Positions 1-64,000 of a stretch of DNA of 64,000 bases are shown here, piece by piece. Where the stretch lies: positions 97,140 through 161,139 of the forward strand of contig CAVOUE010000012.1 of assembly GCA_963699545.1 (NCBI GenBank), in the 5' to 3' direction. The stretch is from Nitrospirota bacterium (lineage in GTDB: Bacteria > Nitrospirota > Thermodesulfovibrionia > Thermodesulfovibrionales > UBA9159). A model generated the notes under the pieces. It was not told where the DNA came from. It was given only the letters and a program-made list of their open reading frames with translations, and made no database searches. Positions within the stretch are counted from its first letter, which is position 1; each line of letters begins with the position of its first letter. The position numbers and the translations under genes are program-made.

Positions 1-1127
1 AATTCGTTCAGCACTGTCAGAAAATCATCGTCCTTCACCTGCGCCGTAAGATCGATCGGGTTATGGAGCACATAAAAGTTCGGGAACATCCCCTTGAGAC
101 GGTTCAGTCTGTCATCGGAAAGCTCCACCACATCAAGGCCCTGTCTCATGCACTCATCAGCGGCAAGAACACCGGAACCCCCGCCATTTGTCACGATGCA
201 GACGCGGTTGCCCCTCCCCTCTGCAGCAAGGGAGAGTGTCCCTTGCGCTCCCTGATAGGAAAGGGCCTTTGTCGCATCCATCAGTCCGTCGAAATCCGTT
301 GCTTCCCGTATTCGGAACTGCTTCAGGATCGAGTGGAAGACTTCGTATCTTCCGGCAAGCCTCCCTGTATGGGAGAAGGCAGCCGCAGAGCCGCCGGCGC
401 CCTTGCCGGACTTCAGCACAACAAGCGACTTCTTCGCCGACAGCGCCCGCGCTTTCTCCACGAACCTTCTCCCGTCACCCAGCGACTCGACATAAGAGAC
501 CACGACATCGGTTTCCCGGTCTTCAAGAAAATATTCGTAAAGGTCAGCTTCGTTGATATCAACTGCATTCCCGTATCCCACCGCTTTTGATATGCCTGTG
601 TTCGTAACCCTGATCGCTTCAAAGAGAGATGCCATGATGGCGCCGCTCTGGGACAGGATCGCCACATTCCCCCTCCTCGGCCTCTTCATCCGTTCATGGC
701 TGATAAAGAATGTATCAAGCCTGTTGCCGGGACAAAAGACCCCCATGCAATTCGGCCCGAGCAGGCGTATCCCGGCTTCTTTCCCGATCCTCTGCACTTC
801 GAACTGGAGCTCACGCTCTCCGATCTCCGCAAAGCCGGAACTCACAACAATGGCGCATTTCACCTTGCCCGCAAGATGCCTCAGGATATCAGGCACTTCG
901 GATGCAGGTCTCATGATGATCGCGAGGTCGGCAGAGGAAGGCAGATCTGCAATAGTACGATACGCCTTCACCCCCATGAGCTCATCATATTTCGGGTTCA
1001 CGGGATAGACCCTCCCGCGGAAGGCGAGGAGGTTCTTCAGCACAATACCGCCCAGCTTTATCTCGGTATGGGCAGCGCCGATCAGCACGATGGACGCGGG
1101 GTTGAAGAGATAATCCAGAGAACTCAT
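1..1127 (-). CDS. ADP-forming acyl-CoA synthetase (ACD alpha-like, CoA-binding); runs off the window
   Basis: Manual translation from ATG 1127, which overlaps the pdhC stop (ATGA): MSSLDYLFNPASIVLIGA...VYPVNPK...LLGPNCMG...FSHTG (phospho-His motif)...HNPIDLT. Missing from the ORF track; a frameshift near 200 is possible. Confidence 0.85.
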   Translation of the reverse strand, partial: MSSLDYLFNPASIVLIGAAHTEIKLGGIVLKNLLAFRGRVYPVNPKYDELMGVKAYRTIADLPSSADLAIIMRPASEVPDILRHLAGKVKCAIVVSSGFAEIGERELQFEVQRIGKEAGIRLLGPNCMGVFCPGNRLDTFFISHERMKRPRRGNVAILSQSGAIMASLFEAIRVTNTGISKAVGYGNAVDINEADLYEYFLEDRETDVVVSYVESLGDGRRFVEKARALSAKKSLVVLKSGKGAGGSAAAFSHTGRLAGRYEVFHSILKQFRIREATDFDGLMDATKALSYQGAQGTLSLAAEGRGNRVCIVTNGGGSGVLAADECMRQGLDVVELSDDRLNRLKGMFPNFYVLHNPIDLTAQVKDDDFLTVLNE

Positions 1128-2306
1128 GCGCTTTCTATGAATAGAAGAGCAGGGTCCTCGATATAGTTAACGATCCTTGTAAGGAACTTCGTTGCCTCGA
1201 CCCCGTCCGTCACCCTGTGATCAAACGTCAGGGAGAGGGGCAGTATCCTCCTGATAACGATCTGACCGTCCTTAACCCACGGTTTTTCCGAAATATTTCC
1301 TGTTCCCAGTATCGCCACATCAGGATAATTGATGATGGGGGTGGCAAAGGTCCCGCCGAAGTGTCCGTAATTGGTGATGGTGAAAGTGCTTCCCCTCATC
1401 TCTTCCAGCTTGATCTTCCTGTCCCTGGCCTTCTGACCCAGATCCTGAAGCTCTACCGCAAGTTCATGGATCGTCTTTCTCACGGCCTCCCGTATGACCG
1501 GGACCATGAGACCGTCCGGGGTGTCCACGGCAACTCCGATGTTGAAGTATTTCTTGACGATTATTTCCTCCCGTCCCTCATCAACCGAAGCATTCAGCAT
1601 GGGGTGATCGGCAAGGGCATGATACACCGCCTTGATGAAGAAGGGCATGAACGTCAGATGGACACCCTTTTCAAGGAGCCCCTTTTTCTCCTTCTCGCGG
1701 AGGTTCCACAACTCGGTGATATCGGCCTCCTCCATGCCGGTCACAAAGGCAGTGGTCTTCTGGGAAAGGATGAGGTTTTTCGCGATGGTCCTTCTCAGCC
1801 CTCTCAGGGGTATTCTCTCCACCGGACCGTACTGGTCTTCAGCTTTCTTCTCCTGCGGGGCCGCCTTCATTACATCTTCTTTTGTGATGCTTCCTCCGGG
1901 GCCCGAGCCTTTCACTGATCCGAGATCGACCCCGAGGTCCTTTGCCAGCGCCCTGACCGCAGGGAGCGCAAGGATCCTCCTCTTCCTCATCCGGCAGAAC
2001 GCCCACGACGGAAACGGACTTCGGTCTCTCTTTCGTCTCCGGCTTCTCCTCCTTCGGCGCAGCTTCCCCTTCAAGGGCGATGGTGACCAATACCTCTCCC
2101 ACCTTGACGATCTCTCCAACGTCCCTGTGGATTTTCGTTACCGTTCCCTTTTTCGGGGAAGGCACCTCCACCACCGCCTTGTCCGTCTCTATCTCCAGAA
2201 CGGTCTGGTGCTCATCAATGGCATCGCCTTCTCTGATGACCCATTTCCTTACTTCCCCTTCCGTCGTTCCCTCGCCCAGGTCCGGCAACACAAAGTCGAA
2301 TGGCAT
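1124..2306 (-). CDS. pdhC: 2-oxoacid dehydrogenase E2 (dihydrolipoamide acyltransferase), frameshift near 1980
   Basis: Lipoyl domain (ETDKAVVEVPSP) in ORF 1839..2306. Subunit-binding domain (ALPAVRALAK...GSGPGGSITKEDV) and catalytic FDHRVTDG in ORF 1124..2119. Confidence 0.9.
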
Positions 2307-2453
2307 GGTTCCTCCCCATAGAACGTTCTGTCATAATTGCTGATACGTTCTCAGGTAAAGGATAGCACGCAGGGGAGACGCAGTCAATCGCGCCTGGCTC
2401 CCCGTTCGGGGAGATGATATAATGAGGTCAGCAAGAATTGCGGGAGGAGAGAG

Positions 2454-2789
2454 GTGAAACAAAAGCCTAAAGGGCCCTTTGTCCCTGCGGAGCGGCATGA
2501 AACTGTCCGCCGCGAGATCACCGAGAGGCTGAAGGGTCAAACACTCTCGCCGATGGATATATCCGCTGCAGTGCATATCCCGGTGAAGGAAGTATATGAG
2601 CACCTCGAACATATCAGGAGGTCCCTTATCAAGCGGGAACATCACCTGACCATAACGCCGGCAGAGTGCAAGAAATGCGGTTTCATCTTCAAAAAAAGAG
2701 AGAGATTGACGAAACCGGGGAAGTGTCCTGTCTGCAGGGGCGAGACCATTGAAGAGCCGCTGTTTTCTCTCGGCGAACGACCTACCTGA
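2454..2789 (+). CDS. HTH + Zn-ribbon predicted transcriptional regulator
   Basis: VYEHLEHI helix, then CKKCG...KCPVC; GTG start after an AG-rich SD. Confidence 0.75.
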   Translation: MKQKPKGPFVPAERHETVRREITERLKGQTLSPMDISAAVHIPVKEVYEHLEHIRRSLIKREHHLTITPAECKKCGFIFKKRERLTKPGKCPVCRGETIEEPLFSLGERPT

Positions 2790-3264
2790 GTCCGAGTTTC
2801 GTCAGGATGGTCCCGAGGAATCTGTTGACGGGGTTGCTCCTCTTCAGAAATGAGACCACCGGAGGCTTCCTGGAGGTCAGTTTGTCAAGTTCGTCAATGA
2901 TCGCCTGGTCTTTTTCATGGCTCAGTCCCTCCCTGAAGGTTCTTATGGCGTCATCTGTTTTCCCTGCATAGAGGTAAACCTTGCCCAGATTCAGATAGTG
3001 GAGGGGGTTTTGAGGCTCCCGCGCCTTTGCTTTTTCGCAGAGCGTAACCGCGAGCTGGAATTGTCCCCGTTCCTTTGCAATGCAGAGGGCCAGGTAACAG
3101 CAGTAGGCAGGTTTTTCATCTCTCTGGACCGCCTTCTCAAAAAGGGTAAGGGCGGTAAGGGTATCCCCCTGCGCAAGGGCCTTCAAACCGCTGGTGAAGA
3201 ATTTTTCTGCCTCAGTCTCCTGCATACAATCATTCAACTGCAGAGCGAGATATGCGCCACCCAT
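2782..3264 (-). CDS. Tetratricopeptide repeat protein (start may be 3225)
   Basis: TPR-like helices, e.g. HYLNLGKVYLYAGKTDDAIRTFREGL. Confidence 0.75.
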   Translation of the reverse strand: MGGAYLALQLNDCMQETEAEKFFTSGLKALAQGDTLTALTLFEKAVQRDEKPAYCCYLALCIAKERGQFQLAVTLCEKAKAREPQNPLHYLNLGKVYLYAGKTDDAIRTFREGLSHEKDQAIIDELDKLTSRKPPVVSFLKRSNPVNRFLGTILTKLGLR

Positions 3265-3300
3265 TTCTTGAGACGATTATTTCCGCCTTTCCCGTCCGCA

Positions 3301-4275
3301 TCAATACTTCATGATGTCGGTAAGGGCTTTTCTTATCCTCTCCACGGTGGGCATGTAATGGTCCTCAAGTCTCGGAAGGGGAAGGACCACATCATAGCTT
3401 GCCACCCGCGCCACGGGCGCCTTGAGAAAGAACATGGCATCCTCCGCGATGGTGGCCGCGAGTTCCGAGGCAAAACTTCCCACCTTGGGCGCCTCATTCA
3501 CGATCACGACCCTCCCGGTCTTCTTCGCTGACCCGAGGACCGTCTCTTCATCATATGGATTGAGGGTCATCAGGTCGATCACCTCAGCGTCAAACCCTTC
3601 CACTGCCTCCAGAGTCCTGTGAAACATGAACCCCCAGGAGATCACGGTCACATCCTTTCCTTCCTGGACTATCCGCGCCTTTTCGAGGGGTACGGCGTAT
3701 TCTCCTTCAGGCACGTCCTCCTTTACCAGACGGTAGAGCCTCGTGGACTCCAGAAATAACACAGGGTCGGGGTCTCTAATGGACGACAAGAGAAGCCCTT
3801 TTGCGTAATACGGCGATGACGGCATCACAACCTTTATGCCGGGCATGTGACAGAAGAGCGCTTCATTGCTTTCCGAGTGGTGTTCGGGGGCTTTAATACC
3901 CGCCCCGTAGGGCGTCCTTATGACCAGGGGGCAAGTATATCTTCCCCTTGAGCGCGAGCGTATCCTCGCAGCGTGGTTCGCTATCTGGTCCATGGCAGGA
4001 TAAATGAACCCCTCGAACTGTATCTCGGCAACGGGCTTTAGACCATACACCGCCATACCTATTGCAGCGCCCACGATGACCGACTCTGCAAGGGGGGTAT
4101 CAATGATACGCTCCGGTCCGAATTGGTTCAGAAGCCCTTCGGTGATCCTGAATACCCCGCCGTCTCTTCCCACGTCCTCACCGAGGATGACCACATCCTT
4201 GTCCCTCTGCATCTCTTCTTTCAGCGCAAGGTTGATCGCCTGCACCATGTTCATTTTTTGGGAGTTCTGGGGCAT
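3301..4275 (-). CDS. pdhB: Pyruvate/2-oxoacid dehydrogenase E1 beta subunit
   Basis: GEDVGRDGGVFR, DTPLAE, AEIQF and EHHSES motifs. Confidence 0.93.
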   Translation of the reverse strand: MPQNSQKMNMVQAINLALKEEMQRDKDVVILGEDVGRDGGVFRITEGLLNQFGPERIIDTPLAESVIVGAAIGMAVYGLKPVAEIQFEGFIYPAMDQIANHAARIRSRSRGRYTCPLVIRTPYGAGIKAPEHHSESNEALFCHMPGIKVVMPSSPYYAKGLLLSSIRDPDPVLFLESTRLYRLVKEDVPEGEYAVPLEKARIVQEGKDVTVISWGFMFHRTLEAVEGFDAEVIDLMTLNPYDEETVLGSAKKTGRVVIVNEAPKVGSFASELAATIAEDAMFFLKAPVARVASYDVVLPLPRLEDHYMPTVERIRKALTDIMKY

Positions 4276-4276
4276 A

Positions 4277-5332
4277 TCAGAAATCCTTTATCTCTTTCTG
4301 CTGTCTCTGGGTAAGCGTAAGGTATGTGTAGGTGAACATATCACGGGGGTCCGGAGGTTCGATGGATTCTGCCTTTTTCTCCGCATCGTCCACAGCAGCC
4401 TTCGCCCCTGTCTCAATCTCATTCTGATACTGCTCAGACCATATCCCTTTCTTCTCCATGAAGAGCTTCAACCTCAGAATGGGGTCTTTTTCTTTCCATG
4501 CCTCCACCTCTTCTTCTGTTCTGTAACGAGATGCATCATCGGCAGTGGTGTGGTCCGCCATTCTGTATGTGAAGCATTCAATGAGGGTCGGACCGTTGCC
4601 CTGCTTCGCTTTGTTAAGGGCATCTTTTGTTGCCTTGTATACTGCAAAAATATCATTCCCGTCCACTTGCACGCCTTCGAAGCCATAGGCAAATGCCTTC
4701 TGCGCGATGGTTCCTGCAGCGGTCTGCTTCTCCCTTGGTACCGAGATCGCCCACTGATTATTCTGGCAGATAAAGACAACGGGCAGCTTGAATACACCGG
4801 CGAAATTGAGTCCCTCGTGAAAGTCGCCCTCGGATGTGCCGCCGTCACCGAAATAGGCTGCTGCAGCGATTTTGTCCCCCCTGTATTTTGCAGCCATGGC
4901 AACCCCTACCGCATGGGGAATATGGCTCGCCACCGGAATGGAGACAGGGAGGATGTTTATATCCTTTGCCATCCTGAGCCCTCTTTCGTCTCCTCCCCAG
5001 TATTGAAGGATCATATGCAGGGGATGACCGACAGCGAGGTAAACGCCGTTCTCCCTGAAGGAGGGGAATATCCAGTCGGTCTTTTCCAGGGCAAGGGCGC
5101 TTCCGATCTGTGCCGCTTCCTGCCCCCGGATTGGGGCATAGGTGCCGATCCTTCCTTCTCTTTGAAGGTCTAAGGCGCGTTGGTCAAAGGTCCTCGCAAG
5201 GACCATGAGCTCATACATCCTCTTTATCTCATCATCCGTGAGGGAAGGCATAAGAGACTCGTCCACATTTCCCTTCTCATCGAGGACATCGAGACGCTTC
5301 ACATTAAAGGATTCTATGACTTTCTCAGGCAT
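4277..5332 (-). CDS. pdhA: Pyruvate/2-oxoacid dehydrogenase E1 alpha subunit
   Basis: TPP-binding GDGG...NN motif and YRMADHTTADD; start at MPEK. Confidence 0.93.
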   Translation of the reverse strand: MPEKVIESFNVKRLDVLDEKGNVDESLMPSLTDDEIKRMYELMVLARTFDQRALDLQREGRIGTYAPIRGQEAAQIGSALALEKTDWIFPSFRENGVYLAVGHPLHMILQYWGGDERGLRMAKDINILPVSIPVASHIPHAVGVAMAAKYRGDKIAAAAYFGDGGTSEGDFHEGLNFAGVFKLPVVFICQNNQWAISVPREKQTAAGTIAQKAFAYGFEGVQVDGNDIFAVYKATKDALNKAKQGNGPTLIECFTYRMADHTTADDASRYRTEEEVEAWKEKDPILRLKLFMEKKGIWSEQYQNEIETGAKAAVDDAEKKAESIEPPDPRDMFTYTYLTLTQRQQKEIKDF

Positions 5333-5368
5333 TAATAGAAGGATAGCATGCGAACGGTGAACAGTCAA
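5333..5368 (-). promoter_or_regulatory. Sigma70 promoter of pdhA, probably leaderless
   Basis: TTGACT-17nt-TATCCT-7nt-ATG, no SD. Confidence 0.65.
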
Positions 5369-5477
5369 TTCTTTATCATGGTTTCCCCGTTTCTCATTGC
5401 AGGCGTTTATTGATAAGAAGTAAGATACGGATGCGATCCATGTGCCTGAAATGTGATGGTGCAGGCAGGGACAATGA

Positions 5478-6278
5478 TCAATCAGCCGGTCTCAGTTTTT
5501 CAATCGGCACACGCGCAGGGTCGCTTCCGGTTCCAGACGAAGGACCGCCCTCTCCGGTGACTTCTTTATATTCAGGGACAACGATCCCCCGCTTCACCAT
5601 GATGCTGTAAATGAGGTTTGACCGGTTCACCACATAACGCTGATCCCCCGTCGGATCATATTTCCTCGGGTTCGGGAGAACCGCTGCAAGCCTGGCAGCT
5701 TCTTCAGCGGAAAGATCGGACGCGGATTTCCCGAAGTACTGCCGTGATGCCGCTTCAACGCCGAAAACCCCCTCTCCCCACTCGATGACATTCAGATAAA
5801 GCTCCAGTATTCGTTTCTTGGAGAGGACCTTCTCCATCCTCCATGTAATGAGCGCTTCTGCAACTTTTCTGAACGGGTTCTTCGAAGGGGAGAGATAGAG
5901 GTTCTTTGCCAGCTGCTGGCTTATGGTGCTTCCCCCCAGCTTGAACTTCTTCGCCTTGATGTCCTTTTCCATGGCCTTCTGTATCGCCTCGTAATCAAAG
6001 CCCTCATGCTTCCAGAACTTGTCGTCCTCCGCAATAAGCACGGCCTTGATGATATACGGCGAGAGCCGGGAGATGGGCACCCATGTCTGGGAGATCCGAT
6101 ACTTCTTCCCTGTCCTCTCCCATTCCTTTTCGCGGTATTTCATAAAAGCGGTCTTTGCAGGATTCTCTTTTTGAAGTTTTGAAACATCGGGCATGAGGAA
6201 TAGGGAGGAGAGGGCAAAAAGGAGCAGGCAGGCAATGGCAAAGAACAGTATCTTACTGAACAACTTCCCTTTACGCAT
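5478..6278 (-). CDS. mtgA: Monofunctional peptidoglycan transglycosylase
   Basis: GT51 motifs EDDKFWKHEG, GGSTISQQLAKNL, RKVAE and LELYLN. Confidence 0.92.
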   Translation of the reverse strand: MRKGKLFSKILFFAIACLLLFALSSLFLMPDVSKLQKENPAKTAFMKYREKEWERTGKKYRISQTWVPISRLSPYIIKAVLIAEDDKFWKHEGFDYEAIQKAMEKDIKAKKFKLGGSTISQQLAKNLYLSPSKNPFRKVAEALITWRMEKVLSKKRILELYLNVIEWGEGVFGVEAASRQYFGKSASDLSAEEAARLAAVLPNPRKYDPTGDQRYVVNRSNLIYSIMVKRGIVVPEYKEVTGEGGPSSGTGSDPARVPIEKLRPAD

Positions 6279-6298
6279 CCCCAAAGAGAATATCCGTT

Positions 6299-6820
6299 TT
6301 ACTGTAAAGGCCCCTTCAAAAGGCGGATATCATCGATCCAGACCGTGCCCTTGCCGTCGACCACGAGGTTGAGTTTTATGAGGTCGGGTCTTTCCCCCTG
6401 TTTCAGGAAGAAGGGTGCCTCGGCAGTTATCCAGTTCATGGTGCCGGTTACAGGGTTCTGAAGGCCCCTGGAGAAGAACTCGCCCTTCCCGGGGAAGCGG
6501 CACCACATCTCAAGGTACGCCTGCCCCTGGAGTTCTGCCGAGCGAAGCTTCGCCCGGTACGTCAGACGTGCATTTTCAGCTTCGGTGTCGCTGACCTCGA
6601 ATAGCCTTACCACTGTCGGTCCCGTTGCATGAATACGCAAAGAGCCCTTGCCGTCGCTTGAAGTTTCCTTGTCCAGCTCTGCCCCGGATTGGGTGATGAT
6701 GCCGTCAAGACTGTCCACGGGAAACCGCTTGAGTTCCACTTCCTGCTGTGCCGTCTTTGAACATCCCACCGCAAAGAACAACGTCAAGGCTGCAAGGCAA
6801 TATACACATTTCTTGAACAT
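6299..6820 (-). CDS. Hypothetical lipoprotein (beta-sandwich-like)
   Basis: Lipobox AVGC after a hydrophobic signal; AAGGAG SD. Confidence 0.65.
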   Translation of the reverse strand: MFKKCVYCLAALTLFFAVGCSKTAQQEVELKRFPVDSLDGIITQSGAELDKETSSDGKGSLRIHATGPTVVRLFEVSDTEAENARLTYRAKLRSAELQGQAYLEMWCRFPGKGEFFSRGLQNPVTGTMNWITAEAPFFLKQGERPDLIKLNLVVDGKGTVWIDDIRLLKGPLQ

Positions 6821-6858
6821 TTCATGCTCCTTATGTTTATCAATGTCTGGCTGCAACA

Positions 6859-7737
6859 CTAGCCTACGATCTCCGTTCCGATCCCCTCCTTCGTAAAGAT
6901 CTCCAGAAGGAGGCAGTGAGCCACCCGGCCATCAACGATATGCGTCTTCTTCACCCCTCCCTCAAGGGCACGGGTGCATGCCTGGACCTTGGGCAGCATG
7001 CCACCTGAGACCGTGCCGTCGTCGATGATCTTCTTCACGCCCTTTTTCGTCACCGTAGAGATCACGTTCCCCTTTTTGTCCTTGATCCCTGGCACATCGG
7101 TGAGCAGTATCAGCTTCTCAGCCTTCAGCGAAGATGCCACCGCAGACGCAACGTAATCCGCGTTGATATTGAACGTCTCTCCGGCCTTGCCCGCACCGAT
7201 AGGCGAAATCACCGGGATAAACCCGTCCTTCTGGAGGGAGTCAAGGATCGCCGGATCCACTGATTCGACCTCCCCTACCAGCCCGATGTCGATGACTTCT
7301 TCTTCTCCTGTCTCAGCCGCCTTCTTTATGAGCTTCTTCTTCGCCCTGATGAGCCCTCCGTCCTTTCCGCTCAGTCCCGCAGCCTTGCCTCCGTGGCTGT
7401 TGATCAGCGCCACGATCTCTTTATTCACAAGGCCCCCCAGGACCATCTCAACAATGTCCATGGTCTCTTTGTCTGTCACCCGCTGGCCATGGATAAAGGC
7501 CGGTTCCTTCCCCATCTTCTTCATGGTCTCGCTGATCTTCGGTCCCCCGCCGTGAACAATGACAGGCCTGATACCGATGAAGTTCAGGAGCACCACATCC
7601 TGCGCAAAGGAGTTCTTCAGCGCAGCCTCGACCTGCGCAGCGCCACCGTATTTTATCACAAACGTCTTCCCATAGAAATTACGGATATACGGCAGGGAAT
7701 CGACTAAGACCTGTGCCTTCTCAAGCAGCTTCTCCAT
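6859..7737 (-). CDS. argB: Acetylglutamate kinase
   Basis: KYGG, VHGGGP, NINAD and GGMLPK motifs. Confidence 0.96.
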
Positions 7738-7758
7738 CTCTTATGTCCCTCGAAGAAC

Positions 7759-8364
7759 CTATGAATTATGCTTTACCCTGTCCGTTTCAAAACAGGGGAT
7801 ACAGACGATCTTCCCTTCTCTTATCCTGGCCCTCGGTTCAGCCATCTTCTCGCCACACGTCCGACACGAGAGACTCTGATAGATCTTTGCCTCCTGAGGC
7901 AAAGGGATCCTCACCTTCGTGATCTTCAGCAGCTCTTTCTCGGGTGACTCAAGGATGGCCTTCGTCTTCTTCGTCCTGCGGTTATGGACCGCCCGGGTCA
8001 CCTCTTCAGAGCGGTCACCCCTCTCGTAACGTCTCCATAATTCTTTTTCCCTTTCTGTTTCCTCGGGAGCGATAAAGTCTATGGCTATCCGGACCCCGTT
8101 TCCCGAAGGCCTGTTCAAAAAGGTGTACGCCTGTTTTCCGTAGTCCTTAAAGACCAGGTTCCCTTTCCCAAAAGTACATCCGGTGACAACCTGAATCGCA
8201 TCAACAGCACATGAGTCATTCTCGACGATCGCAACCAGCTCTTCATCTTCAGAGATGTCTTCCCTTTTCATGGCCTTCAATGCCGCCACCGCGACCCGGT
8301 ACCCCAGGGCGAGCCCGGGACAGCTGTGACCGTGAAAATCAATGACTTCCTTAAAGCGTTTCAT
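7759..8364 (-). CDS. FmdE-family protein with C-terminal C4 zinc finger
   Basis: FHGHSCPG, CAVDAIQ, GCTFGKGN, CRTCGE...CIPC. Confidence 0.88.
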   Translation of the reverse strand: MKRFKEVIDFHGHSCPGLALGYRVAVAALKAMKREDISEDEELVAIVENDSCAVDAIQVVTGCTFGKGNLVFKDYGKQAYTFLNRPSGNGVRIAIDFIAPEETEREKELWRRYERGDRSEEVTRAVHNRRTKKTKAILESPEKELLKITKVRIPLPQEAKIYQSLSCRTCGEKMAEPRARIREGKIVCIPCFETDRVKHNS

Positions 8365-8464
8365 AGACAGGATTTTACCTCAAAAGGACAGTTTTTGCAA
8401 AAGGACCGGGAATCACTTTCAATCCGGCCCAGGAATGCCGATCACACTGACCGGGTAGCATTAC

Positions 8465-8554
<90 letters not shown>

Positions 8555-8663
8555 ATCGAAGCGATCAGCAGATAGTTTAAACCAAAAGAGGGTAATTTAG
8601 GAATATAAGCAAGAGGGCTATTGTAGCTTGCCGTGGGCGGTCGAGCCTCACCTCGGCTCAACC

Positions 8664-9125
8664 CTATCTCCTGTCCTTAAAGAACGTCTTCAGTATCTCA
8701 GCGCACTCTTCCTCGAGGATACCGGATACGACCTCCACCTGATGGTTCAATCTCGGATCGCTGAGCACGGCATAGAGGCTTTCCACAGCCCCGCCTTTGC
8801 TGTCCGGACAGCCATAGACGAGCCTGCCCAACCGTGCGTTCACCATGGTGCCGGCGCACATGATGCATGGCTCCTTGGTCACATAGAGGGTTGCATCTGA
8901 TAACCGCCAGCTGCCGATGATTCTCGCACCCTCACGTAGTGCAATGACTTCCGCATGGGCAGAGGGGTCGTTCAACCTTTCCCTCTGGTTGTGCGCCCTC
9001 GTGATGATGTTCCCCTCAATAACGAGCACAGCACCCACCGGCACTTCCCCCGCGGAAGAAGCGAGCCCGGCTTCTTCCATGGCCACCTTCATGAAATGGA
9101 GATCCTCTTCTTTGTTGTTGTCCAC
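8664..9125 (-). CDS. tadA: tRNA adenosine(34) deaminase
   Basis: GEVPVGA, HAE and EPCIMC motifs. Confidence 0.95.
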   Translation of the reverse strand: MDNNKEEDLHFMKVAMEEAGLASSAGEVPVGAVLVIEGNIITRAHNQRERLNDPSAHAEVIALREGARIIGSWRLSDATLYVTKEPCIMCAGTMVNARLGRLVYGCPDSKGGAVESLYAVLSDPRLNHQVEVVSGILEEECAEILKTFFKDRR

Positions 9126-9175
9126 AGAGATCCTCGCCTTCTTCAGTTCAAGACACGCGTCCCCGGCGTCATGCT

Positions 9176-10565
9176 TCAGCGCAGATCATTCAGGAGCCTC
9201 TGGAATTCCTTGGACTCTGCAAGTATGCGGTGAGCCGCATCCCGCAATTTATCCACTTCCTGCGGTTCCAGACTGAAGGATGTGGGAAGCCTCTTGAAAT
9301 ACCACCGCTCGTGCTCGTCCTTCAGGGCATCGAACTTCACTTCGATGATGTAAAATTCAATATCGCCGCATGACCCGGGCACGGTGGATACTTTCCCGTC
9401 AGGGCATCTCTGCCTCCGCACCTGTGCAGTCCACCCCTTCAGGCTTTCCTTCAGCAGCGCCACCGTTTCGACATTGTACCGTTCGATGGCTATGGACGAA
9501 TAGGATTCCAGCATTGCAGCAAATGCCGGAGGGCTCTCCATACGATCCCAGAAGGAATCGGGTTGGGTCTCGGCGTTCACCACAATAATCGCAACCTTGT
9601 GCACATTCTTATGATGGGTATCTTTGATGGTTCTCCCAGAAATCTCCCCTGAAAATTATTCTGTCAAGGATACCCCTGAGACCGAGGTTGTCCGCAATTC
9701 CCCCGTCCAGAAGATGAAGGTAGGGTTTCTTCTCCGGGTTCAGATAAGGCGCAATGTTGCTCGCGAGAAAGAACTGACGTTCCGAAATCTCACCCTTCTG
9801 CAGGACCCTTTGCAGGGCATCCGGCATCCGGTAGTCGCACGCGCCGGCAAAATTCCGCACGGTAATGGGGGTCAGAAGGAGAGGGACCGCGGACGAGGCG
9901 GCCACCGCTCTCGCCACCGGAAAAGTTGACAGGTCTGAGCAGAGGATGTCGAACATGTCCTGGGTGAACTGAACCCTTATGCCGTAGGTCATATCAGTGG
10001 CGTTCATGATGATCATCGGCCCTTTTCTGGCTGCGATGTCACCGAAGGTGCCGCCTTCGAAGATATACCTGTCATAGTACTCGGCTGCCAGATCGCTCCG
10101 GTCAAAATGAGGGGAGAAGAGCCGGACCCAGTTAAGAGGATTAAAGAACGTTCTTGAGATAAGAGCCCCCTGAATATTCTGCTTCAGGAACTTCGCCTCA
10201 AAGTCCTCAAAAATGCGCTCGCCGAAGAGGCCGTAATACCCGGCGGTGAAACTCCCGCCAGATACACTCGATATGGCGTCCACCTCATCCAGAAGCCGCC
10301 GTTTCTTCCCGTCGATCATAATATCTGTCTTTGCCAGTTCTTCAAGGACACCGTACGAGAATGCTGCGGCACGCGTTCCTCCACCGGAGAAGGTCACAAA
10401 AAGGAGCATGTCATCGGATTTCCCCGGCACCCTCATGTTCTTGCCCCTGTATCCTTCGTCAGGATCATAGTGCCTGAGCCTCTCATTGACCGGGTAATGT
10501 GCACAGCCCTGAACAAACAGGACAGCCGCCACAAGACCTGTGCAGAGCCATTTGAGCACGTTCAT
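9176..10565 (-). CDS. Patatin-like phospholipase lipoprotein, frameshift near 9625
   Basis: SGGGTRAA, SVSGGS and DGG motifs; the C-terminal part continues in ORF 9176..9604. Confidence 0.85.
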
Positions 10566-10681
10566 CCGCTCCTTCCGAAAGAAGTACGCACACTGACTAT
10601 CATCAATGACGCTCGTTTTTTCAGTATATCACAGTGTGTCTGATGGAGGGATTAGGGAACGGGTACAATTACTGCACAGCG

Positions 10682-10713
10682 AAAGGGGCCTGGTCATCCA
10701 GGCCCCTCTTTTT
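10682..10713. terminator. Intrinsic terminator hairpin
   Basis: AGGGGCCTGG-tcat-CCAGGCCCCT flanked by short A and T runs. Confidence 0.7.
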
Positions 10714-10745
10714 CGATCAGCCTTTCGGGCAAAGAGATGTCAATT

Positions 10746-11171
10746 CTACCTGTTCACAACCTCAAGAAGGTTTTGTGCTGTCTCATTGTTCAGCGCCGTC
10801 TTTTCCCCCGCAATTTCAGGCCACCTCTTGTTCAGTTCGCCTGCCGAAGAGAAAAGAACACTGTCTTGCAACTCCCTGAGAGTACCCTTCAGGAATTTGT
10901 TCTCCTCTTTCAGCTTCTCATTCTCCTCAAGGGCCTTTTCGTGCCTCGTGCGTGGGACAAAACCGAGGATGATATAAAAATCGATCAGCTTTTCGAATAT
11001 CTCGGGTGCTTTAGGGATCAAGAAATCTCTGCCGTAAGACAAGCTCCAGTAATTCTTTGCCGATGCGATGCCTCCCTCCTGCATATCCCTGAAAAACTTG
11101 AGGAGCCCCATTTTGAAAAGAGGCATCCCAAAGAGATGGTCGATGTCATTGATGTCTTCTTCTTTTAACAT
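10746..11171 (-). CDS. Hypothetical protein with coiled-coil C-terminus, downstream of the riboswitch
   Basis: 141-aa ORF, purine-rich SD, heptad-like EENEKLKEENKFLKGTLRELQ. Confidence 0.7.
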   Translation of the reverse strand: MLKEEDINDIDHLFGMPLFKMGLLKFFRDMQEGGIASAKNYWSLSYGRDFLIPKAPEIFEKLIDFYIILGFVPRTRHEKALEENEKLKEENKFLKGTLRELQDSVLFSSAGELNKRWPEIAGEKTALNNETAQNLLEVVNR

Positions 11172-11231
11172 TTCTTCCCCCCATTCACCCGTACGGTTTA
11201 CTGCGGTGGTCTTTTATCAGGCAATCCCCCG

Positions 11232-11268
11232 AAAAAAGGCCGAACATACCCAAGGTTCTTCCTTCGGC
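11232..11268 (-). terminator. Riboswitch expression-platform terminator
   Basis: GCCGAA...TTCGGC followed by CTTTTTT; its 5' arm overlaps the aptamer 3' strand. Confidence 0.75.
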
Positions 11269-11342
11269 AGCCCAGCCATCTTCCTTTAAGACCTGTTGCT
11301 TTCCGTCCCCTTCTCACGAAGGGTTTGGTTTTATCGGGAAAC
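11258..11342 (-). ncRNA. GEMM-I (cyclic-di-GMP-I class) riboswitch, A20 variant predicted to bind 3',3'-cGAMP
   Basis: CGATAAAACCAAACCCTTC-GTGA-GAAGGGGACGGAAAGC...GGTCT...GCTGCCGAAGG fits the GEMM-I architecture (GNRA-capped P2, GACGGAAAG junction, P3). Confidence 0.88.
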
Positions 11343-11469
11343 ACCCCTTACCACCTTTTATCATGGAAAAGTATACCTGTCAAGGGGTAATTCCAGGGCT
11401 CTGGAAGACGATGGAAGGCATTTTTTTCAGAGTATTGATAGCGCCGTGTCAAGGAATCAAGTCAACAAA

Positions 11470-11586
11470 AAAGGGGGCTGCAAGCCATGTATAGCACTCG
11501 CACCCCCCGTTGTAACTCTTCGAATCTCTTACGAAAAGTACTGGCGCGCCCTGAGGGATTCGAACCCCGCCCCGCGGATTCGTAGT
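11470..11586 (-). repeat. Imperfect direct repeat of the tRNA-Arg 3' half plus downstream terminator (att-like copy)
   Basis: Near-identical to 13820..13937; homology stops at the anticodon loop. Confidence 0.88.
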
Positions 11587-11634
11587 TTCATCCGTGTGCA
11601 CCTGACCGCTCAAAGATCCAGCCTGTGATTTCCG

Positions 11635-13128
11635 CTAACGCTTTATTTCCCCCGAGGCCGGCACCGCGCGCTTGAAGGCCCAGGCCTCGATGCTTGTTAT
11701 CTGTTCATTCATGGTCACCGAAAGAGGGACGGTCCTGCTCAGAGTTGCCAGGAAATCCTGTTCGCCCACGGGACGCTTCTCGGCAAGGGCCTCGAACGCC
11801 GCTGACTTGACGACCTGCTCGATCTCAGCCCCGGAAAGGCGTTTGGCCAATCGCGCCAGAAGCAGGATATCAATCCCGGAAGGATCGATATCCTGCTTCT
11901 TCATATGAATGCGGAATATCTCTGCCCGCGCCTTCTCATCGGGAAGTCCCATGTAAAATATCTCGTCGAAGCGTCCCTTGCGCAGCACTTCCGCGGGAAG
12001 CATCTCGATGGCATTGGCGGTGGCGGCCACAAAAACAGGCGCCTTCTTTTCCTGCATCCACGTCAGGAAAGACCCGAGGACCCGGGAAGCGGCGCCTCCT
12101 TCAGCCTTGAACCCCTCCGATGAAATGCCGGCCTCGATCTCGTCTATCCAGAGGACACAGGGCGCGATCGCCTCTGCAATCCTGAACGCCTTGAGCAGGC
12201 TGGTCTCCGGGGATCCGAACGCCCCCCCATACACAACCCCCATATCCAGACGGACAAGGGGGAGACGCCACCGAGTGGCGATCACCTTGACGAACAGCGA
12301 TTTGCCGCAGCCGGATATCCCCATGATCAACACCCCCTTCGGCATCTTTGCACCGCTGGAGATGTTATCCAGGCCGAAGGCCGTTTCACGACGCTCCAGC
12401 CATTTCTTGAGGTTTTCTATCCCGCCCAGATGGTCCAGAGTGGCATCATTGGCGACAAAGCCCATGATGCCGCTTTTTCTGATGATCTGCTGTTTGGTCT
12501 CGAAGAACGCCCGAACGATTTCGCTGTCCCTGCTGACCTGAGATTGATTAAGAGTGCGGATGGTACGTTCGATGTCTTCAAGATAAAGCCCCTGGGCCGC
12601 CACTACCAACCTCCCCACCAGCTCCGGATCAGCGGCACAGGCCTGCGCCAGCAGCGGAACACGTCCTTTCAGGAGCTCCAGATGCGCCTTGATCTCTGCT
12701 ATGGCAGGAAGCCCCTGGTAGAGGATAACGAGGTCTCCTCTCAACGGTTCCGGCACAGCATCCTCTTCACTAATGACAATCAGTACCTTTGATCGGGCCC
12801 GCACGGCAAATTCTTTCAGCTTTCTGATAATGAACGGGTTATTTCCCCAAAATCTGTATAGGTCCTTGAAAAGAAAGATGGCGGGTCCCGGCTGCGCGAT
12901 CGCGAAATCGAGCGCCGGCAGAGGCTCTACCGTCCCATTGACCGATGCTTCCTCCCGGACGAAACCTTCGGTGCAGGTCCATACATAGGGGCTCCCCGCC
13001 CCCTTCACGCGCGCGGCGGCCTGTGCCACAATTCCTTCCGTGTACCGCTCGTTATCGGTAACCACATAAAATAAGGTGGTTCCGGCCTCGATCATTCTCA
13101 GCAAATCCTGGACATTCAGGCTTTCCAT
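11635..13128 (-). CDS. AAA+ ATPase, Ycf46-like
   Basis: Degenerate N-terminal AAA domain; Walker A GISGCGKS, Walker [16 protein letters not shown]. Confidence 0.85.
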
Positions 13129-13453
13129 TATCCTCCCGTTAAGGCAAGCTCACTATTGGCATTACTTTCTCGTTGTACCATGCACCATTATATCAGGTTT
13201 CAAAGGTGTCACGTTTCAGGAAGAAGTGGAAAGAACTTCTTTATCAACGTTAATGATCCTTCATCCCTTCCTTTTCGGAACCCTGGTTCCTGAACTTCAA
13301 TGCGGATTGCGAATTTCGGATTGTGATGACACCGGGCGACCTCGATCGGGCCGGGCTGGATGAGCTTGGCCGGAAATGGGAGTGAAAGTCTTTGTCTCTG
13401 GTAGCTATCACATAGGCTTCAAACCCCGCAATGAAAGCCGAGTGTTCTTTCTT

Positions 13454-13576
13454 TTACCGTAACCGGTTGAATATATTAGCAAGCTCATATGCCTTTAGAG
13501 GTTTAATATGCTGTCTGACACGAAACCTCGAAGAAGGATCAAATTTCCCGGCTGTGAGCGCTGCGACTTTAATCAT
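13454..13576 (-). pseudogene. Possible glycosyltransferase N-terminal remnant (40 aa)
   Basis: MIKVAALTAGKFDPSSRFRVRQHIKPL resembles GT4 N-termini, then stops. Confidence 0.35.
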
Positions 13577-13816
13577 AGAGTGTTTGAGAAGTTATCATAG
13601 CCTCACTTGTCGCAATCGCCGCTGCCCTTGTTCTGCATTACCTGAGGTCTTCTTAAGTTTCTTACATTGCCTCCCTGAAGTTTGTTCCTCTTGGAAGCGG
13701 GAATACCTGATATCTTTCGACAACAGACATCCGCGTTTTTGGGCGCTTCCTTAAGAAGTCTTTACATAAGCAAGTTCACAGTAATCCTCATGTGAATCAA
13801 TCAAAACACAATCTCG

Positions 13817-13864
13817 TATAAAGGGGGCTGCAAGCCATGTATAGCGCTTGCAGCCCCCTTTATA
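13817..13864 (-). terminator. Terminator downstream of tRNA-Arg
   Basis: TATAAAGGGGGCTGCAAGC...GCTTGCAGCCCCCTTTATA long hairpin. Confidence 0.75.
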
Positions 13865-13891
13865 CCTCTTCGAATCTCTTACGAAAAATAC

Positions 13892-13968
13892 TGGCGCGCC
13901 CTGAGGGATTCGAACCCCCGACCTGCGGATTCGTAGTCCGACGCTCTATCCAGCTGAGCTAAGGGCGC
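13892..13968 (-). tRNA. tRNA-Arg(ACG)
   Basis: GCGCCCTTAGCTCAGCTGGATAGAGC...CT-ACG-AA...GTTCGAATCC...CCA. Confidence 0.95.
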
Positions 13969-13975
13969 TCCCGGG

Positions 13976-14554
13976 TTACCCCTTCTTGACCCCTTCCTTC
14001 AGGCCAAGACCATATTTCGGATGCTCGAAGGGATGGATCGTCGGGAACTTCGAGTAGAGCCAACCCTTGAATATCTCCTTGTCGCCTTCGAACACCTTCA
14101 CCCTCACCGCCGGATTCTTCGGCTCGTTGGAGGAAGAGGTGATCGTCTGGGCATCCATCCTGAACTCAGGGAGGAAATCACCCACCGCGATCTTAAGGTT
14201 CGAGTTCGGTATCTTGAGCTCGCTGTTCAGGTTCACGGTATACTCCTGTTTCTTCTTCGTTGTTTTGTCTTCCACCACCAGCTTTACCGCTGACCATTTG
14301 CCCTTTACGCTGTCAGGAACGGTAATGGACAACTCTCCCTTGGGAACGTTCATGCCCGCGCCGGGCTGTCCGTGAGGCATCTGCCCTCCTGGAGGCATCG
14401 CGCCTGGGGGCATCGCACCGGGAGGCATTTGCCCTCCGGGCGTCATCTGCGGGGCCTGAGGAACAGGCTGCTGCTCCTTTTTCTTACATCCACCAATACC
14501 GAGGGAGAACGTTAAAAGAACTCCCACGCTAACCGCTAAGAACTTCTTCATCAC
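13976..14554 (-). CDS. Lipoprotein with Pro/Gly/Met repeats and a DUF2155-like C-terminal domain
   Basis: Lipobox GGC, MPPGA repeats, IFKGWLYSKFPTIHPFEHPKY. Confidence 0.75.
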   Translation of the reverse strand: MMKKFLAVSVGVLLTFSLGIGGCKKKEQQPVPQAPQMTPGGQMPPGAMPPGAMPPGGQMPHGQPGAGMNVPKGELSITVPDSVKGKWSAVKLVVEDKTTKKKQEYTVNLNSELKIPNSNLKIAVGDFLPEFRMDAQTITSSSNEPKNPAVRVKVFEGDKEIFKGWLYSKFPTIHPFEHPKYGLGLKEGVKKG

Positions 14555-14611
14555 ACGACCTCCTTGCTTCAGTTTGATTCTTCATAACGAATCGTTATTT
14601 CACCCTCTCCA

Positions 14612-14704
14612 TGGCGGAGAGGCAGGGATTCGAACCCTGGGTGGGGTGTTACCCCCACAACCGCTTAGCAGGCGGCTGCCTTCGACCAGCTCGGCCACCT
14701 CTCC
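14612..14704 (-). tRNA. tRNA-Ser(GCT)
   Basis: GGAGAGGTGGCCGAG...CT-GCT-AA, long variable arm, CCA end. Confidence 0.95.
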
Positions 14705-14757
14705 ACAAACGGCATATTGTAACAGCTTGCTTTCGCTTTTGTAAATGAGGGGCAAGG

Positions 14758-15134
14758 TTACTGCGCAGGGTGTTTTGACTCTTGTAGTCTTCTATAGCCT
14801 TCTTAAGGGCGTCAGCGCCGAGATTGGAGCAGTGCATCTTCTGGGGCGGCAAGCCGTCCAGTTCCTCGGCCACGGACTCCTTCGTAATTGCAAGGGCCTC
14901 TTCAAGCGTTTTGCCCTTGACCATCTCGGTCACCATGCTGCTCACCGCAATGGCTGCACCGCACCCGAAGGTCTTGAACTTTGCGTCAACGATCTTCCCG
15001 TTTTCGACCTTGATGGATATCTTCATCACATCTCCGCACGTCGGATTCCCCTCCGTGCCGACTCCATCGGCGTCGGCAATCTCTCCGACATTCCTCGGGT
15101 TGGTGAAATGATCCATCACCTTCTCGCTATACAT
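14758..15134 (-). CDS. iscU: Fe-S scaffold IscU/NifU (probable frameshift near the C-terminus)
   Basis: MYSEKVMDHFTNPRNVG, CGD, FGCG and KMHCS. As read, the ORF runs on into tRNA-Ser; the likely true stop is TAA at 14758. Confidence 0.9.
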
Positions 15135-15174
15135 GGTACCTCCTCCTGTGTTGACTCTTGTCTCATCGTGTTTC

Positions 15175-16382
15175 CTATTCCGATGATGTCGTATAACATT
15201 TGTCCCCCTGGTCCTTCTCATCCCAGCCCCCGGCAAAAGGAGATATCTCCCTTAACCTCTTTATGATAGGCGGGAATTCCACAAGGAGATAATCAATATC
15301 GTCATCGGTATTCTCCCTCCCAAGGGTGAAGACGATGGATCCCTGGGCAAGGCTTGAGGGTATTCCCATGGAAAGCAGGACCGGAGAAGCCTTCAGCGCC
15401 TTGGAAGAGCATGCGGAGCCGCTTGCGACATACATACCCTTGGATGCAAGGAGGAGGAGCATGGATTCCCCTTCGATGTACTCCACCGTAAAGCTCGCGT
15501 GTCCGGGAAGCCTGTCAGCGGGATGACCGGTGAGATACACATTGTCCACGGACAGGACGCCGCTGATCAGCCTGTCCCTCAGTTTTTTCACTTGCTCCAT
15601 CCTTTCCTTCATCTCCTGCTGAGCAAGCTCGGCCGCCTTTCCCATTCCCACGATGGCGGGAACGTTCTCGGTGCCTGCCCTCCGCCCGCTTTCCTGAATG
15701 CCTCCGTAGATCAGGGGGACGATCCGTAATCCTTCCCTGACATACAAGGCCCCTGCGCCCTTGGGTCCATAGAACTGGTGAGCTGCCATGCTCAGGAGGT
15801 CAACCCCCAGTTCCTTCACGTCCAGGGGGATGTTCCCCGTGGAAGCGACTGCATCGGTATGGACGATCACGTTGTGCTCTCTTGCAATGTTCGCTATCTC
15901 TTTCAGGGGCTCTATAGTCCCGACCTCGGTGCTGGCATGGATCACTGAAAGAAGGATCGTCTCTTTCGTAATCGGCTTTCTTCACCGCATCGGGTTCTAC
16001 CATACCATGCTTGTCAGCAGGGAGATAGGTAACGACAAATCCGGACTTTTCGAGGAACCGTGCAGAATTGAGGATCGAGTGGTGTTCCATTCTCGAGACG
16101 ATAATGTGTTTTCCCTCATTCTGCCTCGCCAGGGCGATTCCCCTCAAGGCGAAATTATTGGCCTCAGCTCCGTTGCTGGTAAAGATAATTTCCGAGGGCT
16201 TCGCATGAATGAGGGCCGCTGTCTGGCCCCTCGCATTTTCTATCGCATTTCTCGCCTTCATCCCTGCTTCGTAGAGGCTGAGGGGATTGCCGAACTCTTC
16301 CTTGAAATAGGGCAGCATGGCCTCGAAGCACCTGGGGATGCAGCGGGTTCGTTGCAACATAGTCGAAATAGCATTTTCTCAT
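15175..16382 (-). CDS. iscS: Cysteine desulfurase, two apparent frameshifts
   Basis: YFDYVAT, FGNP, HTDAV, AHQFYGPKG, RAGTENV and SGSACSS across three ORFs. Confidence 0.9.
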
Positions 16383-16385
16383 GGG

Positions 16386-16640
16386 TTACCTCACTTTCTT
16401 TATATAAAGCTTGTAGAAGTCCTCTGTCTCCTCGATCCCGAGGAATTCATTGCCCGTCTTTTCACACCAGCCGGGGATATCCTCCAGCGCCCCGTCATAG
16501 TCGGTGAGGATCTCCAATATCTGTCCTTTATCCAGTTCCTTCATCTTCTCTTCCAGTTTTAACAGGTGCATGGGGCACATCATGTACACAATATCGGTAG
16601 TAACGTCGGCTTTTATCTTTTCAACAAATTTCAGCGTCAT
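16386..16640 (-). CDS. tusA: TusA-family sulfurtransferase
   Basis: MCPMH motif, LEILTD, DIPGWC. Confidence 0.85.
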   Translation of the reverse strand: MTLKFVEKIKADVTTDIVYMMCPMHLLKLEEKMKELDKGQILEILTDYDGALEDIPGWCEKTGNEFLGIEETEDFYKLYIKKVR

Positions 16641-17100
16641 GCCACGCCGAACCTGTACAGCGTATCGTCGAGGCCAGTTCCCTTCAGAAGAGGCTCTTTT
16701 TCCAGGAGGTCCCTCAGGGTAATGGTCTCCAGAAAGGCCTCAATCTTTGCACCAAGAGACCTCCAGAGCAGATGGGTGACGCAGCCTTCGACCCGTGAGC
16801 AGCCCTCTTCAGGATCGAGACAGGATGTGATAGCAACGGGCCCTTCAAGCTCCTTCAGAATCGATCGGCGATGGTGACTCTGCCAGGGTCTCTTGTGAGG
16901 AGATATCCTCCACCGGGACCCTTCACGCTCCGTACGAGACCGGCCTTTCTCAGCTTGTTCAGTATCTGCTCCAGATAGGCAACCGACACATCCTGCCGTT
17001 CCGAGATTTCCTTTATCGTTACAGGGCTTTCCGGATAGCCTCGGGCGATTTCGAACATCGCCCTCACTCCGTACTGTCCCCTGGTGGACAACTTCAGCAT
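16637..17100 (-). CDS. iscR: Rrf2-family regulator IscR, frameshift near 16862
   Basis: MLKLSTRGQYGVRAM, YLEQI, GPGGGY, and C-x6-C-x5-C in the second frame. Confidence 0.88.
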
Positions 17101-17116
17101 GATACAAAAATATAAA

Positions 17117-17141
17117 ATACTTTACTAATTTTGTCAAGTAT
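17117..17141 (-). promoter_or_regulatory. IscR type-1-like operator overlapping the -35 of the isc promoter
   Basis: ATACTTGACAAAATTAGTAAAGTAT is close to ATASYYGACTRWWWYAGTCRRSTAT; TTGACA-17nt-TATATT. Confidence 0.72.
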
Positions 17142-17154
17142 TACCCCGCCAACA

Positions 17155-17598
17155 TCAAATCTCCAGCATCATGATAACCGCGTCTTCATTGGGGGCGACA
17201 TAATAGTTCTTTCGCGTGCCCACAAGAACGAACCCAAAGCTCCGATAAAGCCTCTTTGCTGCGAAGTTTGATGCCCGCACCTCCAGGTAGAGGAATCTGC
17301 ACGCCCTCACCTTGAGGTCCTCAAGGATATTCTCCACAAGTGCCGTGGCAATCCCCCTTTTCCTATGCTGTGGATGAATGCCGAGGTTCAGGATATGCCC
17401 TTCGTCCATCACGCTCTCGGCACAGATGTACCCCACCACTGTGTCATTGAACACCGCAACCCTGGAAATTGCATGCTGTTTATGCAGCTCGTTTAAGAAA
17501 GACGTTTCTGACCATGGGAGGGAAAAAGAGGTTTTCTCTATGGCGACCACTGATGGGACGTCTTCTTCATTCATGCTCCTGATAAGAATCTCTTTCAT
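17155..17598 (-). CDS. rimI: Ribosomal protein S18 alanine N-acetyltransferase
   Basis: GNAT fold; LEVRASN and RKNYY...EDA motifs. Confidence 0.9.
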   Translation of the reverse strand: MKEILIRSMNEEDVPSVVAIEKTSFSLPWSETSFLNELHKQHAISRVAVFNDTVVGYICAESVMDEGHILNLGIHPQHRKRGIATALVENILEDLKVRACRFLYLEVRASNFAAKRLYRSFGFVLVGTRKNYYVAPNEDAVIMMLEI

Positions 17599-17671
17599 CT
17601 TTTTCGGTATCTGCGAAAAGAGACCGTGTCAAATAGAATGACCCATCAAAAGAGAACAAAGGGACCGACCG

Positions 17672-18361
17672 TTACCGGTTTCCCATCTTGACCTCCGCCT
17701 CTGATCTCCTTATGTAGTGTGGCACGAGGCTTACCGGCTCTGAGAAATCCGCCTTTAAGGCCTTCTTCAGCCCGAGACAGGCAACGTTCGAGGGAGAAGG
17801 GACCATGGACTGAGCAGCGGGAAAGAGGGCGTTTTCTCCGGCGATCTCCGCTATGGTCTCACGGTAGATGAGCGCCCCTTCCCCGGCAAATATCACCTTT
17901 CCTTTGAGGGAGCTGACAAGGTCAGCCGGCTTTATGGATGCCTCATCCACCACCCTTTCGAACCCGATGTCCCTCCATCTGAAAACCGCTGCATATACTT
18001 CGTTCTTCCTCGCGTCAAACATGGTGCAGACGAGATGTTCGCTGTAAGGGAAATTCCATGCGAAGGCCTCAAGACTGGGGACAGAGACAATGGGCTTGCC
18101 TGTGGCATAGGAGAACCCCTTCACTGCACTCAGTCCTATTCTCAGGCCCGTGAATGAACCCGGCCCCACGGCAACCCCGAAGACATCAATGTCGGCGATA
18201 TGCAATCCGGCCTTTTTCAACGCGTGGTTGATCTCGGTCATCAGCCTTTCAGAATGGGCGGTCTTCACATTGAGCCTTGTCTCAATAATAAGGCCCGCTG
18301 TCTCGTCCATGATCGCGACGCCGCCAAGCATGGTGGAGGTTTCAATGGCGAGTATCCTCAT
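17672..18361 (-). CDS. tsaB: tRNA t6A biosynthesis protein TsaB
   Basis: MRILAIETST, GPGSFTGLRIG and DARKNEVY motifs. Confidence 0.95.
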   Translation of the reverse strand: MRILAIETSTMLGGVAIMDETAGLIIETRLNVKTAHSERLMTEINHALKKAGLHIADIDVFGVAVGPGSFTGLRIGLSAVKGFSYATGKPIVSVPSLEAFAWNFPYSEHLVCTMFDARKNEVYAAVFRWRDIGFERVVDEASIKPADLVSSLKGKVIFAGEGALIYRETIAEIAGENALFPAAQSMVPSPSNVACLGLKKALKADFSEPVSLVPHYIRRSEAEVKMGNR

Positions 18362-18400
18362 GTTGGAAAGCCTAATATATCGGGAGATGTTTTGCAAGAC

Positions 18401-19675
18401 TCAGGTAAGACGTGAATCCTCTCTATCCATGGCCCGCAGGTGTTTTGAAGAGAGCAGCACCGCCAGCAGACAGAGGGACGCGCCGAGGGATATGGCCCTG
18501 CCGGTACCTGCGACATGCGCAAGGGAACCCATCACCGCGTTGCCGATGGGGGCTACGCCGAGAAAGACGAGGGCGTACACGCTCATCACCCTTCCCCTGA
18601 GCACGTCCGGGGTCCTCAACTGAATGAAGCTGTTGGCCACTGCGAGAAAACTCACCACACCCCACCCCGCAAAAACAAGTATCATGCTCGAGGCAAGATA
18701 GTCACGGGATAGGGAGAAGACGAGCAGCGCGGCGCCGAAGGTCATCCCAGCCCAGATCATCAGCCGTCCCTTCCTTTCGATCTCTCCCCTGAACGCGATA
18801 AAAAGCGCCGCAGTCAGGGCTCCGATACCTGATGATCCTGCCAGGACCCCGAGGCCCTTGGGCCCCACCTTCAAAATGTCCTCTGCAAACACAGGGAGGA
18901 GGGTGACAAAGGGGATTCCCAGGAGGCTGAGCGTGGCAACAAGAAGGAGTATCCTGAGAATATTCCGTTCTCCCTTCACAAAACTGAGCCCCTCCCTGAG
19001 GTCCTGAAACAGAGCGGTCAGACCTCCTTCCGTGAAAATCTCCGGCGAGGGCCTGGCCGAGAACCCTTTCCCTTCCCCGCTTCGGGTCCTTATCATGAGG
19101 AGCGCTATCACGGCAGCGAGAAAGCTCACCGCGTTCACATAGAAACAGGCGGCGACACCTATGGAGGCTATGGTGATCCCCGCGATGAAAGGGCCGATGA
19201 TGCGCGCCCCGTTAAAGGCCGCTGAATTCAGCGCAATGGCGTTCAACAGGCGTCCCTTCTGTACCATCTCAACGAGAAAGGACTGCCGGGCCGGCACATC
19301 AAAGGCATTGATCGTCCCGAGGAGAGTCGCAAACACCATGATCTGCCAGACAGTGACCATCTTGAGGTCGATCAAAACAGCAAGGGCCAGGGCCGGGACC
19401 ATAGACAGGGTCTGGGTGATCACAAGGAGTTTTCTTTTCATCAGTCGGTCGGCCGCAACTCCGCCGATAAGGGTGAAAAAGAGGACCGGGAGGGACGCGG
19501 CAGTGGCCACAAGGCCGAGATAGAAGGGTGATTTCGTGAGGGAATAGACAAGCCATCCCTGCGCAGTTGACTGCATCCAGGTTCCTGAAAGAGAGATCAG
19601 CTGGCCTATCCAGAAGATCCGGAAATCCCTCACATAGAGTGCAGGAAATCTGTCATGAGTGCGGGGACCCTCCAT
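18401..19675 (-). CDS. MFS transporter
   Basis: About 12 hydrophobic segments; GGVAADR and LRGRVMS motifs. Confidence 0.9.
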   Translation of the reverse strand: MEGPRTHDRFPALYVRDFRIFWIGQLISLSGTWMQSTAQGWLVYSLTKSPFYLGLVATAASLPVLFFTLIGGVAADRLMKRKLLVITQTLSMVPALALAVLIDLKMVTVWQIMVFATLLGTINAFDVPARQSFLVEMVQKGRLLNAIALNSAAFNGARIIGPFIAGITIASIGVAACFYVNAVSFLAAVIALLMIRTRSGEGKGFSARPSPEIFTEGGLTALFQDLREGLSFVKGERNILRILLLVATLSLLGIPFVTLLPVFAEDILKVGPKGLGVLAGSSGIGALTAALFIAFRGEIERKGRLMIWAGMTFGAALLVFSLSRDYLASSMILVFAGWGVVSFLAVANSFIQLRTPDVLRGRVMSVYALVFLGVAPIGNAVMGSLAHVAGTGRAISLGASLCLLAVLLSSKHLRAMDREDSRLT

Positions 19676-19679
19676 CGGG

Positions 19680-20122
19680 TTACCTTCTTGACTCTATAAG
19701 AAATGTGACGGGACCGTCATTGATGAGAGCGACTTTCATATATGCGCCGAACTGTCCGGTTGAGACGGGGATGCCTGATTCAACAAGCCTTCTGATAAAG
19801 CCGGCATAAAGCTGCTCCGCCCTCTCAGGGGCTTCGGCATTGTCAAAGGAAGGGCGATTCCCCTTTTTGCAGTCAGCAGAAAGGGTGAATTGAGAGACCA
19901 CAAGGATGCTTCCGCCCGCGTCCTTCACCGGGAGGTTCATCTTTTCCTCGGGTCTTCAAATATCCTGAGATTGACGACTTTCCTGACGAGGTAGTCAATG
20001 TCTTTCTCATCGTCACCTTTTTCCACACCCAGAAAGAGCAGCATTCCTGTGCCAATACTTCCCACAGTATCGCCGTTCACCTCTACCGATGCCTCCGAAA
20101 CCCGTTGAATCAGCACTTTCAT
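19680..20122 (-). CDS. dtd: D-aminoacyl-tRNA deacylase, frameshift near 19945
   Basis: [18 protein letters not shown] and NDGPVT motifs. Confidence 0.92.
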
Positions 20123-20377
20123 ATATATTCGCCTTGCTTGCGGTACGTTGCCGCATCGGCATATTCAGCCACGCGGTCAAACGGCATTCCTCCTATTATA
20201 TAGAACATATCGATATTTACCACACAACGCGCGCTTTGAAGGCACATTCCTTGGCAGGCGATGCAGAATGGTTGAGACCGCGCCTCAAGATCGGTAACCT
20301 CAGATTGAAAAAGCTCTCTTTCGTGTGCTACTCTTGTCATGCTGCAAAAGCATTTTCTGTCGGTAAGGAGAAGGGAC

Positions 20378-21073
20378 ATGAAAAAAATTGCCTTGTGGGT
20401 TTCCGTATTCATTATGACAGTGGCAAGCGCGTCGTGTGCCAAGCCAGATTATAAGAAGATTGCGAATGACTTCATAACAAACACAACCCCTATCAGGAAC
20501 TTTACGATCAGGGAAGTGGCAGATACGAGCTCTTCCAACTGGAAAGCTGTCATTGTATATGTGAAGCAGGGGATGGCAAATACGCCCGTTCTGCTCTTTG
20601 TATCGAGCGACGGCAAGGCGGTGGTGCCGGATTCGATGGTCTATGTTGACAATAAGCCGATCTTTACAAGAAAACTTGAGCCGGAATTTGGCCGTATAGA
20701 TTTTAAGCTGACAGAGAAAGACAGGATCATTTACAACCCATCGGGCAAGAAGGTGGCGTTCATGTTCTATGATCCTGATTGCCCGTTCTGCAATAAGGCC
20801 ATGGAGAAAATCCGGAACAACAGCGGAGAATACAGGGTTATCGTTAAGTATTTCCCGTTAGAGCAGATTCATCCAGGGGCAACCAAGAAGGCCATTGGGC
20901 AGCAGGCGGAGTGGCTGAAGAAGAACAGAAAAGACCTCACAAAGAATGAAGATATTCTTAAAGAAGCTAAGCGAATGGTTGAAGAGGACATTATGGAGGG
21001 CAAGAAAGCCGGGATTGGGGGAGTTCCATCATATGTAATGGAAGATGGGACCTTGAAGCAGGGACTGTTCTAG
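20378..21073 (+). CDS. Exported thioredoxin-fold protein (DsbC/DsbA-like)
   Basis: Signal peptide, FYDPDCPFC and GVPS cis-Pro loop. Confidence 0.82.
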   Translation: MKKIALWVSVFIMTVASASCAKPDYKKIANDFITNTTPIRNFTIREVADTSSSNWKAVIVYVKQGMANTPVLLFVSSDGKAVVPDSMVYVDNKPIFTRKLEPEFGRIDFKLTEKDRIIYNPSGKKVAFMFYDPDCPFCNKAMEKIRNNSGEYRVIVKYFPLEQIHPGATKKAIGQQAEWLKKNRKDLTKNEDILKEAKRMVEEDIMEGKKAGIGGVPSYVMEDGTLKQGLF

Positions 21074-21101
21074 CTGACCTGGTCAGCTGACGGCAACTCC
21101 T

Positions 21102-23727
21102 TTAACCCCTCAGCCGCCTGACCCTCTCCCTCACTTCATCCGCGAAGAACTGATACTCATCCGTGCCTTCAGGCTTCCGGGAAAGATCGATCTCGTCCGG
21201 ATAAAGAGGTTTCCCGATGGTGAAGCGTATCTTAGAAAACTTTGGCCGGAGCGTGCCCCGGGGCAAGGCTTCAAAGGTCCCCTCTATCAACACAGGTACA
21301 ACGGGAATTTTGTGTTCCATCGCAAGGATCCCAATACCTTTCTTGAACTCCAGGAGACCCCCGTCAATCGACCTTCCTCCTTCGGGGAATATACAGAGTG
21401 CACGGTCCTTCTTCAGCACATAGGAAGAGAGTTGAAGGGCTTTGCTCAGGAAGGTTTCGGGATCGATGGGTATGACATGGGCAAGTCTCGCAAACAGGGA
21501 AGGCAGCCATCCCTGGAAGTATGTCTGGTAGCCCTGAAAATAGAGGTTCCTGTAGACAGCAAGGGGGACTGCCGCGCCAACCACAAATCCGTCCATATTG
21601 CTGCAATGATTCGGGGCGATGATAAACGGAAAAGCGGGTAGGTTCCCGATGCCCCTGGCTTCAAGCCTGAAGAACACCCTGAGGAATAATTTGAGAAGCT
21701 TGAGACATACGGCGCTGAATATCCATTCCACCCTCCCCTGATATAGCCCTATCTTCTTCCTTTCTTCCTCGGGTATCTCTGCAGCGAAAATATCTTCCCA
21801 GAGGGGCTTCCCGATGCCGGAGATCCCCAGTGCCTTGAACTCCTTTATCCTCTCAACAAGCTCTCCCACGGTCTGGACTTCTGATGCAAAGGTCTCGGGG
21901 AGTTTGAGGGAGAACGCTTTCTCCAGAGCGACAACAAGCTCTATCCTCTGGAGGGAATCGAGGCCCAGGTCAAGCTCGAGATTGTCTGATGAATGGACGG
22001 GCAACTCTTCCGACAAAAGAGACGTTATGCACCCCGCAACCACCCTCCCTGTTTTATCGCCGGTCAGGGTTTTATCTTCACCCCTTGCCCGCCGGCCTTC
22101 CCCTGCCATCCGACGTATGAGATCGCTGACCACATACCTCTTCAGCTTTCCCAGGGGTGTCCTCGGCAGAGGCTCCGACGAGAGGGTGAACCCCTTAAGT
22201 CTCATATAAGGAGGTAATTTCAGGGCAACACGGTTCATTGCCCATTTAAGGGAATCGGATATGTTGCCTATTCGCTCTTTCCTTGCACGGTCAATGTTCG
22301 GAACGATCAGACCGCGAAGGGATTCCACGACCCCTTCCTTTTCGATCCCGGTAACACATATTTCTTTGATCAGGGGAATCTTCAGGTATTCATTCTCCAC
22401 CTCTTCAGGATAAATGTTCTTCCCGGAGCTGAGAACGATCACTTCCTTCGCCCTGCCCGTGATGAAAAGATACTGTTCGTCATCCAGATATCCGAGGTCC
22501 CCGCTCATAAACCACCCGTCCTGCATCACCTGAGCAGTAGCCTCAGTTTTCCTGTAATAGCCCTTCATCACCATAGGCCCCTTAATGGCGATCTCTCCCT
22601 CTCCCGACTCGGACGGACGTACTATTTTGATCCCCACTGACGGGAGGGGTTTCCCGGCCGAGCCCGGCTTCCTTTTGTTCATGGGATTGAAGGTGACCAC
22701 AGGAGCGGTCTCTGTCAGGCCATATCCCTCAAGAACGGTAAATCCCAGGGCCTCAAGGTCCGTCATCAGTTGGGGGACAAGCCGCGCTCCGCCGCTGGCA
22801 AAGAATCTGAACTGTTCTCCAAAGGCCCTGTGTGCGGAACGGAATATGAGCTTTCCGGCATTCATACCTGTCCTCTTTCTTGCGCCGCCGCACATTTTTA
22901 ACAGAAGGAACAGAACTGACGAAACAACCGCCTGGCAGCTCCTTGAACTTTCTCAGAATACCGTTCCGTATGAGTTCAAGGAGCTGAGGCACCGCCACCA
23001 GAACGGTCACTCCTTTTTCCTTCATGGTGGAAATAAGATCAGGGCCTTTCATCCCCATGGGATAGGTTATGGTTGCGCCGAGGAAGAGGGGAACAAGAAA
23101 TGTGCACATGAAGGCATACGTATGATGAAGGGGGAGGATGGACAATACACTGTCTTCATGGGTCAGCAGTCCTGTATCTATTAAGGCCTCCGCGTCGGAG
23201 CAGAAATTCCTGTGAGTGAGCATCACTCCCTTTGGTGCGCCCGTAGTGCCGGAGGTATATACGATGGATGCCAGGTCATCGTCCGAGAGCTCCGGAAAGT
23301 GTTCAGCTTCCGGGGTAGCGCAGATCTCCTCAAACCCGGGGGAGTCAAAGTTGACCTTCCCCGCAGATCCTTTTATGTTCAGCCCCGTCTTTTCACTGTG
23401 GAATACAAGAACCGTGTCCGAATCGTCGAGAAGAACCTCTATTTCATCAGGGCCCAGCTGTGCGTCTATGGGAACAGCTATACCTCCAGCCATGACTGCT
23501 GCAAGATACGATGCGCACCACTCGTATCTGTTTTCAGAGACAACGGCGACCCTGTCTCCTTTCTTTATTCCCGAGTTCATTAAGTGGGCCGCGATGCCTT
23601 CCGTCTTTCGAAGGAACTCGCCATAGGTCATTGTTCGCCATGATTGGTCAAAGTAATTGAAGGCGGTGTTGTCCCTGTATTTCTTTGCAGCAGCCAGGAA
23701 CAAGCTGATGATTGTGTTATTTGTCAT
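21102..23727 (-). CDS. Acyl-CoA synthetase + carrier domain + PlsC acyltransferase fusion, frameshift near 22930
   Basis: YTSGTTGAPKG, GYGLTE, DLGLDSL (phosphopantetheine Ser), NHCSNMD and FPEG. Confidence 0.88.
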
Positions 23728-23975
23728 GGTATTTCTTTAACCAACGTTATTCATGCGTTTCTTTCGGGAGAGGTGTCCGTCTCTCGGCAAGACAATAGCC
23801 CTCCTTGAAAATACAAAGGTCTGCACATCTAACGAACGTTCTGTTCCTATGTGTTGTTAAGGTCCGCTCTTGCGGACCGCCACATAACCCGGGGGCTTGC
23901 CCTTCGAGCCGGACACCTCTCCAAATTTGCGAATTGTCATGGTCAGAGGTCGAAGAATATCGTAGCAAGCGAAAG

Positions 23976-24389
23976 TCAGTTCTGCTCATCAAGGCCCGCT
24001 TTCTTTTCGATCTCTTCTACCGCCTCTTTCGCAATTTCCCTAACACTGCGATTTTCATCCTTTAGCGCTTCCCTCAGCCAAGGGATGGCATCGAGATGAC
24101 CGATGATCTCGAGGAGGTAGGCAGCGTCACCCCTGATGGTAGGGTTTTCATTTCTCAGGAGGGCAGTAATCCCGGGAACTGCCCCTGCAAGCGCGTCGGC
24201 ATCTTCTTTCACCAGCGTCTCGACAAGTGCAGAAATCCCCAATCTTACCCGCATTCGCTCGTCCTTCATCAGGTCCCCGATGAGCGGATAGAGGCCCCTG
24301 TCATGTCTGAACATGTCGATGATGTTTTCGAGAAACCCTTTTTCCATATAATCAGAGATCATGGACTTTATATCGAAATCGTCAGCCAT
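23976..24389 (-). CDS. HEAT-repeat protein
   Basis: Repeated LxDExxxVR / IRGDAAYLLxxIG units. Confidence 0.78.
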   Translation of the reverse strand: MADDFDIKSMISDYMEKGFLENIIDMFRHDRGLYPLIGDLMKDERMRVRLGISALVETLVKEDADALAGAVPGITALLRNENPTIRGDAAYLLEIIGHLDAIPWLREALKDENRSVREIAKEAVEEIEKKAGLDEQN

Positions 24390-24547
24390 TTTAAAAATAT
24401 GATACCATAATCAAAATAACCACCAGAAACAACGAGATACTGATGCACCGGGCGCAACAAAAGAGAAAAGCTCTTGACACAGAGCCGTCGGGCGATGTGA
24501 TATTGGGTAATACATTGTCATTCAATACATGTCAGAAAGGGAAACAA

Positions 24548-24807
24548 ATGCCAACGCTTCAAAAAAGCATCAGAATTCAAGAAAGAACAACTAGGGAAAT
24601 CGAGAAGATAGCCAAAGGTACGGCAAAGAGTTCTCTGCTGTGGCAAATGAGTTATTTGAAGAGGCGGTAAGGATGCAGCGATGCCCCGGTATCATTTTCT
24701 CTGAAGGGATGACTGGACGCCGGGCACGAGTTGCCGGTACAGCCATAGAGGTCTGGGAGGTTATCGCAACCGGCAAAAACGAGGGTCAAGTAGTCTGTCC
24801 CCTTTAG
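24548..24807 (+). pseudogene. Truncated DUF433-like antitoxin
   Basis: MPTLQKSIRI...(frameshift)...CPGIIFSEGMTGRRARVAGTAIEVWEVIAT, then similarity is lost. Confidence 0.6.
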
Positions 24808-24962
24808 CTTCCCCCTGCTTCCCCGCTCCCCGCTTGAGCGGCGTTCTTATCGGTATCCTTTGCAGCTGCTGGAGTACCGCACTTGGGGCACACAGCGAAC
24901 GCAACCATGTAAGCAGTATAAATGTGCCCGCACTTCCCGCAGTTGATCGTAATAGGGTTCAT
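24804..24962 (-). CDS. Small Zn-ribbon protein (52 aa)
   Basis: MNPITINCGKCGHIYTAYMVAFAVCPKCGTP; below the ORF-track cutoff. Confidence 0.55.
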   Translation of the reverse strand: MNPITINCGKCGHIYTAYMVAFAVCPKCGTPAAAKDTDKNAAQAGSGEAGGS

Positions 24963-25005
24963 TCCTTATCTCGATTGCTTTAATGTTTAGGGTGGGGACT
25001 CCCCT

Positions 25006-25320
25006 TTAAGTTTTCCTATTATTCTCCCCCAGATATTCCTTCACGGCCAAATATATTCTCGCCCGCTCGATAAAGTACTTCTTATTCCGTTTCCAATAAT
25101 CTTCATGTGAATAGAGCAGCTCCGATTCTTTCTTTGAACGGGTATTCTTGCACAGCTCTAAATGGGCACTTTCAGATAGTTTTCTTGCTATGTCTTCGAC
25201 CGTCACGGATAGTTGTTTCCTCAGTCTAAGCTTTGCTTCCCAGTTCTTCCCCTTTGCTCTATCTTCCTCTCGAAATAGGTTATAGCACAGTGCAATATGG
25301 TTGTCAAGCAAATATTCCAC
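25006..25320 (-). CDS. Hypothetical protein (true start likely downstream of the promoter at 25279-25307)
   Basis: AT-rich ORF divergent from the XRE gene. Confidence 0.45.
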   Translation of the reverse strand: MEYLLDNHIALCYNLFREEDRAKGKNWEAKLRLRKQLSVTVEDIARKLSESAHLELCKNTRSKKESELLYSHEDYWKRNKKYFIERARIYLAVKEYLGENNRKT

Positions 25321-25364
25321 CTTGGAATTGAATTGGAATTACAGGGTGCTTTAGGATAACTCTC

Positions 25365-25739
25365 ATGACAAGAAAGAATATCGTCGGGGACAATATCAGG
25401 AGGTTGCGGTTGAAGGCCGGGCTCACGCAGGAAAAGCTTGCCTTGAAAAGCGGACTTTCACAGGGCTATATCAACCAACTGGAAAGCGGCAAGAGAAAGT
25501 ATACCCAAAAATCCATTGAAATGATCGCAGACGCCCTGTCCGTTCCCGTGGCAGGTTTTTTTCGGGATGGAGAAACCGGGCATGTTCCTGCGGTCGCAGA
25601 AAAGATCGAAAAATACGGAAAAAAGCCTTTCAACAAGAAAGAGTTGTTGTCCCTGCTGAAGGAGTTGCCCGATGACGTTGCGGAGCACTACCTTATCCTC
25701 CTGAAATTGGAGAGGGAAATTTGGAGGAAAAAACTCTAA
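25365..25739 (+). CDS. XRE-family HTH regulator
   Basis: IRRLRLKAGLTQEKLA...SQGYINQLESGKR. Confidence 0.9.
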   Translation: MTRKNIVGDNIRRLRLKAGLTQEKLALKSGLSQGYINQLESGKRKYTQKSIEMIADALSVPVAGFFRDGETGHVPAVAEKIEKYGKKPFNKKELLSLLKELPDDVAEHYLILLKLEREIWRKKL

Positions 25740-26026
25740 ATTTCTTCCAGGCAAAATGCAAAGATTTTTTTGAAAAGCAAAACCATCCCTCACAAACGCA
25801 TCCTTCAGCAGCTTGCTCTGCCGTTCGAACGCCTGTCTGGGGTTCTTTGGGTTCTTCATGAGGGCGATTTCCTGCGTGATGAGCCTCGCCATATTCAGGA
25901 TTTGGATGCACCACTGATACCTCCTTGCTCCATATTCTCTTTCACCTTCCCCGGCTGGCCGGCAAGGCAAATGTCCATAAGCGTCAACTATGATACAACG
26001 CATTTTGGTGTATAATACCCTTTACT

Positions 26027-28150
26027 ATGAGCTTCTGGAGCGCGATACAGAGAGATTATAAGGCCGTTTTCAGGAACGACCCTGCGGCGCGGAACGGAGT
26101 GGAGGTGGTCCTTGCCTATCCGGGCTTCCATGCCATCTTCCTCCACAGGATCAACCATGTCCTCTGGAACCTCGGGATACCGTTCGTCCCCCGGCTTTTC
26201 TCCCATATCGCGCGGTTCCTTACGGGTATCGAAATCCATCCTGCAGCGAAGATCGCGCCCGGTTTTTTCATTGACCACGGCATGGGTGTCGTGATAGGAG
26301 AAACCTCAGAGATCGGAGAGGACTGCCTCCTGTATCAGGGGGTTACCCTTGGAGGAACAGGGAAGGAAAAAGGGAAGCGTCACCCCACCCTCGGCAAGAA
26401 CGTCGTGGTCGGTACCGGCGCCAAGATCCTGGGCGCGATCACCATCGGGAACTCTGCCAAGATAGGGGCTAACGCCGTTGTTCTTGATTCCGTGCCCGAC
26501 TACGCCATTGTGGTGGGTGTTCCGGGAAAGGTCATCAAGAAGAAGGTTCTCCGGATGATGGACGAAGGTGCGGTCGAAAGCCTTTCCCGCGTGCACCTTC
26601 CGGACCCTGTGGAAGAAAAGTTCAGGGAAATGGAAAAATATATCGCCGGACTCGAAAAGAGGATGGAGACACTGGAAGGAAAGGGAGGGAGGATGCGAGT
26701 CTACAACACCCTGAAAGGGAACAAGGAAGAACTGATTCCCCTCAGTACGGGCAGGATCGGGATGTATGCCTGCGGGGTCACGGTGTATGATCTCTGCCAC
26801 ATCGGTCATGCCCGCAGCGCCATCGTCTTCGACGTGATGCGGAGATACCTTGCTTTCAAAGGCTTTGAGGTCAAGTATATAAGGAATTTCACCGACATTG
26901 ACGACAAGATTATCAACAGGGCCAAACAGGAAGGTATTTCCTGGGATGAGGTTGCGAGGAAATACACGGCGGAATATTACCTGGATATGGACCGGCTCGG
27001 CGTGGGAAGAGCGGATATGGAGCCAAAGGCCACGGAGCATATACCGGAGATTATAAACATCGTCAAAGGTCTTGTGGAGAAGGGATATGCGTATGCCGTC
27101 GATGGCGATGTCTACTTCGAGGTCAGGAAATTCTCAGATTACGGAAAGCTCTCGAAGAGGGATATAGAGGATATGCTGGCCGGTGCCCGGGTGGAAGTTG
27201 ATGAGAGGAAACAGAATCCCATGGACTTTGCCCTCTGGAAGGCATCAAAAGAAGGGGAGCCGTCGTGGAACAGCCCGTGGGGTCCGGGAAGGCCGGGATG
27301 GCATATCGAATGCACTGCCATGTCCATAAAGCATCTCGGTGAAAGCTTCGATATTCACGGAGGAGGGGCGGATCTGATCTTCCCTCACCATGAGAACGAG
27401 CTGGCCCAATCCGAAGCGTATACCGGTAAGCCATTTGTGAGATACTGGATTCACAATGGCTTCATCACCATCGATAAAGAGAAGATGTCAAAGTCCCTCG
27501 GGAATTTCTTTACCATCCGGGAGATCCTGGACACGTTCGACCCCGAAGTGGTGAGGTTCTTTCTCCTCTCGACACATTACCGGAGCCCTATCGAATTTTC
27601 GGACGAGTCCCTGAGGGAGGCGGAACTGTCCATCGACCGGTATTATTCCACGGTGGTGAGGATGGAAGATTTCCTGAAAGAAGCGCAGAACAGGGAGAAA
27701 CAGACCGGGGAAGAACGATCACTGGAGGAGACCCTTGGCGCGTTCATGAACAGATTTCAGGAAGCGATGGATGACGATTTCAATACCGCCCTTGCCCTTG
27801 GTCACCTCTTTGAGCTGATCCGGGAGGTGAACAGGTATCTGGATTCCAAACCTTCAGGCCAGAATGCGAAGGAGTTCATAGCAAAAGCAAAAGACCTGCT
27901 GCGGAAGGCAGGGGGCATTCTCAATATCTTCAACAAGCTGCCCGAAGAATGGAACGACGCCCTGATGCAGACCAAGAAGATCCCCTACACGAAGCCCGAG
28001 ATCCTTGACAAGATCAGACAGAGGCAGGAAGCAAGGCAGAAAAAGGACTGGTCAGCTGCGGATGCCGTAAGAAAAGAACTGGAGGCACAGGGGGTAATCC
28101 TTGAAGACAAAAGGGACGGCACCTCCTGGAAGGTGAAAATCGGCAAGTAG
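26027..28150 (+). CDS. cysE-cysS: In-frame fusion of serine O-acetyltransferase and cysteine--tRNA ligase
   Basis: TGIEIHP, DHGMGVVIGET and KRHPT in the N-terminal part; CGVTVY, HIGH, GWHIEC and KMSKS in the C-terminal part. Confidence 0.92.
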   Translation: MSFWSAIQRDYKAVFRNDPAARNGVEVVLAYPGFHAIFLHRINHVLWNLGIPFVPRLFSHIARFLTGIEIHPAAKIAPGFFIDHGMGVVIGETSEIGEDCLLYQGVTLGGTGKEKGKRHPTLGKNVVVGTGAKILGAITIGNSAKIGANAVVLDSVPDYAIVVGVPGKVIKKKVLRMMDEGAVESLSRVHLPDPVEEKFREMEKYIAGLEKRMETLEGKGGRMRVYNTLKGNKEELIPLSTGRIGMYACGVTVYDLCHIGHARSAIVFDVMRRYLAFKGFEVKYIRNFTDIDDKIINRAKQEGISWDEVARKYTAEYYLDMDRLGVGRADMEPKATEHIPEIINIVKGLVEKGYAYAVDGDVYFEVRKFSDYGKLSKRDIEDMLAGARVEVDERKQNPMDFALWKASKEGEPSWNSPWGPGRPGWHIECTAMSIKHLGESFDIHGGGADLIFPHHENELAQSEAYTGKPFVRYWIHNGFITIDKEKMSKSLGNFFTIREILDTFDPEVVRFFLLSTHYRSPIEFSDESLREAELSIDRYYSTVVRMEDFLKEAQNREKQTGEERSLEETLGAFMNRFQEAMDDDFNTALALGHLFELIREVNRYLDSKPSGQNAKEFIAKAKDLLRKAGGILNIFNKLPEEWNDALMQTKKIPYTKPEILDKIRQRQEARQKKDWSAADAVRKELEAQGVILEDKRDGTSWKVKIGK

Positions 28151-28224
28151 GGGGCTTCGATTCCCATCGGTTTGTTTTTGTTGAAATACCCTGAAATGCT
28201 CTCCGCATACGCAATAGCTGCAAT

Positions 28225-28431
28225 TCAAAATACCGTCGAAACAAACTGGTCCATCCTCGTCGCCGAACCCGTTCGTATCGACTTCCCCACTTCAACTGCC
28301 ATTATAATTTCCTGCTCATCAATCCCATTTTCGCGGGCCCTGCCCACGTGGTGTTCCACTCACCCCTGACAGTTTGAAGCAACAGATGCTCCGACAGCGA
28401 TCAATGACTTGATTTTTTCATCAAGACCCAT
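28225..28431 (-). CDS. AhpD/carboxymuconolactone decarboxylase-family selenoprotein (CxxU), 68 aa
   Basis: GGAGG SD; MGLDEKIKSLIAVGASVASNCQG-UGA(28360-62)-VEHHVGRARENGIDEQEI; SECIS-like hairpin 28332-28348. Confidence 0.88.
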
Positions 28432-28500
28432 AATGTATTCCTCCTTCCAGGCTTGGGGACATTAATGTGCGATCAACCATACCGATAAACTATCGGCACG

Positions 28501-28719
28501 TTACAGTGTTCATGAACCTCCGTATCCAATTGTCACCTTGTCTCCTTCCACGATGACCGGAACCCTTGCAGCGCCTTTCGTGTATTCAAGCATCTCCTTC
28601 AGTTTTGCCCTGTCCGACAAGACCTCGATATAGACTGCGGTATCGCCAAAGGCCGACCTGGCCGCTTGACTGAAGGGTCATCCCTTCTTGCCAAAGATTT
28701 TTATCACTGTTTCCGTCAT
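28501..28719 (-). CDS. UXX-star-type glutaredoxin-like selenoprotein with two Sec, 72 aa
   Basis: FGKKG-UGA(28678-80)-PFS...RVPVIVEGDKVTIGYGGS-UGA(28510-12)-TL-TAA; hairpins 28651-28663 and 28478-28500. Confidence 0.88.
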
Positions 28720-28770
28720 CCCATTACCTCCCTTTCAGTTTATAGCTATGGCGCAAGGCCCGATACTACG

Positions 28771-29307
28771 TTACTCTATAAGGAGAAGTGCGAAGTAGTT
28801 CCATTTGCCGTATGTCTCTTTTTTCGTGTCGACCTCAAAGCCGTTGGCCCGCGCTGTTTTGAAGACATCTATGCCGCAGGCTTCCATAAGGGGCCTGATC
28901 CTGAGTTTTTTCTGGTCACCAGTCTGAGACTCACCCTGAGTCTCCGCCTCACCAGAGGGTCACGTTGCCCCTTCGGGCCCTGAAGAGAGAGCAGTCATCG
29001 CGAATGCCTTGTAAAAGCCCATCTGGTATGCCTCGCCTTCAAGCCTCACGGCGGTCTCGGTGAGGGTCTTCCCCTTGGAGCCGTTCATGAGGATCGCTTT
29101 GCTGTATTCCTTCATCATCTTTTTTGTGCTGTCCGCATCGGGAGCACAGGGGGGATGATAGGCGTCCTTACCATGGAATGCACAGCCGTAAACGCACTTC
29201 CACCTCACCCACTCCTCTACGACAACAGCACTGGTATTTATGACCCTGGCTTTCTCGGCCCCAAGCTCAAGGGACCTTTTTAAGAGCTGGTCTGTTTTAT
29301 CTTCCAT
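28771..29307 (-). CDS. DUF2284-like metal-binding selenoprotein, 178 aa
   Basis: WVRWKCVYGC...PPCAP...GPEGAT-UGA(28960-62)...RPLMEACGIDVFKTARANG; the family motif lies after the UGA; hairpin 28926-28944. Confidence 0.85.
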
Positions 29308-29335
29308 TCCATCACCTCCTTCACGTGTGGTGGCT

Positions 29336-30271
29336 TCATTTATGTTTAAGCGTATACTCTCTGCCGTCCCGGTTACGACCTCGGCAGGATGTCCGTCCTC
29401 CTGAAAAATACGGACACCGTTCTTCCCTGCACCCGTGGGGATGCTTGACGCCATGATTGCAAATTATTGATTGGCTTAGGGGCAGCACGAGTCCGAGGCT
29501 TTCCCCAAGGTAATTCACCGCCGCATCAAGGGATGTCCTGACATACGCCTTACAGCAGCTCGGGCCTGTGAGATCGGTTATCGCCCTCGCAACCCTTGTC
29601 ACCGCCTCCATGGTGATCCTCTGCTCCTCATCTTTACCGCATTTCGAACCCGTGAGGACTGCAAAACAGGCCCCCATGGCCGGGGCGATGCCGCAGACGC
29701 CGCTCAGGCCGCAATAGCCGCCGTGGGCCTGCTTCCTTGTGCGTTTAAAGACCTCCTTGATCTCTTCATCCGTCATGCCCTTCACGCCTTCGTTCTTTAT
29801 CGCGGCCATAAGTGCCCCGCCGGCAATGTACGCATGCTGGCAGCCGAGCATCGGAAGTCCCGGGAAACTCATGGCAATTTCGGCTATCTCGAAGGGATTG
29901 CTTGATGACGTCGAAAATATAGTATCTTCTATGATCCTCATCGAATCCCTGTTGTGACAGAGGTCGCAGATATAGTGGCCGCTTAGGCAACTTATATGGC
30001 CGTGCTCAAGCTTGCCACAGTATATGCACTTCAGCTCCTCTGCCTTGTCGTGATACGTCAGGGGCGTGCCGCAGACCATACAGTGCTCGGTTGCTTTAGT
30101 CTGAACTTCTACGACAGGTTTATCCCCCTGGTTCCCGCTTTCGCAAAGCCCTTCTATGGTCCCGGTTAACGACTTTGAAGCGCTGTTTTGATGCCCACCA
30201 GCATCATCGCCCGGCTCTCAATCTCAGCTGCCATCTTCTCTCAATTCTTTCCTCTCTTTTTCCTCTGCCAT
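29336..30271 (-). CDS. DUF5714-like Cys-rich protein with an N-terminal UxU motif, 311 aa
   Basis: AAGGAGG SD; MAEEKERKELREDGS-UGA-D-UGA-EPG, in frame with CMVCG, CIYCG, GHYICDLCH, GGYCG and GPSCCK; hairpin 30189-30206. Confidence 0.82.
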
Positions 30272-30283
30272 TGTTTCCTCCTT

Positions 30284-30577
30284 TCATCGGAACAAGAGGG
30301 TGTATCCCACCAGCCCCAGGCTCAAGGCAGTCGTCACGTAGAGCATTCTCTTTCCCCACGGGTCGGCAGATCCCCTCTTCCGGAAAAATGTCCTGTGGTA
30401 CGCCATTCCCAAAAAAGCAAGGGTTACGAGCACGAAAATCCATCGGTAGCTCACCATCCAGACGCCTAGGGTCAGGCTTCCCAGGCCCAAACTGGCCAGG
30501 ATCAGGGGAAGCTGTCAGGCGAAAAAAGCTACCGCTGAAGAAATGACAGCACCGCTCTTAAAAAATGACGCCTTCAT
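30284..30577 (-). CDS. MerT-like membrane transporter selenoprotein, 97 aa
   Basis: MKASFFKSGAVISSAVAFFA-UGA(30515-17)-QLPLILASLGLG...YRWIF, three TM segments; the UGA sits at the MerT CC site; hairpin 30484-30497. Confidence 0.8.
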
Positions 30578-30618
30578 GAAATTCTCCCTTCACCACTTGA
30601 AACAATTACTCGAATCTC

Positions 30619-31122
30619 TTATGTGCGCTTTCGGGTTTCTTTTCTCGGTCCCCACGCCTGCATCTTTATCTTTCCCTCCCGAGCGAGTTTGCCAAGGATA
30701 AAGAGGACGCTCTCACGATTCAGCTTAAAGTATGAAGCTACCTCGTCAGGGTCCACTTTTTCTCTGTCGGTGAGAAATACGACTATCTCATTCTCGATCT
30801 CTCTCATCCAGTCATTAAAGAGTCCCCGCAGCTCCGGGGTCGAGTACGTGGCCAGCTCATAGGAATGGCTCACCGCCGATATGACCTCCTTGCTCATCTC
30901 CACCGGATTCACCCCTGAATCCGAACACTCCTTAATTCATTCATCCACCAGCGACGCCAATTGTCGCCCCTTTTTCCTGCCGGCAGCCACGCTCCGGAGC
31001 ATTTCTTCCTTATCAGCTTCGTTCAGGTCCTTTAAGAGCGTTGTGACAAGGCTGCTCAGGACCTCTCTCTTTTCGGTGGAACTCATACCGGTCATGACCT
31101 TTTCGATCGTGCCCTTTTCCAA
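30619..31122 (-). CDS. Unknown selenoprotein (UxxxC) with a wHTH-like C-terminus, about 167 aa
   Basis: ORFs 30937..31131 and 30619..30912 are in frame, separated only by UGA 30937-39; strong hairpin 30903-30924; TTG start after GGAGG. Confidence 0.78.
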
Positions 31123-31127
31123 TGAAA

Positions 31128-31562
31128 TCACCTCCTCTTTTCAGCATTACGATGAATGTTGTCCTTCGGTTTCCTCATTATAGGAGTCCGTTTGATCTGC
31201 CTCTCCACTTTCCACATTTTTTTGACGACAGGTTCGGGCTTTCCGTTTTTATTCGGTTTTTTATCATTTAATTGAGAAAGATCAGCGAGAATGTCCAGAA
31301 GCGAAGGGTCAGACAGACTGTAATAGATAAAAGGACCCTTCCTTTCCGTCCGCACGATGTCGGCCTCGCGCATGATCCTCAGGTGAAAAGAGACCAGGGT
31401 TTGAGAGAGGCCGGTTGTCCTCACAAGCTCCGTTACCGACCGGGATTCCTTACCGACGGACATAACCATGTCCAAACGGTTCCTATCCCCAAGAGCCTTG
31501 ATGAAGCGGGCAAGTGTATCCATGTCGTTGATATTCCAGCCGTTTACCATATCAAAATCCAT
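31128..31562 (-). CDS. ArsR/SmtB-family regulator heading the selenoprotein operon
   Basis: KALGDRNRL, SQTLVSFHL and RKGPFIYYSL. Confidence 0.9.
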   Translation of the reverse strand: MDFDMVNGWNINDMDTLARFIKALGDRNRLDMVMSVGKESRSVTELVRTTGLSQTLVSFHLRIMREADIVRTERKGPFIYYSLSDPSLLDILADLSQLNDKKPNKNGKPEPVVKKMWKVERQIKRTPIMRKPKDNIHRNAEKRR

Positions 31563-31565
31563 TCA

Positions 31566-31612
31566 TATGAGTAGATACTCATAGTGTATAAGAAGAAATT
31601 CATGATTGTCAA
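31566..31612 (-). promoter_or_regulatory. Promoter with an ArsR-type inverted-repeat operator
   Basis: TTGACA-18nt-TACACT, then the perfect palindrome TATGAGTA-TC-TACTCATA (31566-31583). Confidence 0.75.
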
Positions 31613-31833
31613 GCGGGAAAAATTATCTTCTCTACGGTCTTCGGGTATCCTCTCTCAGAGGAAATTGAACCTGTTTCGGTAATGCTCGCTCTCGTCGATG
31701 ATCCCTTTGTTGTAGTGCTCCTGCCAGTTTCACCGTTCGGTGTCAAGGGAGAGTAAGGAACAGCTTCTCCGACCCTCAAGGGAGATATTTACAGAAAGAA
31801 TTATCAATCCTGGAGCAATGATTTCTTATTACG

Positions 31834-33097
31834 TTAGAATTCATACCTCACTTGAAGATAAATATTGTCGTTCTTATCGAGCTGCCCGAACTGGCTCCCC
31901 TGGTTGCCGCCCCCGAAGATGTTTGCCCCAATGGCTGACCAGACGTGGTCTGAAAAGTTATATTTGATTTCAGGATTGAGCATATAGTCCCCAGCGGAAG
32001 GGCTGTAAAAAGCGAAGAAGGACAGCCTCAGTGTCTGATGCATCAGGAATTGAGTCAGTCGAACGGTGGTAAGTTGGTAAAGCTGGCTTTCCTGCGGAAA
32101 CCCTTGAGGAAGATTTTTTGTATAATTTGAATGGTTGTGCATGTACTCTCCGTAATATTGGACGCCTACAGTAAAATCTTCCCATATCTGCCTCTGGTAG
32201 CCGATGAGGAACCTTGTCTGGGAATTCGGGATCATGGGGTTTGTACCGCTTCTGTCTTCCCTTGAATCATAATATCCCGCTTCAAGACTCAGGACACCAT
32301 CCAGCGCTCGCCCCTGAAGGCTCGCGCCGTATTCCGACAGCGTCGGGATAAAAGAGTGTCAGTTTGGTCGGCATCGTTGCATTGTCGGGCATCATCGAAG
32401 GTTGCCTGAAGAATCCGCGATACGCATAGAACGATACGTCAAAGCCTGCTATGTCACGGTAGGCCCTGAGAGCAATCTCTGTATTTCCCAGGGTTACCGG
32501 CGGTTTCACCTTTTCTCTATCCGTGACACCTGGCATAGGGTCAAACATCCAGAACCTGTTCGGGGAAGGGAAAGTATTAGGTGTAAAAAAGGGGATTGCA
32601 ATCACCTCGAAAGACGCAAAGCCCGGATAAATACCAATCTTCGCTCCGTCTATTCCCTTCTTTAGATATTCCAGCGGCCTGCCTGAAAAGAAAGCTTCAT
32701 AGTCTTTTGGAAACACGTCGTTGATAAATATGAGGTCTCCCACGCCCCAGGTTATGACCTGTCTTCCGACCCGTCCGTCCCATTTCGAGGAAGTGAAATC
32801 AAGATATCCTTCCCTCAATTCAGATTTTGGTTTCTCATCGATGTGATCATAGAACCCGTCCGCCTTAATAAAAATACGGAAAGGGTCTTTGGATGCGTCA
32901 AGCTTTAGTTGAAGCCTTTCCTCCGCCAGTTTGAAATCTGCCCCGTCCGGATTGGAAGACGCCGCGTCCGCAGAATAGTTGCCCTGCAAAAAACCGTGCA
33001 GGGAAATATCCGATGCGGCAGCGTTCGATGAAGACAGTATGCAGGCGGCAAATAAAAAGAGTCCCGCCGGAAACGGGCTACATTTAAGATTGCGCAT
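31834..33097 (-). CDS. Outer-membrane beta-barrel protein (DUF1302-like), frameshift near 32335
   Basis: Signal peptide, LREGYLD, GRQVITWG, C-terminal YLQVRYEF. Confidence 0.75.
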
Positions 33098-33191
33098 CTG
33101 CCGTACGACCCTGGAGGCATGCTCACTCGATCCATTTTTTCGGAGGCTGTTTGAGATACCTTTCAGAAAAGAGATGGTCATCAATTCTAAT

Positions 33192-33359
33192 TTACACTTG
33201 ACCGCTTCCCTTACATCTGGAACAGAGATTCTTGCCATGTCCTTCACTTTCGAGTTTCGAACACCAAACACACTTTTGGCCAAACCTGTTCTTTCCTGTA
33301 CCGCTGCAATGCGGGCAACGTCCGGTACCGCCACAGTCAGGGCACTTTTTTTTCTCCAT
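33192..33359 (-). CDS. Small DnaJ-type Cys-rich zinc-finger protein (55 aa)
   Basis: GGAGGT SD; CPDCGGTG, CPHCSGTG, CVWC, CSRCKGSG; below the ORF-track cutoff. Confidence 0.75.
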   Translation of the reverse strand: MEKKKCPDCGGTGRCPHCSGTGKNRFGQKCVWCSKLESEGHGKNLCSRCKGSGQV

Positions 33360-33397
33360 GCTTATTACCTCCAGTTGATATTGCTGGCTAAGATTCC

Positions 33398-34198
33398 CTA
33401 CTCAATCCACTTCTTCGGCGGCTGCTTCAGAAATCTCTCAGAAAAGAGGCTGTCCTCGATCCCGATATTGTAGTCCGTCTTGAGATATGTCACCTGTGTC
33501 GAGTGACCGCTTTGGAGGTTCTTCATTGACCTCTTCGTGACTGTCGGGAACCCCTTTACATTCTTGATCTCATCGGCCGTGAACACCTTATAGAGCTCCC
33601 CCCTCTTGTCATAGTACTCCTCCTTGAGCGGGAGAAAGTCCGATTTATCTATCCATGATAGTTTGTAGCTGTATTCCATGTCAGCCGCTTTTGGAGTACT
33701 CTTTACCACATAGCAGTCCTTGCCGCCGTACTTTTCTTCCTTTACGATACTGTGGGTGTCGTCTTCGAGGTTCCTTCCTGATACGTCCTCATAGGTAAAG
33801 TCCGAGCCGACAAAGCTTGAATACTTGTCCTTTGCCGCGATCCTTCTTACCATGTTGATCGCAGGGACAAAGAGCCAGCGGTCAGCGTCTTTTCCTGGAT
33901 ACTTGTAGACCATGAATGTCATGTCCTTCACATCGGCAGGCTGAAAGAAGTACATGAAATATTTCTGCTCGCCGCCTGGCTCACCGAAGTTTTTCCTCAA
34001 CATCGTCATTTCGCGTACCCTTTCCTGACCGCCCTTGCTGATGAGCTTCATCATCACCCGCGCCTTGAAGTCCTTTCCCTGATAGAGAAAGGCGGCCTGT
34101 GATTTCTTCATGATCTCATCAGGAGTGACAGCAAATGAGCTGCTGCATAAGGCTACAGAGACGGCTATTGCTGCAGCAATTATCAATAACCTTTTCAT
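33398..34198 (-). CDS. Outer-membrane lipoprotein-sorting (LolA-like) protein
   Basis: AGGAG SD, signal peptide, PADVK, WLFVPA...VRRI and FVGSDFTYED. Confidence 0.85.
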   Translation of the reverse strand: MKRLLIIAAAIAVSVALCSSSFAVTPDEIMKKSQAAFLYQGKDFKARVMMKLISKGGQERVREMTMLRKNFGEPGGEQKYFMYFFQPADVKDMTFMVYKYPGKDADRWLFVPAINMVRRIAAKDKYSSFVGSDFTYEDVSGRNLEDDTHSIVKEEKYGGKDCYVVKSTPKAADMEYSYKLSWIDKSDFLPLKEEYYDKRGELYKVFTADEIKNVKGFPTVTKRSMKNLQSGHSTQVTYLKTDYNIGIEDSLFSERFLKQPPKKWIE

Positions 34199-36511
34199 AT
34201 TTATTTCTCCTTTAAACAGCCAGCCCTGCATGAGAGTTACAAGGGCGGGCAGGTAAATTATTGTCATAACTGCGCTCAGAAGCATCATGCTGACGATAAA
34301 AGCCCCAACTGTTATATATGGCGTAAGCGGCGCAAACATCATCACGGCGAAGGATGCGGCAAAGAGAATCGCATTGCGCATTATTCCTTTGCCCGGCCGC
34401 GCAGCAGTCCAGAGCAAGGCATCTGATAACGATTCACCTGCGGCCGGTTTCTTTCAGCCGCTGCCGCAACCTGCTCACAAAGTGGATCGCAAAGTCAACC
34501 GCCATGCCGAGGGAGAGAGTGGAAAGCACTGATATCGGCATATCGAAGTCCTTTCCGATGAAACCGACAACGCCATAAATAAGAAGAATCGTAAACAGCA
34601 GAGGAGTGTAACCGACAATCGCCCATTTACGGAGCGGAAGTCGAAGGCGAGTATCGCGAAAACGGCGATCAGCGCAAGGACAAAGCCCTTTACCATGTCC
34701 CACAAGACTTCATGGTTCCACACAAGGTTGAAATATGCGATGCCGGAAGGCTTCATTTCCATGGGCGTGGGATTGGTCTTCTTGTAGTCGTCCACCGCGT
34801 CTAATGACATCTTTCATCGCCTGCGCATCCCATGTCTTCAACTGCACCCAGATGTTGGCCCTCCTGAAAGGATAGTCGACAACATTGTCCAGGTCAGAGG
34901 GCTTTGCGGACATGGAGAACAGGAAGAGGTACTGGCCTATCATCTCCTTGTGTCTCCGGCACAACGTCGTATTTCGGGTCGTCGTCATGGAGCACGCGGT
35001 TTATCCTCTTTACGTAATCCACAACGGAGGTCGTCTTGCCTACGACCGGCAGCTTTTCAAGCCGCCTCTGAAGTCCTTCGATATACCGCATTGCTTCAGG
35101 TGTCTTAATGTAGTCGTCGTCCTTTGCAATCGCCACGACGTAACCGAGGGATGTCCCGCCCAGGGCCTTGTTCATCACTGAATCCGCAACACGGACATCG
35201 CTGCCTTTCTTGAACCATTCCACGAGATTGTTGTTCACGGTTATTCTTGTCAAACCGATGACGGCGATTACAAAAAGAATAAGGCCGACTATTACGGTAT
35301 TCTTCGGATGGTGCACCCCGAACCCGGCGAGTTTTTTCAGGAACTGAGACGTCTTGCCCATGCCGAAGTGTCTTCCGACCCGGCGATCTTTTCTATCTTC
35401 TCTTCCTTTCACGAAGGTGAACATTGCCGGGATAAAGCTGAAGCTCAGGATTCTCAGCGAGATCGTCCCGAAGGCCACAAGCCCTCCGAAGACCTTAACA
35501 GGGATGATGTTCATGAAAAGAAGCACGGCAAAGCCGGCCGCCGTTGCCAGTGCGGTGTTGCGCACCGGGCGGCTCACGGCATGCATCGTCTCGATGATCG
35601 CCTTTTTCTTGTCCTTTGTCTCCCGGTACCGGAAATAGAACTCATTGAAGATATGCATGCTGTCCGTTGCAATTGCCATAAGAAATACAGGCGCCATGGA
35701 ACTCATGATGTGAATGGGAAAGCCCAGACCCGATGAGCAGCCCCATGCTCCAGACGATGCTGATCATGGCGTCCATCATGAGCGTGATCGAGAGAAAGAG
35801 GTCCTTGAACATGAGATATCTGACAAACAGCATGATCATGCCCGCTATTGGAGCAAAGACAGCCATGAGCTTGAACATCTCCGCGCCGAACGTGTCCCGT
35901 GGCAACAGGATCGCCGGCTATGTAATACTTCTCGTCTCCCTTTTCTTTCTTGACGATCTCGCGTATCCTGTCCGCAATCTCCTTGCCGTTCGACCCTTTT
36001 TCAAGGGGCACGTAGATTGCTGTCGTCTTTCCGTCTTTTGAAATAATACGGTTGATGAAAAGGGGATTCTCGTACAAGCATCTTGCGGAGATATTCAATC
36101 CCTTTCTGATCTTCGGGGACATCTGTCATTAACGGGGCAACCCTCGAGCGTCCCATTATCGACAGTGACATTGTCGATGGTGGTAAAGCTTGACACATCC
36201 CGTGCGGCAACGCCTTTGATCTTCAGGACTTCATCAGTTATTCTTTGTATCTTCTCCAGGGTGTCAGTATTCAGAATGCCCTTTTCGTTGACGATCCCAA
36301 GGGCGATCATGTCCTCGTAAAGACTGAAGGTCTTTTCCACCTCGTCATTCCAGACCCTGACATCGGACGTTGCGGGCAGCATGTTCTTAGGGTTGGTGTC
36401 AGTCCTCATCTTCGGGAACTGGGTCATAAAGAGCAGGGTGAGGATTACGGACAGAAGAACGATTAATTTGGGATGCTCTACAGAAAACTCAACAAGGGAA
36501 AATGTTCGCAT
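34199..36511 (-). CDS. MMPL/RND-family transporter, several frameshifts
   Basis: Two TM clusters and large periplasmic loops; AIATDSMHI and LGMAVDFAIHF. Confidence 0.85.
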
Positions 36512-36685
36512 TTATACCTCCGTTAATGCACGCATAATGATTCTTCCCTATATGAGACGTACAAATTGTTTAAACGTAACCCTGGCTGTCTCAGCAGCGG
36601 CGTTTACTTTTCTCTCCCGGTATCTCAGGCCCTTCGATGCAAGAGGAAGTCCCGTAATTTCTGCCTGAGACATCAATAGCCTTTT

Positions 36686-37873
36686 TCATGGTAACCCGCT
36701 GAGGCCGTGTTTCATCTTCCAGAGAAAGTACCTTTCAAATACGATCTTCCCCCATCTAAACCAGATGCCTTCTTTAAACACCGATTTCTGCCTTGGCGGG
36801 AGCACCGGACTTGCCTTCATGTACGCAGCGGTATTGCCCATATCCATAAGACAAAGGACGTCAATGGGGATATCTTCAGGGGGCCTGCTTCCCGTACTAT
36901 CTGCAACAATTGCCGATGAAGCGGTTTTTGCCATCCTTACGGTCATATACCCTGTCTTAGGAACGCCCGTGGGAACGGGCGTCTGTTCAGGAGGGGCGAT
37001 CGCTACCGCAACCCCAACAGCAAAGATATTCTTATATTTTACATGCCGGTATTTCCCATCGACAGGAATGAACCCTCTTGGGTTTCCGAGGTGTGCAACC
37101 GCGGGAACCCCTTTCATGGCAGGGGCAAACATCCCAAGCTTGAAGGGGATCTTTGTGCCGTCCTTCAACCGCACCTCATCAGGCACTATCTCTTCGACAG
37201 CAGTGTTGACGATGATTTTGATATCCCGCCTTGCGAACTCATCCTCCATCATCCGTTTGGAATCCCTTAATCCACCGATACCGAAATGGCCTATGTATGG
37301 CTCCGAGGTTACAAAGACCATGGGCACCTTATGGCGGATTTTCCTTCTGCGGAGTTCCGTGTCTATTTCGAAGGCATACTCATAGGGCGGACCGAAACAG
37401 CTCACTCCCTGGACAGAGCCGGTAACAAGGGGACCGGGATTCTCAAGGAACGTATTCCATGCCTTATTCGCCCTCTCCGCCTGGTCAAGGGTGAAGATGC
37501 ACTCAGTGTTCCCCTTCTCCGGCCCGAGGCCAGGAACTTCTTCAAAGGCAAGATAAGGTCCGGTGGCTATAACGAGATAGTCATAAGGGATATCCCTTGT
37601 TTCCGTTAAGACCTTAGACGCTTCGGCATCCACCCCTTTCGCTTTTTCGTGGACAAACGTTATGCCTTTCCTTTCCAGGATCGGCTTTAACGGGAGGGTA
37701 ATATCTCCGGCCTTCCTGCTCCCCATGGCAACCCACGGCAGGGAAGGGACAAAAACAAATTTATCATCGTCGCAAACGACGGTCACCTCCGCTTTTTTCC
37801 CGAGGAGTCTTTTCAGTTCAAACGCTGCAGTGAGTCCCCCGAAAGAACCACCCAAGACAACAATCCTCGCCAT
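36686..37873 (-). CDS. sqr: Sulfide:quinone oxidoreductase-like flavoprotein
   Basis: GGSFGG Rossmann fold, ECIFT, SCFGPPYE, GVPKTGYM and LCLMDMG. Confidence 0.85.
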   Translation of the reverse strand: MARIVVLGGSFGGLTAAFELKRLLGKKAEVTVVCDDDKFVFVPSLPWVAMGSRKAGDITLPLKPILERKGITFVHEKAKGVDAEASKVLTETRDIPYDYLVIATGPYLAFEEVPGLGPEKGNTECIFTLDQAERANKAWNTFLENPGPLVTGSVQGVSCFGPPYEYAFEIDTELRRRKIRHKVPMVFVTSEPYIGHFGIGGLRDSKRMMEDEFARRDIKIIVNTAVEEIVPDEVRLKDGTKIPFKLGMFAPAMKGVPAVAHLGNPRGFIPVDGKYRHVKYKNIFAVGVAVAIAPPEQTPVPTGVPKTGYMTVRMAKTASSAIVADSTGSRPPEDIPIDVLCLMDMGNTAAYMKASPVLPPRQKSVFKEGIWFRWGKIVFERYFLWKMKHGLSGLP

Positions 37874-37896
37874 CGCTACCTCCTTTAAGAGCCCTG

Positions 37897-37973
37897 GGCT
37901 ATTAGCTGTCAGCCTTCAGCTGGAATTTCATTATTCTGTCTTGCTGAGCGCTGACGGCTGATACCTGAAAGCC
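37897..37973. repeat. Inverted heptamer-repeat hairpin (GCTGANN-type units)
   Basis: GCTATTA GCTGTCA GCCTTCA GC ... GCTGAGC GCTGACG GCTGATA CCTGAAA GCC. Confidence 0.6.
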
Positions 37974-37977
37974 ATTC

Positions 37978-38259
37978 TTAAAACATTCCGACCACTTTGT
38001 CCTCATCGGCCATCAGGTCAACAAGGCTTCCATAGTCCACCAATTTTATACCTTTCTCGATCTCATCGCCCTTCAATCCCCTAAGCCTCACGTCGTCATC
38101 CAGAACGTACGCAGTGCCGCAAAAACCTTCAAGCCTCTCCTTCTGCGCAAAAGAGATACCGTTCTGAAGAAGCACAATGTCGGCCGCTATATCCCTTGCC
38201 AATTTTATGCCCCTTTTCCCATCCGCCGTGTCAGGCGCGCTCTTCACTACTATAAGCAT
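37978..38259 (-). CDS. DsrH/TusB-family sulfur-relay protein
   Basis: IVLLQNG, VLDDDVRLRG and VDYGSLVDL. Confidence 0.82.
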   Translation of the reverse strand: MLIVVKSAPDTADGKRGIKLARDIAADIVLLQNGISFAQKERLEGFCGTAYVLDDDVRLRGLKGDEIEKGIKLVDYGSLVDLMADEDKVVGMF

Positions 38260-38270
38260 ATAAACCTCCC

Positions 38271-38624
38271 TCAAAAAATCATCGTTGTCCTGGCTTCCTG
38301 CATCAATTCCGCTATCTCTGCGGCGCCCGCCAGTTTCACCCCATCCACAATATCCGCAGACTCAAGGTGTTGTTCCCTCACTGATGCCTTGTCTGCATAC
38401 ACCCCCACACCCATGTCCATGCAGTCCTTCAAAGCGCCTTCAAGATTCGTGAAGCCCGTACCTGTGTCGTCCTGCCCTTTCTTGGCAAGGAGAACGCCGC
38501 TGTCCACCAGGATCAAATCAACGGCAAGTTCATCTGCCGCGCCGCCCATGGCATGCCTGACTGCCTCCGCTGCGTTTATGTCACCGTAGGGCGCCTTTCG
38601 CAAGATCATCGCAATTTTCCCCAT
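38271..38624 (-). CDS. DsrE/DsrF-family protein (DsrF/TusC-like, no active Cys)
   Basis: LRKAPYG, DSGVLLA and VYADKASV. Confidence 0.82.
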   Translation of the reverse strand: MGKIAMILRKAPYGDINAAEAVRHAMGGAADELAVDLILVDSGVLLAKKGQDDTGTGFTNLEGALKDCMDMGVGVYADKASVREQHLESADIVDGVKLAGAAEIAELMQEARTTMIF

Positions 38625-38635
38625 GTTCTTCTCCT

Positions 38636-38992
38636 CTACGCTCCGATATTCAGCCAGATATCCGTTTCTCCCATGGTTTTAAACAGACCCTTGAGAGAGC
38701 CCACCTCTGCACCATCCAGATAGTCATCCTTCGCCGCACGGCGAAAGTTCAGGCATCCGCCTCAAAGGTAGACCTTCAATCCCTTCTGTATGAGTCTGGA
38801 GAATTCCTCTTCTGCGTTTGTAATCCCCTTTGCCTTCTGCTTTTTGAGGAAGCAGTACACCCCGTCCGCAGACGCGATGAGATTCACTGTATGCCCTTTG
38901 TCCAATGCAGCTTCAGCGGTCTTTACCGCTGTCAGAGTGTTTTCATAGGAATAGGGTGACGTAGACAGCAATAAGGTAAATGTTTTGGCCAT
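38636..38992 (-). CDS. DsrE/TusD-like selenoprotein (UxxC), 118 aa
   Basis: STSPYS...ADGV...KVYL-UGA(38762-64)-GGCLNFR...GSLKGL; SECIS-like hairpin 38728-38747. Confidence 0.88.
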
Positions 38993-39374
38993 GTTCCCTC
39001 CTTTCTTCTTCGGGATGAAACGGTTGATACCCTAATGTTCTCCTTTCTCCCGGATAGATGCCTTTTTTTGTTACGGGACAGCAGGCCGGGGCCGGCAATG
39101 TTCCCTGATAATTTTTTCGGATTATCTCAAGGATATCAGGGATTATGGGATCAACGAGGAAATAGCATTTGAGTCGTCCGTCAACGTACGAATCAATAAG
39201 GCCACGTGTTCTAAGCAGTGACAGATGCTGGGATACGTTGGGCTGGCTTATCTCAAGGAACTCCTCAAGATCGCTCACGCATTTGACACCCTTGAGAAGT
39301 TCTTCAAGTATCTTTATCCTGACAGGGTGGGCGATCGTTCTCAAAAGCTCAATCTTCTCTCCCATAAAAGGCAC
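38943..39374 (-). CDS. ArsR/SmtB-family regulator with a C-terminal CC motif (true stop may be near 39031)
   Basis: IAHPVRIKIL, KCVSDL, SQPNVSQHL and PACCP. Confidence 0.88.
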   Translation of the reverse strand: MPFMGEKIELLRTIAHPVRIKILEELLKGVKCVSDLEEFLEISQPNVSQHLSLLRTRGLIDSYVDGRLKCYFLVDPIIPDILEIIRKNYQGTLPAPACCPVTKKGIYPGERRTLGYQPFHPEEERREHGQNIYLIAVYVTLFL

Positions 39375-39392
39375 TTCATTTCCTCCCTTAGA

Positions 39393-39437
39393 ATATGCTC
39401 GTATTCATATATAATAATCTTTGCATGTTTTTGTCAA
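39393..39437 (-). promoter_or_regulatory. Promoter with an imperfect ArsR-type palindrome
   Basis: TTGACA and TATTAT-like boxes, then ATATGAATACGAGCATAT. Confidence 0.55.
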
Positions 39438-39445
39438 GAAAAAAA

Positions 39446-39778
39446 TCAGTGTTTGGATTCTATCTCTGCCAGTTTTCCTTTCTCCTTCATCTGCTCCACA
39501 AGGACTTCCTTCATGAGGATACATGCCTCTATCACCTTCATGTTCGAGACGCTGTAATACATATTGATCCCTTTCCTCCGGGATTTGAGGATCCCCTTGT
39601 GCCTCATCACCGCCAGATGCTGGGACACATTTGCCTTCGGGACACCAAGGATACTCACCAGTTCGCTAACGGTCTTTTCCCCGTCCTTCAGGGCGTTCAG
39701 GATCTCAATCCTCTTGGGGCTCGCCAGGGTTTTGCAGACTTCGGACTGGAGTTCATAAAGTGTCTTATCCTTCCGCAT
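39446..39778 (-). CDS. ArsR/SmtB-family regulator
   Basis: CKTLASPKRIEIL, ANVSQHL and RKGINMYY. Confidence 0.9.
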   Translation of the reverse strand: MRKDKTLYELQSEVCKTLASPKRIEILNALKDGEKTVSELVSILGVPKANVSQHLAVMRHKGILKSRRKGINMYYSVSNMKVIEACILMKEVLVEQMKEKGKLAEIESKH

Positions 39779-40044
39779 GCGCTTATTCTATTTAATCGGT
39801 ATTCCAAAGGTCAAGCCTTTTCCCGCTATGACTCCCGAACACCGGATCCCGCGCTCGCATATCATAGAGGGAAAGAATCATGCGGAGCGTTTCACCTTTG
39901 CGGGAAGGGCACCTTCATAGCGAACGCCGAAAGAGGTTGTCCGCCGTCACAAGGAGCACCTGCGGAAAGTCTGGACGCTGTGCAGTGACGATCTCTTTCC
40001 GTCCCGTCTTTACATTTCTGCGTCCTTTGCTGTATCTTTTTAGC

Positions 40045-40702
40045 ATGATCGACCTGCATACACATACCATCTTCAGTGACGGTGAACTGCTTCCCTTCGA
40101 ACTGGTGAGAAGGGCGATTGCTGTGGGGTACAGCGCTATGGCGATCACCGATCACGCGGACACTTCCAATGTGGACTTTGTGGTTCCCCGGATCGTCAAA
40201 GCGATCAGGAAACTGAAGGAATACATTTCCCTTGAAGTGATTCCCGGCGTGGAGATAACCCATGCTCCGCCGAAGCTCATCCCCGACCTCGTGAAAGAGG
40301 CGCGGACCCTTGGAGCAAAGATCGTTCTGGTGCATGGAGAGACCATCGTGGAACCCGTTGCCGAAGGAACGAACAGGGCTGCCATTGAGGCGGGAGCCGA
40401 CATCCTGACCCACCCGGGGATCATCTCCATGGAGGATATCCTTTTCGCCAAGGATAAGGGCGTCGTTCTCGAGATTACTTCACGGAAGGGTCACTCCCTC
40501 GCCAACGGCTATGTGGCAAAAGAAGCGATCAAATTCGGTCTGTCCTTGTCAATGAATACCGACGCTCACGCCCCGGGAGACCTCATCACCAGGGAGAACC
40601 GCAAAAAAAATACTCATTGCAGCAGGTGTTGACGAAAAACGGATCGAATCGGTCTTCGAAAACTCGCGATTACTCGTTGAAAAAGCACTCAGGAGGGATT
40701 GA
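40045..40702 (+). CDS. PHP-domain protein (histidinol-phosphatase-like), frameshift near 40600
   Basis: DLHTHTIFSDG, ITDH, GVEITH and NTDAH. Confidence 0.88.
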
Positions 40703-41394
40703 TGCCAAAGGTCATCAAGAAGAAAACCGCAAAACCGACGAAAGCTGAGGAAGGCGTTAAGAACGTTCTTCACGATACAAAGGAATTCATACACGAAAAA
40801 CAGAAGATACTTTTCCCTGCCGTCATTACCCTGGTCGTCGTCGCGTTGGCAGTAGCAGGATTTCTCATCTACCGTTCCAATGCCAGAAATCAGGCTGCAG
40901 TCCTGGAGTATGAAGGCTACAAAATATACTATGGACTTTATGAGAAGCAGCCCTTTCGGACAGGAGAGCGCTACCAAAGGGCGCTCGAAAAGTTCAGAAA
41001 GGCCTACGATACGCACAAATCGCCTTTCTCCCTTTTCTATATCGCCGGTTGCTATTATGACCTGGGGAAGTTCGACGATGCACTGAAGACGCTGAAGGAG
41101 CTGAACGAACGGTTTCCGGATGACGAGAGATTTGTCCCCCTCTCCTATTACAAGATGGCGGTGATCACCCTCAGGAAGGGCGACAGGGAAGGCTACCTGA
41201 AGCTTCTCGATGTTCTTTACAATTACAGGACAAGTTCGTTCAAGGACCTCGTCCTTGTTGAATCTGCACGGATGCTTGAGACCATGGGAAAGAACGAAGA
41301 CGCTGCGAAGAAATACGAAGAGCTTACAAAGAGCTTCCCGGAATCGCCATTTGCTGAAGAGGCGAAAGCGAAGCTTGGAGGGAAGAAAAGCTAG
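40702..41394 (+). CDS. Membrane-anchored TPR protein (YfgM-like)
   Basis: One TM helix followed by TPRs; FPESPFA. Confidence 0.78.
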   Translation: MPKVIKKKTAKPTKAEEGVKNVLHDTKEFIHEKQKILFPAVITLVVVALAVAGFLIYRSNARNQAAVLEYEGYKIYYGLYEKQPFRTGERYQRALEKFRKAYDTHKSPFSLFYIAGCYYDLGKFDDALKTLKELNERFPDDERFVPLSYYKMAVITLRKGDREGYLKLLDVLYNYRTSSFKDLVLVESARMLETMGKNEDAAKKYEELTKSFPESPFAEEAKAKLGGKKS

Positions 41395-42722
41395 TCATTC
41401 ACGTACGACTGCTTCTTGTGCAGTGAAGTGACGATAATCTTTTTTGCTGCCGGTTTTTGCGCCCGGGATTTTTTTGTCTTCAGTGATGCCTTTTTGACGG
41501 CGGCCCTGTCATCCCGGTCCAGGGCATATTTCTCTTTTGGCGGCAGGTAAATGATCTCGCCCGTCTTCAATGACTTCAGCCCTTTGTCGTCGTTGAGATC
41601 AAGGATCACATTGACGGGGATTCCCGTCCTGCCCGAGATCTTCTTGAGGGTATCGCCTTTCTTTGCGGTATACGCGGCGATGGAAAATCTCTCCTCATCA
41701 GGAACCTTCCCGAGGTTCTCCGTGAAGAGATCCTTCTTGCCGTGGGGTATCCTCAAAGTGTACGCAGAAACATTGGGAGGAGTGCTCCACCTCCGCAGTT
41801 CCGGATTCAGCTCGCGGATCACATCGGGCGTGGTCCCTGCACATCCGGCCGCAACGTCCAGATCAACGGGCTTCTCTACGACAACCTCATCGTACCTGAA
41901 AGGAGTATGGTACTCCTGGTCCACGAACCCGTAATTGTCAGGGTCGGTAGCGATCAGCTTTGCGGCGATGAATCGCGGCACATACTCCTTCGTTTCCTTC
42001 TTAATATACCGCGTGCTTAGCAGGTCCCAGTAATCATCGCTCTTTGACCTGTTCAGCGCCTTGAAGATCTTCCCCTCTCCTGCATTATAGGCAGCCATGG
42101 CAAGGTTCCACGAACCGAACATCTCATAGAGATCCTTGAGGTAATTTGCAGCGGCGTGGGTCGACTTCACCGGGTCCCTTCTCTCGTCCCTCCACCAGTC
42201 GATCTTCAGCCCATACCGCTTTCCGGTGGAGGCGATGAACTGCCACGGACCCACCGCCCTTGCCACTGAATATGCGTTAGGATTGAATCCGCTCTCAATG
42301 AAGGGCAGAAACGCTATATCCTCCGGCATGTTTTTCTCTTTCAAGATCGCTTTCATCAGTTCAAGGTATTTGCCGGAACGGAGAAGCCAGACCGAAAATC
42401 GTTCCCTTATCCTCTCCGCAAAGAGAGAGATATTCCTGTCTACAGCCTTTGCCGCCACAGGGTTTGAAGCATACGGGATAAGCGGGGTGTTCTCTTTCTC
42501 CAACACGGTCCGGGACGATTCTAACTGCGGGGTCTGCTGGATGTGCACATCAACAGCCTGCTGCTCGCCGGAAACCCTTGTCTGCTCCAGGGAAACATCC
42601 GGGGAAACCTGGACCTGCACTGCAAGCGCCGGCTGATTTCCGGGTGCCCTTTCAGCGGAGAAGAGAGAGGAAGGAGTAAGGATCAGCAGGAACAGGAGAC
42701 TAAAGTTCCGCAAAATAACCAT
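41391..42722 (-). CDS. Lytic murein transglycosylase (SLT + LysM), MltD-like
   Basis: [25 protein letters not shown] and KKGDTL. Confidence 0.9.
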
Positions 42723-42808
42723 ACGAGATATTTATACCCAATTACGGCTCTTTTGTCAAGAAATTTCCGCTGCTTTACAAATTTTCTCCCGAAATGTTAG
42801 ATTTTTTC

Positions 42809-43180
42809 ATGCGTTATGGCGAGCGTGCGGTCAAGAAGGCGAAGCTGGAGATATGGGACAACCCCCACGTCGGAAGGGATTATGAGGTCGACATAAGCTT
42901 TCCCGAGTTCACCTGTCTCTGTCCCCGTTCGGGGTACCCCGACTTCGCCACCATCCGGATACGCTACGTGCCTGAACGGAAGATCGTGGAACTGAGATCC
43001 CTGAAGCTCTATCTCAATTCCTTCCGGGATGTCTCAGTATCCCACGAAGATGTGACAAACAGGATATATTCGGAACTGGAGAGGAAACTGAGGCCGAAAT
43101 TCCTCGAAGTGACGGGGGACTTCAACCCCCGGGGAAATGTGAAGACCGTCGTAAGGGTCTCTTCTCAGGGCAGCCCTTAA
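42809..43180 (+). CDS. queF: preQ1 synthase (7-cyano-7-deazaguanine reductase)
   Basis: [24 protein letters not shown] and PRGNV. Confidence 0.95.
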
Positions 43181-43281
43181 GTCCCTCATCCTCTCACCAG
43201 CATACCACCCTATCATTTTCGCTCACCCCCCCGGCATCCCGCCAGTTCCGTATTTCGGTGAGTATGTGGTAATATTTTTGT

Positions 43282-45141
43282 ATGGTAAAGGACTTTATGC
43301 TCCACGGAAGCATCGGTCCCTTCGAGTACTTCGTTTTTGTGGCCGGAGCTAACGTCAGCAACACCTACTTTTACGAAGAAGCCGGCCCAAACATGCGGTT
43401 TTTCTCAAGAGGAAATGAGATCACGCTGTCCCCTGAAGGTGTTCATTACACAGGCACGGGGGGGAGTTTCTGCGAATACATGTTCGGCGTTGAAAAGCCC
43501 CTCAAGGACCTCATAAAAAAGGAGGTCCTCAATCGTCTTGTCATGTTCGGAGCTTTTCTCGATAAAACGGAAAGGCTCGTCTTCACCAATGATACCGCCG
43601 GTTCAGATGCGTTCCACAGGCTTTTCCTCCTTGGCCACACCGTAAAGAACTACTATTTTTTCGTTTCCTCTGACGATAAGAGCGAACCAAGGAAGCGGCA
43701 GCGGCAGATATTGCGGTCTGCGGGGAAGTTCCTTAAGAGAACCGATTTGATCGCTGAAGACAGGGATGCGGAACTGGTGAACGGGCTTGTGAAGGAACTG
43801 GACGAACCCCGTTCCACGGTCTTCGTTTTTAAGCTTGTTCATTCCGAGAACCTGGAATATTACCGGGAATTCCAGGCCCTCTATGGAGAGAAGCGTATGC
43901 TGTTGCCGGACGAAGAGGCCCGCCTGAATGCGGTCGCCATGAAATATCATATTGACGACTACCAGCAGGAAAGGATGAAGATCGACAGTATGTACCGCCA
44001 CAGCGAGAACAAGGGTATTGTGGATGAATACCGGGATATCCTTCTTGATATCGCGGACAAGGAGACTGCGGAGCACTCGGAAGTGGCGAAACTCCACCGG
44101 CTGAGAACGCTGAGCATAAGGAACAACATCCCGGGCATTCTCTTCGATACGCTCGATGAACTCCTCCTCAAGGACAAAGATGTGACTACCCTGGACGAAC
44201 CCGATTACCTCAAGGAAGCGCGGGCGATCCTGGAGAACCTCTTTTTCAAATCTCCTTCTCTCAAGAGGCATATTATCAGAGAGGACATCGCAAAACTGAT
44301 CATGGCAAAGCACGTGGCCCATTCACACAGCGACATGGGATTTGAGCGGGTACTCCTCGATATCGGCACGGCGTGCGATGAGTTCGCGAGAAAGAACAAC
44401 GACTTCAGCATCTTTGAGGAACTCAGCTCCATTATCACGTACTTTGACCGCTACGATAACATCCACACCGCACTGAGCAGGATCGCATTCATGGAACATC
44501 TTGCTCTGACCGAGAACTCCCTGAGGAGCCTTGTGGGCAACAAAAAGGAATTTGACGCGCTGGACAGGAACCTCTTCAAGGATATCTTCGTCAAGGAACT
44601 CCTGGCAAATAAGTACATCACCGCCTTCGGAAAGAAACGTATTAAAGTGCTCAGCGAAGGCATCGGAAAGGTGCTGAGGGGCGACTCCTCCCTGAGGGAT
44701 CTGGTTTTCGAGCTTCAGAAGATCAGTGAAGAAGAGCAGGCGTACAAATATATCCGCTCCGCTCTGAAGGAAAGAATTCGTGAGCTCTATCCCTCGCTGA
44801 ATGTCAAGGAAGAGATAACAAGGATCCGCAAGGAGATCGATGCCGAACTTATCAGGGAAGGGATCGCGGAGGTCCGGGAAACTCTCTTTGACAGGGTCCT
44901 CCTTGATCTCAAGAAGGAATCGTACTACATCGGTCATCTCCTGCCCGTCATCCTCAGGGACAAGGACCTCGCTCTCCGGGAGGACTTCCTGAACAACAGC
45001 GGGCTGGACCGTTTCTACATCGAGGGTCTTGAGAAGGACTACCTCAAGGACAACGGATTCAGTTCCGTCATTCTCGAGTCGGTGCGGGAAGGCCAGTTTT
45101 CAGGGGCTGGAGGCGCCGAGCGGATTCGAACCGCTGCATAA
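43282..45141 (+). CDS. Conserved hypothetical protein (TIGR04442-like)
   Basis: 619 aa; GGSFCEYMFG, YQQERMKID and SGLDRFYIE; family name recalled from memory. Confidence 0.7.
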   Translation: MVKDFMLHGSIGPFEYFVFVAGANVSNTYFYEEAGPNMRFFSRGNEITLSPEGVHYTGTGGSFCEYMFGVEKPLKDLIKKEVLNRLVMFGAFLDKTERLVFTNDTAGSDAFHRLFLLGHTVKNYYFFVSSDDKSEPRKRQRQILRSAGKFLKRTDLIAEDRDAELVNGLVKELDEPRSTVFVFKLVHSENLEYYREFQALYGEKRMLLPDEEARLNAVAMKYHIDDYQQERMKIDSMYRHSENKGIVDEYRDILLDIADKETAEHSEVAKLHRLRTLSIRNNIPGILFDTLDELLLKDKDVTTLDEPDYLKEARAILENLFFKSPSLKRHIIREDIAKLIMAKHVAHSHSDMGFERVLLDIGTACDEFARKNNDFSIFEELSSIITYFDRYDNIHTALSRIAFMEHLALTENSLRSLVGNKKEFDALDRNLFKDIFVKELLANKYITAFGKKRIKVLSEGIGKVLRGDSSLRDLVFELQKISEEEQAYKYIRSALKERIRELYPSLNVKEEITRIRKEIDAELIREGIAEVRETLFDRVLLDLKKESYYIGHLLPVILRDKDLALREDFLNNSGLDRFYIEGLEKDYLKDNGFSSVILESVREGQFSGAGGAERIRTAA

Positions 45142-45183
45142 AGGTTTTGCAGACCTCTCCCTTAGCCACTTGGGTACGGCGCC
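45108..45183 (-). tRNA. tRNA-Cys(GCA)
   Basis: GGCGCCGTACCCAAGTGG...CT-GCA-AA...GTTCGAATCC...TCCA. Confidence 0.95.
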
Positions 45184-45275
45184 GTCTTTATAGTTCCCTG
45201 TTCCTCATTCGGAGCTCGAAGTAAAAAAATCCGCAGACGCCGAACTCAGATATCCGAACTTCTGACTGCATTTTA

Positions 45276-45350
45276 TGGAGCGGGCGACGGGATTCGAACC
45301 CGCGACCCCAACCTTGGCAAGGTTGTGCTCTACCACTGAGCTACACCCGC
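45276..45350 (-). tRNA. tRNA-Gly(GCC)
   Basis: GCGGGTGTAGCTCAGTGGTAGAGC...TT-GCC-AA...TCCA. Confidence 0.96.
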
Positions 45351-45430
45351 ATTGTTTTTACTCTTGTCGCCAACCTGTGATATAATGAGCGGATATTGAA
45401 TAGTAAAGAAAAATAAACGGGTTTGTCAAT

Positions 45431-46909
45431 ATGGTACATCCTGACCTGAACGGATTCAAAGCCTTATCTGCACGGGGAAACCTCATCCCCGTTTATCGGG
45501 AAATTCTCGCGGACATGGACACCCCTGTTTCAGCATTTCTTAAACTGGGGGGGTCGCCTTCTTTTCTCCTGGAGAGCGTTGAGGGAGGAGAGAAATGGGC
45601 ACGGTACTCCTTCCTCGGCTCAAATCCGTCGAAGGTAATAAGGGGATGGGGAAGAAAGGTGGAGATAAGAGAAAAGGGAAAGAAGCCTTCCGTATTTGAG
45701 TCAGATGACCCCGTTGAGGTGCTGAAAAAGGAGCTGTCTTTCTACGTGGCTGTCGACGTTGAAGGTCTTCCGAGATTTTCAGGGGGAATGGTCGGATACC
45801 TCGGCTATGACATGGTAAAGTTCTTTGAAAAGATCCCTGACAGGCACGCCCCGGGTCTCGACCTTCCGGACATGTTCTTCATGCTCGCTGACACTATGCT
45901 CATATTTGACAGCCTCAAACAAAAGATGAAGATTGTCTCGAATGTCCATATCGATGGTAAGAGCCCCGTGAAGGCATACAGGGAGGCAGTTAAGAGGATC
46001 GACGGCATCACCGCCAAATTGAAAAGCGCAAGGCTCAGAACCAGGAAGCAGGTCAAGACGAAGACGAGCAGCAAGTTCTTGTCGAGCTTCAAAAGCAAAG
46101 AGGCCTTTGAGGAGGCGGTAATCAGGTCAAAGGAATACATCGCCGCAGGCGACGTATTCCAGGTAGTGCTCTCCCAGAGGTTCGAAAGGAAGTCCGGCGT
46201 CGAGCCGCTGGATGTCTACAGGGCTTTGCGTGTGATAAACCCATCTCCCTACATGTACTTCATTAATATGGGAGATGCGGAGATTGTCGGCTCATCCCCC
46301 GAAATTCTCGTAAGGCTTGAGGATGATAAGGTTGTCGTAAGGCCAATCGCCGGCACAAGGAAACGGGGTGCAACAGAGGCGGAAGATAAGGCGTTCGAAG
46401 AAGAGCTCAGGCAGGACTCGAAAGAGATCGCAGAACATATAATGCTCGTTGACCTTGGAAGGAATGACGTGGGAAGGGTTTCCGAGAAAGGCTCTGTGAG
46501 GGTCGACGAGCTTATGGCGGTGGAGAGGTACAGCCACGTAATGCATATGGTATCGAATGTTCAGGGGAACCTGGAGAGGGGGCTTGATGCGTTTGATGTC
46601 CTGAGGGCGTGTTTCCCTGCCGGCACGGTAACAGGCGCCCCGAAAGTCAGGGCCATGGAGATCATAGAGGAGCTTGAGCCCACGAAGAGAGGGCCTTATG
46701 CAGGTTCGGTGGGGTATTTCAGTTATTCGGGCAGCATGGATACGTGCATAACCATAAGAACGCTAATAATAAAAGACGGAAGGGTTTACGTCCAGGCCGG
46801 TGCCGGACTTGTCGCCGATTCTGTGCCTGAAAGGGAATACGCGGAAACAATGAACAAGGCAATGGGAATGATGAAAGCGGTGGACATGGCGGAGAAGGGA
46901 TTTGAATGA
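45431..46909 (+). CDS. trpE: Anthranilate synthase component I
   Basis: LLES, NPSPYM, PIAGT, EHIMLVDLGRND and GAPKVRAM. Confidence 0.95.
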   Translation: MVHPDLNGFKALSARGNLIPVYREILADMDTPVSAFLKLGGSPSFLLESVEGGEKWARYSFLGSNPSKVIRGWGRKVEIREKGKKPSVFESDDPVEVLKKELSFYVAVDVEGLPRFSGGMVGYLGYDMVKFFEKIPDRHAPGLDLPDMFFMLADTMLIFDSLKQKMKIVSNVHIDGKSPVKAYREAVKRIDGITAKLKSARLRTRKQVKTKTSSKFLSSFKSKEAFEEAVIRSKEYIAAGDVFQVVLSQRFERKSGVEPLDVYRALRVINPSPYMYFINMGDAEIVGSSPEILVRLEDDKVVVRPIAGTRKRGATEAEDKAFEEELRQDSKEIAEHIMLVDLGRNDVGRVSEKGSVRVDELMAVERYSHVMHMVSNVQGNLERGLDAFDVLRACFPAGTVTGAPKVRAMEIIEELEPTKRGPYAGSVGYFSYSGSMDTCITIRTLIIKDGRVYVQAGAGLVADSVPEREYAETMNKAMGMMKAVDMAEKGFE

Positions 46910-46934
46910 CAGGGATTGAGGAGAGCCTGCAAAG

Positions 46935-47504
46935 ATGCTCTTAATGATCGACAATTACGATTCCTTTACGTACAACCTCGTCCAGCATCTCGGTGAGCTG
47001 GGCGAAGACATCAGGGTCTTCAGGAATGACAAGATCACGGTGCGGGAGATCGAAGAGATGAACCCGGGACGGATCGTGATATCACCCGGTCCCTGCACGC
47101 CAAAGGAAGCGGGCATCTCTATCGAGACGATACAGCATTTTGCCGGAAAGATCCCGCTCCTGGGGGTCTGTCTCGGACATCAGGCCATCGGGGCGGCCTT
47201 CGGGGGGGAGATCATCCGGGCGCCGCGGCTCATGCACGGGAAGACGTCAACCATACACCATGACGGCCGCGCCCTTTTCCAGGGATTGCCTAACCCCTTT
47301 GAGGCGACGAGGTACCACTCCCTTCTCATAAGAAAAGATACCCTTCCCGAGTGCCTCGAGATCACTGCGTGGACGGACAGGGACGAGATCATGGGCGTCA
47401 GGCATAGAGAATTCACCGTCGAGGGAGTCCAGTTTCATCCCGAGTCCATTCTTACCACCGTAGGCAAAGACCTGCTGAGGAACTTCCTGAATCTGGGGAA
47501 GTGA
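46935..47504 (+). CDS. trpG: Anthranilate/aminodeoxychorismate synthase component II
   Basis: IDNYDSF, GVCLGHQ and QFHPES. Confidence 0.92.
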
Positions 47505-48517
47505 CGATGATAAAAGAAGCACTCCATATTCTTGTTCAGGGCATTCACCTTTCCGAAGCGGAGATGGCGGAATGCATGAAAGAGATCATGGAGGGAAAGG
47601 CGGCCGAATCACAGATCGGGGCATTCCTCACGGCCCTTCGCATCAAGGGGGAAACCGTTGAGGAGATCACGGGGGCCGCACGGATCATGAGGGAGAAAGT
47701 CGCCGCGATAAAGGCGCCCGAGGGGGTCCTTGATACCTGCGGCACCGGCGGCGACATGTCCCATACCTTCAATATCTCCACAGCGGCTGCCATCATCGTG
47801 GCAGCTGCCGGCGTCCCTGTGGCGAAACACGGGAACCGTTCCGTGTCGAGCCGTTCGGGAAGTGCAGATGTACTGGAGGCCCTGGGGGTGAAGATCGACC
47901 TGCCCCCCGAGAAGGTCGAGAAGTGCCTGTTCGCAACCGGCTTTGGGTTTCTCTTCGCACCCCTTTTCCACCCTGCCATGAAATATGCAGTAGGTCCAAG
48001 AAAAGAGATCGGGATAAGGACGATATTCAATATCCTCGGTCCCCTGACCAATCCGGCGGGCGCAAAGCTGCAGATCCTTGGAGTATTTGCAGACAGGCTC
48101 ACCGAGCCCCTCGCAAAGGTCCTCGGCAACCTCGGGTCCAGGGACATCATGGTGGTGCACGGAGAAGATGGGCTTGACGAGATCACTATCTCTGACGGCA
48201 CGAGGGTCTCGAGATGGAGAAGGACGGAAGTAGAGACGTTCTATATCACTCCCGAAGACTTCGGCGTCGGCAGGTCCGGTGTTGGGAGCCTGGTGGGGGG
48301 TGACAAGGAAGAAAATGCGGCGATACTCCTCTCACTGTTGGGCGGTGAACGGGGTCCCAAGAGGGACGTGGTACTCATGAACTCGGCAGCGGCTCTGGTG
48401 CTGGCAGGCAAGGCTGACGGCTTCAGGGACGGCATGCTCATCGCAGCCGACACCATAGATTCCGGCGCTTCCCGGAAAAAGCTGCAAGAGATAATTAAGA
48501 TCTCGAATTCCGTTTAG
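47501..48517 (+). CDS. trpD: Anthranilate phosphoribosyltransferase
   Basis: [17 protein letters not shown] and DGLDE. Confidence 0.96.
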
Positions 48518-48553
48518 CACCCTTTGCTGGAGCGGGGAAGGGGACGTTCATGA

Positions 48554-49045
48554 TTGATAGGAACGATAATGGCAAAGGTCCCCCATCATAATAGGTTCCA
48601 AAAGGCCCGCGGGCAGCCCGGTGTCAGATCCACCATTCCCTCCGATGGTGATCTCGAAAGGGCCTCACGATTACGGGAAGTCTTGGAGGCGCTTTACGAG
48701 ATCAACAAAAGGGTCCCTGTGATCGTCGAGGGCAAGAGAGACGCCGCGGCACTGAGGAAGCTCGGCCTCATGGGAGATGTCATCACCCTCCACAGGGGAG
48801 TGAGCCTGTATGACTTCTGTGAGGAAATATCCGAAAGCTACGAAAAAGTGGTCATACTCCTTGACTGGGACAACAAGGGGGATAGTCTGAACAAGGAACT
48901 GAACAGGCACCTGAAGGGCCTCTGGGAGGAATTTTCAGCATTCAGGGAGATATTCAAGATCCTCTGCCAGAAAGATATCAAGGATATCGAGGGGATCCCG
49001 AAGCTGCTCAAGAAGCTTGAAGGCGATGAGACTGCTGGGCATTAA
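48554..49045 (+). CDS. Small Toprim-domain protein
   Basis: IVEGKRD and LLDWD motifs. Confidence 0.82.
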   Translation: MIGTIMAKVPHHNRFQKARGQPGVRSTIPSDGDLERASRLREVLEALYEINKRVPVIVEGKRDAAALRKLGLMGDVITLHRGVSLYDFCEEISESYEKVVILLDWDNKGDSLNKELNRHLKGLWEEFSAFREIFKILCQKDIKDIEGIPKLLKKLEGDETAGH

Positions 49046-49370
49046 GGGCGAAGACCTTGCGGTAAAGTTCCTGAAGAAGAAGGGATACAGGATACTTTCG
49101 CGAAACTACACGACCCCCTTTGGAGAGATCGATATCGTGGCGGAGGATGGTGAGACCCTCGTGTTCGTGGAGGTGAAGACGCGGGCTGACAATTCCTTCG
49201 GGCAGCCGTTCGAAGCCGTGAACTACAGGAAGAGGGAAAAACTCAAGAAGGTCGCGCTGTACTACCTCAAGAACTGCTGCAAGAGAGATCTGCCCTCACG
49301 GTTCGATGTCCTGAGCATCCAGACAGGCACCAGGAGCGAGATAGAACATATCATTGATGCCTTTGAGTGA
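49026..49370 (+). CDS. YraN-family putative endonuclease
   Basis: GEDLA, GEIDIV, FVEVKTR and RFDV. Confidence 0.9.
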   Translation: MRLLGIKGEDLAVKFLKKKGYRILSRNYTTPFGEIDIVAEDGETLVFVEVKTRADNSFGQPFEAVNYRKREKLKKVALYYLKNCCKRDLPSRFDVLSIQTGTRSEIEHIIDAFE

Positions 49371-49540
49371 AAACTGGTATGCGTCCCGCCTCGTTCTTCT
49401 GTCCTCGCCTGACCGTCTGTTCGCTATCCGTCCAGCGGACAGCATACAGCCGCATGGACGTTCTCCAAAAACTTTCTGCTTTCCCAGCAAAAAAGCAGGG
49501 ACCTTCTCCATATCTCCCTGCTTTTCCGCACCTGCGTTTC

Positions 49541-50020
49541 TTACGTCACTGTCACATCAAGGCTGCCTTCCCAGTATCCGTGGAGATTGCAGCGCTGGTG
49601 AGCGATGAGCGTGACCTTACCGGAGGGAGCAGATTCTTTTGTCAGGACGACAGTAAATGTCGCTTTTGGATTCACATATCCCTTGGGTTGAAAATCGATC
49701 CTGCCGGCAGGCTCGTTGCCTATATTCAGCTCGATAAACTCGATCCAGTGCGCCGGTCCCATCGAGTGAACTACCTCTCCGACGCTTACTTCAACAGAAA
49801 AAGGTTCGCCGGCCTTTACCGTTTTCGGTGCGGTGACAACAGGGCCATGTGACTTCTCCAGCGGGGTTTTATTCGCGGGATCCTTGACCCTGTTGATCGT
49901 TTCGAAGAGGCTTTGATCCGCCTTCACAGGAAAATATTTTTCAGCGGCAAACGTTTCCTTTGCCATGCCGACTGCTGCCGCTCCTATGGCCGCGCTTTTC
50001 AAGAAAGTCCTTCTGTCCAT
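49541..50020 (-). CDS. Tat-exported superoxide reductase (neelaredoxin-like)
   Basis: DRRTFLK signal; EKSHGP, HSMGPAHWI and CNLHG iron ligands. Confidence 0.85.
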   Translation of the reverse strand: MDRRTFLKSAAIGAAAVGMAKETFAAEKYFPVKADQSLFETINRVKDPANKTPLEKSHGPVVTAPKTVKAGEPFSVEVSVGEVVHSMGPAHWIEFIELNIGNEPAGRIDFQPKGYVNPKATFTVVLTKESAPSGKVTLIAHQRCNLHGYWEGSLDVTVT

Positions 50021-50201
50021 ACTTCCTCCTCTCTTCCTGGCAGATTATGTAAAGCAAGCAGTATCTCCTGCTGAGAGTTCAACTGCCGATACCTATAACT
50101 CTTTTATCATATAATCGTTAACTTGGCAAGTGAGTTGTGCGTTTTTTCGATACCTGATAGACTATCGCTAAAGGTCCATTGGGCAGACGGAATTACCCAC
50201 T

Positions 50202-50654
50202 ATGCCGACATTCGTTGTTCATGAACATCATGCCACGCGCCTCCACTTCGATTTCAGACTGGAGATGGAGGGTGTGCTGAAGTCATGGGCCGTGCCGAAG
50301 GGGCCGTCCATGAACCCGAAAGACAAGCGGCTCGCCATCATGGTGGATGACCACGCCCTTGAATATGGTTCTTATGAGGGGATCATTCCCCAGGGCAGCT
50401 ATGGCGCCGGCGCTGTGGTGATATGGGACAAGGGCGACTTTGAACTGCTTCGGGGGAATGTGAGGGAAGGCAGGATCGAACTTCTCTTGAAAGGGAAGAA
50501 GCTGAAGGGGGCCTTTGCGCTGGCAAGGATGTCCGGCAAAAAAAAGGAATGGCTGCTGATAAAGAAGAGGGATGAGTTCGCTGAGGACGACTTTGAGATG
50601 AAGACTGTCCTCACCGCTGCCTTGTTGAAGAAGCTGAAGACTAAAGTCCCCTGA
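50202..50654 (+). CDS. Stand-alone LigD 3'-phosphoesterase domain protein
   Basis: HHATRLHFDFRLE, SWAVPKGPS, DH and YGAG motifs. Confidence 0.92.
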   Translation: MPTFVVHEHHATRLHFDFRLEMEGVLKSWAVPKGPSMNPKDKRLAIMVDDHALEYGSYEGIIPQGSYGAGAVVIWDKGDFELLRGNVREGRIELLLKGKKLKGAFALARMSGKKKEWLLIKKRDEFAEDDFEMKTVLTAALLKKLKTKVP

Positions 50655-50835
50655 CAATATAGTCTACGAGCAATAGCCCGTCCGAATTGACAGACGCTAT
50701 CGAGTGGGTGTAGAGTCTAAAAAAGTATTCCCAAAGGGATTCTCGTCACTTTGGAGGGGATGAGTGAGAATTCGATTAAACCGCAGTGAGCAAGCGCCCA
50801 CGGTTTCCGCGAAATTATTCTTTCCGCATGGGTCA

Positions 50836-50884
50836 TTGACTATCTCTGAAAGCTGTGTCATAGTAGCTATAAATGTAGCTACAT
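50836..50884 (+). promoter_or_regulatory. TA operon promoter with tandem operator palindromes
   Basis: TTGACT-17nt-CATAGT; GTAGCTA twice, including the perfect palindrome ATGTAGCTACAT. Confidence 0.65.
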
Positions 50885-50896
50885 GGAGGTGAGTCA

Positions 50897-51160
50897 ATGA
50901 AGTTTGCCAACGTCAGAGAATTAAAAAACAAGACTTCGGAGATTTTGAGAAAGGCGGAAAAAGAAGCCGTAATCATTACGTCTAAAGGCAAACCAAGGGC
51001 CCTAGTGACCGCTATCTCAGAGGAGGATTTCGAAGACTATTTGCTCGAAACAGGCTCCGGGCTTCAGAACGCGCTTGCCGAGGCCCTGGCTGAATATCAT
51101 ACCAAAGGCGGTGTCCCGCTTGACGCTTATCTTGCAAAAAGGAAAAAGAGGCGTGGATAA
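50897..51160 (+). CDS. Phd/YefM-family antitoxin
   Basis: VRELKNKTSEIL...VIITSKGKP. Confidence 0.88.
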   Translation: MKFANVRELKNKTSEILRKAEKEAVIITSKGKPRALVTAISEEDFEDYLLETGSGLQNALAEALAEYHTKGGVPLDAYLAKRKKRRG

Positions 51161-51434
51161 GTTCGAGGTTATCCTGTCGCCGCAGGCAACAAGAGATATG
51201 GATGACTTTAGCTATGCAGTATGCATGAAAATAGCTGGGGCGCTTAAGACGCTCTCCGAAAGCCCTTTTCCGAGAGGCAAGCTGATAAAGAAGCTCAAAG
51301 GAAAGAAAGCCGATTTCTATAGACTCAGGGCGGATAAGTACAGGGTGTTTTATGTCATTGAATCCGGCAGAGTGGCAGTTCTGAGGGTCTTGAGCAAAAA
51401 GGACGCTGAACGGTTTATCCGCGGACTGAATTGA
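51153..51434 (+). CDS. RelE/ParE-family toxin
   Basis: GTG start overlapping the antitoxin; YRLRADKYRVFY. Confidence 0.88.
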   Translation: MDKFEVILSPQATRDMDDFSYAVCMKIAGALKTLSESPFPRGKLIKKLKGKKADFYRLRADKYRVFYVIESGRVAVLRVLSKKDAERFIRGLN

Positions 51435-51561
51435 AAAGCGGTCGCAGCACGAAGGGACTGTCCCCCGGTATAGAACCATTTTATCTTCATAAGGGCAGGA
51501 TTTTCTTTTCTGCGTCAGTGGAGGAATGAGGCCCCACTTATTCTCCCTTCAATAAGCTATT

Positions 51562-52491
51562 TCAGATATGTTTATGTCCTCCATTTGACTTTGCCTTTTC
51601 TGATGTAGGTTTCATAAAATTCATAATGTTTTGGTGATGATGGTTGATTTTGTAGGCGTAAGGATAACCAAATGGATATAGAGGTTTAACTGTTTGCAGT
51701 AAAACCGTTGTGCCGCAAAATATAAACCCGATTTCTTGCATGGTGCGAACCACATCAGCTTGAACGCAGACTTCAACCCTGTTGACAGTGAAATCACTAA
51801 TGATAATGGAGCAGTATTTGCCTTCGCGAAGTTTGCAAAAAGCTTTTGACAGGATGCCTTTCAACGCCGAGACGAAATCAGCGTACTCGTCAAAATTCCC
51901 CAAGTCATTGTCGTGGTCGGTATAGTATTGCACGCCATCCCTTGCGCTCATTCGGTAGGCTTTCCCATTGTTGTGGCGCGTGCCTTTAGAGCTATTCCGC
52001 AAAATGTTGTGGTATGGCGGCGAGGTAACGATGTAATCTACTGATTCGAGTGCTTCGAGTTTCTTATTTGCATCACCCACAATGTAGCGATAATCAGACA
52101 AGCCTTTAGCCTCTAGACGCTCATCAGCAAATTTCTTGTACTCCGAATTAAGGTCAATTCCGATAGCACGCCTGCCGAGTTTATTGGCAGCAAGTAAAGT
52201 CGTGCCACTCCCTACAAATGGATCAAGAACTGTCATGCCCTTCTTTGTAAAAAGGCTAATCAGTTTCTCTATGTCACGCACCATAAAGGGGGCTGGGTGC
52301 GCATAAGCCGACTTATCGTCTGCCGTCGGCTCGGAAAACCAAAAACTGGCCGTAAGAAGTAGCCAGTCCTTACCCGTTAAGTCATTGAGTGTGTTACGTT
52401 CGTCGTAACGTCCGGGCTTGCCTTCCTCGGAAAGCGGTTTTCTAGGTCGTTTCTTTTTGATTGGCTTTTCTAAAATTGGAACGCTTCTCAT
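51562..52491 (-). CDS. DNA amino-methyltransferase (SPPY, probably m4C)
   Basis: HPAPF, VLDPFVGSGTT and VTSPPY. Confidence 0.9.
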   Translation of the reverse strand: MRSVPILEKPIKKKRPRKPLSEEGKPGRYDERNTLNDLTGKDWLLLTASFWFSEPTADDKSAYAHPAPFMVRDIEKLISLFTKKGMTVLDPFVGSGTTLLAANKLGRRAIGIDLNSEYKKFADERLEAKGLSDYRYIVGDANKKLEALESVDYIVTSPPYHNILRNSSKGTRHNNGKAYRMSARDGVQYYTDHDNDLGNFDEYADFVSALKGILSKAFCKLREGKYCSIIISDFTVNRVEVCVQADVVRTMQEIGFIFCGTTVLLQTVKPLYPFGYPYAYKINHHHQNIMNFMKPTSEKAKSNGGHKHI

Positions 52492-54959
52492 AGACTAGTT
52501 GATACTCGTTCAACTTCATTGATTGTAGGGGTAGAGTAGCCCGTAAGTCTAGTAACGTTTTCGTAGGTCGTGTACCGCCAGTTGTTTTCACGAAAGGAAG
52601 TTAGAAATAATGGATCTTGAACGCCCTGTAGTTCCTTCTCTCGGTTTTTGGGAACGACCATAAACTTGGGCGTATCTTTTTCAATATTTGAGCCACGAAC
52701 GATGGCAGAGGTAAAGCCAGTGGAGTTCTCAACTTCAAAAACGCACTTGATTCGGCTGTCCTGTTGCGATAGCCAAACAACGTCAATCATTTCAATTCGT
52801 TCAAGTTGGCGGGGGTCATAAAAAGAATGGATAGACTCAAGAGTCTGCAAACTCGCGATATCTCTCAGCAGCGTTCCATCTTCAGTTGTTTCAGGCTGTT
52901 CACGCTTTCCGACATAAACGGAAAAACCTGCACTCTTCCCGATGTTGATAATTTGCCTTATGACTTCGGAGTGTTGCGTGCTGTTCTTAATAGTTATATC
53001 CCGTATTTTCCAATTGCCAGCAGAACGATAGGCGAATTTTTCCAAAACACTCTTTATGCCTTTGGGATCTGGGGTCAAGCCGTTTGGGTAGGTCCGGAAT
53101 AATTCTCCAAGAATATCATCGAACTTGACGGACACTTTACGGCGCAGGATGGATAAGACAGTCTCTTCAAGGCGGTCTTGGAGAGGGCGGTCAGGAAAAT
53201 TGATGTACTCGTTTGGCTTCATAAACCACCAATAATTGCCGGCCTTGTTATCTTTGTTTTCCCACGTTTTGAAAATCTTGCCTTTACCGGTATTCTGTGA
53301 CAATACCCTAAGTATCTCGTCTTGGTACTCTTTGGGTTGCATGTAGCCTGCTTGGAGCATTTCAGGCACGAGCCCTGCAATAATAAACTCGTAAGGCGTA
53401 GGCTCGTTTCGTAGAGCAATGATTTCGATTGCTTTCTGAACTATAAAATGATTTAGCCCTGATATGTCGTCGCTAAAATCAACATCGCGATGTTTGACGC
53501 AACGGATATAAAAGTCGGCGCCCGAAGTTCCGTAAGGATTGGCAACGTTGGACTCGCCAGAGCGACGATTGTATTGGTGTGTAACTTTGTCGAACTTGAA
53601 TCCCGCCAATCTGACAGCATGAACAAAATCGTTCCATTCTCGTAACTTCTTGTGGTGAAATGTAATCACGATATAGCCGTCATCCTTCAGCACGCGATGG
53701 AGTTGCTTGAAGGCGTTTTGCAATCGTCGCCTATACTCGTCTCGCCCGATTTGCCCCTTCTTGATGGTAATTTCCGATTGTAAATCGGGCAGATATTTCT
53801 TGTCTATCTTGTGAAGCCACATAAGCCATACAAGGCTCAAGTCGAGATACGGCACTAAACCAGCATAAGGCGGGTCGGTGATAATGAAGTCAATGCTCTT
53901 GTCTGGGATGCGTTTCGACAGGTCGGCAACATCAAGGATGCCATACGTGAGATTTGCCGTAGGGCGAATCTTTTTACTTTTGTTGAAATCAAACACCTTG
54001 AGTTTTACAGGCAACGATGTTCTCGCGTCTCGCAGAGAAGAAATCACTCCTTGCTTATCCACACATGAGCGACGGAAGACTACCAACGGGTTTTGTTCCA
54101 TCTGCCTGCGCCGAATCATATAATCTGCTCGTCCCCAACTGCCAGAGAAATCGCGTTTGGCTGTTTGGTGGCGAGGGACAACCATTTTTGAAGTCAGATG
54201 CAATGTCTGAATAAATCCAAAAAGCAGTTGCAATCGCACACCTTCATTTCTTTGTTGGAGAATTTCGTCAAAGATGCGCGAAAGTAGATAAAGATTTCGT
54301 CTCGTCCAGAGATATTGGAACCCATTGCCGCCTGCATCTGCAATGAATTTGTGAGTAATTGTTGGCGTATCAGGGAATTTGTCAGTGGGATACCAGAAAG
54401 GTATCTTCAGGTTTTGCATGGCTTTAGCTTTCTTCTTATCGGAGTCGTCTGCGTGTACAAAATATCGCTTGCCCTTATTGGTCTTTCCCGTCTTGGTCTT
54501 TTCATCCGACGGTACCTCAATAGCAAGTTGAACAATTTTGCCCGAAAGCCAGCGATAGTTGAACACGATACCTTGTAGCCCTTTGTATTTTCTGGTGTAA
54601 TTACGAATATAAACTGGGTCTTTCTCAATCACAGAAGAGATTTTTTCGAAGGCTTTTACAAAAGCCGCTTCGTCAAATTGCGATGTGAGGGCTTCAACGA
54701 TAAAGGCCGTTAGTGGATTCAGGTCGAAGGCGATAGCATTGCGTTGTATCTTCACGGCTTCGAATGCCGCTATTGCGCTACCAGCAAACGGATCAAGAAC
54801 TGTCCCTTTAAGCGGGCAGTATCTTTCGATGAATTGGCTCCAGATGTTATGCGGCTTCTTGCCCCAATACTTCATCGCAGTATACATTGGCGGTCTTGTA
54901 TCTTCCACCAGCGCAAAATTGAGATGTGGTCGGATATCTTGGTCGGTCATGTTATCCAT
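52488..54959 (-). CDS. DNA adenine methyltransferase fused to a C-terminal putative PD-(D/E)xK nuclease
   Basis: VLDPFAGS, ITDPPY; C-terminal IDVVW...FEVENST. Confidence 0.8.
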   Translation of the reverse strand: MDNMTDQDIRPHLNFALVEDTRPPMYTAMKYWGKKPHNIWSQFIERYCPLKGTVLDPFAGSAIAAFEAVKIQRNAIAFDLNPLTAFIVEALTSQFDEAAFVKAFEKISSVIEKDPVYIRNYTRKYKGLQGIVFNYRWLSGKIVQLAIEVPSDEKTKTGKTNKGKRYFVHADDSDKKKAKAMQNLKIPFWYPTDKFPDTPTITHKFIADAGGNGFQYLWTRRNLYLLSRIFDEILQQRNEGVRLQLLFGFIQTLHLTSKMVVPRHQTAKRDFSGSWGRADYMIRRRQMEQNPLVVFRRSCVDKQGVISSLRDARTSLPVKLKVFDFNKSKKIRPTANLTYGILDVADLSKRIPDKSIDFIITDPPYAGLVPYLDLSLVWLMWLHKIDKKYLPDLQSEITIKKGQIGRDEYRRRLQNAFKQLHRVLKDDGYIVITFHHKKLREWNDFVHAVRLAGFKFDKVTHQYNRRSGESNVANPYGTSGADFYIRCVKHRDVDFSDDISGLNHFIVQKAIEIIALRNEPTPYEFIIAGLVPEMLQAGYMQPKEYQDEILRVLSQNTGKGKIFKTWENKDNKAGNYWWFMKPNEYINFPDRPLQDRLEETVLSILRRKVSVKFDDILGELFRTYPNGLTPDPKGIKSVLEKFAYRSAGNWKIRDITIKNSTQHSEVIRQIINIGKSAGFSVYVGKREQPETTEDGTLLRDIASLQTLESIHSFYDPRQLERIEMIDVVWLSQQDSRIKCVFEVENSTGFTSAIVRGSNIEKDTPKFMVVPKNREKELQGVQDPLFLTSFRENNWRYTTYENVTRLTGYSTPTINEVERVSTSL

Positions 54960-55018
54960 TGGCGACTGTAATTCTTCCTTTAATCTTCCCGCATATTGTT
55001 ACGATTACGGAAAAAGTA

Positions 55019-55192
55019 TTATTTCTCCTTCCTCACCCCTTTAAACGGTTCTTTATCTGCCTTCTGGTCAATAAACAAGTTAGTCTCTTTGTCTACTTTT
55101 GTCCAACGCTGATTGTGGGGGTTATAAACTTGCGTGCGATCTTTTACTGCGCCATGCCCGTGATTGTCTCCATACGGTGCATTCTTTGCCAT
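55019..55192 (-). CDS. Small hypothetical protein (57 aa)
   Basis: MAKNAPYGDNHGHGAVKDRTQVYNP...FIDQKADKEPFKGVRKEK; starts 2 nt after the lexA-like stop; below the ORF-track cutoff. Confidence 0.7.
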   Translation of the reverse strand: MAKNAPYGDNHGHGAVKDRTQVYNPHNQRWTKVDKETNLFIDQKADKEPFKGVRKEK

Positions 55193-55194
55193 AT

Positions 55195-55821
55195 TCAAAC
55201 CGCCAATTTTGGAATTGTTGTCACAGCCACTCCCTGAACCTGAAAATTTTCAGTCAGGATAATCGGCTTATTTTTTTTATTATTCGACCTCGGCATTAAA
55301 ACAACACAATTCTTGCTACGCTGAAATTCTTTGACAGTTGCTTTATCATCAATCAGTGCCACAACTATATCTCCATTTTGTGCCGCTGACTGCTGGCGCA
55401 TAAGTATTAAGTCTCCATCATTGATGCCGGCTTTATTCATAGAATCGCCTTTAGCCCTAAGCAGGAAGTATTTAAACCCAGGTTTCGCAAGGGAAACGGA
55501 TACGGGAATAAACCCCTCAATATTTTCCTGAGCCAAGATAGGCACTCCACAGGTTACCATACCAACTAAAGGAATATCGACCGTGTGGGCATGAACTGAA
55601 TCTGCGTCAATATCTCTAATTAACTGCAAATCACCACTTGCACGTTTTTTCAAAATGCCTTGCTGGATTAATTCCTCAATAATTAACGCAGCCGACCTAG
55701 GGGATTTATATCCAAGCGCTGTCATCAACTCACGTACAGAGGGGGTTTTGCCCTTATGCATAAGCCAGTTCCGTATACAGCGGACTGCGTCTGCCTGTTT
55801 TTGGCTGAGCTGTGTCTTCAT
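55195..55821 (-). CDS. lexA: LexA-like repressor (wHTH + S24 peptidase)
   Basis: PSVREL, VTCGVP cleavage site, GDSM and ATVK catalytic motifs. Confidence 0.85.
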   Translation of the reverse strand: MKTQLSQKQADAVRCIRNWLMHKGKTPSVRELMTALGYKSPRSAALIIEELIQQGILKKRASGDLQLIRDIDADSVHAHTVDIPLVGMVTCGVPILAQENIEGFIPVSVSLAKPGFKYFLLRAKGDSMNKAGINDGDLILMRQQSAAQNGDIVVALIDDKATVKEFQRSKNCVVLMPRSNNKKNKPIILTENFQVQGVAVTTIPKLAV

Positions 55822-55823
55822 AG

Positions 55824-55861
55824 TTAATACAGAGTGTATAATAGTGTATTAAAATAGTCAA
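55824..55861 (-). promoter_or_regulatory. lexA-like promoter with an inverted repeat
   Basis: TTGACT-17nt-TACACT; TTAATACA-13nt-TGTATTAA brackets the -10. Confidence 0.62.
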
Positions 55862-55977
55862 GCGGAAAATTGGCAGCAGTCGCAAAACGTTATTGAACTA
55901 GTTAACTTGTCATTTGAGGAGGGCAAATGTAAGGTAAAAGCACAACACATCGCGGATTTTGATCCAGGCCGCTTCCT

Positions 55978-56751
55978 TTATTGCGCGTGCTTCTCTATCA
56001 CATCCGCAAGCCGCGCAAACTCTTCGATGCTGAGGGTCTCCGGCCTCCTGGTGGGCTCGATCCCTGCGAGGATAAGTCTTTCCCTTATATCCTCCGCGAT
56101 CGGCTTGAGAGAGTTCACCAGCATCTTTCTCCTCTGGGAGAAAGCCGTCTTGATCACCTTAAAGAACAGCGTTTCATCCTTCACAGCAACTGAGGGTCTC
56201 CGCAAAATCTCGATATGGAGGACTGCGGAATCCACTTTCGGCACAGGTCTGAAAGCACCCCCGGGAATGGTAAATTCAAGGTGTGGTTTCCCGTAGTACT
56301 GGATCATCAGTGAAAGGACACCATATTCCTTTCCTCCGGGCTTTGCAGCGATCCTCTCGGCCACCTCCTTCTGGATGGTTACGGTGATAGACCGGAGACG
56401 GTCCCTGTGTTCAAGGAGCTTGAAAAGTATGGGCGTTGTTATGTAATAGGGGATATTGGCGACCACCTTGAATTCTCCGAGGGTCTCATAGGGAAATGCA
56501 AGGGCATCGCCGTGGACCAGATCGATATTCCCGTATCCTGAAAGTTCATCGGTCAGTCTCTCGTAGAGTTCCTTGTCCAGTTCGATGGCGATGACCTTTT
56601 TCACGCAGCCGGCAAGCATCGCTGTCATCCTGCCGGGGCCGGGACCTATCTCCACCACCGTATCCTCTGCGGAAAGACTGGCCGCACGGACAATCCCCTT
56701 CAGGATGGAAGGATCGAAGAGGAAGTTCTGTCCCAAACGTTTTCTCGCCAT
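55978..56751 (-). CDS. rsmA: 16S rRNA dimethyltransferase
   Basis: LGQNFL, EIGPG, ANIPY and PKVDS. Confidence 0.96.
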   Translation of the reverse strand: MARKRLGQNFLFDPSILKGIVRAASLSAEDTVVEIGPGPGRMTAMLAGCVKKVIAIELDKELYERLTDELSGYGNIDLVHGDALAFPYETLGEFKVVANIPYYITTPILFKLLEHRDRLRSITVTIQKEVAERIAAKPGGKEYGVLSLMIQYYGKPHLEFTIPGGAFRPVPKVDSAVLHIEILRRPSVAVKDETLFFKVIKTAFSQRRKMLVNSLKPIAEDIRERLILAGIEPTRRPETLSIEEFARLADVIEKHAQ

Positions 56752-56900
56752 CTACCGCCTTCCCGCCTGTAACCGCTGATGCACACATTCCCGCAAAAAA
56801 TTCGTGGTGCCGGTCACCCCTCAGGCCGGTGACGAAGCCTTGCACCAGATGAAGGGTTCCCCACGTGTTTATTATGATATAATAAACCATCACGAAATAC

Positions 56901-59404
56901 ATGAGAGCCGCGCTTTCCGAAAAACCAGGTTCAGTTTTAGAGATCTTTGATTTCTTGAACACCCCTGTCTTAGTCATCGATGCTCACCGGAGAATACTCT
57001 CCTGTAACGCTTCTGCCGTCAGTGTCTTTCAGTACACGGCTGATGACATCGCGGGACGGCACATAACCGAGATCATCCCTGTCGATACCGAATTCCTTGC
57101 GAAGACGTTTACCCTTTCGGGTCGTATCCGTCCCCTGCGGATGAAGGAGTCGATACATGAAGGGTGGCATTTTGAGATCGCAGCAAGAAAGAAGAACGGT
57201 GACACGGTGACCGCACGGGTGACGATCATCCCCTCCGAATGGGAAGGTCAGCACATCGTTGTCATACAGGACATCTCGGCACAAAAGAAGCTGCAGCAGC
57301 GGGCATCCCAGAGGGCAAAGGAGCTGTCCGTTTTTAATACCTTCTCAAAGATCCTTGCCAAACATTCCGAAACCGACAGGATCATGCAGGAACCATCCAT
57401 ATGCTCCTGTACCTCATGGAAGCGGAGAGGGGATGGATCTATCTTGTTGACGATGCCTCCGGGGATCTCTATCTTGCTGCTCACCGGGGATTCAGGGCGG
57501 GCCTTCTCAGTGATGTTGCCCGTTTAAGGCCCGGTGAGTGCTTCGGCGGCAAGGTCTTCAGCTCCGGAAGGCCCCTCATTGTGAAAAAGAGCTCTGAAGA
57601 CCCCAGGGTGAAGCATAAGGACCCGGAGGTGGAGAGCATGGCAGGCGTCCCTATAGTCTCCAAGGGAACTCCTCTTGGTGTCCTCGGCCTGGGAAGCAGA
57701 AGGCAGTCCTATTTCACGTCTCTGGACACGCAGCTCCTCATGACCGTCGCCAGCGAACTGGGTGTGGCGATCGAGAATGCAAAACTCATCGGTCAACTGC
57801 GGGAGAAGATGCGGGAGATCGGGCTCATCAGCGAGCTGAGCAGTGTGATCAATTCGAGCCTCAGCATCGGCACGGTCTTCAGGATCATGATGTCCGAGAT
57901 AAGGAAACTTGTGGAATACGACAGGGGGAGTATTCTCCTCTACAATGAAAAAGAGAACAACCTCGTTATCTATGCCCTGGACACCAATATGAAGACCACC
58001 CTGAAAAGGGGTGTGAGGGCTCCGCTTGACGGGATCAGCGCCGGCTGGGTGATAAAGAATAACCAGCCCTGGATCAACGATGACCTCGCCCGCGAGATAC
58101 AGTTCCCCTTAGACAGCAAGCTGCGCGACGAGGGCATACGCTCGACCATCAGCATCCCTCTTGTCCAGGACAAGATACTGGGGGTATTCAACCTTGACAG
58201 CACAGAACCTTCAAAATACTCGAGGAAGGACCTCCAGTTGCTGCTTTCGGTATCCAAGCACATTTCCATCGCCCTTGAGAACGCCCTGCTCTTTGAAGAG
58301 ATACTCGAAGGAAAAAAAGGAATGGGAAGGGACCTTCGACGCCATCACCGATATGGTCTGGATCGAGGACGGCAGGGAGCGCGTACTCCGTGCAAACCAC
58401 GCCCTTCTGACAAAAACGGGGTACTCCCGGTCGAGATCGTGGGGAAACAGTGCGCTGAAGTCCTGGACAGGATCGGGATAGGCCCGGTGGATGGCCTCTG
58501 CTCCGGCACCATGGCGACGAAGCGGCCGTCGTTCCTTGAACTGAAGGGGAGCGGAGGGAGCATCTTCCATTTCTGGGCATATCCCTTGACTGACGATGAA
58601 GGCCACCTCTATGCCATCGTCCACTATCTCAAGGACGTCACTGCCCAGAAACGCCTCGAACAGCAGCTCATAAGGACGGATAAGCTCGCATCCCTGGGCA
58701 CGCTGGTTGCCGGCATTGCCCATGAGATCAATAATCCCATGGGGATCATCGCAGGCTATTCAGAGGCTCTCCTTGAGAGGGCAAGGCACAGATCTCTCCT
58801 GAGCCTGAAAGAATTTGAGGATTTCCCCGAGTATCTCGATACCATTCACAACGAGATATTCAGATGCAAGAGGATACTGCGTTCCCTCCTGGAATTCGCC
58901 ATGCCGCATGGGGGGACATTCCGCGACCTGGACATCAATGAACTGATAAAGGAAGTTATCCTCCTGGTGCACCATAAGGCCGCGAGGCTCAACCATGATA
59001 TCGAATTCAGACTGAACAGGGAACTGCCGAAGGTGTCTGCTGATGCAGGAAGCCTGAGGCAGCTGTTCATGAACATCATCATCAACTCCCTCTACTTCGC
59101 CCCGGAAGGAGGGAGCATCATCATCACCACCGGACTGGACGCCCCTGCAGAAAGTGGCGCCTTCGGCGGGGATACGGAGATGATCGCAGTCTCCATTTCT
59201 GATACCGGTCCCGGAATCCCCGGGGAGATCATTGCCAAGATATTTGACCCGTTCTTCACCACGAAGCCGGTGGGTGAAGGCACGGGACTCGGACTGGCCA
59301 TCTGCCACAAGATCGTGGAAGAGCACGGCGGCAGCATTTACGTGCAGAGCGAAGAAGGAGTGGGGACGACCTTCATCATACGGCTCCCTGCAAAGGCACC
59401 ATGA
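56901..59404 (+). CDS. Sensor histidine kinase (PAS-GAF-GAF-PAS-HisKA-HATPase), frameshifted
   Basis: AHEINNP H-box, DTGPG, FDPFFTTK and GTGLGL. Confidence 0.88.
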
Positions 59405-60738
59405 TCAGGGTACTTGCGCTGGACGACGAAGAACCGTTCAGACGACTCCTCAAAAAAGAGCTTACCAGAAAAGGTTTCTATGCAGAGGCAGCTCCCGACG
59501 GCGAGGCTGCCCTGAGTCTTCTGAAAGGCAATTCCTTTGATGTAATTCTCCTGGATATCATAATGCCCGGCATAGACGGCATCTCCCTGATGACGAAGCT
59601 GCAGGCAGACCCTTCCCCCCTGTCATCATCGTTCTCACCGGCAAGGCCACGGTAGAGACAGCGGTGGAAGCCATGAAGCACGGGGCCTATGACTATCTCA
59701 CAAAGCCTTACAAACTTGATGAGCTGGTGATCCTGATCAACAGGGCATATGAATACGGCAAGCTGAAGATCAAGAACCAGCAGTTCCAGCAGGAGCTGCT
59801 CCGGAAAGAAACCCCCGTAGACTTTGTGGGAAAAAGCAAGCATATAAGAGATATCCTTGCACTGATACAAAAAGATCGCGCCGACCGACTCCACGGTATT
59901 CATTCAAGGTGAGAGCGGCACCGGCAAGGAGCTTGTCGCAAATACTCTCTGGCATTACAGCAGGAGGAACTCCTTTCCCTTCGTCGTTCTTAACTGCGCC
60001 GCATTGTCGGAGAACCTCATCGAATCCGAACTCTTCGGACACGAGAAGGGCGCTTTCACCAGCGCCCACCAGACCAAGTTCGGCATTGTAGAGGTTGCGG
60101 ACAAGGGAACGCTTTTCCTTGACGAGATCGGTGAGATGCCCCTCGGCCTTCAGGCAAAACTCCTGAGATTCCTCGACTCGGGGGAATTCAGAAGGGTCGG
60201 CAGCAACAGGACCATAACCGTGGACGTAAGGGTAATAGCGGCCACGAACAGGGATCTCACCACCCTCATCAGGACAGGGGAGTTCAGACAGGACTTATTC
60301 TACCGTTTGAACGTCATCAACCTAACGCTCCCGCCCATGAGGGAGCGAAGGGAAGATATCCCGGAGCTCGCCCGCTACTTCCTGAAGAAATACGGCCAGA
60401 AGCTGTCCAAGGACATTTCGGGGTTCACCGCCGAAGCCCTGGAGGCGCTCACGATCTACCACTGGCCCGGAAATGTAAGGGAAATGGAGAACATCATCGA
60501 GAGGGCGGTGATCCTCTGCGAGTCGGGAAAGATCACCCCGGATGATCTTTCCATCCCCTCCGTCTCTGCCGCAAAAGAGACAACACCGGATGCCACGCTC
60601 GAAAAGATGGAGAAAGAACATATCCTAGGGTCCTCAGGGAATCCGGCGGGAACCAGTCAAAGGCGAGCCAGACCCTCGGCATCGACAGAAAGACCCTCTA
60701 CCTGAAACTGAAGAAGTACGACATCGACGAAGCCATAA
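59401..60738 (+). CDS. Sigma-54-dependent response regulator (NtrC family), frameshifted
   Basis: LLDIIMPG receiver, [30 protein letters not shown] and a C-terminal HTH. Confidence 0.9.
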
Positions 60739-60899
60739 AAAAGTAAGAGTCCCCGATATCTTAATCATTCCGTCCCTGAATAATTTCTTGATCAGCCTTT
60801 CACCCCAGGTGGAGGCGAGAGACCGTAACGGGGATTATCGATGCTCAACTCATCCGGCTACAAATATGGGATCATGTAGTTGAAGAATGAGGTGCCTTC

Positions 60900-62770
60900 A
60901 TGGTTGCGGGATAACCCGAAGGATACTACTTCAACGGTATGCTCATCGGCACGGGCGCTCTCCTGCTTGAGCTTCCTGCTCCGCTAAGGCTGTTCGCGCA
61001 ATCTCAACCGAGCTACGGCTTCGGTGGAATAGGCGATTATGCTTCTTCGAATGGGAACACTTCCGACGTGATCGGAGCATCCACGAGCTATTCAAATGGT
61101 GCCTATAAAGCTATAAGCCGGGAAATTTGAGGTTCCAGCGAATTGGTGCAATCTCGTCATAGTCGGTGGTGGCCTAAGAGGCCTCGGTGCCGCGTATCAA
61201 TTAAATAAGTTCTACTTTGAAGCAGGCAAAATGCCTTATCATTGAAAATCATCCGATCTTCGGCAGTCTAGGCAAAGAGAAATCAATGCATCGTCCAGGG
61301 AGAGCGGCTTATCGGGCCGCAGACCTCAAATGCTTTCAGCGTGATCGGTTCCCACGGCGTCCCCCGGATATGATATTTATACTGAACTGGGAATACCAAC
61401 AGAGTTTGAATATGGCGCGTTAGCCCCCAACTGAAGCCTTCGACTTGATTCCAGAACTTCGGCTACCGGCTCTGGTTCAATTCAAAGAGCAGCTCCACCA
61501 CTATTTTTTTGCAGGTCAGGGACAGGCCACTCCCGGCACCATGGGTAGCCAGTCTGGGAGACCAACTTTGCAGGAACGCCGTCTTCAGAAAGCTGAAAAG
61601 ATTTCCTTCGGTGGAGGGATCTAACAGATCGCCGATATGACGGTGAAGACTATCGCCGTTGGCTTAATTCCATGACCTATAAGGATTATCTGGAAAAGAT
61701 TTGAGAACAGTGCCGGAAATAACGCGCTACGCCAATCCGGTGCTCGCCAGTGTGGTGGCTTCGCTTGATGTGATCGGCGCATATGCAGCCCGTACGGTCT
61801 GATACCGGATTACAAATTCCGGGCCATCGTTCGCTGAGGAACAGTCACTGGCATTCATTCCCAGGTGGCAATGGAGGCTCTCCCGCTATTTCATTAAAGC
61901 ATTAATCCCCGATGTCATTGAGGGCGGCAGAGCTTCGCGGATATACATAACGGCCGGGTGCGTTTCTCTGCTCTCGACTCGAGGGAGGCGAATTTGCTCG
62001 GCTTCGCTTCGTTGTTGAGTAAACGCAAAACAGTTGAACGCCGGGAAAGAGCGTTACCGTGATCTCTGCATAAAGGATGGGAAACTCTACCGCCTAAAGG
62101 CCCGAAGTGTGGTTATGGCATGCGGCAGTCGCCTCTCCCGGAAAGTGGTCTCGGATCTGCCTGCAAATTATTTCCAGCGGCCTATGCTCACTTTCATGTA
62201 TCGCCTATCCTGGTGGCGATTGGCCTACGACTGGCCTTTTCTTACCGATGGGTTTCACTGCCTGCAAATGGTTCAACGGCTCGGATTGGCTGCAATATTC
62301 GCAAGCCGATGTTTTGTGGGAAATTACCGACCGCCTCTGCATCCTCAAACCAACGGTGCTCACCTTCTACGTCTTTTTCCACCAGCCAGGCCTTGGCATC
62401 GAGGAGCGGGAGAAAGCGGAAGGAAAAAGCTCCTCAACAAGTTATGCCGAATTCGAGTCCCTGATGGTCGGGGCAGATGAAGCAGCTCTTCTCGGATGCA
62501 GGCTTTGAGGCTGAAAAAGATCGCGGGCATCATCCTGAATCGCTGGACTTACGCCTATGTGAACCCGCAGCCAGGCTTCTGCTTCGGCAAGGGCAGACCA
62601 GCACCTCAGGGGATACATCCGCAAGCCCTCAGGCCGCATTGCCTTCGCCCATGCTGAACTCAATGGACATCAGCACTGGGTTGCGGCTGTGGATAAGCAG
62701 GAGAGCAACGAGACAAGCAATGGAAGACGTTGTGAAAAACACGTTTCTTGAAGAGATCAGGATTTTCTGA
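60900..62770 (+). CDS. FAD-dependent oxidoreductase, spermidine dehydrogenase-like (heavily frameshifted)
   Basis: Fragments FNGMLIG, VIVGGGLRGLGAA, FPGGNG, ILNRWTYAY and RIAFAHAEL in different frames. Confidence 0.6.
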
Positions 62771-63259
62771 AGATCAGCACATCACTCTCAAGAGTTCTCA
62801 TAAATCAGGATCACCTTTTAAGGCTTCCCCTTATATTAGTGAGTATTGCTTTGCTCTTAACCACTTTATCACAGCCACGACCACGCCGCTGACTATCACC
62901 CGGAAAACAGCGATGATCATGCCTTGCTTCACGATATATCAGCACATGAAAACCTATCCACTGGTGAGCAGCATAACGGTTCTCACCTGCATATCCAGAA
63001 AGACATTGGCAGAACCGACAGATAACTCAGCAACTTAAAGAGCAAGTCGCCACATCTGATCTCACTGTACCTGCATCACTGGTCTTTGCTGAACATCTGA
63101 CAAGCAGACGTGCAGAGCACACCCAGGCGTTTGTCTTCGAAGTAATACTGGCGCTTACCATTCCGGTCTTTCCCCCCCAGCCGCCTGAGCATTAGTAGTC
63201 ACCAAGGTCTTACTTGCCTGGTGTTAATCTGACCGGCAAAAAAATGAATCCGGAACGTG

Positions 63260-64000
63260 CATCATAAAGATTTATCATCTGTTAGTTTTTTTTTCGCTAT
63301 TCCCCCTGCAGGGGTTCGCGCTGGAACCGTCAGAGAGGCTGATCTTTGAAAAGAACTTTCTTTACCCATATATTGAGGTAATGGAATTTGCAGGATGAAG
63401 AAAAAGACATTGCAAATGAAAAGAAGGACGTTTCCCAGGGAGGGATGTCCTTCAAGAACGCACCGGAGAAACCCCTTCTTGAATATACGCAATATTGTTG
63501 ACTACTCCTGGCATATCTCGACAGAGAACCGAAGGATGTGCTCTTTGTCGGCCTTGGAATAGGGGCAATGCCCCGGTATTTAAGCCGCTACTACCCTGAG
63601 GCCCATATTGATTATGTGCACAGAGATGGACCCGGGAACTATCATGAGTGCTGCAATAGAATCTTTCTTTCTTTAAAGAAACGAGCCGAAATATGAAGGT
63701 TCATCTGGCAAGGAAGATGTTCGTGGAAAGGCGCCGCAAAGAAATACGACATGATTTCCTGAAGATCGTATCAGAATAACAATACCCCTTTCACCTCACC
63801 ACGTAGTTCCTGAGAAAAATGAAAAGCAGAACTGAAGGAGGATGGGGTAGTTGCCGCCAACATCCTTCCCTACAGAAACCAATTTCTTCGATTCGATGGT
63901 CGTGACATACGAAAAGGTTACTTCCATCTCTATATCTTTCAGGACAACACTAGAGAGAAACTTCATCTTTGTCGCCACGCCGGACAAGATGAGAAGATCT
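63260..64000 (+). CDS. Spermidine synthase-like SAM-dependent protein (degraded, partial)
   Basis: Fragments PKDVLFVGLGIGAMPRYL, KYDMI, PFHLTT and LKEDGVVAANI. Confidence 0.55.

Follow-up and report, generated by a model that had tools for sequence, protein, structure and literature searches.

An ArsR-family gene and five predicted selenoprotein genes form an operon proposed to handle soft metals or metalloids

Introduction

The mer operon (MerR, MerT, MerP and MerA) imports Hg(II), which is handed off between pairs of cysteines. It is one of the known systems closest to the locus described here, together with several groups of selenoproteins.

Curated NCBIfam models exist for the families MbdU, UXX-star family 1, TsoA and TsoR. 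The same families are named in a 2026 review (PMC13188914), excerpts of which cite Haft and Tolstoy 2025 for larger selenoprotein operons and state that most of these transporter-linked selenoproteins have been implicated in resistance to Hg or As. Tso stands for “three selenoprotein operon”; as conveyed by the NCBIfam names and the review excerpts, it comprises TsoR, TsoA, TsoB and TsoC, with unrelated selenoprotein genes next to them (Haft and Tolstoy 2025). The Sec-assisted organometallic (SAO) system is an operon of six selenoprotein genes (Haft and Gwadz 2023, as cited in PMC13188914). The initial annotation of our locus had known of no operon of this composition; going by these models and the excerpts of the review, the protein families have been catalogued recently and the composition is not undescribed.

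Results

Five selenoprotein genes behind an ArsR-family gene

The operon lies on the minus strand of the window (the whole 64,000-nucleotide stretch of DNA that was analysed, from an uncultured sediment bacterium) and runs from 31612 to 28225. From the ArsR-family gene onward all genes are co-directional, in the order ArsR/SmtB-family regulator, TsoA-like, MerT-family, MbdU, UXX-star glutaredoxin (Grx)-like and AhpD-like (Table 1). The five selenoprotein genes, with eight Sec codons between them, form a single operon behind the regulator, since there is one promoter-like site, a Shine-Dalgarno sequence precedes every gene and the gene order is kept in a related locus, L012. The intergenic spacers are short.

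The TTGACA box of the promoter is conserved 5' of the regulator in four related loci (L012, L015, L017 and L019). The operator-like palindrome is a perfect 8-2-8 repeat, and words related to ATATGAG...CTCATATGA occur at the equivalent place in the same four loci. The palindrome is probably bound by the regulator.

Much of the initial annotation was borne out. Its ArsR-family gene and palindrome ahead of co-directional genes were confirmed, and Pfam and NCBIfam profile matches agree with its MerT-like, DUF5714, DUF2284, Grx-like and AhpD-like domain calls. Its expectation that standard gene calling would fragment the genes also proved right, as TsoA-like relatives are publicly called as C-terminal pieces of ~97 aa and MbdU relatives as pieces of ~372 aa that run from past the first TGA to the last TGA. 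Synteny, which it had proposed as a check, is complete in L012 and partial in L013, L015-L017, L019, L021, L033, L034 and L036. Its count of six selenoprotein genes has to be corrected: six open reading frames are present as assembled, and these represent five genes, because MbdU is split by base 29397.

No mer, ars or hgc gene linked to the operon was found within the window, nor was a methyltransferase gene found in or adjoining the operon within the window.

Table 1. Positions in the window of the operon's genes, signals, Sec codons and hairpins
Feature	Position	Strand	Basis or remark
Sigma-70-like promoter, TTGACA, 18 nt, TACACT	31583..31612	-	Sole promoter-like site found in 28000-31800
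Operator-like palindrome TATGAGTA-nn-TACTCATA	31566..31583		Abuts -10 box; 3 nt from regulator ATG
ArsR/SmtB-family regulator (TsoR-like), 144 aa, without cysteine	31128..31562	-	Pfam HTH_5 42.1 bits (cut-off 22)
TsoA-like selenoprotein, ~167-170 aa	30619..31131	-	NF045695 99.1 bits; Sec65 at 30937-30939; start GTG 31131, or TTG 31122 with better Shine-Dalgarno spacing
SECIS-like hairpin for TsoA-like Sec65, 9-bp stem, loop GGGG	30903..30924	-	Kept in 5/6 homologous sequences
MerT-family membrane selenoprotein, 97 aa	30284..30577	-	MerT-profile matches and alignment; Sec21 at 30515-30517; real stop TGA 30284-30286
SECIS-like hairpin for MerT-like Sec21	30481..30500	-	Hairpin in 5/5 homologues, register varies
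MbdU N-terminal part as assembled, DUF5714	29336..30271	-	DUF5714 160 bits; NF045648 profile positions 5-270; Sec16 at 30224-30226, Sec18 at 30218-30220
Single SECIS-like hairpin for U-D-U, loop GGUG	30189..30206	-	Compensatory stems in L016, L017, L019, L021
Extra base, a C of + strand CC, splitting MbdU	29397..29397		Left out in contigs of runs X3, X4
MbdU C-terminal part, DUF2284	28771..29454	-	DUF2284 95.5 bits; NF045648 profile positions 292-468; Sec at 28960-28962; stop TAA 28771-28773
SECIS-like hairpin for DUF2284 Sec, 8-bp stem, loop GGG	28926..28944	-	Hairpin search, homologues compared
UXX-star family 1 glutaredoxin-like selenoprotein, 72 aa	28501..28719	-	NF041114 91.5 bits (cut-off 72); Sec14 at 28678-28680, Sec70 at 28510-28512
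UXX-star hairpins	28651-28663 and 28478-28500	-	Second in 3' untranslated part
AhpD-like (CMD family) selenoprotein, 68 aa	28225..28431	-	CMD PF02627 48.4 bits (threshold 23); Sec24 at 28360-28362; real stop TGA 28225-28227
AhpD-like hairpin	28332-28348		

In-frame TGA codons are followed by SECIS-like hairpins

Eight TGA codons lie in frame across the operon, and in each case the reading frame goes on to a later stop: one in the TsoA-like protein (U65), one in the MerT-like protein (U21), three in MbdU (U16 and U18 in the DUF5714 part, U116 in the DUF2284 part), two in the Grx-like protein (U14 and U70) and one in the AhpD-like protein (U24). As the initial annotation had claimed, coding sense continues beyond them; so does conservation, and every one of the eight is also a TGA at the homologous loci that other metagenome genomes contain. 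The Cys/UGA alignment that it proposed succeeded at four of the eight positions, namely MbdU U16 (aligned with Cys in nine homologues), the DUF2284 Sec (aligned with the first Cys of C-S-L-C-E-S-C), MerT-like U21 and AhpD-like U24 (aligned with the Cys of a paralogue on contig C6). The comparison covered the seven positions other than UXX-star U14, and at the remaining three of these (U65, MbdU U18 and UXX-star U70) the homologues show only TGA.

The G-loop hairpins of the initial annotation are present at all eight codons. The stem begins 10-18 nt past each TGA, and the loop, which contains a G, begins 18-24 nt past it. Ranked by the folding energy of nucleotides +6 to +45, all eight Sec TGAs fall within the best 3-9% of the window's 2534 TGA trinucleotides; the three TGAs acting as real stops lack such a hairpin and gave -0.6, -8.7 and -6.2 kcal/mol, compared to -12.9 to -21.0 kcal/mol at the Sec TGAs. 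Stems differ between homologues by compensatory changes (GAUGCC/GGCAUC versus CCUGCC/GGCAGG; CCGAUA/UAUCGG versus CCGAUG/CAUCGG). None of the hairpins was matched by an Rfam model.

The search for selenocysteine machinery suggested in the initial annotation succeeded for selA (607 bits), selB (302 bits, spanning two frames in the assembly) and tRNA-Sec; selD did not turn up in the assembly, which is 87% complete. By eye, the best selD match looks like a thiamine-monophosphate kinase. In 19 of 20 relatives, including both genomes of the same genus, selD was found, with an in-frame TGA. The conservation of the TGAs across loci, the hairpins with their compensatory changes, the four Cys/Sec pairs and the presence of selA, selB and tRNA-Sec support the prediction that the TGAs are Sec codons and the genes selenoprotein genes.

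MbdU is split by an extra base

MbdU appears as two parts in the assembly. The N-terminal (DUF5714) part contains zinc-ribbon-like Cys motifs, and its tail has the two Sec residues of U-D-U, whose one hairpin has its loop 24 nt past the first TGA and 18 nt past the second. The C-terminal part matches DUF2284, named “predicted metal-binding protein” in the database, and its Sec stands in the context G-A-T-U-P-S-G-E. It scored 307.7 bits on NF041536, a model of an arsenite methyltransferase/DUF2284 fusion, near its 333.7 bits on the MbdU model NF045648. The structure models of this analysis were weak (mean pLDDT 57.6 and 65.8), and the MbdU tail was not confidently modelled (pLDDT under 50).

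After the frameshift, a false TGA stop at 29336-29338 ends the N-terminal frame. Position 29397 is covered by one contig each from runs X3 and X4, 95-98% alike, and both lack the extra base; dropping it yields one frame of 499 codons with three TGA. DUF5714 and DUF2284 share a single frame in all ten full-length relatives examined (L012-L017, L020, L033, L034 and L036), and both Pfam domains are in one chain in the nearest protein cluster, P0202 (95% identical). The NF045648 cut-off of 600 bits applies to the whole protein; the two pieces in the window, scored separately, gave 410.2 and 333.7 bits, and fused relatives 723-751. Once base 29397 is omitted, a single chain unites DUF5714 and DUF2284 and includes the two Sec positions by which the MbdU family is defined. 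Because the domains are fused in the ten relatives and the extra base is absent from the contigs of the other runs, we count five genes rather than six; an assembly indel is the most likely cause of the split.

The regulator and the small selenoproteins

The regulator scored 89.1 bits on the NCBIfam TsoR model NF045707, under its cut-off of 115, and 72.8 bits on the general ArsR/SmtB subfamily model NF033788, over its cut-off of 55. ArsR/SmtB metal sites include the types alpha-3 and alpha-5. A metal sensor of this family is recognized by metal-ligand Cys or His sites, a definition that the Cys-less regulator falls outside; across five homologues, Cys is invariant nowhere and His at just one position. 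With no Cys of its own and no metal-ligand Cys kept among its homologues, the regulator does not qualify as a classical thiolate metal sensor.

The neighboring TsoA-like protein ends in a winged helix and does not reach the NF045695 cut-off of 170 bits. It lacks the LULAxC motif and keeps only the U-x3-C spacing, as D-E-U-I-K-E-C, which a low-confidence model places in a helix. L019 has, next to the paralogous pair, a copy with the canonical L-U-L-A-E-C and a regulator of its own.

The MerT-like protein is below every curated MerT cut-off (PF02411, 17.8 of 32.9 bits; NF033560, 33.4 of 130 bits). Among ten relatives retrieved with a subfamily profile and scanned, seven pass the Pfam MerT gathering score, two of them with a fused HMA domain. 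Sec21 sits in the first hydrophobic segment (F-A-U-Q-L-P-L) and, when aligned to Pfam MerT proteins, falls on the second Cys of their CC pair, which is nearly invariant; the aligned pair is A-U in the window protein and C-U in four homologues. The second, cytoplasmic Cys pair is missing in the window protein and four Sec-bearing homologues and present in 6 of 11 other aligned proteins.

In the UXX-star protein, Sec14 (G-U-P-F-S) takes the CxxC position with the resolving Cys absent, and Sec70 (G-G-S-U-T-L-stop) makes the C-terminal U-x-x-stop that characterizes the family. The AhpD-like protein has a CxxC-type motif, C-Q-G-U (C-x-x-U), and scored 30.4 bits on NF041537, a model of an arsenite methyltransferase/AhpD fusion. 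Its Cys paralogue (C-Q-P-C) lies directly 3' of hgcAB on contig C6; the same adjacency occurs at none of 20 other hgcAB loci. The genome also contains hgcA and ArsM-like frames with in-frame TGA, and MerA was not found over cut-off in the genome.

Discussion

The reading that we consider probable is that of an autoregulated operon of five selenoprotein genes with Sec decoding through hairpins, a proposed relay for soft metals or metalloids, and an MbdU gene split by an assembly indel. Each Sec codon would be decoded by SelA, SelB and tRNA-Sec via the hairpin just 3' of it. The products would relay a soft, thiophilic metal or metalloid in an arrangement like that of the mer operon, except that selenols take the place of the hand-off thiols. 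The MerT-family membrane protein would import the ion, the Grx-like and AhpD-like proteins, together with the MbdU tail, would serve as its carriers or maintain the sites in reduced form, and its binding or conversion would fall to the MbdU domains, which are rich in Cys and Sec. The candidate substrates are Hg(II) and As(III). The repressor would keep the promoter shut until the substrate is sensed, possibly via the TsoA-like protein, since the repressor itself is without a thiol.

That the operon handles a metal or metalloid is suggested by the MerT relatives (some with HMA), the naming of DUF2284, the scores on the arsenite methyltransferase fusion models, the ArsR/SmtB family of the regulator and the review's statement on Hg and As. 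Points against a metal relay are the Cys-less regulator, the sub-cut-off MerT-like protein without a cytoplasmic Cys pair, the failure to find MerA in the genome and an hgcA co-occurrence that stays within what kinship gives. The failure to find selD, the selB lying across two frames and the weak structure models also weigh against the overall reading. The Grx-like and AhpD-like proteins would also suit a purely redox role.

One possibility, which we regard as unlikely, is that the operon encodes a selenol-based redox or detoxification set that carries no metal and acts against stress from peroxide, disulfides or polysulfides. Reduction would then be the task of the Grx-like and AhpD-like proteins, MbdU would be a redox protein of the Fe-S or Zn kind, and the membrane protein would serve as a transmembrane thiol/selenol relay. 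Glutaredoxin and CMD/AhpD domains are redox folds, excerpts of PMC13188914 see a probable redox connection in operonic clusters of Prx-like and AhpD-like selenoproteins, and both the lack of metal-ligand Cys in the regulator and the lack of operon-linked mer, ars or hgc genes in the window fit this idea. However, the relatives of the membrane protein are of the MerT family, some with HMA domains, the Sec-bearing DUF2284 domain matches the arsenite methyltransferase fusion model nearly as well as it does MbdU, and the U-P-F-S of the UXX-star protein has no resolving Cys like that of a CxxC oxidoreductase.

Another possibility, quite unlikely in our view, is organometal(loid) chemistry, in which As, Hg, Se or Te would be methylated or demethylated instead of being taken up and sequestered, with MbdU and the AhpD-like protein as free-standing forms of accessory domains fused elsewhere to ArsM-type methyltransferases. 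The NCBIfam ArsM/DUF2284 and ArsM/AhpD fusion models do match these two proteins, and a methyltransferase-DUF2284 fusion gene lies 3 kb upstream of the operon in L012. Similar frames of ~530 aa, matching the DUF2284 part alone of the MbdU model, occur in 13 genomes of our phylum sample. The hgcA and ArsM-like frames with in-frame TGA in the genome and the Cys paralogue directly after hgcAB point the same way. On the other hand, a methyltransferase gene is absent from the operon and its surroundings in the window, the hgcAB-AhpD adjacency is not repeated at the other 20 loci, and MbdU shows no association with hgcA beyond kinship.

The last point comes from a hand tally of 301 sampled genomes of the phylum. 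A DUF5714-type match was found in 53 genomes, 39 of which have hgcA; among the six with a fused MbdU, three have it. Within the one family that holds most of the DUF5714-type matches, the rates were 35/42 with and 18/22 without such a match, and therefore do not exceed what kinship gives. The co-occurrence check proposed in the initial annotation thus gave, for hgcA, nothing beyond phylogeny.

It could also be argued that DUF5714 and DUF2284 are truly two genes here, through a recent true frameshift, and that six selenoprotein ORFs are expressed. We consider this very unlikely. Stand-alone DUF5714 selenoproteins ending just past C-P-Y-F do exist (L038, L040, L041 and L044), and a plausible start codon, the ATG at 29307, lies in the DUF2284 frame. 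Against this stand the two contigs from other runs, the fused nearest cluster P0202 and three more genes broken likewise in the assembly: selB and an outer-membrane-like gene, where a single extra base was located in a short G/C run in each, and an AMP-binding/acyltransferase gene present as two overlapping ORFs.

Finally, the notion that the TGAs are stops in decayed genes, or Trp or Gly codons of an altered code, can be practically dismissed: three public gene calls of relatives (P0008, P0014 and P0053) have W at the position, which is best read as the gene caller's choice of code, whereas the MerT-like and AhpD-like genes themselves end with TGA, long housekeeping frames are open under table 11 (e.g., a 707-aa CysS fusion), in-frame TGAs stand at Cys positions of relatives, each followed by a hairpin, and the genome has tRNA-Sec, selA and selB.

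Returning to the proposed relay, it could be speculated, with little confidence, that the operon is a selenium-dependent counterpart of mer in an hgcAB-carrying anaerobe. A MerT-family importer whose selenol lies within the membrane would pass Hg(II) or another soft ion to selenol carriers and a triple-Sec MbdU, and a translationally coupled TsoA-like Sec co-sensor with its own winged helix, not the Cys-less repressor, would sense the signal.

Comparison with known systems

The locus resembles Tso in that an ArsR/SmtB regulator is followed directly by a small U-x3-C selenoprotein with a C-terminal winged helix and then by more selenoprotein genes in a row. It differs in that both proteins score under the TsoR and TsoA cut-offs, D-E-U-I-K-E-C replaces LULAxC, and the partners are a MerT-like protein and MbdU. 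TsoB was not found over cut-off in the 87%-complete genome (best match 80.4 of 805 bits). TsoC gave no match there either, which is weak evidence because the search was silent in every control genome as well.

As in NF045648, which has one Sec in an N-terminal tail and one in DUF2284, MbdU joins DUF5714 and DUF2284 into a single chain. In the window and L012, however, the tail reads U-D-U where relatives have C-U, giving three Sec, and the window gene is split by one base. The NF041536/NF041537 fusions share the Sec-bearing DUF2284 and AhpD-like modules, but the operon lacks a methyltransferase domain and its modules are free-standing or fused to DUF5714.

As far as the excerpts of PMC13188914 describe SAO, it likewise combines many selenoprotein genes with transport components, and its Sec residues are suspected metal ligands; it differs in its families, having an ABC transporter with SaoB/X/P/C/T, none of which matched the window proteins.

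Compared to mer, the regulator is of ArsR rather than MerR type, MerA was not found over cut-off, MerP/HMA is absent from the operon, the MerT-like protein lacks the cytoplasmic Cys pair, and Sec takes the place of a mer Cys. The two systems are alike in being metalloregulator-controlled operons with a small MerT-family protein bearing a paired Cys/Sec site in its first membrane segment, and the soluble proteins of our operon likewise have paired thiol/selenol sites, on tails that were not confidently modelled.

An operon of selenoprotein genes behind one promoter

Translation from position 31562 downwards, with TGA read as selenocysteine (Sec, U), yielded an ArsR-family gene followed by frames that together hold eight in-frame TGAs, the number counted in the initial annotation. 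In our promoter scan the promoter listed in the table below was the sole sigma-70-like site within 28000-31800. A TTGACA box and words related to ATATGAG...CTCATATGA occupy the same place upstream of the regulator in four related loci (L012, L015, L017, L019). The regulator stop overlaps or almost abuts the start of the TsoA-like gene, and strong Shine-Dalgarno sequences precede all later genes, with spacers of 12-69 nt.

Positions of the operon features in the window and of a regulator/TsoA region in a related locus
Feature	Position	Strand	Remark
Sigma-70-like promoter, TTGACA / 18 nt / TACACT	31612-31583	-	promoter scan
Perfect 8-2-8 palindrome	31566-31583		directly after promoter; ends 3 nt before regulator ATG
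ArsR-family gene	31128-31562	-	first gene of operon
170-aa protein (TsoA-like)	30619-31131	-	one TGA
97-aa hydrophobic protein (MerT-like)	30284-30577	-	one internal TGA and TGA stop
DUF5714 protein	29336-30271	-	two TGAs near start
DUF2284 protein	28771-29307	-	one TGA; frame open to 29454
72-aa glutaredoxin-like protein	28501-28719	-	two TGAs
68-aa AhpD-like protein	28225-28431	-	one internal TGA and TGA stop
Regulator/TsoA vicinity in L019	L019:966-1889; L019:3117-3928	-	

The genes flanking the operon in the window are unrelated to it. A 707-aa plus-strand frame (26027-28150) converges on the operon end; its N-terminal part has hexapeptide repeats (Pfam Hexapep), is serine acetyltransferase-like by eye, and is fused to a complete cysteinyl-tRNA synthetase.

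The TGAs are read as selenocysteine

Four lines of sequence evidence, namely conservation, Cys/Sec pairs, hairpins and machinery, indicate that the eight TGAs are selenocysteine codons. The comparison drew on ten related loci of other metagenome-assembled genomes, whose labels are Nitrospirae/Nitrospirales, Nitrospira sp., Syntrophales, Desulfobulbaceae and Deltaproteobacteria, and on further loci that a family search across 301 genomes from the phylum yielded. The Sec reading of the initial annotation held up against these homologues: TGA is kept at the same positions in related loci, with protein sequence conserved on both sides, and cysteine counterparts occur at four positions. The first TGA of MbdU, a double selenoprotein with DUF5714 and DUF2284 in one chain, lies in a U-D-U motif and aligns with Cys in nine homologues that have C-U. 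At L012 there is a methyltransferase-DUF2284 fusion in which the first Cys of C-S-L-C-E-S-C is the counterpart of the DUF2284 TGA. MerT-family proteins have a nearly invariant CC pair, whose second Cys aligns with the MerT-like TGA, and the AhpD-like TGA faces a Cys in a 53% identical paralogue (C-Q-P-C) on contig C6 of the same genome. At three sites, namely the TsoA-like TGA, the second TGA of MbdU and the C-terminal one of the glutaredoxin-like (UXX-star) gene, homologues showed nothing but TGA, apart from W in three public gene calls. These calls (P0008, P0014, P0053), with W at the window's TGA positions, probably reflect the gene caller's choice of code, TGA being read as Trp on those contigs.

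SECIS-like hairpins follow each TGA, with stems starting after 10-18 nt and a G-containing loop after 18-24 nt, the same loop distance as first reported. One hairpin is common to both N-terminal TGAs of MbdU. By folding energy of nucleotides +6 to +45, all eight sites rank in the best 3-9% of the 2534 TGA trinucleotides of the window, and the three TGAs acting as stops are without such a hairpin. The hairpins are kept in homologues, with compensatory changes. After removal of seven false motif matches, perfect stems of 5 bp or longer were present in 5/6 TsoA-type, 5/5 MerT-type and 4/4 AhpD-type sequences, in 10/11 and 7/8 at the MbdU N- and C-terminal sites, and in 2/2 and 3/3 at the first and second UXX-star sites, with the chosen hairpin off the canonical distance in three MbdU N-terminal, one MbdU C-terminal and two MerT rows. 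Rfam returned no matches for the hairpins. RNAalifold found no consensus among 12 N-terminal MbdU hairpin stretches, because the register varies by group and one row was misplaced.

The genome carries most of the machinery expected from the initial annotation: selA (607 bits), selB (302 bits) and a tRNA-Sec (anticodon tca) lie on contig C3, while selD was not found in this 87% complete assembly. The best match of the selD search is, by eye, a thiamine-monophosphate-kinase-like gene. Among 20 relatives, selD was over the cut-off in 19, including both genomes of the same genus; selD itself has one in-frame TGA.

MbdU as one gene, probably split by an assembly indel

The initial annotation counted six selenoprotein genes. 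Relatives and contigs of other sequencing runs reduce this to five, with the DUF5714 and DUF2284 frames belonging to one MbdU gene. The two proteins match positions 5-270 and 292-468, respectively, of the 468-position NCBIfam model NF045648 (MbdU). Both parts lie in a single frame in all 10 full-length relatives, and the nearest public protein cluster (95% identity) has both Pfam domains. At 29397 there is one base fewer in contigs of two other runs (different studies, 95-98% alike), which are the only other-run contigs covering this position; no related-strain contig spans the whole stretch. Removing the extra base gives a single frame of 499 codons with Sec at 16, 18 and 437.

Three further genes are broken. 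A single extra base within a short run of G or C splits selB into two frames (C3:318143-319991) and does the same to an outer-membrane-like gene in the window (31834-33334, minus strand; frames read by hand). An AMP-binding/acyltransferase gene appears as two overlapping ORFs (21102-23727, minus strand). Together with the MbdU break, these suggest systematic indel errors in the assembly. We therefore read the MbdU split as an assembly indel, since the relatives are fused, the other-run contigs are without the base and three more genes are broken. A true recent frameshift is less likely; stand-alone DUF5714 selenoproteins do occur elsewhere (L038, L040, L041, L044). Because single-base indels break genes including selB, the annotation of this assembly needs care.

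In MbdU read as one protein, the N-terminal Sec tail leads into zinc-ribbon-like Cys motifs and DUF5714, and a variable linker connects these to DUF2284. A structure model of the L012 copy (11-row alignment) had a mean pLDDT of 57.6, and under 50 in the N-terminal ~60 residues with the Sec motif. Foldseek comparison of this model with the PDB gave no match at E <= 0.001, the best being nitroreductase-like folds (E 0.25-0.5), and searching PDB sequences with a profile produced a single match at chance level. Of 301 genomes sampled from the phylum, 5 have a fused MbdU that scores over the cut-off; the window's own genome, one of the 301, falls below it with its gene split.

Two stand-alone DUF5714 genes, L042 (genome G189) and L043 (genome G186), are without the N-terminal Sec tail and extend past C-P-Y-Y to a tail ending C-H-(T/S)-U-K-P, possibly representing a family variant with C-terminal Sec.

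The other proteins of the operon

The regulator belongs to the ArsR/SmtB family (HTH_5). Its nearest model is TsoR, at 89.1 of 115 bits and below the cut-off; it has no cysteine, and its homologues retain none. The second protein is nearest to "LULAXC motif selenoprotein TsoA" (99.1 of 170 bits, below the cut-off), with the motif D-E-U-I-K-E-C. Its model, of low confidence (pLDDT 65.8), is helical and places U and C one turn apart. The C-terminal ~50 residues are winged-helix-like, the sole Foldseek match (probability 0.97-0.99, E 0.07-0.5), and several homologue clusters carry a FeoC-like Pfam domain. Neither TsoB nor TsoC was detected in the 87% complete genome.

The MerT-like membrane protein scores below every MerT cut-off and is without the cytoplasmic Cys pair present in most MerT relatives. 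Its subfamily profile found 582 representatives at E <= 0.001; in ten that were scanned, seven passed the Pfam MerT gathering score and two had an HMA domain. A tblastn search of plasmids gave chance-level matches only. The glutaredoxin-like protein scores 91.5 bits against UXX-star family 1, above the curated cut-off of 72, and the last protein is a CMD/AhpD domain with C-x-x-U. As had been anticipated, standard gene calls fragment these genes: public protein sets hold almost only truncated pieces.

Related loci

L012 has the full gene order of regulator, TsoA-like, MerT-like, MbdU, UXX-star and AhpD-like, with a shortened MerT-like gene. Within the reach of the contigs, the core of regulator, TsoA-like, (MerT-like) and MbdU is found in L013, L015-L017, L019, L021, L033, L034 and L036. 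Both UXX-star and AhpD-like genes follow MbdU in L012 and L017 only; in L013 only the AhpD-like gene does. Flanking genes vary from locus to locus.

In L019, a Desulfobulbaceae contig, the MbdU-type cluster adjoins a second regulator and a canonical L-U-L-A-E-C TsoA pair on the opposite strand, and lies ~3 kb from a selD-like frame (by eye). The L012 fusion (L012:76-1623, plus strand) is a 515-aa methyltransferase-like protein joined to a Cys-type DUF2284, 3 kb upstream of the operon counterpart. In the phylum sample, 13 genomes have similar ~530-aa frames, whose match to the MbdU model is confined to its DUF2284 part.

Possible function

In the five selenoproteins, Sec stands where relatives have metal-binding or redox Cys. 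Together they would pass a thiophilic metal or metalloid from one protein to the next, in a layout that would resemble a mer operon. We infer this from family relationships and from a statement on related transporter selenoproteins in a 2026 review (PMC13188914): the membrane protein's relatives belong to the MerT family, DUF2284 is termed "metal-binding", the DUF2284 and AhpD modules are close to those fused to arsenite methyltransferases, and the regulator is of the ArsR/SmtB family. The TsoA-like protein may be the sensor, since the repressor is without a thiol and the next gene encodes a Sec-Cys pair with a winged helix. The main rival is a purely redox role of the whole set. The genome search gave no MerA over its cut-off.

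The genome does have hgcA, as well as frames resembling ArsM that contain in-frame TGA, all unlinked to the operon. A link to hgcAB, raised at the outset, did not emerge: co-occurrence of DUF5714/MbdU with hgcA across the 301 genomes reflects kinship alone. hgcA (388 bits, cut-off 275) and hgcB lie at C6:74607-76190 (L045:1306-3079). Directly after them is the 83-aa Cys-type AhpD-like paralogue, a neighbor seen at none of 20 other hgcAB loci of the phylum. The ArsM-type frames (C3:680332-681123, at 322 bits over the cut-off; C5:391361-392161, at 186 bits) may encode arsenite methyltransferase selenoproteins; a TAG was also counted inside each.

Comparison with known selenoprotein systems

The operon is a dense example, with eight Sec codons in ~3.4 kb and in a different phylum-level setting. 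It offers a compact testable set (one promoter/operator, one thiol-less regulator, one membrane protein and four soluble proteins) with which to ask what selenols do beyond thiols when metals or metalloids are handled in a sulfidic environment.

The initial annotation knew of no operon described with this composition, but the families are already catalogued, in NCBIfam models and in the table and selenoprotein-operon section of the review. The review ties these families to Haft and Tolstoy 2025, and it cites SAO in 2023 and Tso in 2025 (PMC13188914). Recognition of operons with many selenoproteins is thus recent. As judged by sequence, we rate the window's operon as a member of known families with local peculiarities. 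A Cys-less regulator is one of these. MbdU has U-D-U (triple-Sec) here and in L012, whereas the nine other homologues have C-U, and the MerT-like protein has A-U rather than C-U. Compared with Tso, the TsoR- and TsoA-like paralogues fall below the curated cut-offs and stand without TsoB or TsoC.

Follow-up and report, generated by a model that had tools for sequence, protein, structure and literature searches.

A composite block of sulfide oxidation, putative export and selenoprotein genes with three ArsR-family regulators in a Nitrospirota bacterium

Does a run of co-directional genes with several ArsR-type regulators form one regulated island, or is it an assemblage of parts under separate control? 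This question is raised by an 11.5-kb block (positions 28225 to 39778) of the window, the whole 64,000-nucleotide stretch of DNA that was analysed. The host is a sediment-type Nitrospirota bacterium. As a preliminary description of this DNA had proposed, all genes of the block lie on one strand, here the minus strand. The block is bounded by plus-strand genes on either side: cysE-cysS, ending at 28150, and a PHP-like ORF starting at 39880. The three ArsR/SmtB genes named there all scored above the Pfam HTH_5 cut-off of 22 bits, and the DsrE, DsrF, DsrH and sqr calls were borne out by Pfam domains and by the match to solved sulfide:quinone reductases. These gene identities are established, and the block is a composite of three modules, A, B and C (Table 1).

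Table 1. Features of the block, listed by module (window coordinates).
Feature	Position	Strand	Remarks
Module A: arsR1; arsR2-dsrE(Sec)-dsrF-dsrH-sqr		minus	
arsR1 promoter-like site TTGACC-18-TAGAAT	39785..39814	minus	pattern scan
arsR1, ArsR/SmtB repressor	39446..39778	minus	HTH_5 56.4 bits; conserved Cys pair C15, C95
arsR2 promoter and operator	39401..39437	minus	TTGACA 39432-39437; ACATGCAAAGAT-TATT-ATATATGAATAC 39401-39428
arsR2, ArsR/SmtB repressor	38943..39365	minus	HTH_5 51.3 bits
dsrE-like selenoprotein (UGGC)	38636..38992	minus	TGA 38762-38764; Pfam DsrE 62.1 bits
dsrF/tusC-like	38271..38624	minus	Pfam DsrE 58.6 bits; TIGR03010 39.8 bits, under cut-off
dsrH/tusB-like	37978..38274	minus	Pfam DsrH 43.4 bits
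sqr, sulfide:quinone reductase	36686..37873	minus	full-length match to solved enzymes
Module B: MMPL transporter, LolA-like, small Zn-ribbon, outer-membrane barrel		minus	
MMPL/RND-type transporter	34199..36511	minus	split over 6 or more frames in this assembly
LolA-like periplasmic protein, signal peptide	33398..34198	minus	Pfam LolA_like 216.6-217.5 bits
55-aa CxxC-rich Zn-ribbon ORF	33192..33359	minus	weak Pfam matches, under cut-off
outer-membrane barrel-type protein (DUF1302-like)	31834..33097	minus	frameshift near 32349; frames joined by tblastn
Module C: arsR3 (TsoR-like), TsoA-like, MerT-like, MbdU, UXX-star glutaredoxin, AhpD-like		minus	
arsR3 promoter and operator	31566..31612	minus	TTGACA 31607-31612; palindrome 31566-31583
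arsR3, TsoR-like ArsR/SmtB repressor	31128..31562	minus	NF045707 89.1 bits (cut-off 115); HTH_5 42.1 bits
TsoA-like selenoprotein (E-U-I-K-E-C)	30619..31131	minus	TGA 30937-30939; NF045695 99.1 bits (cut-off 170)
MerT-like two-helix membrane selenoprotein (A-U-Q-L-P)	30284..30577	minus	TGA 30515-30517
mbdU (DUF5714 + DUF2284)	28771..30271	minus	TGA 30224-30226, 30218-30220, 28960-28962; split at 29397
UXX-star glutaredoxin-like double selenoprotein	28501..28719	minus	NF041114 91.5 bits (cut-off 72)
AhpD/CMD-like selenoprotein (C-Q-G-U)	28225..28431	minus	TGA 28360-28362; stop also TGA, 28225-28227

In module A, the sqr product matched the solved enzymes 3T2Y (349 bits, full length) and 3HYV (339 bits), and its cysteines in CFGP and C-x-x-D-M-G aligned with those of solved sulfide:quinone reductases. 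The selenocysteine of the DsrE-like protein, whose TGA was kept in 20/20 homologues, aligned with the cysteine of LCKTC in YchN (1JX7). The cysteine pair of ArsR1 was present in every homologue compared, and the nearest solved proteins were Rv0081, PagR and SqrR; in ArsR2 the motifs KCVSD, KCYF and the C-terminal PAPACCPV were invariant among the homologues compared. A bona fide sulfide:quinone reductase would convert sulfide to sulfane sulfur, which a DsrEFH/TusBCD-like carrier, with selenocysteine as its active-site cysteine, would accept, and the two cysteine-bearing ArsR proteins would control the module.

Module B would normally be co-transcribed behind sqr, and the A-B synteny was kept in 12 of 20 loci of relatives. 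An intact 767-aa homologue of the MMPL transporter in a genome of the same genus (G001) scored 103 bits to Pfam MMPL; the LolA-like protein was 90% identical to its G001 counterpart, and the Zn-ribbon ORF was 94.5% conserved there and found in none of 79 DUF5714-anchored loci. The barrel and Zn-ribbon sequences of the window fall under the curated cut-offs in their own matches, while an intact 417-aa barrel homologue (G019) reached 23.5 bits to DUF1302 (cut-off 23.2). The most likely role for module B, which we hold less firmly than the gene assignments, would be to export a hydrophobic or insoluble product through the whole envelope.

Several of these genes are frameshifted. The MMPL gene differs from the intact G001 gene by eight single-base insertions, two longer insertions (2 nt and 4 nt) and the loss of one base. 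Wherever other metagenome contigs gave coverage, the extra bases were missing from them (29397, 32349, 34800, 34952, 35405, 35728/9 and 39038): that of the barrel, 32349, from an X1 contig, and that of arsR2, 39038, from contigs of runs X1 and X3. The tail of arsR2 beyond ~39038 is probably out of frame. Because the extra bases of the MMPL gene, the barrel gene and the arsR2 tail occur in this assembly only, they are probably consensus errors, and assembly error is the most likely origin of the many frameshifts.

Another explanation takes the frameshifts (in MMPL, the barrel, mbdU and the tail of arsR2) to be genuine, modules B and C then being pseudogenised parts of a decaying island in this strain. 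Real pseudogenes retain some probability because the contigs without the extra bases derive from related strains (90-99% alike) rather than from the source sample, whose reads were not found: the share of the sampled words in any one run was at most 15%. The uneven distribution of the damage also favours decay, with eleven indel events in MMPL alone compared to none in sqr (1.2 kb) and just one insertion and one deletion in cysE-cysS (2.4 kb) relative to G001. However, most of the MMPL events add a single base (10 insertions versus 1 missing base), and the gene has no substitution-derived in-frame stops and no excess divergence, its nucleotide identity to G001 (~84-85%) being the same as that of the flanks. 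Furthermore, relatives lack the extra base at every covered site, and the essential gene selB is split likewise in this genome. We consider decay quite unlikely and read the frameshifts as most likely errors.

The same kind of probable error bears on the gene count of module C, for which a six-gene operon and, in the block as a whole, seven selenoproteins had been proposed. The DUF5714 and DUF2284 ORFs, rejected here as separate genes, are two halves of one NCBIfam double selenoprotein, MbdU (NF045648: positions 42-270, 391.6 bits; 292-468, 333.7 bits), split by the extra base at 29397, which was missing from the contigs of 4/4 metagenome runs aligned. The operon thus has five genes, and nine in-frame TGA codons are spread over six selenoprotein genes in the block.

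The decoding signals for these codons are established. Downstream of each of the nine UGAs, between +9 and +48, lay a hairpin of -10.4 to -13.9 kcal/mol (-12.1 for dsrE, -13.4 and -12.5 for the UXX-star gene), against a background of -6.5 +/- 3.4 kcal/mol (n=3981), and none of 20000 random sets of nine reached the observed mean. The genome encodes selA (607 bits), tRNA-Sec and a selB that scored above its cut-off but is spread over two frames. The TGA codons were retained in 33/33 homologues of the TsoA-like gene, 3/3 of the AhpD-like gene and, at the C-terminal site of mbdU, 23/24, the remaining one having cysteine. The UXX-star homologues at L042, L052 and L059 likewise have both UGAs, those of G-U-P-F-S and G-G-S-U-T-L-stop. 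Two motifs differ from those of relatives: the MerT-like protein has A-U where 13/13 distinct homologous sequences have C-U-Q-L, and the N-terminal motif of MbdU is UDU as compared to CU in 60/71 loci.

Module C is an already catalogued selenoprotein neighbourhood of putative metal-binding proteins. Membership of the catalogued families is partial, as the TsoA-like, TsoR-like and MerT-like proteins all score under the family cut-offs, the last with 33.5 bits to merT_RC607 (cut-off 130) and 17.8 bits to Pfam MerT (cut-off 32.9). The UXX-star protein also matched Pfam Glutaredoxin, and the AhpD-like protein matched Pfam CMD (48.5 bits) and TIGR00778 (32.4 bits, cut-off 27.8). The AlphaFold2 model of the TsoA-like protein (mean pLDDT 61) was confident at residues 105-160 only; its C-terminal part is winged-helix-like, with weak Foldseek winged-helix matches. 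ArsR3 contains no cysteine, and no conserved cysteine column was seen among 22 sequences. We infer, again at a lower grade than the identities themselves, that module C would be a ligand-exchange relay for a thiophilic substrate, for example a soft metal(loid) or chalcogen. Starting at the selenocysteine in the first MerT-like helix, the substrate would be handed to MbdU, both to its flexible CU-type tail (here UDU) and to its Cys-rich domains, and the relay would be reset by the two small redox selenoproteins.

A more specific proposal is that the block confers mercury, arsenic or thioarsenic resistance: the MerT-like importer and the Sec/Cys relay would handle Hg(II) or As(III), ArsR2 would sense As(III) through a CC plus C site, sulfane sulfur from SQR/DsrEFH would trap the metal(loid), and module B would export it. 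It draws on the MerT-like similarity, with its CU pair in the first helix of homologues, on the invariant vicinal cysteine pair and two further invariant cysteines of ArsR2, on the DUF2284 domain (307.7 bits to an ArsM/DUF2284 fusion selenoprotein model) and on a weak match of the AhpD-like protein to an ArsM/AhpD fusion model. CC and CU motifs are also argued to be marks of heavy-metal contact in the SAO system (bioRxiv 10.1101/2022.07.06.499078). On the other hand, the MerT match is far under its cut-off, an NCBIfam scan of 14 proteins gave no match to merA, merB, merP, arsB/acr3, arsC or arsM, and persulfide, polysulfide or selenium chemistry fits the motifs equally. Resistance to these specific elements is unlikely, and we retain the broader thiophilic relay.

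As to control, the block contains three distinct conserved promoter/operator types. Upstream of arsR1 homologues, TTGACCTTT and downstream AATAGAATA are conserved. Phylogenetic footprinting of the regions upstream of arsR2 in relatives gave ATATGCAAATAT-N4-ATATTTGCATAT; in the present genome its left half-site is conserved and the right one is degenerate. The promoters of arsR3 homologues share the palindrome ATATGAGTA-NN-TACTCATAT, and the site in the window is perfect, TATGAGTA-TC-TACTCATA. The preliminary description had paired operators at 31566 and 39393 through a shared TATGA...CATA and suggested cross-regulation. The perfect palindrome at 31566 stands, but 39393 is a mere 5-8-5 repeat and was rejected as the arsR2 operator, the conserved palindrome being offset at 39401-39428 and of a different sequence family. 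Since the two "shared" operators belong to different conserved palindrome families, cross-regulation is not supported.

These operators also bear on the idea that the block is one regulon with cross-talk, in which three ArsR proteins act on related operators of a single S/Se/metal detoxification island. In its favour, the genes are co-directional and none of the gaps between them holds an intrinsic-terminator-like site; operators of both families start with TATG and finish with CATA, and the loose pattern TATGA-N5-11-CATA is somewhat over-represented in the window (6 versus 1.8 expected). However, 6 of 100 shuffles also reached six matches, and the conserved palindromes are unlike in length, spacing and inner sequence (8-2-8 or longer for arsR3, 12-4-12 for arsR2). 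They remain distinct even where both lie in one 214-nt divergent intergenic region, in locus L056. A single regulon is distinctly unlikely; the block would instead consist of three separately promoted modules, head to tail, each with its own ArsR-family repressor.

Contigs of two same-genus genomes (G001:C8 and G002:C1) aligned to window positions 25787-28153 and then straight to 31834 onward, the barrel gene being followed directly by cysS, and MbdU was not found in either genome, both of which retain A and B. Module C is therefore an insertion of 3.7 kb that in this genome separates the barrel gene from cysS and is absent there in both relatives. A and B would be ancestral at this site.

Comparison with related genomes contradicts the notion that the sub-clusters are never linked elsewhere. 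In 10 of the 79 DUF5714-anchored loci, genes of module C have dsrEFH/sqr or MMPL/LolA/barrel genes no more than 10 kb away, in at least five arrangements, and linkage occurs in 4 of 14 order-level genomes that carry an sqr orthologue together with a DUF5714 gene, in four different families, compared to a chance expectation of ~1% per genome (random 20-kb neighbourhood, 2.5-Mb genome); the counts come from related genomes and so are not independent. Among the 22 loci with at least 8 kb on both sides, C adjoins A or B in five. This recurrence is established, but the link is not obligate: in 10/14 genomes the two genes are on different contigs, several of them long, and no A or B gene was seen in 69/79 anchored loci, many on short contigs. 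The proposal of "one island" thus holds in part, with detoxification as a putative role and S, Se, Hg and As as candidate inducers.

It could be argued that the juxtaposition has no functional meaning, C being an accessory cassette that landed by chance where a gap between two convergent genes permitted it, and the remaining adjacencies being due to shared mobility hot spots. The absence of C at this site in the two same-genus genomes agrees with this, as do the separate contigs and the position of the closest C copy (79-85% protein identity) in another genus and a different context (G012:C55). Nevertheless, adjacency recurs far above the chance level, in four families and at least five gene orders. 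Among these orders, DUF5714 follows sqr or dsrH directly (L070, L079) or comes after the barrel (L067, L083), and mbdU is followed immediately by MMPL-LolA-barrel (L056, L058), the full order in L056 being sqr-dsrHFE-arsR2 <> arsR3-tsoA-merT-mbdU-MMPL-LolA-barrel. Reading of the junctions revealed no integrase, transposase or flanking repeat. We regard a meaningless juxtaposition as rather unlikely.

A functional link between C and A/B is plausible because of the adjacency in 10/79 loci and at least five arrangements, and the modules probably work together in a single sulfur-dependent chemistry, as C adjoins A or B in several other arrangements within the same taxonomic order. The best explanation overall, which we judge rather likely, is that of three modules with their own repressors, C having been inserted, and a probable cooperation on that chemistry. 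Compared with known systems, the component parts of this block have all been described before, and the repeated neighbourhood alone is modestly new.

All of the family-supported ORFs in the 11.5-kb block are on the minus strand, while the genes on either side of it are on the plus strand (see table). This agrees with the preliminary description, which had reported a co-directional block with three arsR genes. The three ArsR/SmtB genes were likewise supported, as each product contains the Pfam HTH_5 domain (56.4, 51.3, and 42.1 bits). Other Pfam matches were DsrE, DsrF, DsrH, an FAD oxidoreductase, LolA_like (216.6 bits), DUF5714 (160.8 bits), DUF2284 (95.5 bits), Glutaredoxin (31.8 bits), and CMD (48.5 bits); the MerT-like, barrel, and Zn-ribbon assignments are below cut-off.

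Features of the block and its surroundings, with window positions and, for selenoprotein genes, the number of in-frame UGAs
Feature	Position	Strand	In-frame UGAs
c-di-GMP-I-GGC riboswitch aptamer	11262-11338	minus	
Left boundary, cysE-cysS fusion ORF	26027-28150	plus	
Block	28225-39778	minus	
Insertion	28154-31833		
X1 contig, differing letters	28180-28184		
AhpD-like gene		minus	1
UXX-star glutaredoxin-like gene		minus	2
MbdU gene	start 30271	minus	3
MerT-like gene		minus	1
TsoA-like gene		minus	1
arsR3 operator palindrome	31566-31583		
dsrH-sqr spacer	37883-37982		
dsrE	38636-38992	minus	1
Second operator of the preliminary description	39394-39409		
arsR2 operator footprint	39401-39428		
Right boundary, PHP-like ORF	from 39880	plus	

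A DNA search covered 40 relatives, and 20 fetched loci were mapped by protein. The order arsR-arsR-dsrEFH-sqr-(arsR, DrsE_2-like)-MMPL-LolA-barrel was found in 12 of the 20 mapped loci. In two same-genus genomes the alignment with the window runs to the end of cysS and then passes directly to the barrel. The intervening stretch, which holds arsR3 and five selenoprotein genes (module C), is therefore an insertion here. MbdU was not found in either of them (completeness 86% and 93%).

Several smaller features of the layout were also observed. In five loci (L022:13250-14004, from the same-genus genome G001, and L027, L029, L032, and L033) a DrsE_2-family gene of 140 aa and a fourth ArsR1-like gene, whose product shares the Cys pair, lie between sqr and MMPL; in the window these two are only 167 nt apart. 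Intergenic parts of the block differ among strains, since the space separating cysS from the AhpD-like gene is filled by 426 other letters in a contig of metagenome run X1, and contigs of runs X1 and X3 both skip 98 nt of the dsrH-sqr spacer. The left boundary is one 707-aa ORF with a serine O-acetyltransferase-like N-terminal part (hexapeptide repeats) and a cysteinyl-tRNA synthetase, as judged by eye from the translation; this stretch has 85-88% aligned identity to the two same-genus genomes, interrupted by one or two gaps of one base each. Elsewhere in the window, the riboswitch aptamer scored 66.9 bits (gathering score 59).

The MMPL gene is spread over at least six frames in the source assembly. 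Compared to the intact 767-residue gene of G001, it shows ten insertions (eight of a single base, one of 2 nt, and one of 4 nt) and lacks one base, and its nucleotide identity to G001 is 84%, like that of the flanks. Additional frameshifts were found near 32349 in the barrel gene and near 39038 in the tail of arsR2. Outside the window, selB is also split: at G000:C3:318143-319991 of the source MAG, two pieces in different frames cover model positions 1-314 and 312-577. Because selB is split, the insertions in MMPL are mostly of single bases, and the gene shows no extra divergence, the frameshifts are very probably consensus errors of the assembly. The extra bases at 32349, 34800, 34952, 35405, 35728/9, and 39038 are absent wherever contigs of other runs cover them, a check limited to the covered sites, as the contigs of four runs cover parts of the stretch. 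The source reads of the MAG were not found, with at most 15% of the sampled words present in any sequencing run screened, and no RNA run was listed as containing them. A start of the barrel ORF at 33334 was considered and rejected; the signal peptide begins at 33097.

Seven selenoproteins had been claimed for the block. This count fell to six genes with nine in-frame UGAs, since the genes described separately as DUF5714 and DUF2284 are covered by one NCBIfam model, MbdU (NF045648, “metal-binding double selenoprotein MbdU”). The DUF5714 part matched model positions 42-270 with 391.6 bits and the DUF2284 part positions 292-468 with 333.7 bits; the cut-off of 600 bits applies to one polypeptide. 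In the window, an additional T within a T5 run at 29397 parts the two halves, which form one polypeptide only if this base is erroneous; the contigs of four out of four runs do not have it. In G012, the genome from another genus with the closest copy of module C, the orthologue is a single open frame of 514 residues with both Pfam domains. The true start precedes the first Met that the ORF has under the standard code. Of 71 loci whose upstream sequence is long enough, 60 have an N-terminal C-U motif; the tail in the window reads S-U-D-U, with two UGAs, and U-x-U occurs only in the window and the G012 copy among these 71 loci. In the C-terminal DUF2284 domain the Sec lies in G-A-T-U-P-S, and its codon is TGA in 23 of 24 homologues and TGC in one.

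SECIS-like hairpins of -10.4 to -13.9 kcal/mol follow all nine UGAs at +9 to +48. The background at 3981 block positions was -6.5 +/- 3.4 kcal/mol, and in 20000 random draws of nine the observed mean was never reached. TGA is also kept in the homologues of DsrE (20/20), the TsoA-like protein (33/33), the AhpD-like protein (3/3), and UXX-star (2/2 and 1/1). For the MerT-like protein, an apparent split into 9 TGA and 6 Cys among 15 homologues was rejected as a one-column alignment slip from the neighboring Cys, because direct translation gave C-U-Q-L in 13 of 13 distinct homologues. The genome encodes selA (607 bits), tRNA-Sec, and selB (302 bits, above cut-off but split over two frames); no selD match above cut-off was found in the MAG, which is 87% complete (best score 66.9 vs 125). 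Two further TGAs were rejected as Sec codons: the one after HGLSGLP of SQR, as 52 of 52 order-level sqr matches are stop-free inside, and the final TGA of the AhpD-like gene, where the G012 copy has another stop codon directly after. With nine selenocysteine codons in 11.5 kb, the block is a dense example of gene callers misreading anaerobe genomes: the standard code truncates or splits all of its selenoprotein genes.

The remaining products of module C resemble catalogued families to different degrees. UXX-star exceeded its cut-off (NF041114, 91.5 bits vs 72). It ends G-G-S-U-T-L-stop, with Sec three codons before the stop and a hairpin of -12.5 kcal/mol 3' of it, and its homologues end U-T-V, U-A-L, and U-A-V. 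The AhpD-like protein, with the motif C-Q-G-U, was also above cut-off (TIGR00778, 32.4 bits vs 27.8). On the other hand, the TsoA-like protein scored 99.1 bits against NF045695, under the cut-off of 170; its E-U-I-K-E-C motif has the U-x-x-x-C spacing of the TsoA LULAXC with other letters. Its structure model has a mean pLDDT of 61 (below 50 in the Sec region), and nothing reached E <= 0.001 in Foldseek, which gave just weak winged-helix rows of ~50 columns. ArsR3 was under the cut-off for TsoR (NF045707, 89.1 bits vs 115), which was still its top NCBIfam match. The MerT-like protein was below cut-off for PF02411 (17.8 bits vs 32.9) and NF033560 (33.5 bits vs 130) and had no solved relative at E <= 10. 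MerT has a vicinal Cys pair in its first membrane helix; the homologues of the MerT-like protein, with helices assigned by eye, have C-U-Q-L-P (13/13), and the source genome has A-U-Q-L-P.

Other loci contain further selenoproteins. Between the TsoR-like and TsoA-like genes of four loci (L044:8316-8792, L049:8695-9159, L050:8408-8890, and L073:7040-7504) there is an exported thioredoxin-like selenoprotein of ~155 aa with the motif H/S-W-U-x-x-C-K, often in company with two small proteins, one Met-rich and the other a W-W-N-G-P-G-W-G membrane protein. The window has none of the three, and G012 retains a fragment. In L029:14616-15714 (genome G031), a short DUF5714 selenoprotein with a C-U tail and no DUF2284 follows the barrel. 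The next genes, as assigned by eye, encode first an exported thioredoxin-like protein and a CcdA/DsbD-like membrane protein, after which come a sensor kinase and a sigma-54-type response regulator.

The preliminary description had also suggested possible cross-regulation on the basis of a motif shared by two operators. Footprints in the upstream regions of homologues fell into three distinct types. That of arsR3 is TTGACA followed by ATATGAGTA-NN-TACTCATAT, which in the window is a perfect 8-2-8 palindrome. That of arsR2 is TTGACA followed by ATATGCAAATAT-N4-ATATTTGCATAT, with a degenerate right half in the window, and that of arsR1 is TTGACCTTT plus AATAGAATA. The second proposed operator overlaps the degenerate right half-site of arsR2 and is not the conserved palindrome. 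In L056, a rearranged locus of a relative, the arsR2 and arsR3 types occur in one 214-nt divergent region and are still distinct; cross-regulation is therefore not supported. The promoter calls rest on conservation, because promoter and terminator scans gave counts equal to chance (10 vs 10.5 and 10 vs 13.1). The regulators themselves also differ: the invariant parts are a Cys pair in ArsR1 and the KCVSD, KCYF, and PAPACCPV motifs in ArsR2 (conserved C28, C66, and the C94-C95 pair), and ArsR3 has no Cys, with no conserved Cys column among 22 sequences. The distinct operators provide ready probes for inducers.

Whether the modules form one island, as had been proposed, was assessed in other genomes. 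A DUF5714-anchored search gave 79 loci, mostly from Nitrospirota, some of them named Thermodesulfovibrionales, with others including Desulfobulbaceae, Syntrophales, and Aquicultor. Of the 59 loci long enough to show a TsoA-like gene just upstream of DUF5714, 25 have one; DUF2284 directly follows in 25 of 69, and UXX-star and the AhpD-like gene each occur in 3 of 79. Genes of module A (arsR1, arsR2-dsrEFH-sqr) or module B (MMPL, LolA-like, Zn-ribbon, barrel) were present in 10 of the 79 loci; of the 22 loci that extend at least 8 kb to each side, 5 had them. The arrangement varies: DUF5714 follows the barrel (L067, L083) or follows sqr or dsrH (L070, L079), precedes arsR2-dsrEFH-sqr (L053), or is some kb off (L049, L052), and the order in L056 is sqr-dsrHFE-arsR2 <> arsR3-tsoA-merT-mbdU-MMPL-LolA-barrel. 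Of 121 evenly sampled genomes of the order, 21 had a DUF5714 match, 52 an sqr orthologue, and 14 both. The two were at most 10 kb apart in 4 of these 14, from four families, and on different contigs in the other 10. The link is thus far above chance (~1% per genome), with genomes that are related and not independent, but it is not obligate. The idea of one island is partly supported. This recurrent, rearranged neighborhood of SQR/DsrEFH, MMPL/LolA/barrel, and MbdU offers a testable context for uncharacterized protein families.

The block oxidoreductase is a sulfide:quinone reductase, as judged from its alignment with the solved SQR 3T2Y (349 bits, residues 1-392 vs 1-407), in which the cysteines of S-C-F-G-P and C-x-x-D-M-G are aligned. 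The third Cys of 3T2Y (chain position ~128) is unaligned, and the window SQR has a Cys two residues earlier. The Pfam DsrE and DsrH domains score above cut-off, but the equivalog models for DsrEFH/TusBCD were not reached (TIGR03012, 22.3 vs 89; TIGR03010, 39.8 vs 94; TIGR03011, 41 vs 49), and the only solved relative of DsrE was YchN (E = 0.0015). In the available part of a survey of aquifer Nitrospirota, most Thermodesulfovibrionia are said to “possess dsrFH, but no dsrE” (PMC11033732). In this block, dsrE immediately precedes dsrF and dsrH and would be cut to 76 aa in standard gene calling because of its in-frame TGA. Since the dsrE beside dsrFH carries this codon in 20 of 20 relatives, the “missing” dsrE of that account may be an annotation artefact.

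SQR probably makes sulfane sulfur, which the Sec-containing DsrEFH-like carrier would pass on. The MMPL pump, LolA-like carrier, and barrel would form an envelope-spanning export route. Module C may act as a thiol/selenol ligand-exchange relay, a reading suggested by the vicinal C-U in the first helix of the MerT-like protein, the C-U tail on the Cys-rich MbdU, and the two small redox selenoproteins. Such a relay would work in a Mer-like manner, although the block has no reductase, lyase, or known resistance gene; candidate substrates are a soft metal(loid), selenium, or polysulfide. One could go further and join the parts into a three-part “selenol relay” of Thermodesulfovibrionales. SQR and the Sec-bearing carrier would supply sulfane sulfur to the MerT-like/MbdU relay for a soft metal(loid) or chalcogen, and an insoluble sulfide-type product would exit through the pump, carrier, and barrel. 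The Cys-free TsoR-like repressor would sense no ligand itself and would be released by the TsoA-like Sec/Cys protein through its winged-helix-like end, such that the pair would constitute a two-protein ArsR switch. We consider this complete scheme improbable.

Every family of the block is already catalogued in the NCBIfam models and in the available text of the review PMC13188914. The U-D-U form of the MbdU tail, the recurrence of the three modules as neighbors, and the distinct arsR operators may be new, as may the possible explanation of “dsrFH but no dsrE” in Thermodesulfovibrionia as that group is described in the available part of PMC11033732.

The term “DUF5714” had no mention in the literature searched. 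Haft & Tolstoy 2025 (mSystems) is reportedly the primary source for MbdU, Tso, and UXX-star. In the literature searched, which did not include that article, TsoA, MbdU, and UXX-star in this sense were found only in the available part of PMC13188914, where the families are tabulated. Like the MbdU/Tso neighborhoods, the block combines a probable MbdU-type DUF5714+DUF2284 double selenoprotein, UXX-star above cut-off, a TsoA-like U-x-x-x-C protein with a TsoR-like ArsR in front, and a cluster of several otherwise unrelated selenoprotein genes. It differs in that the TsoA-like and TsoR-like proteins are below the Tso cut-offs (99 vs 170 and 89 vs 115), TsoB and TsoC had no match among the 14 block proteins scanned against NCBIfam, the MbdU tail is U-D-U and not C-U, and dsrE(Sec)FH-sqr and the MMPL/LolA/barrel set adjoin the operon, a link that may be new.

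The mer operon relay consists of MerP, MerT, and MerA. The block resembles it in having a small membrane protein whose first helix bears a vicinal Cys-type pair (C-U in 13/13 homologues, A-U here), a cytosolic acceptor with a flexible tail bearing a vicinal pair, and a repressor whose operator overlies the promoter. In contrast to mer, it lacks MerA, MerP, and MerB, its regulator is ArsR-type rather than MerR-type, and its similarity to MerT is under the cut-offs.

SqrR (Rhodobacter capsulatus) and BigR are ArsR-family persulfide sensors controlling sqr. The block resembles these systems in having Cys-pair ArsR repressors directly upstream of an sqr-containing operon, and PDB 6O8K and 3PQJ, sensors of this type, were among the structure matches. 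However, the BigR model scores were 48 and 46 bits (cut-off 155), the first Cys of ArsR1 is ~12 residues before the position aligning with the SqrR region, ArsR2 has a C-terminal ACCP motif instead, and the block has two tandem sensors.

The three small DsrE/DsrF/DsrH-type genes in a row resemble DsrEFH/TusBCD, and the Sec of U-x-x-C in the block DsrE occupies the conserved Cys position; a “DsrE-like” selenoprotein family (PF02635, UxxC) is listed in the available text of PMC13188914. Compared to TusD, TusC, and TusB, all three proteins are below the equivalog cut-offs, and the genes are beside sqr and arsR and not dsrAB or tRNA thiolation genes, in a sulfate-reducer-like Nitrospirota host.

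The SAO system is interpreted, in the available part of its description (Haft & Gwadz, bioRxiv 10.1101/2022.07.06.499078), as traffic of a metal or its adducts. From that part, it is also an anaerobe multi-selenoprotein locus with repeated CU/CC motifs, DsrE-like and thioredoxin-like members, and transporters. The block differs from it in its protein families, with no SaoL, SaoB, or SaoP, and in its transporter type; as described there, SaoD is never a selenoprotein, whereas the block-type DsrE always is. Finally, DUF2284 and AhpD-like domains are also fused to arsenite methyltransferase in selenoproteins catalogued in the available text of PMC13188914, and these fusions provide a sequence-based lead toward arsenic as a possible substrate.

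Follow-up and report, generated by a model that had tools for sequence, protein, structure and literature searches.

On the minus strand of the window (the whole 64,000-nt stretch of DNA that was analyzed), gene calling places the start of a 247-aa open reading frame (ORF) at an ATG at position 30079. Upstream of this start, the same frame runs back through two TGA codons, separated by a single Asp codon, to another ATG at position 30271. The initial annotation read these TGA codons as selenocysteine (Sec, U) codons forming a U-D-U tag on a DUF5714-like protein, decoded with the help of one shared hairpin, and proposed that the tag binds soft metals or makes translation depend on the supply of selenium. 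The locus raises the question of whether the two TGA codons belong to a translated frame, to which protein that frame belongs, and whether a single SECIS element could serve two UGA codons only 6 nt apart.

Reading frame and protein family

The coordinates of the ATG at 30271, its Shine-Dalgarno sequence and the U-D-U motif at codons 16 and 18, as given in the initial annotation, all hold on the minus strand (Table 1). The AAGGAGG site is located directly after the TGA stop codon (30286-30284) of the upstream MerT-like gene. When TGA is read as U, translation from ATG 30271 yields MAEEKERKELREDGS, U16, D, U18, EPGDDAGGHQ, a linker of 40 residues and TEHC-MVCG. The N-terminal arm thus consists of a K/E-rich start, U16-D-U18, the region of the hairpin (DAGGHQ) and a variable linker that leads to the first Cys of C-M-V-C. 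In agreement with the initial annotation, the called start at ATG 30079 is not preceded by a purine-rich site and splits a CxxC, since it lies within C-M-V-C, the first Cys codon of which is at 30082-30080. The TEHCMVCG sequence is kept in relatives whose called N-termini extend further upstream; because this conservation runs across position 30079, the called start is truncated, and the comparison of sequences supports ATG 30271 as the true start.

The assignment to DUF5714 was borne out by a match to PF18978 of 160 bits (gathering score, 26.2), in which residues 114–289 (29932-29405) cover positions 1–173 of the 173-position profile. A more specific assignment was obtained with NCBIfam NF045648, the metal-binding double selenoprotein MbdU, which combines DUF5714 and DUF2284 and has a curated cut-off of 600 bits. 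The N-terminal half of the window gene scored 410.2 bits (profile 5–270) and the C-terminal half, which is read in a second frame, scored 336.2 bits (profile 275–468), so that either half alone is below the cut-off. Relatives scored 751.6 bits (locus L036, with a C-D-U motif), 748.8 bits (L018, U-D-U), 773.2 bits (L027, C-U) and 776.9 bits (L037, C-U). These matches indicate that the gene is a member of the MbdU family. In the available part of a review (PMC13188914), the table row for MbdU gives the motif as CU and the number of Sec residues as 2, and is attributed to Haft & Tolstoy (2025, mSystems 10:e0141724). The vicinal CU motif is replaced in the window by U-D-U, with Sec in the place of Cys and an Asp in between.

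The second Sec of MbdU, in the DUF2284 half, is present as well. A third TGA codon of the gene (28962-28960) lies in the sequence GAT-U-PSGE, and ORF 28960-29454 is read through at this codon. The corresponding motif, G-x-T-U-P-S-G-E, was found in 15 of 15 full-length relatives, and is followed by approximately 60 conserved residues (62 in the window) up to the stop codon. A second SECIS-like hairpin follows this Sec codon; it has five consensus pairs in 16 sequences, with changes on both sides in only one pair, which amounts to weak covariation. Because both halves match the profile and the second Sec of the family is present, the window MbdU is likely to extend from 30271 to 28771 and to contain three Sec residues. 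The annotation is corrected accordingly: the called ORF of 247 aa represents only part of a selenoprotein of roughly 500 residues with three Sec codons. The MbdU family, the third Sec, the 1-nt insertion that splits the gene and the row of five selenoprotein genes described below had been missed in the initial annotation.

A search of solved structures with the profile A2 (intact U-D-U relative) gave no meaningful match, the best being ovotransferrin with an E-value of 0.026. The ESM Atlas returned only DUF5714 clusters, some of them automatically named "SAM-dependent methyltransferase", which we took as a lead only, and a literature search for DUF5714 by that name found no publication.

Table 1. 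Positions of the features of the mbdU locus in the window
Feature	Positions	Strand	Basis or detail
ArsR-family regulator, head of row, no Sec	31128..31562	-	HTH_5 42.1 bits, cut-off 22
TsoA-like winged-helix selenoprotein (putative), TGA 30939-30937 (U65; VDE-U-IKEC)	30619..31131	-	NF045695 99.1 bits, cut-off 170
MerT-like membrane protein (putative), TGA 30517-30515 (U21; FFA-U-QLPLILASLGLG)	30284..30577	-	NF033560 33.4 bits, cut-off 130: weak
Shine-Dalgarno-like AAGGAGG	30277..30283	-	Sequence; 5-nt spacer to ATG 30271-30269
N-terminal arm of MbdU, codons 1-64	30080..30271	-	Frame reading, relatives, dN/dS
TGA codon 16, probable extra Sec of the U-D-U variant	30224..30226	-	TGT (Cys) in L036, TGA in L018
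TGA codon 18, probable canonical Sec of the MbdU N-terminal motif	30218..30220	-	4 codons 5' of the hairpin, as in 42 C-U relatives
SECIS-like hairpin, 7-bp stem TGATGCT (30206-30200)/GGCATCA (30195-30189), loop GGTG (30199-30196)	30189..30206	-	Sequence, folds, covariation
Cys-rich zinc-ribbon-like stretch (CxxC...CxxC...C...CxxCH) and DUF5714	29405..30082	-	PF18978, NF045648
1-nt insertion, GG vs single G (GGAGGAC vs GGAGAC)	29397..29398	-	Relatives, public contigs
DUF2284 half of MbdU, second frame, stop 28773-28771	28771..29397	-	NF045648; dN/dS
Second SECIS-like hairpin, GACTC/GAGTC core, loop AGGGT	28928..28942	-	After the DUF2284 Sec codon
UXX-star family 1 glutaredoxin-like selenoprotein (putative), TGAs 28680-28678 (G-U-PFS) and 28512-28510 (S-U-TL-stop)	28501..28719	-	NF041114 91.5 bits, cut-off 72
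Small AhpD-like protein (putative), C-Q-G-U, TGA 28362-28360	28225..28431	-	TIGR00778 32.4 bits, cut-off 27.8

Sec motifs of the relatives and integrity of the gene

A protein search yielded 692 relatives among 1580 candidates, and the 120 relatives listed mostly cover 72–80% of the query, with the arm excluded. At the level of DNA, matches were obtained in 8 of 41 whole genomes of relatives, in 59 of 401 genomes of the phylum and in 37 of 317 genomes of the order, and contig collections contributed 10 loci from genome contigs and 16 loci from metagenome contigs. With TGA read as U, these loci contained 46 distinct tagged N-termini. The motif was C-U in 42 of them, which came from metagenome-assembled genomes (MAGs) of Nitrospirae, Syntrophales and Desulfobulbaceae, and U-D-U in two, namely the window and L018 (the same as L026). 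A C-D-U motif was found once, in the contig of L036, which is 93% identical to the window, and an S-U motif once, in L038. The search for CxC and UxU homologues that the initial annotation had suggested thus led to a closest relative, L036, in which Cys occupies the position of the first TGA. In sixteen further loci (L062–L077), the arm is absent and the protein begins a few residues before the CxxC; six loci that run into a contig end or have an interrupted frame were left out of the count of motifs. The zinc-ribbon motif is present in 121 of 122 stored proteins, and no all-Cys (C-C) tag was found among these 121; one protein, P0102, reads C-R-P.

The tagged arms share a common plan: a start codon, 8–15 mostly K/E/N-rich residues, the Sec motif, four residues, a stretch resembling [DE]-A-G-G-H-Q, and a linker of 17–51 codons. 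This plan bears on a reading in which a leader peptide of 15 residues ends at the first TGA, and DUF5714 is translated from 30079 or from a non-canonical codon. In many relatives, MVCG is indeed the start chosen by gene callers, and the sequence of the tag and linker is poorly conserved. Nevertheless, the CxxC that a start at 30079 would cut is conserved, and in all 46 distinct N-termini the frame continues past the TGA without interruption. Every one of 47 distinct linkers is open, 22 of them without any canonical start codon; in the window itself, the frame is free of ATG, GTG and TTG codons between the second TGA (codon 18) and ATG 30079. In addition, dN/dS over the tag is 0.2, and the NF045648 model takes in the tag, as the matches of the relatives begin at profile positions 3–8. 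We therefore consider a leader peptide highly improbable. The same comparisons support the view that both TGA codons lie within a translated frame under selection, and it is almost certain that both specify selenocysteine in the N-terminal arm of MbdU.

The DNA of codons 16–18 is TGA GAT TGA in the window, TGT GAT TGA in L036 and TGA GAC TGA in L018. The last of these loci is of particular value in judging the first TGA: it is 80% identical to the window, is from a different genus within the same family, contains an intact gene of 514 aa, and differs from the window in the Asp codon by a synonymous change (GAC vs GAT). Over codons 1–64, dN/dS was 0.229 against L018 (dS, 0.617) and 0.536 against L036; against L018, it was 0.122 for the core (dS, 0.783) and 0.068 for the C-terminal half, so that the sequence past the frameshift still experiences purifying selection. 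Among the differences listed for a contig from the public run X5, the change from GAT to GAC is present and neither TGA is changed, which lends weak support to TGA at both codons. Since the window and L018 have diverged to a dS of 0.617 with a dN/dS of 0.229, U-D-U does not represent a recent lesion in both, and the intact gene of L018, its synonymous Asp codon and its origin in another genus lead to the same conclusion. The alignment suggests that U16 is an additional Sec, the counterpart of a Cys in the closest relative, L036, so that the two genes would form a Cys/Sec pair.

The gene as assembled is not intact. A 1-nt insertion shifts the frame and separates DUF5714 from DUF2284; the frame of the N-terminal half continues to a TGA at 29338-29336, and in the assembly as given the two domains are not in one polypeptide. 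One letter is missing at 29397 in all three public runs that cover this position, which come from three studies (Logan contigs), and a single G at the site is implied by P0003 (CPYFSGDGHP), L036 and L018. In the best of the public DNA runs, 0.39 of the sampled words were shared with the window, and no single contig spans the whole stretch; no public RNA run was listed as containing the stretch. A search for the Sec machinery of the genome found tRNA-Sec (72.9 bits), selA (607.1 bits) and selB (302.1 bits), the last read in two frames with the switch at a short T run near positions 319110-319125 of contig C3. No selD was found above the cut-off in this genome, which is 86.94% complete (best score, 66.9 bits; cut-off, 125 bits). 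We consider 1-nt indel errors in the assembly to be more likely than loss of the trait by the strain, and the split of the mbdU gene may be such an error.

The insertion would also permit the view that the locus is decaying in this genome, and with it the proposal that the TGA at codon 16 reflects a nonsense mutation or a wrong base call in a gene that is decaying or mis-assembled, with C-D-U and C-U as the only functional forms. This proposal is in keeping with the private insertion in the same gene, the apparent frameshift in selB, the failure to find selD above its cut-off, the TGT codon of L036 and the restriction of U-D-U to two genomes. It is difficult to reconcile with the TGA at this codon in the intact gene of L018 (748.8 bits, from another genus), with the dS and dN/dS of the tag, with a dN/dS of 0.068 past the frameshift, and with the run X5 contig, for which no change at either TGA is among the differences listed. 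On balance, a lesion or sequencing error at codon 16 is unlikely.

One hairpin downstream of two UGA codons

The hairpin noted in the initial annotation, TGATGCT-GGTG-GGCATCA, lies at the distances given there, and proved to be a single conserved SECIS-like hairpin, with 18 nt between the second TGA (U18) and the start of its loop and 24 nt in the case of the first TGA (U16). In the relatives, an in-frame TGA followed by the same hairpin recurs, and the A-G-G-H-Q stretch of the protein corresponds to the hairpin. Six named pairs were tested in an ungapped alignment (A1) of 34 sequences: 87.9% of the cells were paired, and compensatory changes on both sides were observed in all six pairs. None of 500 shuffles reached the observed score, and a slid 3' arm paired in at most 57.6% of the cells. 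The loop begins with GG in 31 of the 34 sequences.

Folding gave a different picture. At least four of the six named pairs were formed in single-sequence folds of 23 of the 34 sequences, and the named hairpin was missing in the other 11. The 63-nt stretch of the window was not more stable than its shuffles (z = 0.13; 108 of 200 folded at least as well), so fold stability carries no weight here. RNAalifold predicted no consensus pairs on A1, probably because shifted hairpins (the L032 group, L033 and L035) spoil the ungapped alignment. The case for a hairpin element is thus made by conservation and covariation of the sequences, not by stability.

According to the available part of the review cited above (PMC13188914), the bacterial SECIS (bSECIS) model comprises an apical loop of 3–9 nt with G at its first two positions and an upper stem of 4–16 bp, and the apical loop is located within the coding region at 16–37 nt from the UGA. 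The hairpin in the window has a 7-bp stem and a 4-nt loop (GGUG) that begins with GG, and both UGA codons, at 18 nt (U18) and 24 nt (U16), are within this range. U18 would be the canonical Sec, because the spacing of the family to the hairpin is retained. For U16, only 17 nt precede the conserved stem, and the shared hairpin is for this reason the only candidate SECIS. We infer that one hairpin serves both UGA codons.

The first UGA could instead be read without SelB or without the shared hairpin, through a second, unrecognised element or by near-cognate read-through with Trp or Cys, giving W-D-U or C-D-U. Two observations fit such a reading: the canonical spacing (18 nt) is retained for U18 only, and the folds of the U-D-U/C-D-U clade add a lower stem that starts right after U18 (L018, −23.3 kcal/mol) and leaves U16 outside. 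In fdhF of Escherichia coli, the distance from the UGA to the SECIS is reported to be tightly constrained; under a constraint of this kind, a UGA placed 6 nt more distant would not be expected to be read efficiently. A literature search found no relevant experiments on SECIS spacing. Against a reading without SelB or the shared hairpin, the 17 nt before the stem leave no room for a second hairpin, and the distance of 24 nt is inside the range of the bSECIS model as far as that is given in the available text (PMC13188914). Closely spaced di-Sec motifs (UxxU, UxxxxU and UxU) are moreover described in other bacterial families in the portions available of two articles (PMC13188914, PMC1976440). 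A reading of U16 that bypasses SelB or the shared hairpin therefore seems improbable to us.

We lean towards the view that a single SECIS in the coding region supports two Sec insertions two codons apart, with the loop 24 nt and then 18 nt downstream, and that the extra Sec arose by a one-base change (TGT to TGA) in a Cys codon within reach of an existing SECIS. If this is true, the natural trio of C-U, C-D-U and U-D-U shows how new Sec sites are born, and provides a ready-made test of the tolerance of SelB and the SECIS to spacing outside E. coli.

Proposed role of the arm and relation to known selenoproteins

The mbdU gene is part of a row on the minus strand in which five selenoprotein genes with eight in-frame TGA codons occupy approximately 3.4 kb (Table 1). 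Four neighboring genes bear an in-frame TGA at known Sec positions; the match of the TsoA-like protein to NF045695 is below the cut-off yet spans profile positions 1–144. Among 76 MbdU loci, the neighbors included a TsoA-like gene in at least 28, an ArsR gene in at least 18, a MerT-like gene in at least 16, an AhpD-like gene in at least 14, a UXX-star gene in at least six and an outer-membrane protein gene in at least three; these counts are lower bounds, given the duplicates and short flanks among the loci. No member of NF041115 (UxxU) above the cut-off was found in this genome.

As a whole, we consider it probable that the sequence upstream of the called start is the N-terminal arm of MbdU, starting at 30271, with U18 recoded via the hairpin and U16 inserted as Sec, most likely via the same hairpin. 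Translation would start at ATG 30271, and UGA18 would be recoded by SelB bound to the hairpin (30206-30189), the loop of which is 18 nt downstream. In this lineage, an Asp codon would have been inserted within the C-U pair to give C-D-U, as in L036, and the change of one base (TGT to TGA) would then have converted the Cys codon into a second UGA, and the motif into Sec-Asp-Sec. UGA16 would most likely be recoded to Sec through the same hairpin, at a distance of 24 nt, inside the range of 16–37 nt.

As the linker is variable in length (17–51 codons) and poorly conserved, the arm would act as a flexible tether in front of the zinc-ribbon-like CxxC. The most likely task of its selenol/thiol pair, which is a diselenol in the window gene, would be to capture a soft metal or metalloid or to form a selenenylsulfide or diselenide redox pair, and the arm would hand its cargo to the core of DUF5714 and DUF2284, which is rich in Cys and contains another Sec. 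The proposal that the tag binds soft metals draws on the name of the family and on the ArsR and MerT-like neighbors; a metal or redox reading is likewise suggested by the fusion of DUF2284 to an arsenite methyltransferase (NF041536) and by the terminal arms of thioredoxin reductase and MerA, which are compared below. With three Sec codons, the synthesis of MbdU would require selenium, and the tag may in this way couple translation to the supply of selenium. Near relatives differ only in having Cys or Sec at a single position 5' of a common SECIS, and so constitute a natural experiment, which makes two questions addressable: what the greatest distance is at which a bacterial SECIS still allows a UGA to be recoded, and whether the metal or redox chemistry of a diselenol arm (U-x-U) differs from that of selenol/thiol arms (C-x-U and C-U).

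The window gene shares with MbdU (NF045648) the combination of DUF5714 and DUF2284, an N-terminal Sec arm followed by a hairpin, and the second Sec in G-x-T-U-P-S-G-E. It differs in having U-D-U and three Sec codons instead of C-U and two, and in the 1-nt insertion that divides the gene in this assembly. The DUF2284 half, including its Sec and the C-terminal 60 residues, is also shared with NF041536, the arsenite methyltransferase/DUF2284 selenoprotein (309.7 bits, profile 267–459); there is no methyltransferase domain here, and a score below the cut-off of 575 denotes a shared domain rather than membership.

Close pairs of Sec residues have been described in other proteins. In the part of the paper available (Zhang & Gladyshev 2007, PMC1976440), a rhodanese-related sulfurtransferase is reported as a bacterial UxU protein that arose by gain of a second Sec. 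Like the window protein, this bacterial selenoprotein acquired a second Sec beside one that it already had, but as described there it has an unrelated fold, and its motif is in an active-site loop, not in an N-terminal arm. The accessible text of the review (PMC13188914) lists UxxU, UxxxxU and CxU motifs for bacteria, the UxxU/UxxxxU members being the NF041115 metal-binding protein, a Prx-like oxidoreductase, an FmdB-family protein and TsoB. As far as they are covered in that text, these resemble the window gene in having two Sec codons a few codons apart and a SECIS in the coding region, several being linked to metal handling; their Sec codons are spaced by 9–15 nt, in contrast to 6 nt here, and they belong to different families. 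The same text lists HgcA and SaoB with CU motifs.

We regard the form of MbdU with U-D-U and three Sec codons, its C-D-U sister, and the implied use of one SECIS for two UGA codons 6 nt apart as new. Because the MbdU family, close di-Sec motifs and UxU are already in print, no new class of protein is proposed: the U-D-U MbdU represents a rare variant within a family that is already known. With regard to its possible mode of action, animal thioredoxin reductase ends in the C-terminal GCUG and mercuric reductase MerA in a C-terminal CC. In these enzymes, adjacent thiol or selenol groups on a flexible terminal arm pass electrons or a soft metal on to a buried centre; the resemblance is one of possible working, since the arm is N-terminal in MbdU and the folds are unrelated, and the Asp spacer of U-D-U alters the size of the Se-Se or Se-metal-Se ring.

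Relatives departing from the usual motif

The selenocysteine (Sec)-bearing stretch that precedes the conserved CxxC of MbdU, here called the arm, is not uniform among relatives of the window protein, in which it reads U-D-U in place of the usual C-U. The relative P0102 (277 aa) carries C-R-P at the motif, with Arg in the Sec position, possibly through replacement of TGA by CGA, and locus L038 (1164-1214) encodes S-U-P, a Sec with no preceding Cys. Homologues at loci L062-L077 (family f25, from the phylum search) have no Sec arm, and their start sits a few residues ahead of the CxxC. Its absence from these homologues makes the Sec arm an accessory module in part of the DUF5714 family.

Sec machinery of the source genome

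In the source genome (completeness 86.94%), selA, selB and tRNA-Sec were all found, although no selD match above the cut-off was obtained in the whole genome (top score 66.9 bits versus 125). The reading of selB (contig C3, 318143-319991; locus L001) is split over two frames, the first terminating in …DEPVVALSG and the second continuing PGDRFIVRRFSPV…, with the switch at approximately C3:319110-319125, where a short T run is present. Either the assembly contains a 1-nt error at this point, or the selB gene is broken. Elsewhere, positions 26027-28150 on the plus strand of the window hold one 707-aa ORF whose N-terminal half is serine acetyltransferase-like and whose C-terminal half is cysteinyl-tRNA synthetase-like; the two halves may be fused naturally or may be joined through a further indel artefact.

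Genes flanking MbdU

Features flanking MbdU in the window
Feature	Position	Strand	Remarks
Outer-membrane-like protein, C-terminal part	31834-32235	-	…NPEIKYNFSDH…VRYEF
TsoA-like winged-helix protein	31131-30619	-	99.1 bits, below cut-off of 170; in-frame TGA at 30939-30937
MerT-like membrane protein, 97 residues	30577-30284	-	MerT models matched weakly, 33.4 bits versus cut-off of 130
UXX-star glutaredoxin-like selenoprotein	28719-28501	-	Two Sec: G-U-PFS, S-U-TL-stop
AhpD-like protein	28431-28225	-	Small selenoprotein gene, C-Q-G-U

The UXX-star and AhpD-like genes are both small and lie 3′ of MbdU. The outer-membrane-like protein, for which no match was found in NCBIfam, lies upstream of the row of genes containing MbdU in the window and immediately upstream of MbdU in the relatives' loci L019 and L021. 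In the MerT-like protein, Sec falls inside the first transmembrane stretch (FFA-U-QLPLILASLGLG). The TsoA-like gene was the commonest neighbour of MbdU, at 28 of the 76 loci examined, a lower bound given duplicates and short flanks. The motif given for TsoA is LULAxC, whereas the TsoA-like protein of the window has …VDE-U-IKEC… instead.

Follow-up and report, generated by a model that had tools for sequence, protein, structure and literature searches.

A probable TsoA-like selenoprotein gene of Nitrospirota, split at its in-frame UGA in public annotation, within a repressor-headed operon

Introduction

The closest described relative of the protein analysed here is TsoA, a selenoprotein family published in 2025 by Haft and Tolstoy (mSystems 10:e0141724, cited here through the review PMC13188914). 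NCBI represents the family by a curated profile, NF045695, under the name "LULAxC motif selenoprotein TsoA". Within a stretch of 64,000 nucleotides of Nitrospirota DNA (the window), we analysed a minus-strand gene whose product shares with TsoA homology over its full length, selenocysteine (Sec) at the same column, a Cys four residues on, a G-V-[DN]-P-x-x-M stretch, a TPEL..LF..W helix and a predicted C-terminal winged helix; directly upstream lies an ArsR-type gene that resembles TsoR but scores below the cut-off of the TsoR model. It differs from TsoA in its motif, which has neither a Leu before the Sec nor an Ala, and in its surroundings, since neither TsoB nor TsoC turned up in the genome and the genes downstream encode MerT-like, MbdU and UXX-star selenoproteins.

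A further point of comparison is given by the ArsR/SmtB family and other winged-helix metal sensors. In common with these, the window protein would have a winged helix-turn-helix, here in its C-terminal 55-60 residues, and a soft-ligand pair (Se/S in this case) near a DNA-binding-type domain. Unlike in ArsR/SmtB-type sensors, the ligand pair would lie in a separate N-terminal helical domain, and regulator families gave no significant sequence match, with every Pfam helix-turn-helix match falling below threshold. To our knowledge, no Sec-containing transcription regulator is known.

Results

Reading frame and gene calls

When TGA is translated as Sec (U), positions 30619-31131 of the minus strand form a single open frame (...LASLVDE-U-IKECSDSGVNPVEMSKE...), which genetic code table 11 splits into an ORF of 64 aa (30937..31131) and another of 97 aa (30619..30912). 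The original prediction had joined these two called ORFs into one selenoprotein gene across an LVDE-U-IKEC junction, and the junction is indeed in-frame on the minus strand. The start at 31122 is a TTG located 5 nt past the TGA that ends the upstream ArsR gene, and in the alignment it coincides with the Met of relatives. We consider it very probable that the stretch from 30619 to 31122 (minus) is one gene encoding a 167-residue selenoprotein, a homologue of the TsoA family, with its UGA decoded as Sec (Table 1). The joined gene is upheld by the retention of TGA in the relatives, by a covarying hairpin, by the presence of selA, selB and tRNA-Sec, and by in-frame coding past the TGA, and from these sequence features we would expect Sec to be inserted in vivo.

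Public gene calls split the gene. C-terminal halves of 93-111 aa make up 41 of the 43 database matches, N-terminal pieces among database proteins measure 60-67 aa, and the named C-terminal-half records are all titled 'hypothetical protein'.

Table 1. Features of the TsoA-like locus in window coordinates
Feature	Position	Strand	Details
UXX-star family 1 glutaredoxin-like selenoprotein gene	28501..28719	minus	TGAs at 28678-28680 and 28510-28512
MbdU-like gene (DUF5714 + DUF2284)	28771..30142	minus	in-frame TGA 28960-28962; two frames here
MerT-like membrane protein gene	30284..30577	minus	in-frame TGA 30515-30517, AFFA-U-QLP
TsoA-like selenoprotein CDS	30619..31122	minus	167 codons; TTG start; TAA stop 30619-30621
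SECIS-like hairpin	30903..30924	minus	5' arm UCGGAUUCA 30916-30924; GGGG loop 30912-30915; 3' arm UGAAUCCGG 30903-30911
Cys codon (residue C66)	30925-30927	minus	U-x-x-x-C, four residues past Sec
Sec codon, in-frame UGA (residue U62)	30937-30939	minus	TGA in 61 of 62 loci, window included
TsoR-like ArsR/SmtB repressor gene	31128..31562	minus	0 Cys; stop 5 nt before the TsoA-like start
Shine-Dalgarno GGAGG	31131..31135	minus	8 nt before TTG; within the 3' end of the ArsR gene
Perfect 8-2-8 palindrome	31566-31583	minus	TATGAGTA-GA-TACTCATA; repeat scan; overlaps the promoter-like site
Promoter-like TTGACA-18-TACACT	31583-31612	minus	consensus scan only

Conservation of the UGA codon

The comparison comprised 62 loci, namely the window, five other Nitrospirota genomes, one 'Nitrospirae bacterium' MAG and 55 metagenome contigs. 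The TsoA-like clade was found in Nitrospirota genomes and in metagenomes. The scan of genome contigs gave a single related locus (L028). For the metagenomes, the peptide patterns searched for were derived from this clade, which biases the scan toward close relatives but not toward any particular codon at the Sec column. At that column, the 61 related loci have TGA in 60 cases, TAA in one (L090) and a Cys codon in none. Separate halves with TAA or TAG at this position, the outcome that the original prediction named as speaking against it, were seen in just this one relative of the 61, whose N-terminal half is also interrupted by a further stop. The search for full-length Cys homologues that was proposed as a check likewise found none: Cys forms of the clade were absent from 5.8 billion proteins (among which candidates of 93-298 aa sharing short words with the query were scored), from 1.84 billion representatives and from the 61 DNA loci. 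With no Cys form among its 61 relatives, the TsoA-like branch would be obligately Sec.

The codon for the Cys four residues on is TGY in all 53 distinct sequences. The codons right after the TGA vary at their third positions (ATH, RAR or other, GAR, TGY), and therefore the frame is translated past it. Conservation with third-position variation extends over I-K-E-C-S/T-D-S-G, the segment between the TGA and the first possible start of the second ORF, and the alignment of relatives revealed no conserved Shine-Dalgarno sequence before the internal GTG or ATG.

A SECIS-like hairpin past the UGA

A 9-bp hairpin with a GGGG loop, described in the original prediction as burying the GTG that the second ORF would need as a start, is present at 30903-30924. 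The stem consists of eight Watson-Crick pairs and a closing U-G and begins 12-13 nt downstream of the TGA, the apical loop starts 21 nt past that codon, and the GTG (30910-30912) is made up of the last loop base and two bases of the 3' arm. The 66 nt from the UGA fold with -20.4 kcal/mol (z = -3.80), a value that none of 200 shuffles equalled, and for a different 66-nt frame z was -2.27, matched or bettered by 6 of 200 shuffles.

A 7-bp core of the hairpin is conserved across relatives. In the 53 distinct sequences, the column pair 27-38 is UA in 37, CG in 14 and UG in 2 and is never unpaired, with a synonymous GAT->GAC change compensated by AAT->AGT. The covariation score of 0.125, against 0.073 for shuffled alignments, was reached by none of 500 shuffles, and 91.7% of cells are paired in the true register compared to 11-48% in slid registers. 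This signal is unusually clean in this branch. Third positions within the stem (those of the NCG/ATG and GTG codons) are G in all 53 sequences; four-fold sites are frozen in the stem but show all four bases in the loop and beyond the stem. In the apical loop, G24, G25 and G27 are invariant, giving the pattern G-G-N-G.

No SECIS model of Rfam matched, the six matches obtained being at chance level and none of them relevant, and no bulged U was identified in the hairpin. The bacterial SECIS of Escherichia coli fdhF is likewise a hairpin in the coding sequence just past the UGA, with a loop starting G-G; the fdhF apical loop is GGUC, whereas GGUG is often found in this clade. The UGA-to-loop range of bSECISearch is reportedly 16-37 nt, and the 21 nt measured here would fall inside it.

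Sec machinery and stop codon usage

In a profile search of the genome, selA (607 bits) and selB (302 bits) both scored over their cut-offs, and a tRNA-Sec(tca) is present. No selD was found in this assembly, which is 87% complete, the best match to TIGR00476 (66.9 bits, cut-off 125) being ThiL. The 1438 open frames with a length of 900 nt or more end in TGA 750 times, in TAA 389 times and in TAG 299 times. TGA is the commonest stop of long frames, and therefore it is not recoded genome-wide.

Relationship to TsoA

The original prediction could not assign a family, a position overtaken by a match to NF045695 along the full profile (1-144 of 144; E 2.7e-28, 99.1 bits), with the Sec and Cys columns aligned with those of P0089. 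The match falls short of the 170-bit cut-off of the model, as do those of the whole clade (79-100 bits), whereas P0089, a bona fide TsoA, scores 201.7 bits. None of the 401 Nitrospirota genomes searched reached the cut-off. BLASTP against P0089 gave 32% identity over 126 aa, placing the Sec of the window protein (entered as C65 of P0001) opposite a TGA-derived W (...MVHL-W-LAEC...) and Cys opposite Cys. The LULAxC motif as such is absent, the sequence being E-U-I-K-E-C in the window and [E/H/Y/R]-U-[I/L]-x-x-C in the clade, so that all that remains of it is the U-x-x-x-C spacing and an aliphatic residue following U. For TsoB (NF045694), nothing in the genome scored over the cut-off, the best match (80.4 versus 805 bits) lying elsewhere in the genome. 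TsoC (NF045708) had no match in this 87% complete assembly, a weak result given that the profile was silent in every control genome too.

Unnamed, Met-rich and Sec-free relatives of TsoA (for example, P0050, P0055 and P0076; 160-208 aa) resemble the window protein in length, in the N-terminal helical part, in a TPE..LF..W helix and in the winged helix, for which they give sub-threshold MarR, FeoC and HTH_24 matches. Their P-M-x-M-x-K aligns with P-V-E-M-S-K of the window protein. They differ in having neither Sec nor U-x-x-x-C, with Met-rich repeats instead, and in a conserved Cys (PMxMCK) where the window protein has Ser. The locus of one of them, L024, has a pair of OsmC genes and a gene for a membrane protein as neighbours and no ArsR gene in the 3.2 kb covered; therefore, the family is not always paired with ArsR.

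Judged by its sequence, the window protein is a divergent sister form of TsoA below the curated cut-off and not an equivalog. Functional equivalence with TsoA is not established because 99.1 bits is far below 170 and the Met-rich non-Sec relatives already score 41-72 bits on NF045695.

Predicted fold

The AF2 model has a mean pLDDT of 74, with residues 100-155 above 90. U62 and C66 are placed in a helix spanning residues 53-67, where the local pLDDT is low (50-62), and their helical i/i+4 geometry is therefore tentative. VIA-align matched model residues ~99-159 to many winged-helix domains (Z 6.5-8.7, mostly rmsd 0.8-2 Å). In Foldseek against the PDB, the top matches were all winged-helix proteins at E 0.04-0.5, none reaching E <= 0.001; the ArsR structure 6j05, for instance, matched at E 0.19 with an rmsd of 1.4 Å over 53 columns. 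In the DSSP assignment, the wing has no strands. Pfam returned sub-threshold FeoC and DUF2582 winged-helix matches only, FeoC (PF09012) at 16.3 bits and E 0.011 against a gathering score of 21 bits, and precomputed annotation labels some of the relatives as PF09012. Residues 1-95, which form the N-terminal half, had no match in either fold search, each run with the whole-protein model. From the model, we are confident that the C-terminal half would form a long helix followed by a winged helix-turn-helix, and the winged helix proposed in the original prediction is borne out by the AF2 model together with the Foldseek and VIA-align matches.

Genes upstream and downstream

The ArsR-type gene scores 89.1 bits on the TsoR model NF045707 (cut-off 115) and 72.8 bits on the general ArsR/SmtB model NF033788, over the cut-off of 55. 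In 44 of the 61 related loci, an ArsR match is adjacent to the TsoA-like gene, and many of the others are cut contigs. The palindrome at 31566-31583 may be an operator.

Among the downstream genes, the MerT-like one gave sub-threshold matches only (33.5 bits on NF033560; 17.8 bits on PF02411). The MbdU model NF045648 scores 407.8 bits for profile positions 21-272 and 328.9 bits for positions 275-468, the latter part containing one TGA. The UXX-star gene scores 85.2 bits on NF041114, over the cut-off of 72, and its product has the C-terminus GGS-U-T-L-stop. In all six close relatives, tblastn located the MbdU halves after the TsoA-like gene, with MbdU in one frame there, and in three of the six it located the MerT-like gene at the same position. 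ArsR is upstream in three of the six, which are all those whose contigs reach that far. The operon that holds the TsoA-like gene is headed by the repressor and contains several further selenoprotein genes.

Discussion

In the mechanism that we propose, the UGA at 30937-30939 would be decoded as Sec by the SelB/tRNA-Sec pathway, directed by a bacterial-type SECIS within the coding sequence (a 7-9 bp stem and a G-G-N-G loop 21 nt past the UGA). The helical N-terminal half would set Sec62 and Cys66 one helical turn apart, and this selenol/thiol pair would bind a soft metal(loid) or carry out Se-S redox switching, with the winged helix relaying the signal from the pair. The cysteine-free ArsR-type repressor, whose gene is translated immediately ahead, would then have the TsoA-like protein as its sensing partner or co-regulator, and both proteins would control the operon of the tsoR-like, tsoA-like, merT-like, mbdU and UXX-star genes. 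A role as a Sec-based sensor or co-regulator is plausible. The functional model with its particulars, that is, Sec/Cys ligand or redox sensing and co-regulation of the repressor, we put forward tentatively, and we regard as rather unlikely a more specific form, a two-protein switch with the TsoA-like protein as the half that senses the ligand. In that form, the TsoR-like repressor, having no cysteine, would be unable to sense soft metal(loid)s or redox changes and would rely on the U62-x3-C66 of its translationally coupled partner, whose winged helix would dock on the repressor or the operator.

The reading as one selenoprotein gene has to be weighed against a TGA that is a true stop between a helical peptide of 61-64 aa and an independently initiated winged-helix protein of 97 aa. 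Exactly such halves are what the gene callers give (41 of 43 matches, with N-terminal pieces of 60-67 aa), and the TAA at the Sec column of L090 and the failure to find selD agree with it. The stop is nevertheless TGA in 60 of 61 relatives even though TAA and TAG end 688 of the 1438 long frames in this genome, TsoA has its Sec at the homologous position, and the short segment leading from the TGA to the first possible start is conserved while its third positions vary; L090, for its part, carries another stop in its N-terminal half. Independent initiation of the second ORF was rejected, its candidate GTG lying within the conserved hairpin with no conserved ribosome-binding site before it, and we hold the two-gene arrangement to be very improbable. 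The likelihood that the TGA is read as Trp or another standard residue under an alternative code, or that it is an error of MAG assembly, is close to negligible. A W is printed at the Sec column in P0003, P0009 and P0089, which most likely stems from the gene-calling code of their sources, but the dedicated hairpin and the presence of tRNA-Sec, selA and selB argue against such a reading, and genome-wide recoding is ruled out by TGA being the commonest terminator of long frames (750/1438). An assembly error is ruled out by the recurrence of the same TGA in 60 independent related loci.

For the function of the joined selenoprotein, the alternative is a cytoplasmic carrier or chaperone and not a regulator. 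Here the Sec/Cys pair would accept cargo from the MerT-like membrane selenoprotein, be it a soft metal(loid) or some sulfur/selenium species, and pass it to MbdU, and the winged helix would serve for contact between proteins, a role proposed for small FeoC-type winged-helix proteins. The conserved position directly before the MerT-like gene (3/6) and MbdU (6/6 relatives) suits a carrier, as does the fact that all partners bear Sec or Cys at likely ligand sites, and FeoC is the best Pfam hint for the C-terminus (E 0.011), albeit below the Pfam cut-off. The non-Sec relatives are Met-rich (MSxEEKKEMM repeats, PMxMCK motif), a composition typical of soft-metal binding sites. The tight coupling to a cysteine-free ArsR-type repressor, however, fits a regulatory role as well. 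We treat the carrier as a possible explanation that falls short of being probable, for the transport between the two partners and for the nature of its cargo and the use of the winged helix alike.

Returning to the TsoA-like selenoprotein gene itself, the annotation error is systematic, with public records showing the gene as two 'hypothetical proteins', and the curated NCBI TsoA model would not rescue the clade, which scores 79-100 bits against the 170-bit cut-off. This is not a new kind of system, since the TsoA, MbdU and UXX-star families all appeared in the literature between 2023 and 2025, as did the concept of multi-selenoprotein operons. What is defined here is a second, obligately Sec branch of the TsoA family, tied to MbdU and a MerT-like protein rather than to TsoB and TsoC, and this link may help in working out the role of TsoA-type proteins. 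The pairing with a cysteine-free ArsR repressor provides a concrete, testable hypothesis of a selenium-based sensor. If the two-protein switch were true, the TsoA-like protein would be a Sec-dependent transcriptional regulator, obligately Sec and governing an operon of four selenoproteins.

A single gene with an in-frame UGA

The original prediction had joined two ORFs through an in-frame TGA, and both ORFs were recovered, on the minus strand, in a single frame with TGA read as U. Translation in this way merges the two table-11 ORFs into ...LASLVDE-U-IKECSDSGVNPVEMSKE..., with the Sec at position 62 (U62) and a Cys at position 66 (C66), and ends at a TAA stop (30619-30621, minus strand). The start is likely the TTG at 31122, the coordinate given in the original prediction. 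This TTG, with which the Met of the relatives aligns, follows a GGAGG by 8 nt and the TGA that ends the upstream ArsR gene by 5 nt. The GTG that would be required to start the second ORF (30910-30912) is buried as proposed, being made up of the last loop base and two stem bases of the hairpin that follows the TGA.

Three scans supplied the related loci. One covered 401 genomes of this phylum (13 with a match), one, of genome contigs, gave a single locus, 85% identical and recorded as 'MAG: Nitrospirae bacterium', and one, of metagenomes, gave 55 loci. Five other Nitrospirota genomes carry a full-length close relative (60 to 65% identity) with a TGA inside each. With the window counted, the Sec column holds TGA in 61 of 62 loci and TAA in the remaining one, and a Cys codon was found there in none of the 62. 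Separate halves with TAA or TAG at this column, which the original prediction had set against a joined gene, thus occur at one locus only, L090 (TAA; 2531-2596), from a metagenome that was also the source of the intact copies L063 and L068. The hairpin of L090 is intact, and since a second stop interrupts its N-terminal half it is probably a decaying copy. Codons right after the TGA vary at the third position in the alignment of relatives (ATH; AAR, CAR or other; GAR; TGY), a pattern that, at the sequence level, is the signature of in-frame translation past the TGA. No conserved ribosome-binding site for the second ORF was found among the relatives, the AAGGAG of the window being replaced by AAAGAA, CAGGAA, and similar sequences.

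Of the open frames in the source genome that are 900 nt or longer, 1438 in all, TGA ends 750 (TAA, 389; TAG, 299) and is therefore a normal stop, which rules out genome-wide recoding. In public databases, 41 of 43 matches are C-terminal halves of 93 to 111 amino acids, the named ones called 'hypothetical protein', and N-terminal pieces of 60 to 67 amino acids are stored as separate entries. The two full-length entries among the 43 show W at the Sec column. Three database translations (P0003, P0009, and P0089) have this W; on their contigs TGA was probably translated as Trp when the source called genes, so that full-length selenoproteins are disguised as Trp proteins.

A covarying SECIS-like hairpin and the Sec machinery

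The predicted 9-bp hairpin with a GGGG loop is present after the TGA. The 66 nt from the UGA fold at -20.4 kcal/mol (z of -3.80; none of 200 shuffles folds as well), and another placement of the 66-nt stretch gave a z of -2.27, with 6 of 200 shuffles as good. Across 53 distinct 66-nt sequences an 8-pair helix is 91.7% paired, compared to 11 to 48% of cells in registers slid by 1 to 3 columns, and the covariation score of 0.125, against 0.073 in shuffles, was reached by 0 of 500 shuffles. Columns 27 and 38 pair throughout (U-A in 37, C-G in 14, U-G in 2, unpaired in 0); here a synonymous Asp change from GAT to GAC is offset by an Asn-to-Ser change from AAT to AGT, with U-G intermediates. All 53 sequences have G at the third codon positions of the stem (NCG in 51 or ATG in 2, plus the Val GTG), and each of the four bases occurs at the four-fold sites of the loop (Gly GGN) and of codons directly past the stem (Pro CCN, and a Val GTN further on). 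The apical loop reads G-G-N-G, with the three Gs invariant, and begins 21 nt past the UGA. The hairpin agrees with the consensus of bacterial SECIS elements, in which the apical loop has an early G and lies 16 to 37 nt from the UGA; no Rfam model matches the hairpin. SelB would bind this hairpin and deliver Sec-tRNA at the UGA.

The source assembly (13 contigs, 3.04 Mb, 87% complete) encodes the Sec machinery apart from selD, which was not found. Adjoining selA (607 bits) and selB (302 bits), both above cut-off, lie with tRNA-Sec(tca) on contig C3. The best match to the selD model TIGR00476 in this 87%-complete genome (C9:185706-186467, 66.9 bits versus a cut-off of 125) was rejected as ThiL, and assembly incompleteness may explain the gap.

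A separate branch of the TsoA family

The original prediction could assign no family, a statement that has to be revised given that the NCBIfam model NF045695, 'LULAXC motif selenoprotein TsoA,' matches across its whole profile (1-144 of 144, E of 2.7e-28). Pfam gave only subthreshold winged-helix matches, to FeoC (E of 0.011) and DUF2582 (E of 0.012). A HMMER scan of 1.84 billion representatives returned 242 matches at an E of ≤0.001, among them P0089, a bona fide TsoA (201.7 bits on NF045695) that reads ...MVHL-W-LAEC..., its W presumably standing for a TGA that the source translated as Trp. BLASTP aligned the window protein to P0089 with 32% identity over 126 amino acids, placing U on the W and C66 on the Cys, so that this Sec and Cys pair is homologous to the pair in TsoA.

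In a review, Haft & Tolstoy 2025 are credited with the TsoA, TsoB, TsoC, TsoX, TsoY, and MbdU families; there TsoA is LULAxC with one Sec, TsoB resembles a rhodanese/DsbD fusion with UxxxxU, TsoC carries NEPxGxxU, and the 'three selenoprotein operon' is accompanied by further unrelated selenoprotein genes (PMC13188914). Unlike TsoA, the clade studied here scores 79 to 100 bits on NF045695, against a cut-off of 170 that was not reached in any of 401 Nitrospirota genomes, and has the motif [E/H/Y/R]-U-[I/L]-x-x-C instead of LULAxC. In the source genome nothing was over cut-off for TsoB and TsoC had no match at all. By its low model score and altered motif, and with TsoB and TsoC not found in the source genome, the protein is, on sequence grounds, a TsoA homologue on a separate branch and not an equivalog.

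Distant full-length relatives (22 to 34% identity; P0050-P0185 and L024:1153-1779) are without Sec and Met rich, with MSxEEKKEMM repeats and a P-M-x-M-C-K motif; the Cys of this motif falls in the column of the Ser in the E-M-S-K-E of the window protein. At the related locus L024, gene order is two OsmC-family genes, the Met-rich relative, and genes for a multi-pass membrane protein and a SHOCT-domain protein. Another distant relative, L019 (G202:C12, ∼1513-1776, minus strand; 33% identity in the C-terminal part), has an in-frame TGA in ER-U-RKMMAG, no Cys four residues past it, and a different hairpin following (GGGACU-GGCCG-AGUCCC); it may represent a third Sec-containing branch.

Predicted structure

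AlphaFold2 with a 69-sequence alignment gave an all-helical model (mean pLDDT of 74, pTM of 0.41), confident at residues 100 to 155 (pLDDT above 90), with a long helix at 96-117 and helices at 125-132 and 136-148. The winged helix suspected at the C-terminus is borne out: VIA-align against 48,161 chains matched residues ∼99 to 159 to winged-helix domains of many families with Z of 6.5 to 8.7, a range common for the tool that supports the fold class and nothing more. Foldseek gave no match at an E of ≤0.001, its top weak matches (E of 0.04 to 0.5, ∼50 residues, rmsd often 1.1 to 1.7 Å) all being winged-helix domains. The N-terminal half had no structural match in Foldseek or VIA-align. In the model, U62 and C66 lie one turn apart in helix 53-67, a geometry that is tentative because pLDDT there is 50 to 62.

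The operon and its neighbors

Between 31562 and 28501 all genes lie on the minus strand at close spacing, with five in-frame TGAs across four proteins.

Features of the tsoA-like gene and its operon
Feature	Position	Strand	Basis or remark
Promoter-like TTGACA-18-TACACT	31583-31612	-	Consensus scan
Perfect 8-2-8 palindrome TATGAGTA-GA-TACTCATA	31566-31583	-	Repeat scan; overlaps second promoter hexamer
tsoR-like	31128-31562	-	NF045707 'ArsR/SmtB-type metalloregulator TsoR', 89.1 bits (cut-off 115)
tsoA-like	30619-31122	-	NF045695, 99.1 bits
ORF, N-terminal half	30937..31131	-	Table 11, 64 aa
Sec codon (TGA)	30937-30939	-	tsoA-like frame read with TGA=U
Cys codon, four residues past Sec	30925-30927	-	tsoA-like frame
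Hairpin UCGGAUUCA-GGGG-UGAAUCCGG	30903-30924	-	Read from sequence, supported by fold and covariation
ORF, C-terminal half	30619..30912	-	Table 11, 97 aa
MerT-like membrane protein gene	30284-30577	-	In-frame TGA 30515-30517 (AFFA-U-QLP); MerT matches subthreshold only
MbdU (DUF5714 + DUF2284)	28771-30142	-	NF045648, 407.8 + 328.9 bits on adjacent pieces; one TGA 28960-28962
UXX-star family 1 glutaredoxin-like selenoprotein gene	28501-28719	-	NF041114, 85.2 bits (cut-off 72)

The palindrome, just upstream of the tsoR-like start, is a candidate operator. We take the MerT-like TGA to sit at the position of the MerT cysteine pair; the GC-rich stem-loop after it folds no better than shuffles (z of -0.46). 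MbdU is split into two frames (NF045648 21-272 at 29387-30142 and 275-468 at 28774-29355, with starts 772 nt apart), and its halves share one frame in each of the 6 close relatives; the frameshift, within 29355-29387 near a T run, is either a MAG assembly error or a real split. Its TGA lies in the DUF2284 part (GAT-U-PSG), and ∼18 nt downstream an 8-bp hairpin, GAGACUCA-GGG-UGAGUCUC, looks like a second SECIS-like element. The UXX-star gene has TGAs at 28678-28680 (G-U-PFS) and 28510-28512 (C-terminal U-T-L-stop).

Elsewhere in the window, the table-11 ORF of a flavoprotein (36548-37873, minus strand) stops at a TGA and is 46 codons longer with TGA=U; at 106.9 bits against a cut-off of 525, the protein weakly matches 'type III sulfide quinone reductase, selenoprotein subtype'. 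In its vicinity are a TusC/DsrF-like gene and a second gene of the ArsR family (38271-38624 and 38943-39374, both minus strand).

Possible roles and significance

ArsR/SmtB repressors normally sense via their own Cys or His sites. The TsoR-like protein of the window has no Cys, as is the case for the aligned parts of most relatives, and is translationally coupled to the tsoA-like protein. An ArsR match adjoins the tsoA-like gene in 44 of 61 related loci, many of the others being short contigs, and by tblastn an ArsR gene lies upstream in all 3 of the 6 close relatives with contigs long enough. Because a Cys-free repressor is thus coupled to a selenol-thiol and winged-helix protein, we tentatively consider the latter a putative sensor or co-regulator, in which the U-x3-C pair would either bind a soft metal(loid) as a two-coordinate site or act as a Se-S switch. 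The main rival to this role, about as likely and, like it, possible rather than probable, is that of a putative carrier linking the MerT-like protein with MbdU. By tblastn, the order of TsoA-like then MbdU is kept in all 6 close relatives, and the MerT-like gene was found in 3 of the 6.

The locus is one gene with a conserved UGA, a covarying SECIS-type hairpin, and homology to TsoA at Sec and Cys; it encodes a winged-helix C-terminus, and its linkage to MbdU and to the gene of a Cys-free ArsR-type repressor is conserved. The TsoA family, the neighboring selenoprotein families, and multi-selenoprotein operons are already in print (2023-2025), and Haft & Tolstoy 2025 may partly cover the points that we list as new. 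These are a distinct, apparently obligately Sec branch of TsoA that neither the curated model nor public gene calling picks up, the clean covariation of its SECIS, its Cys-free partner repressor, and its fixed association with MbdU and not with TsoB/TsoC.
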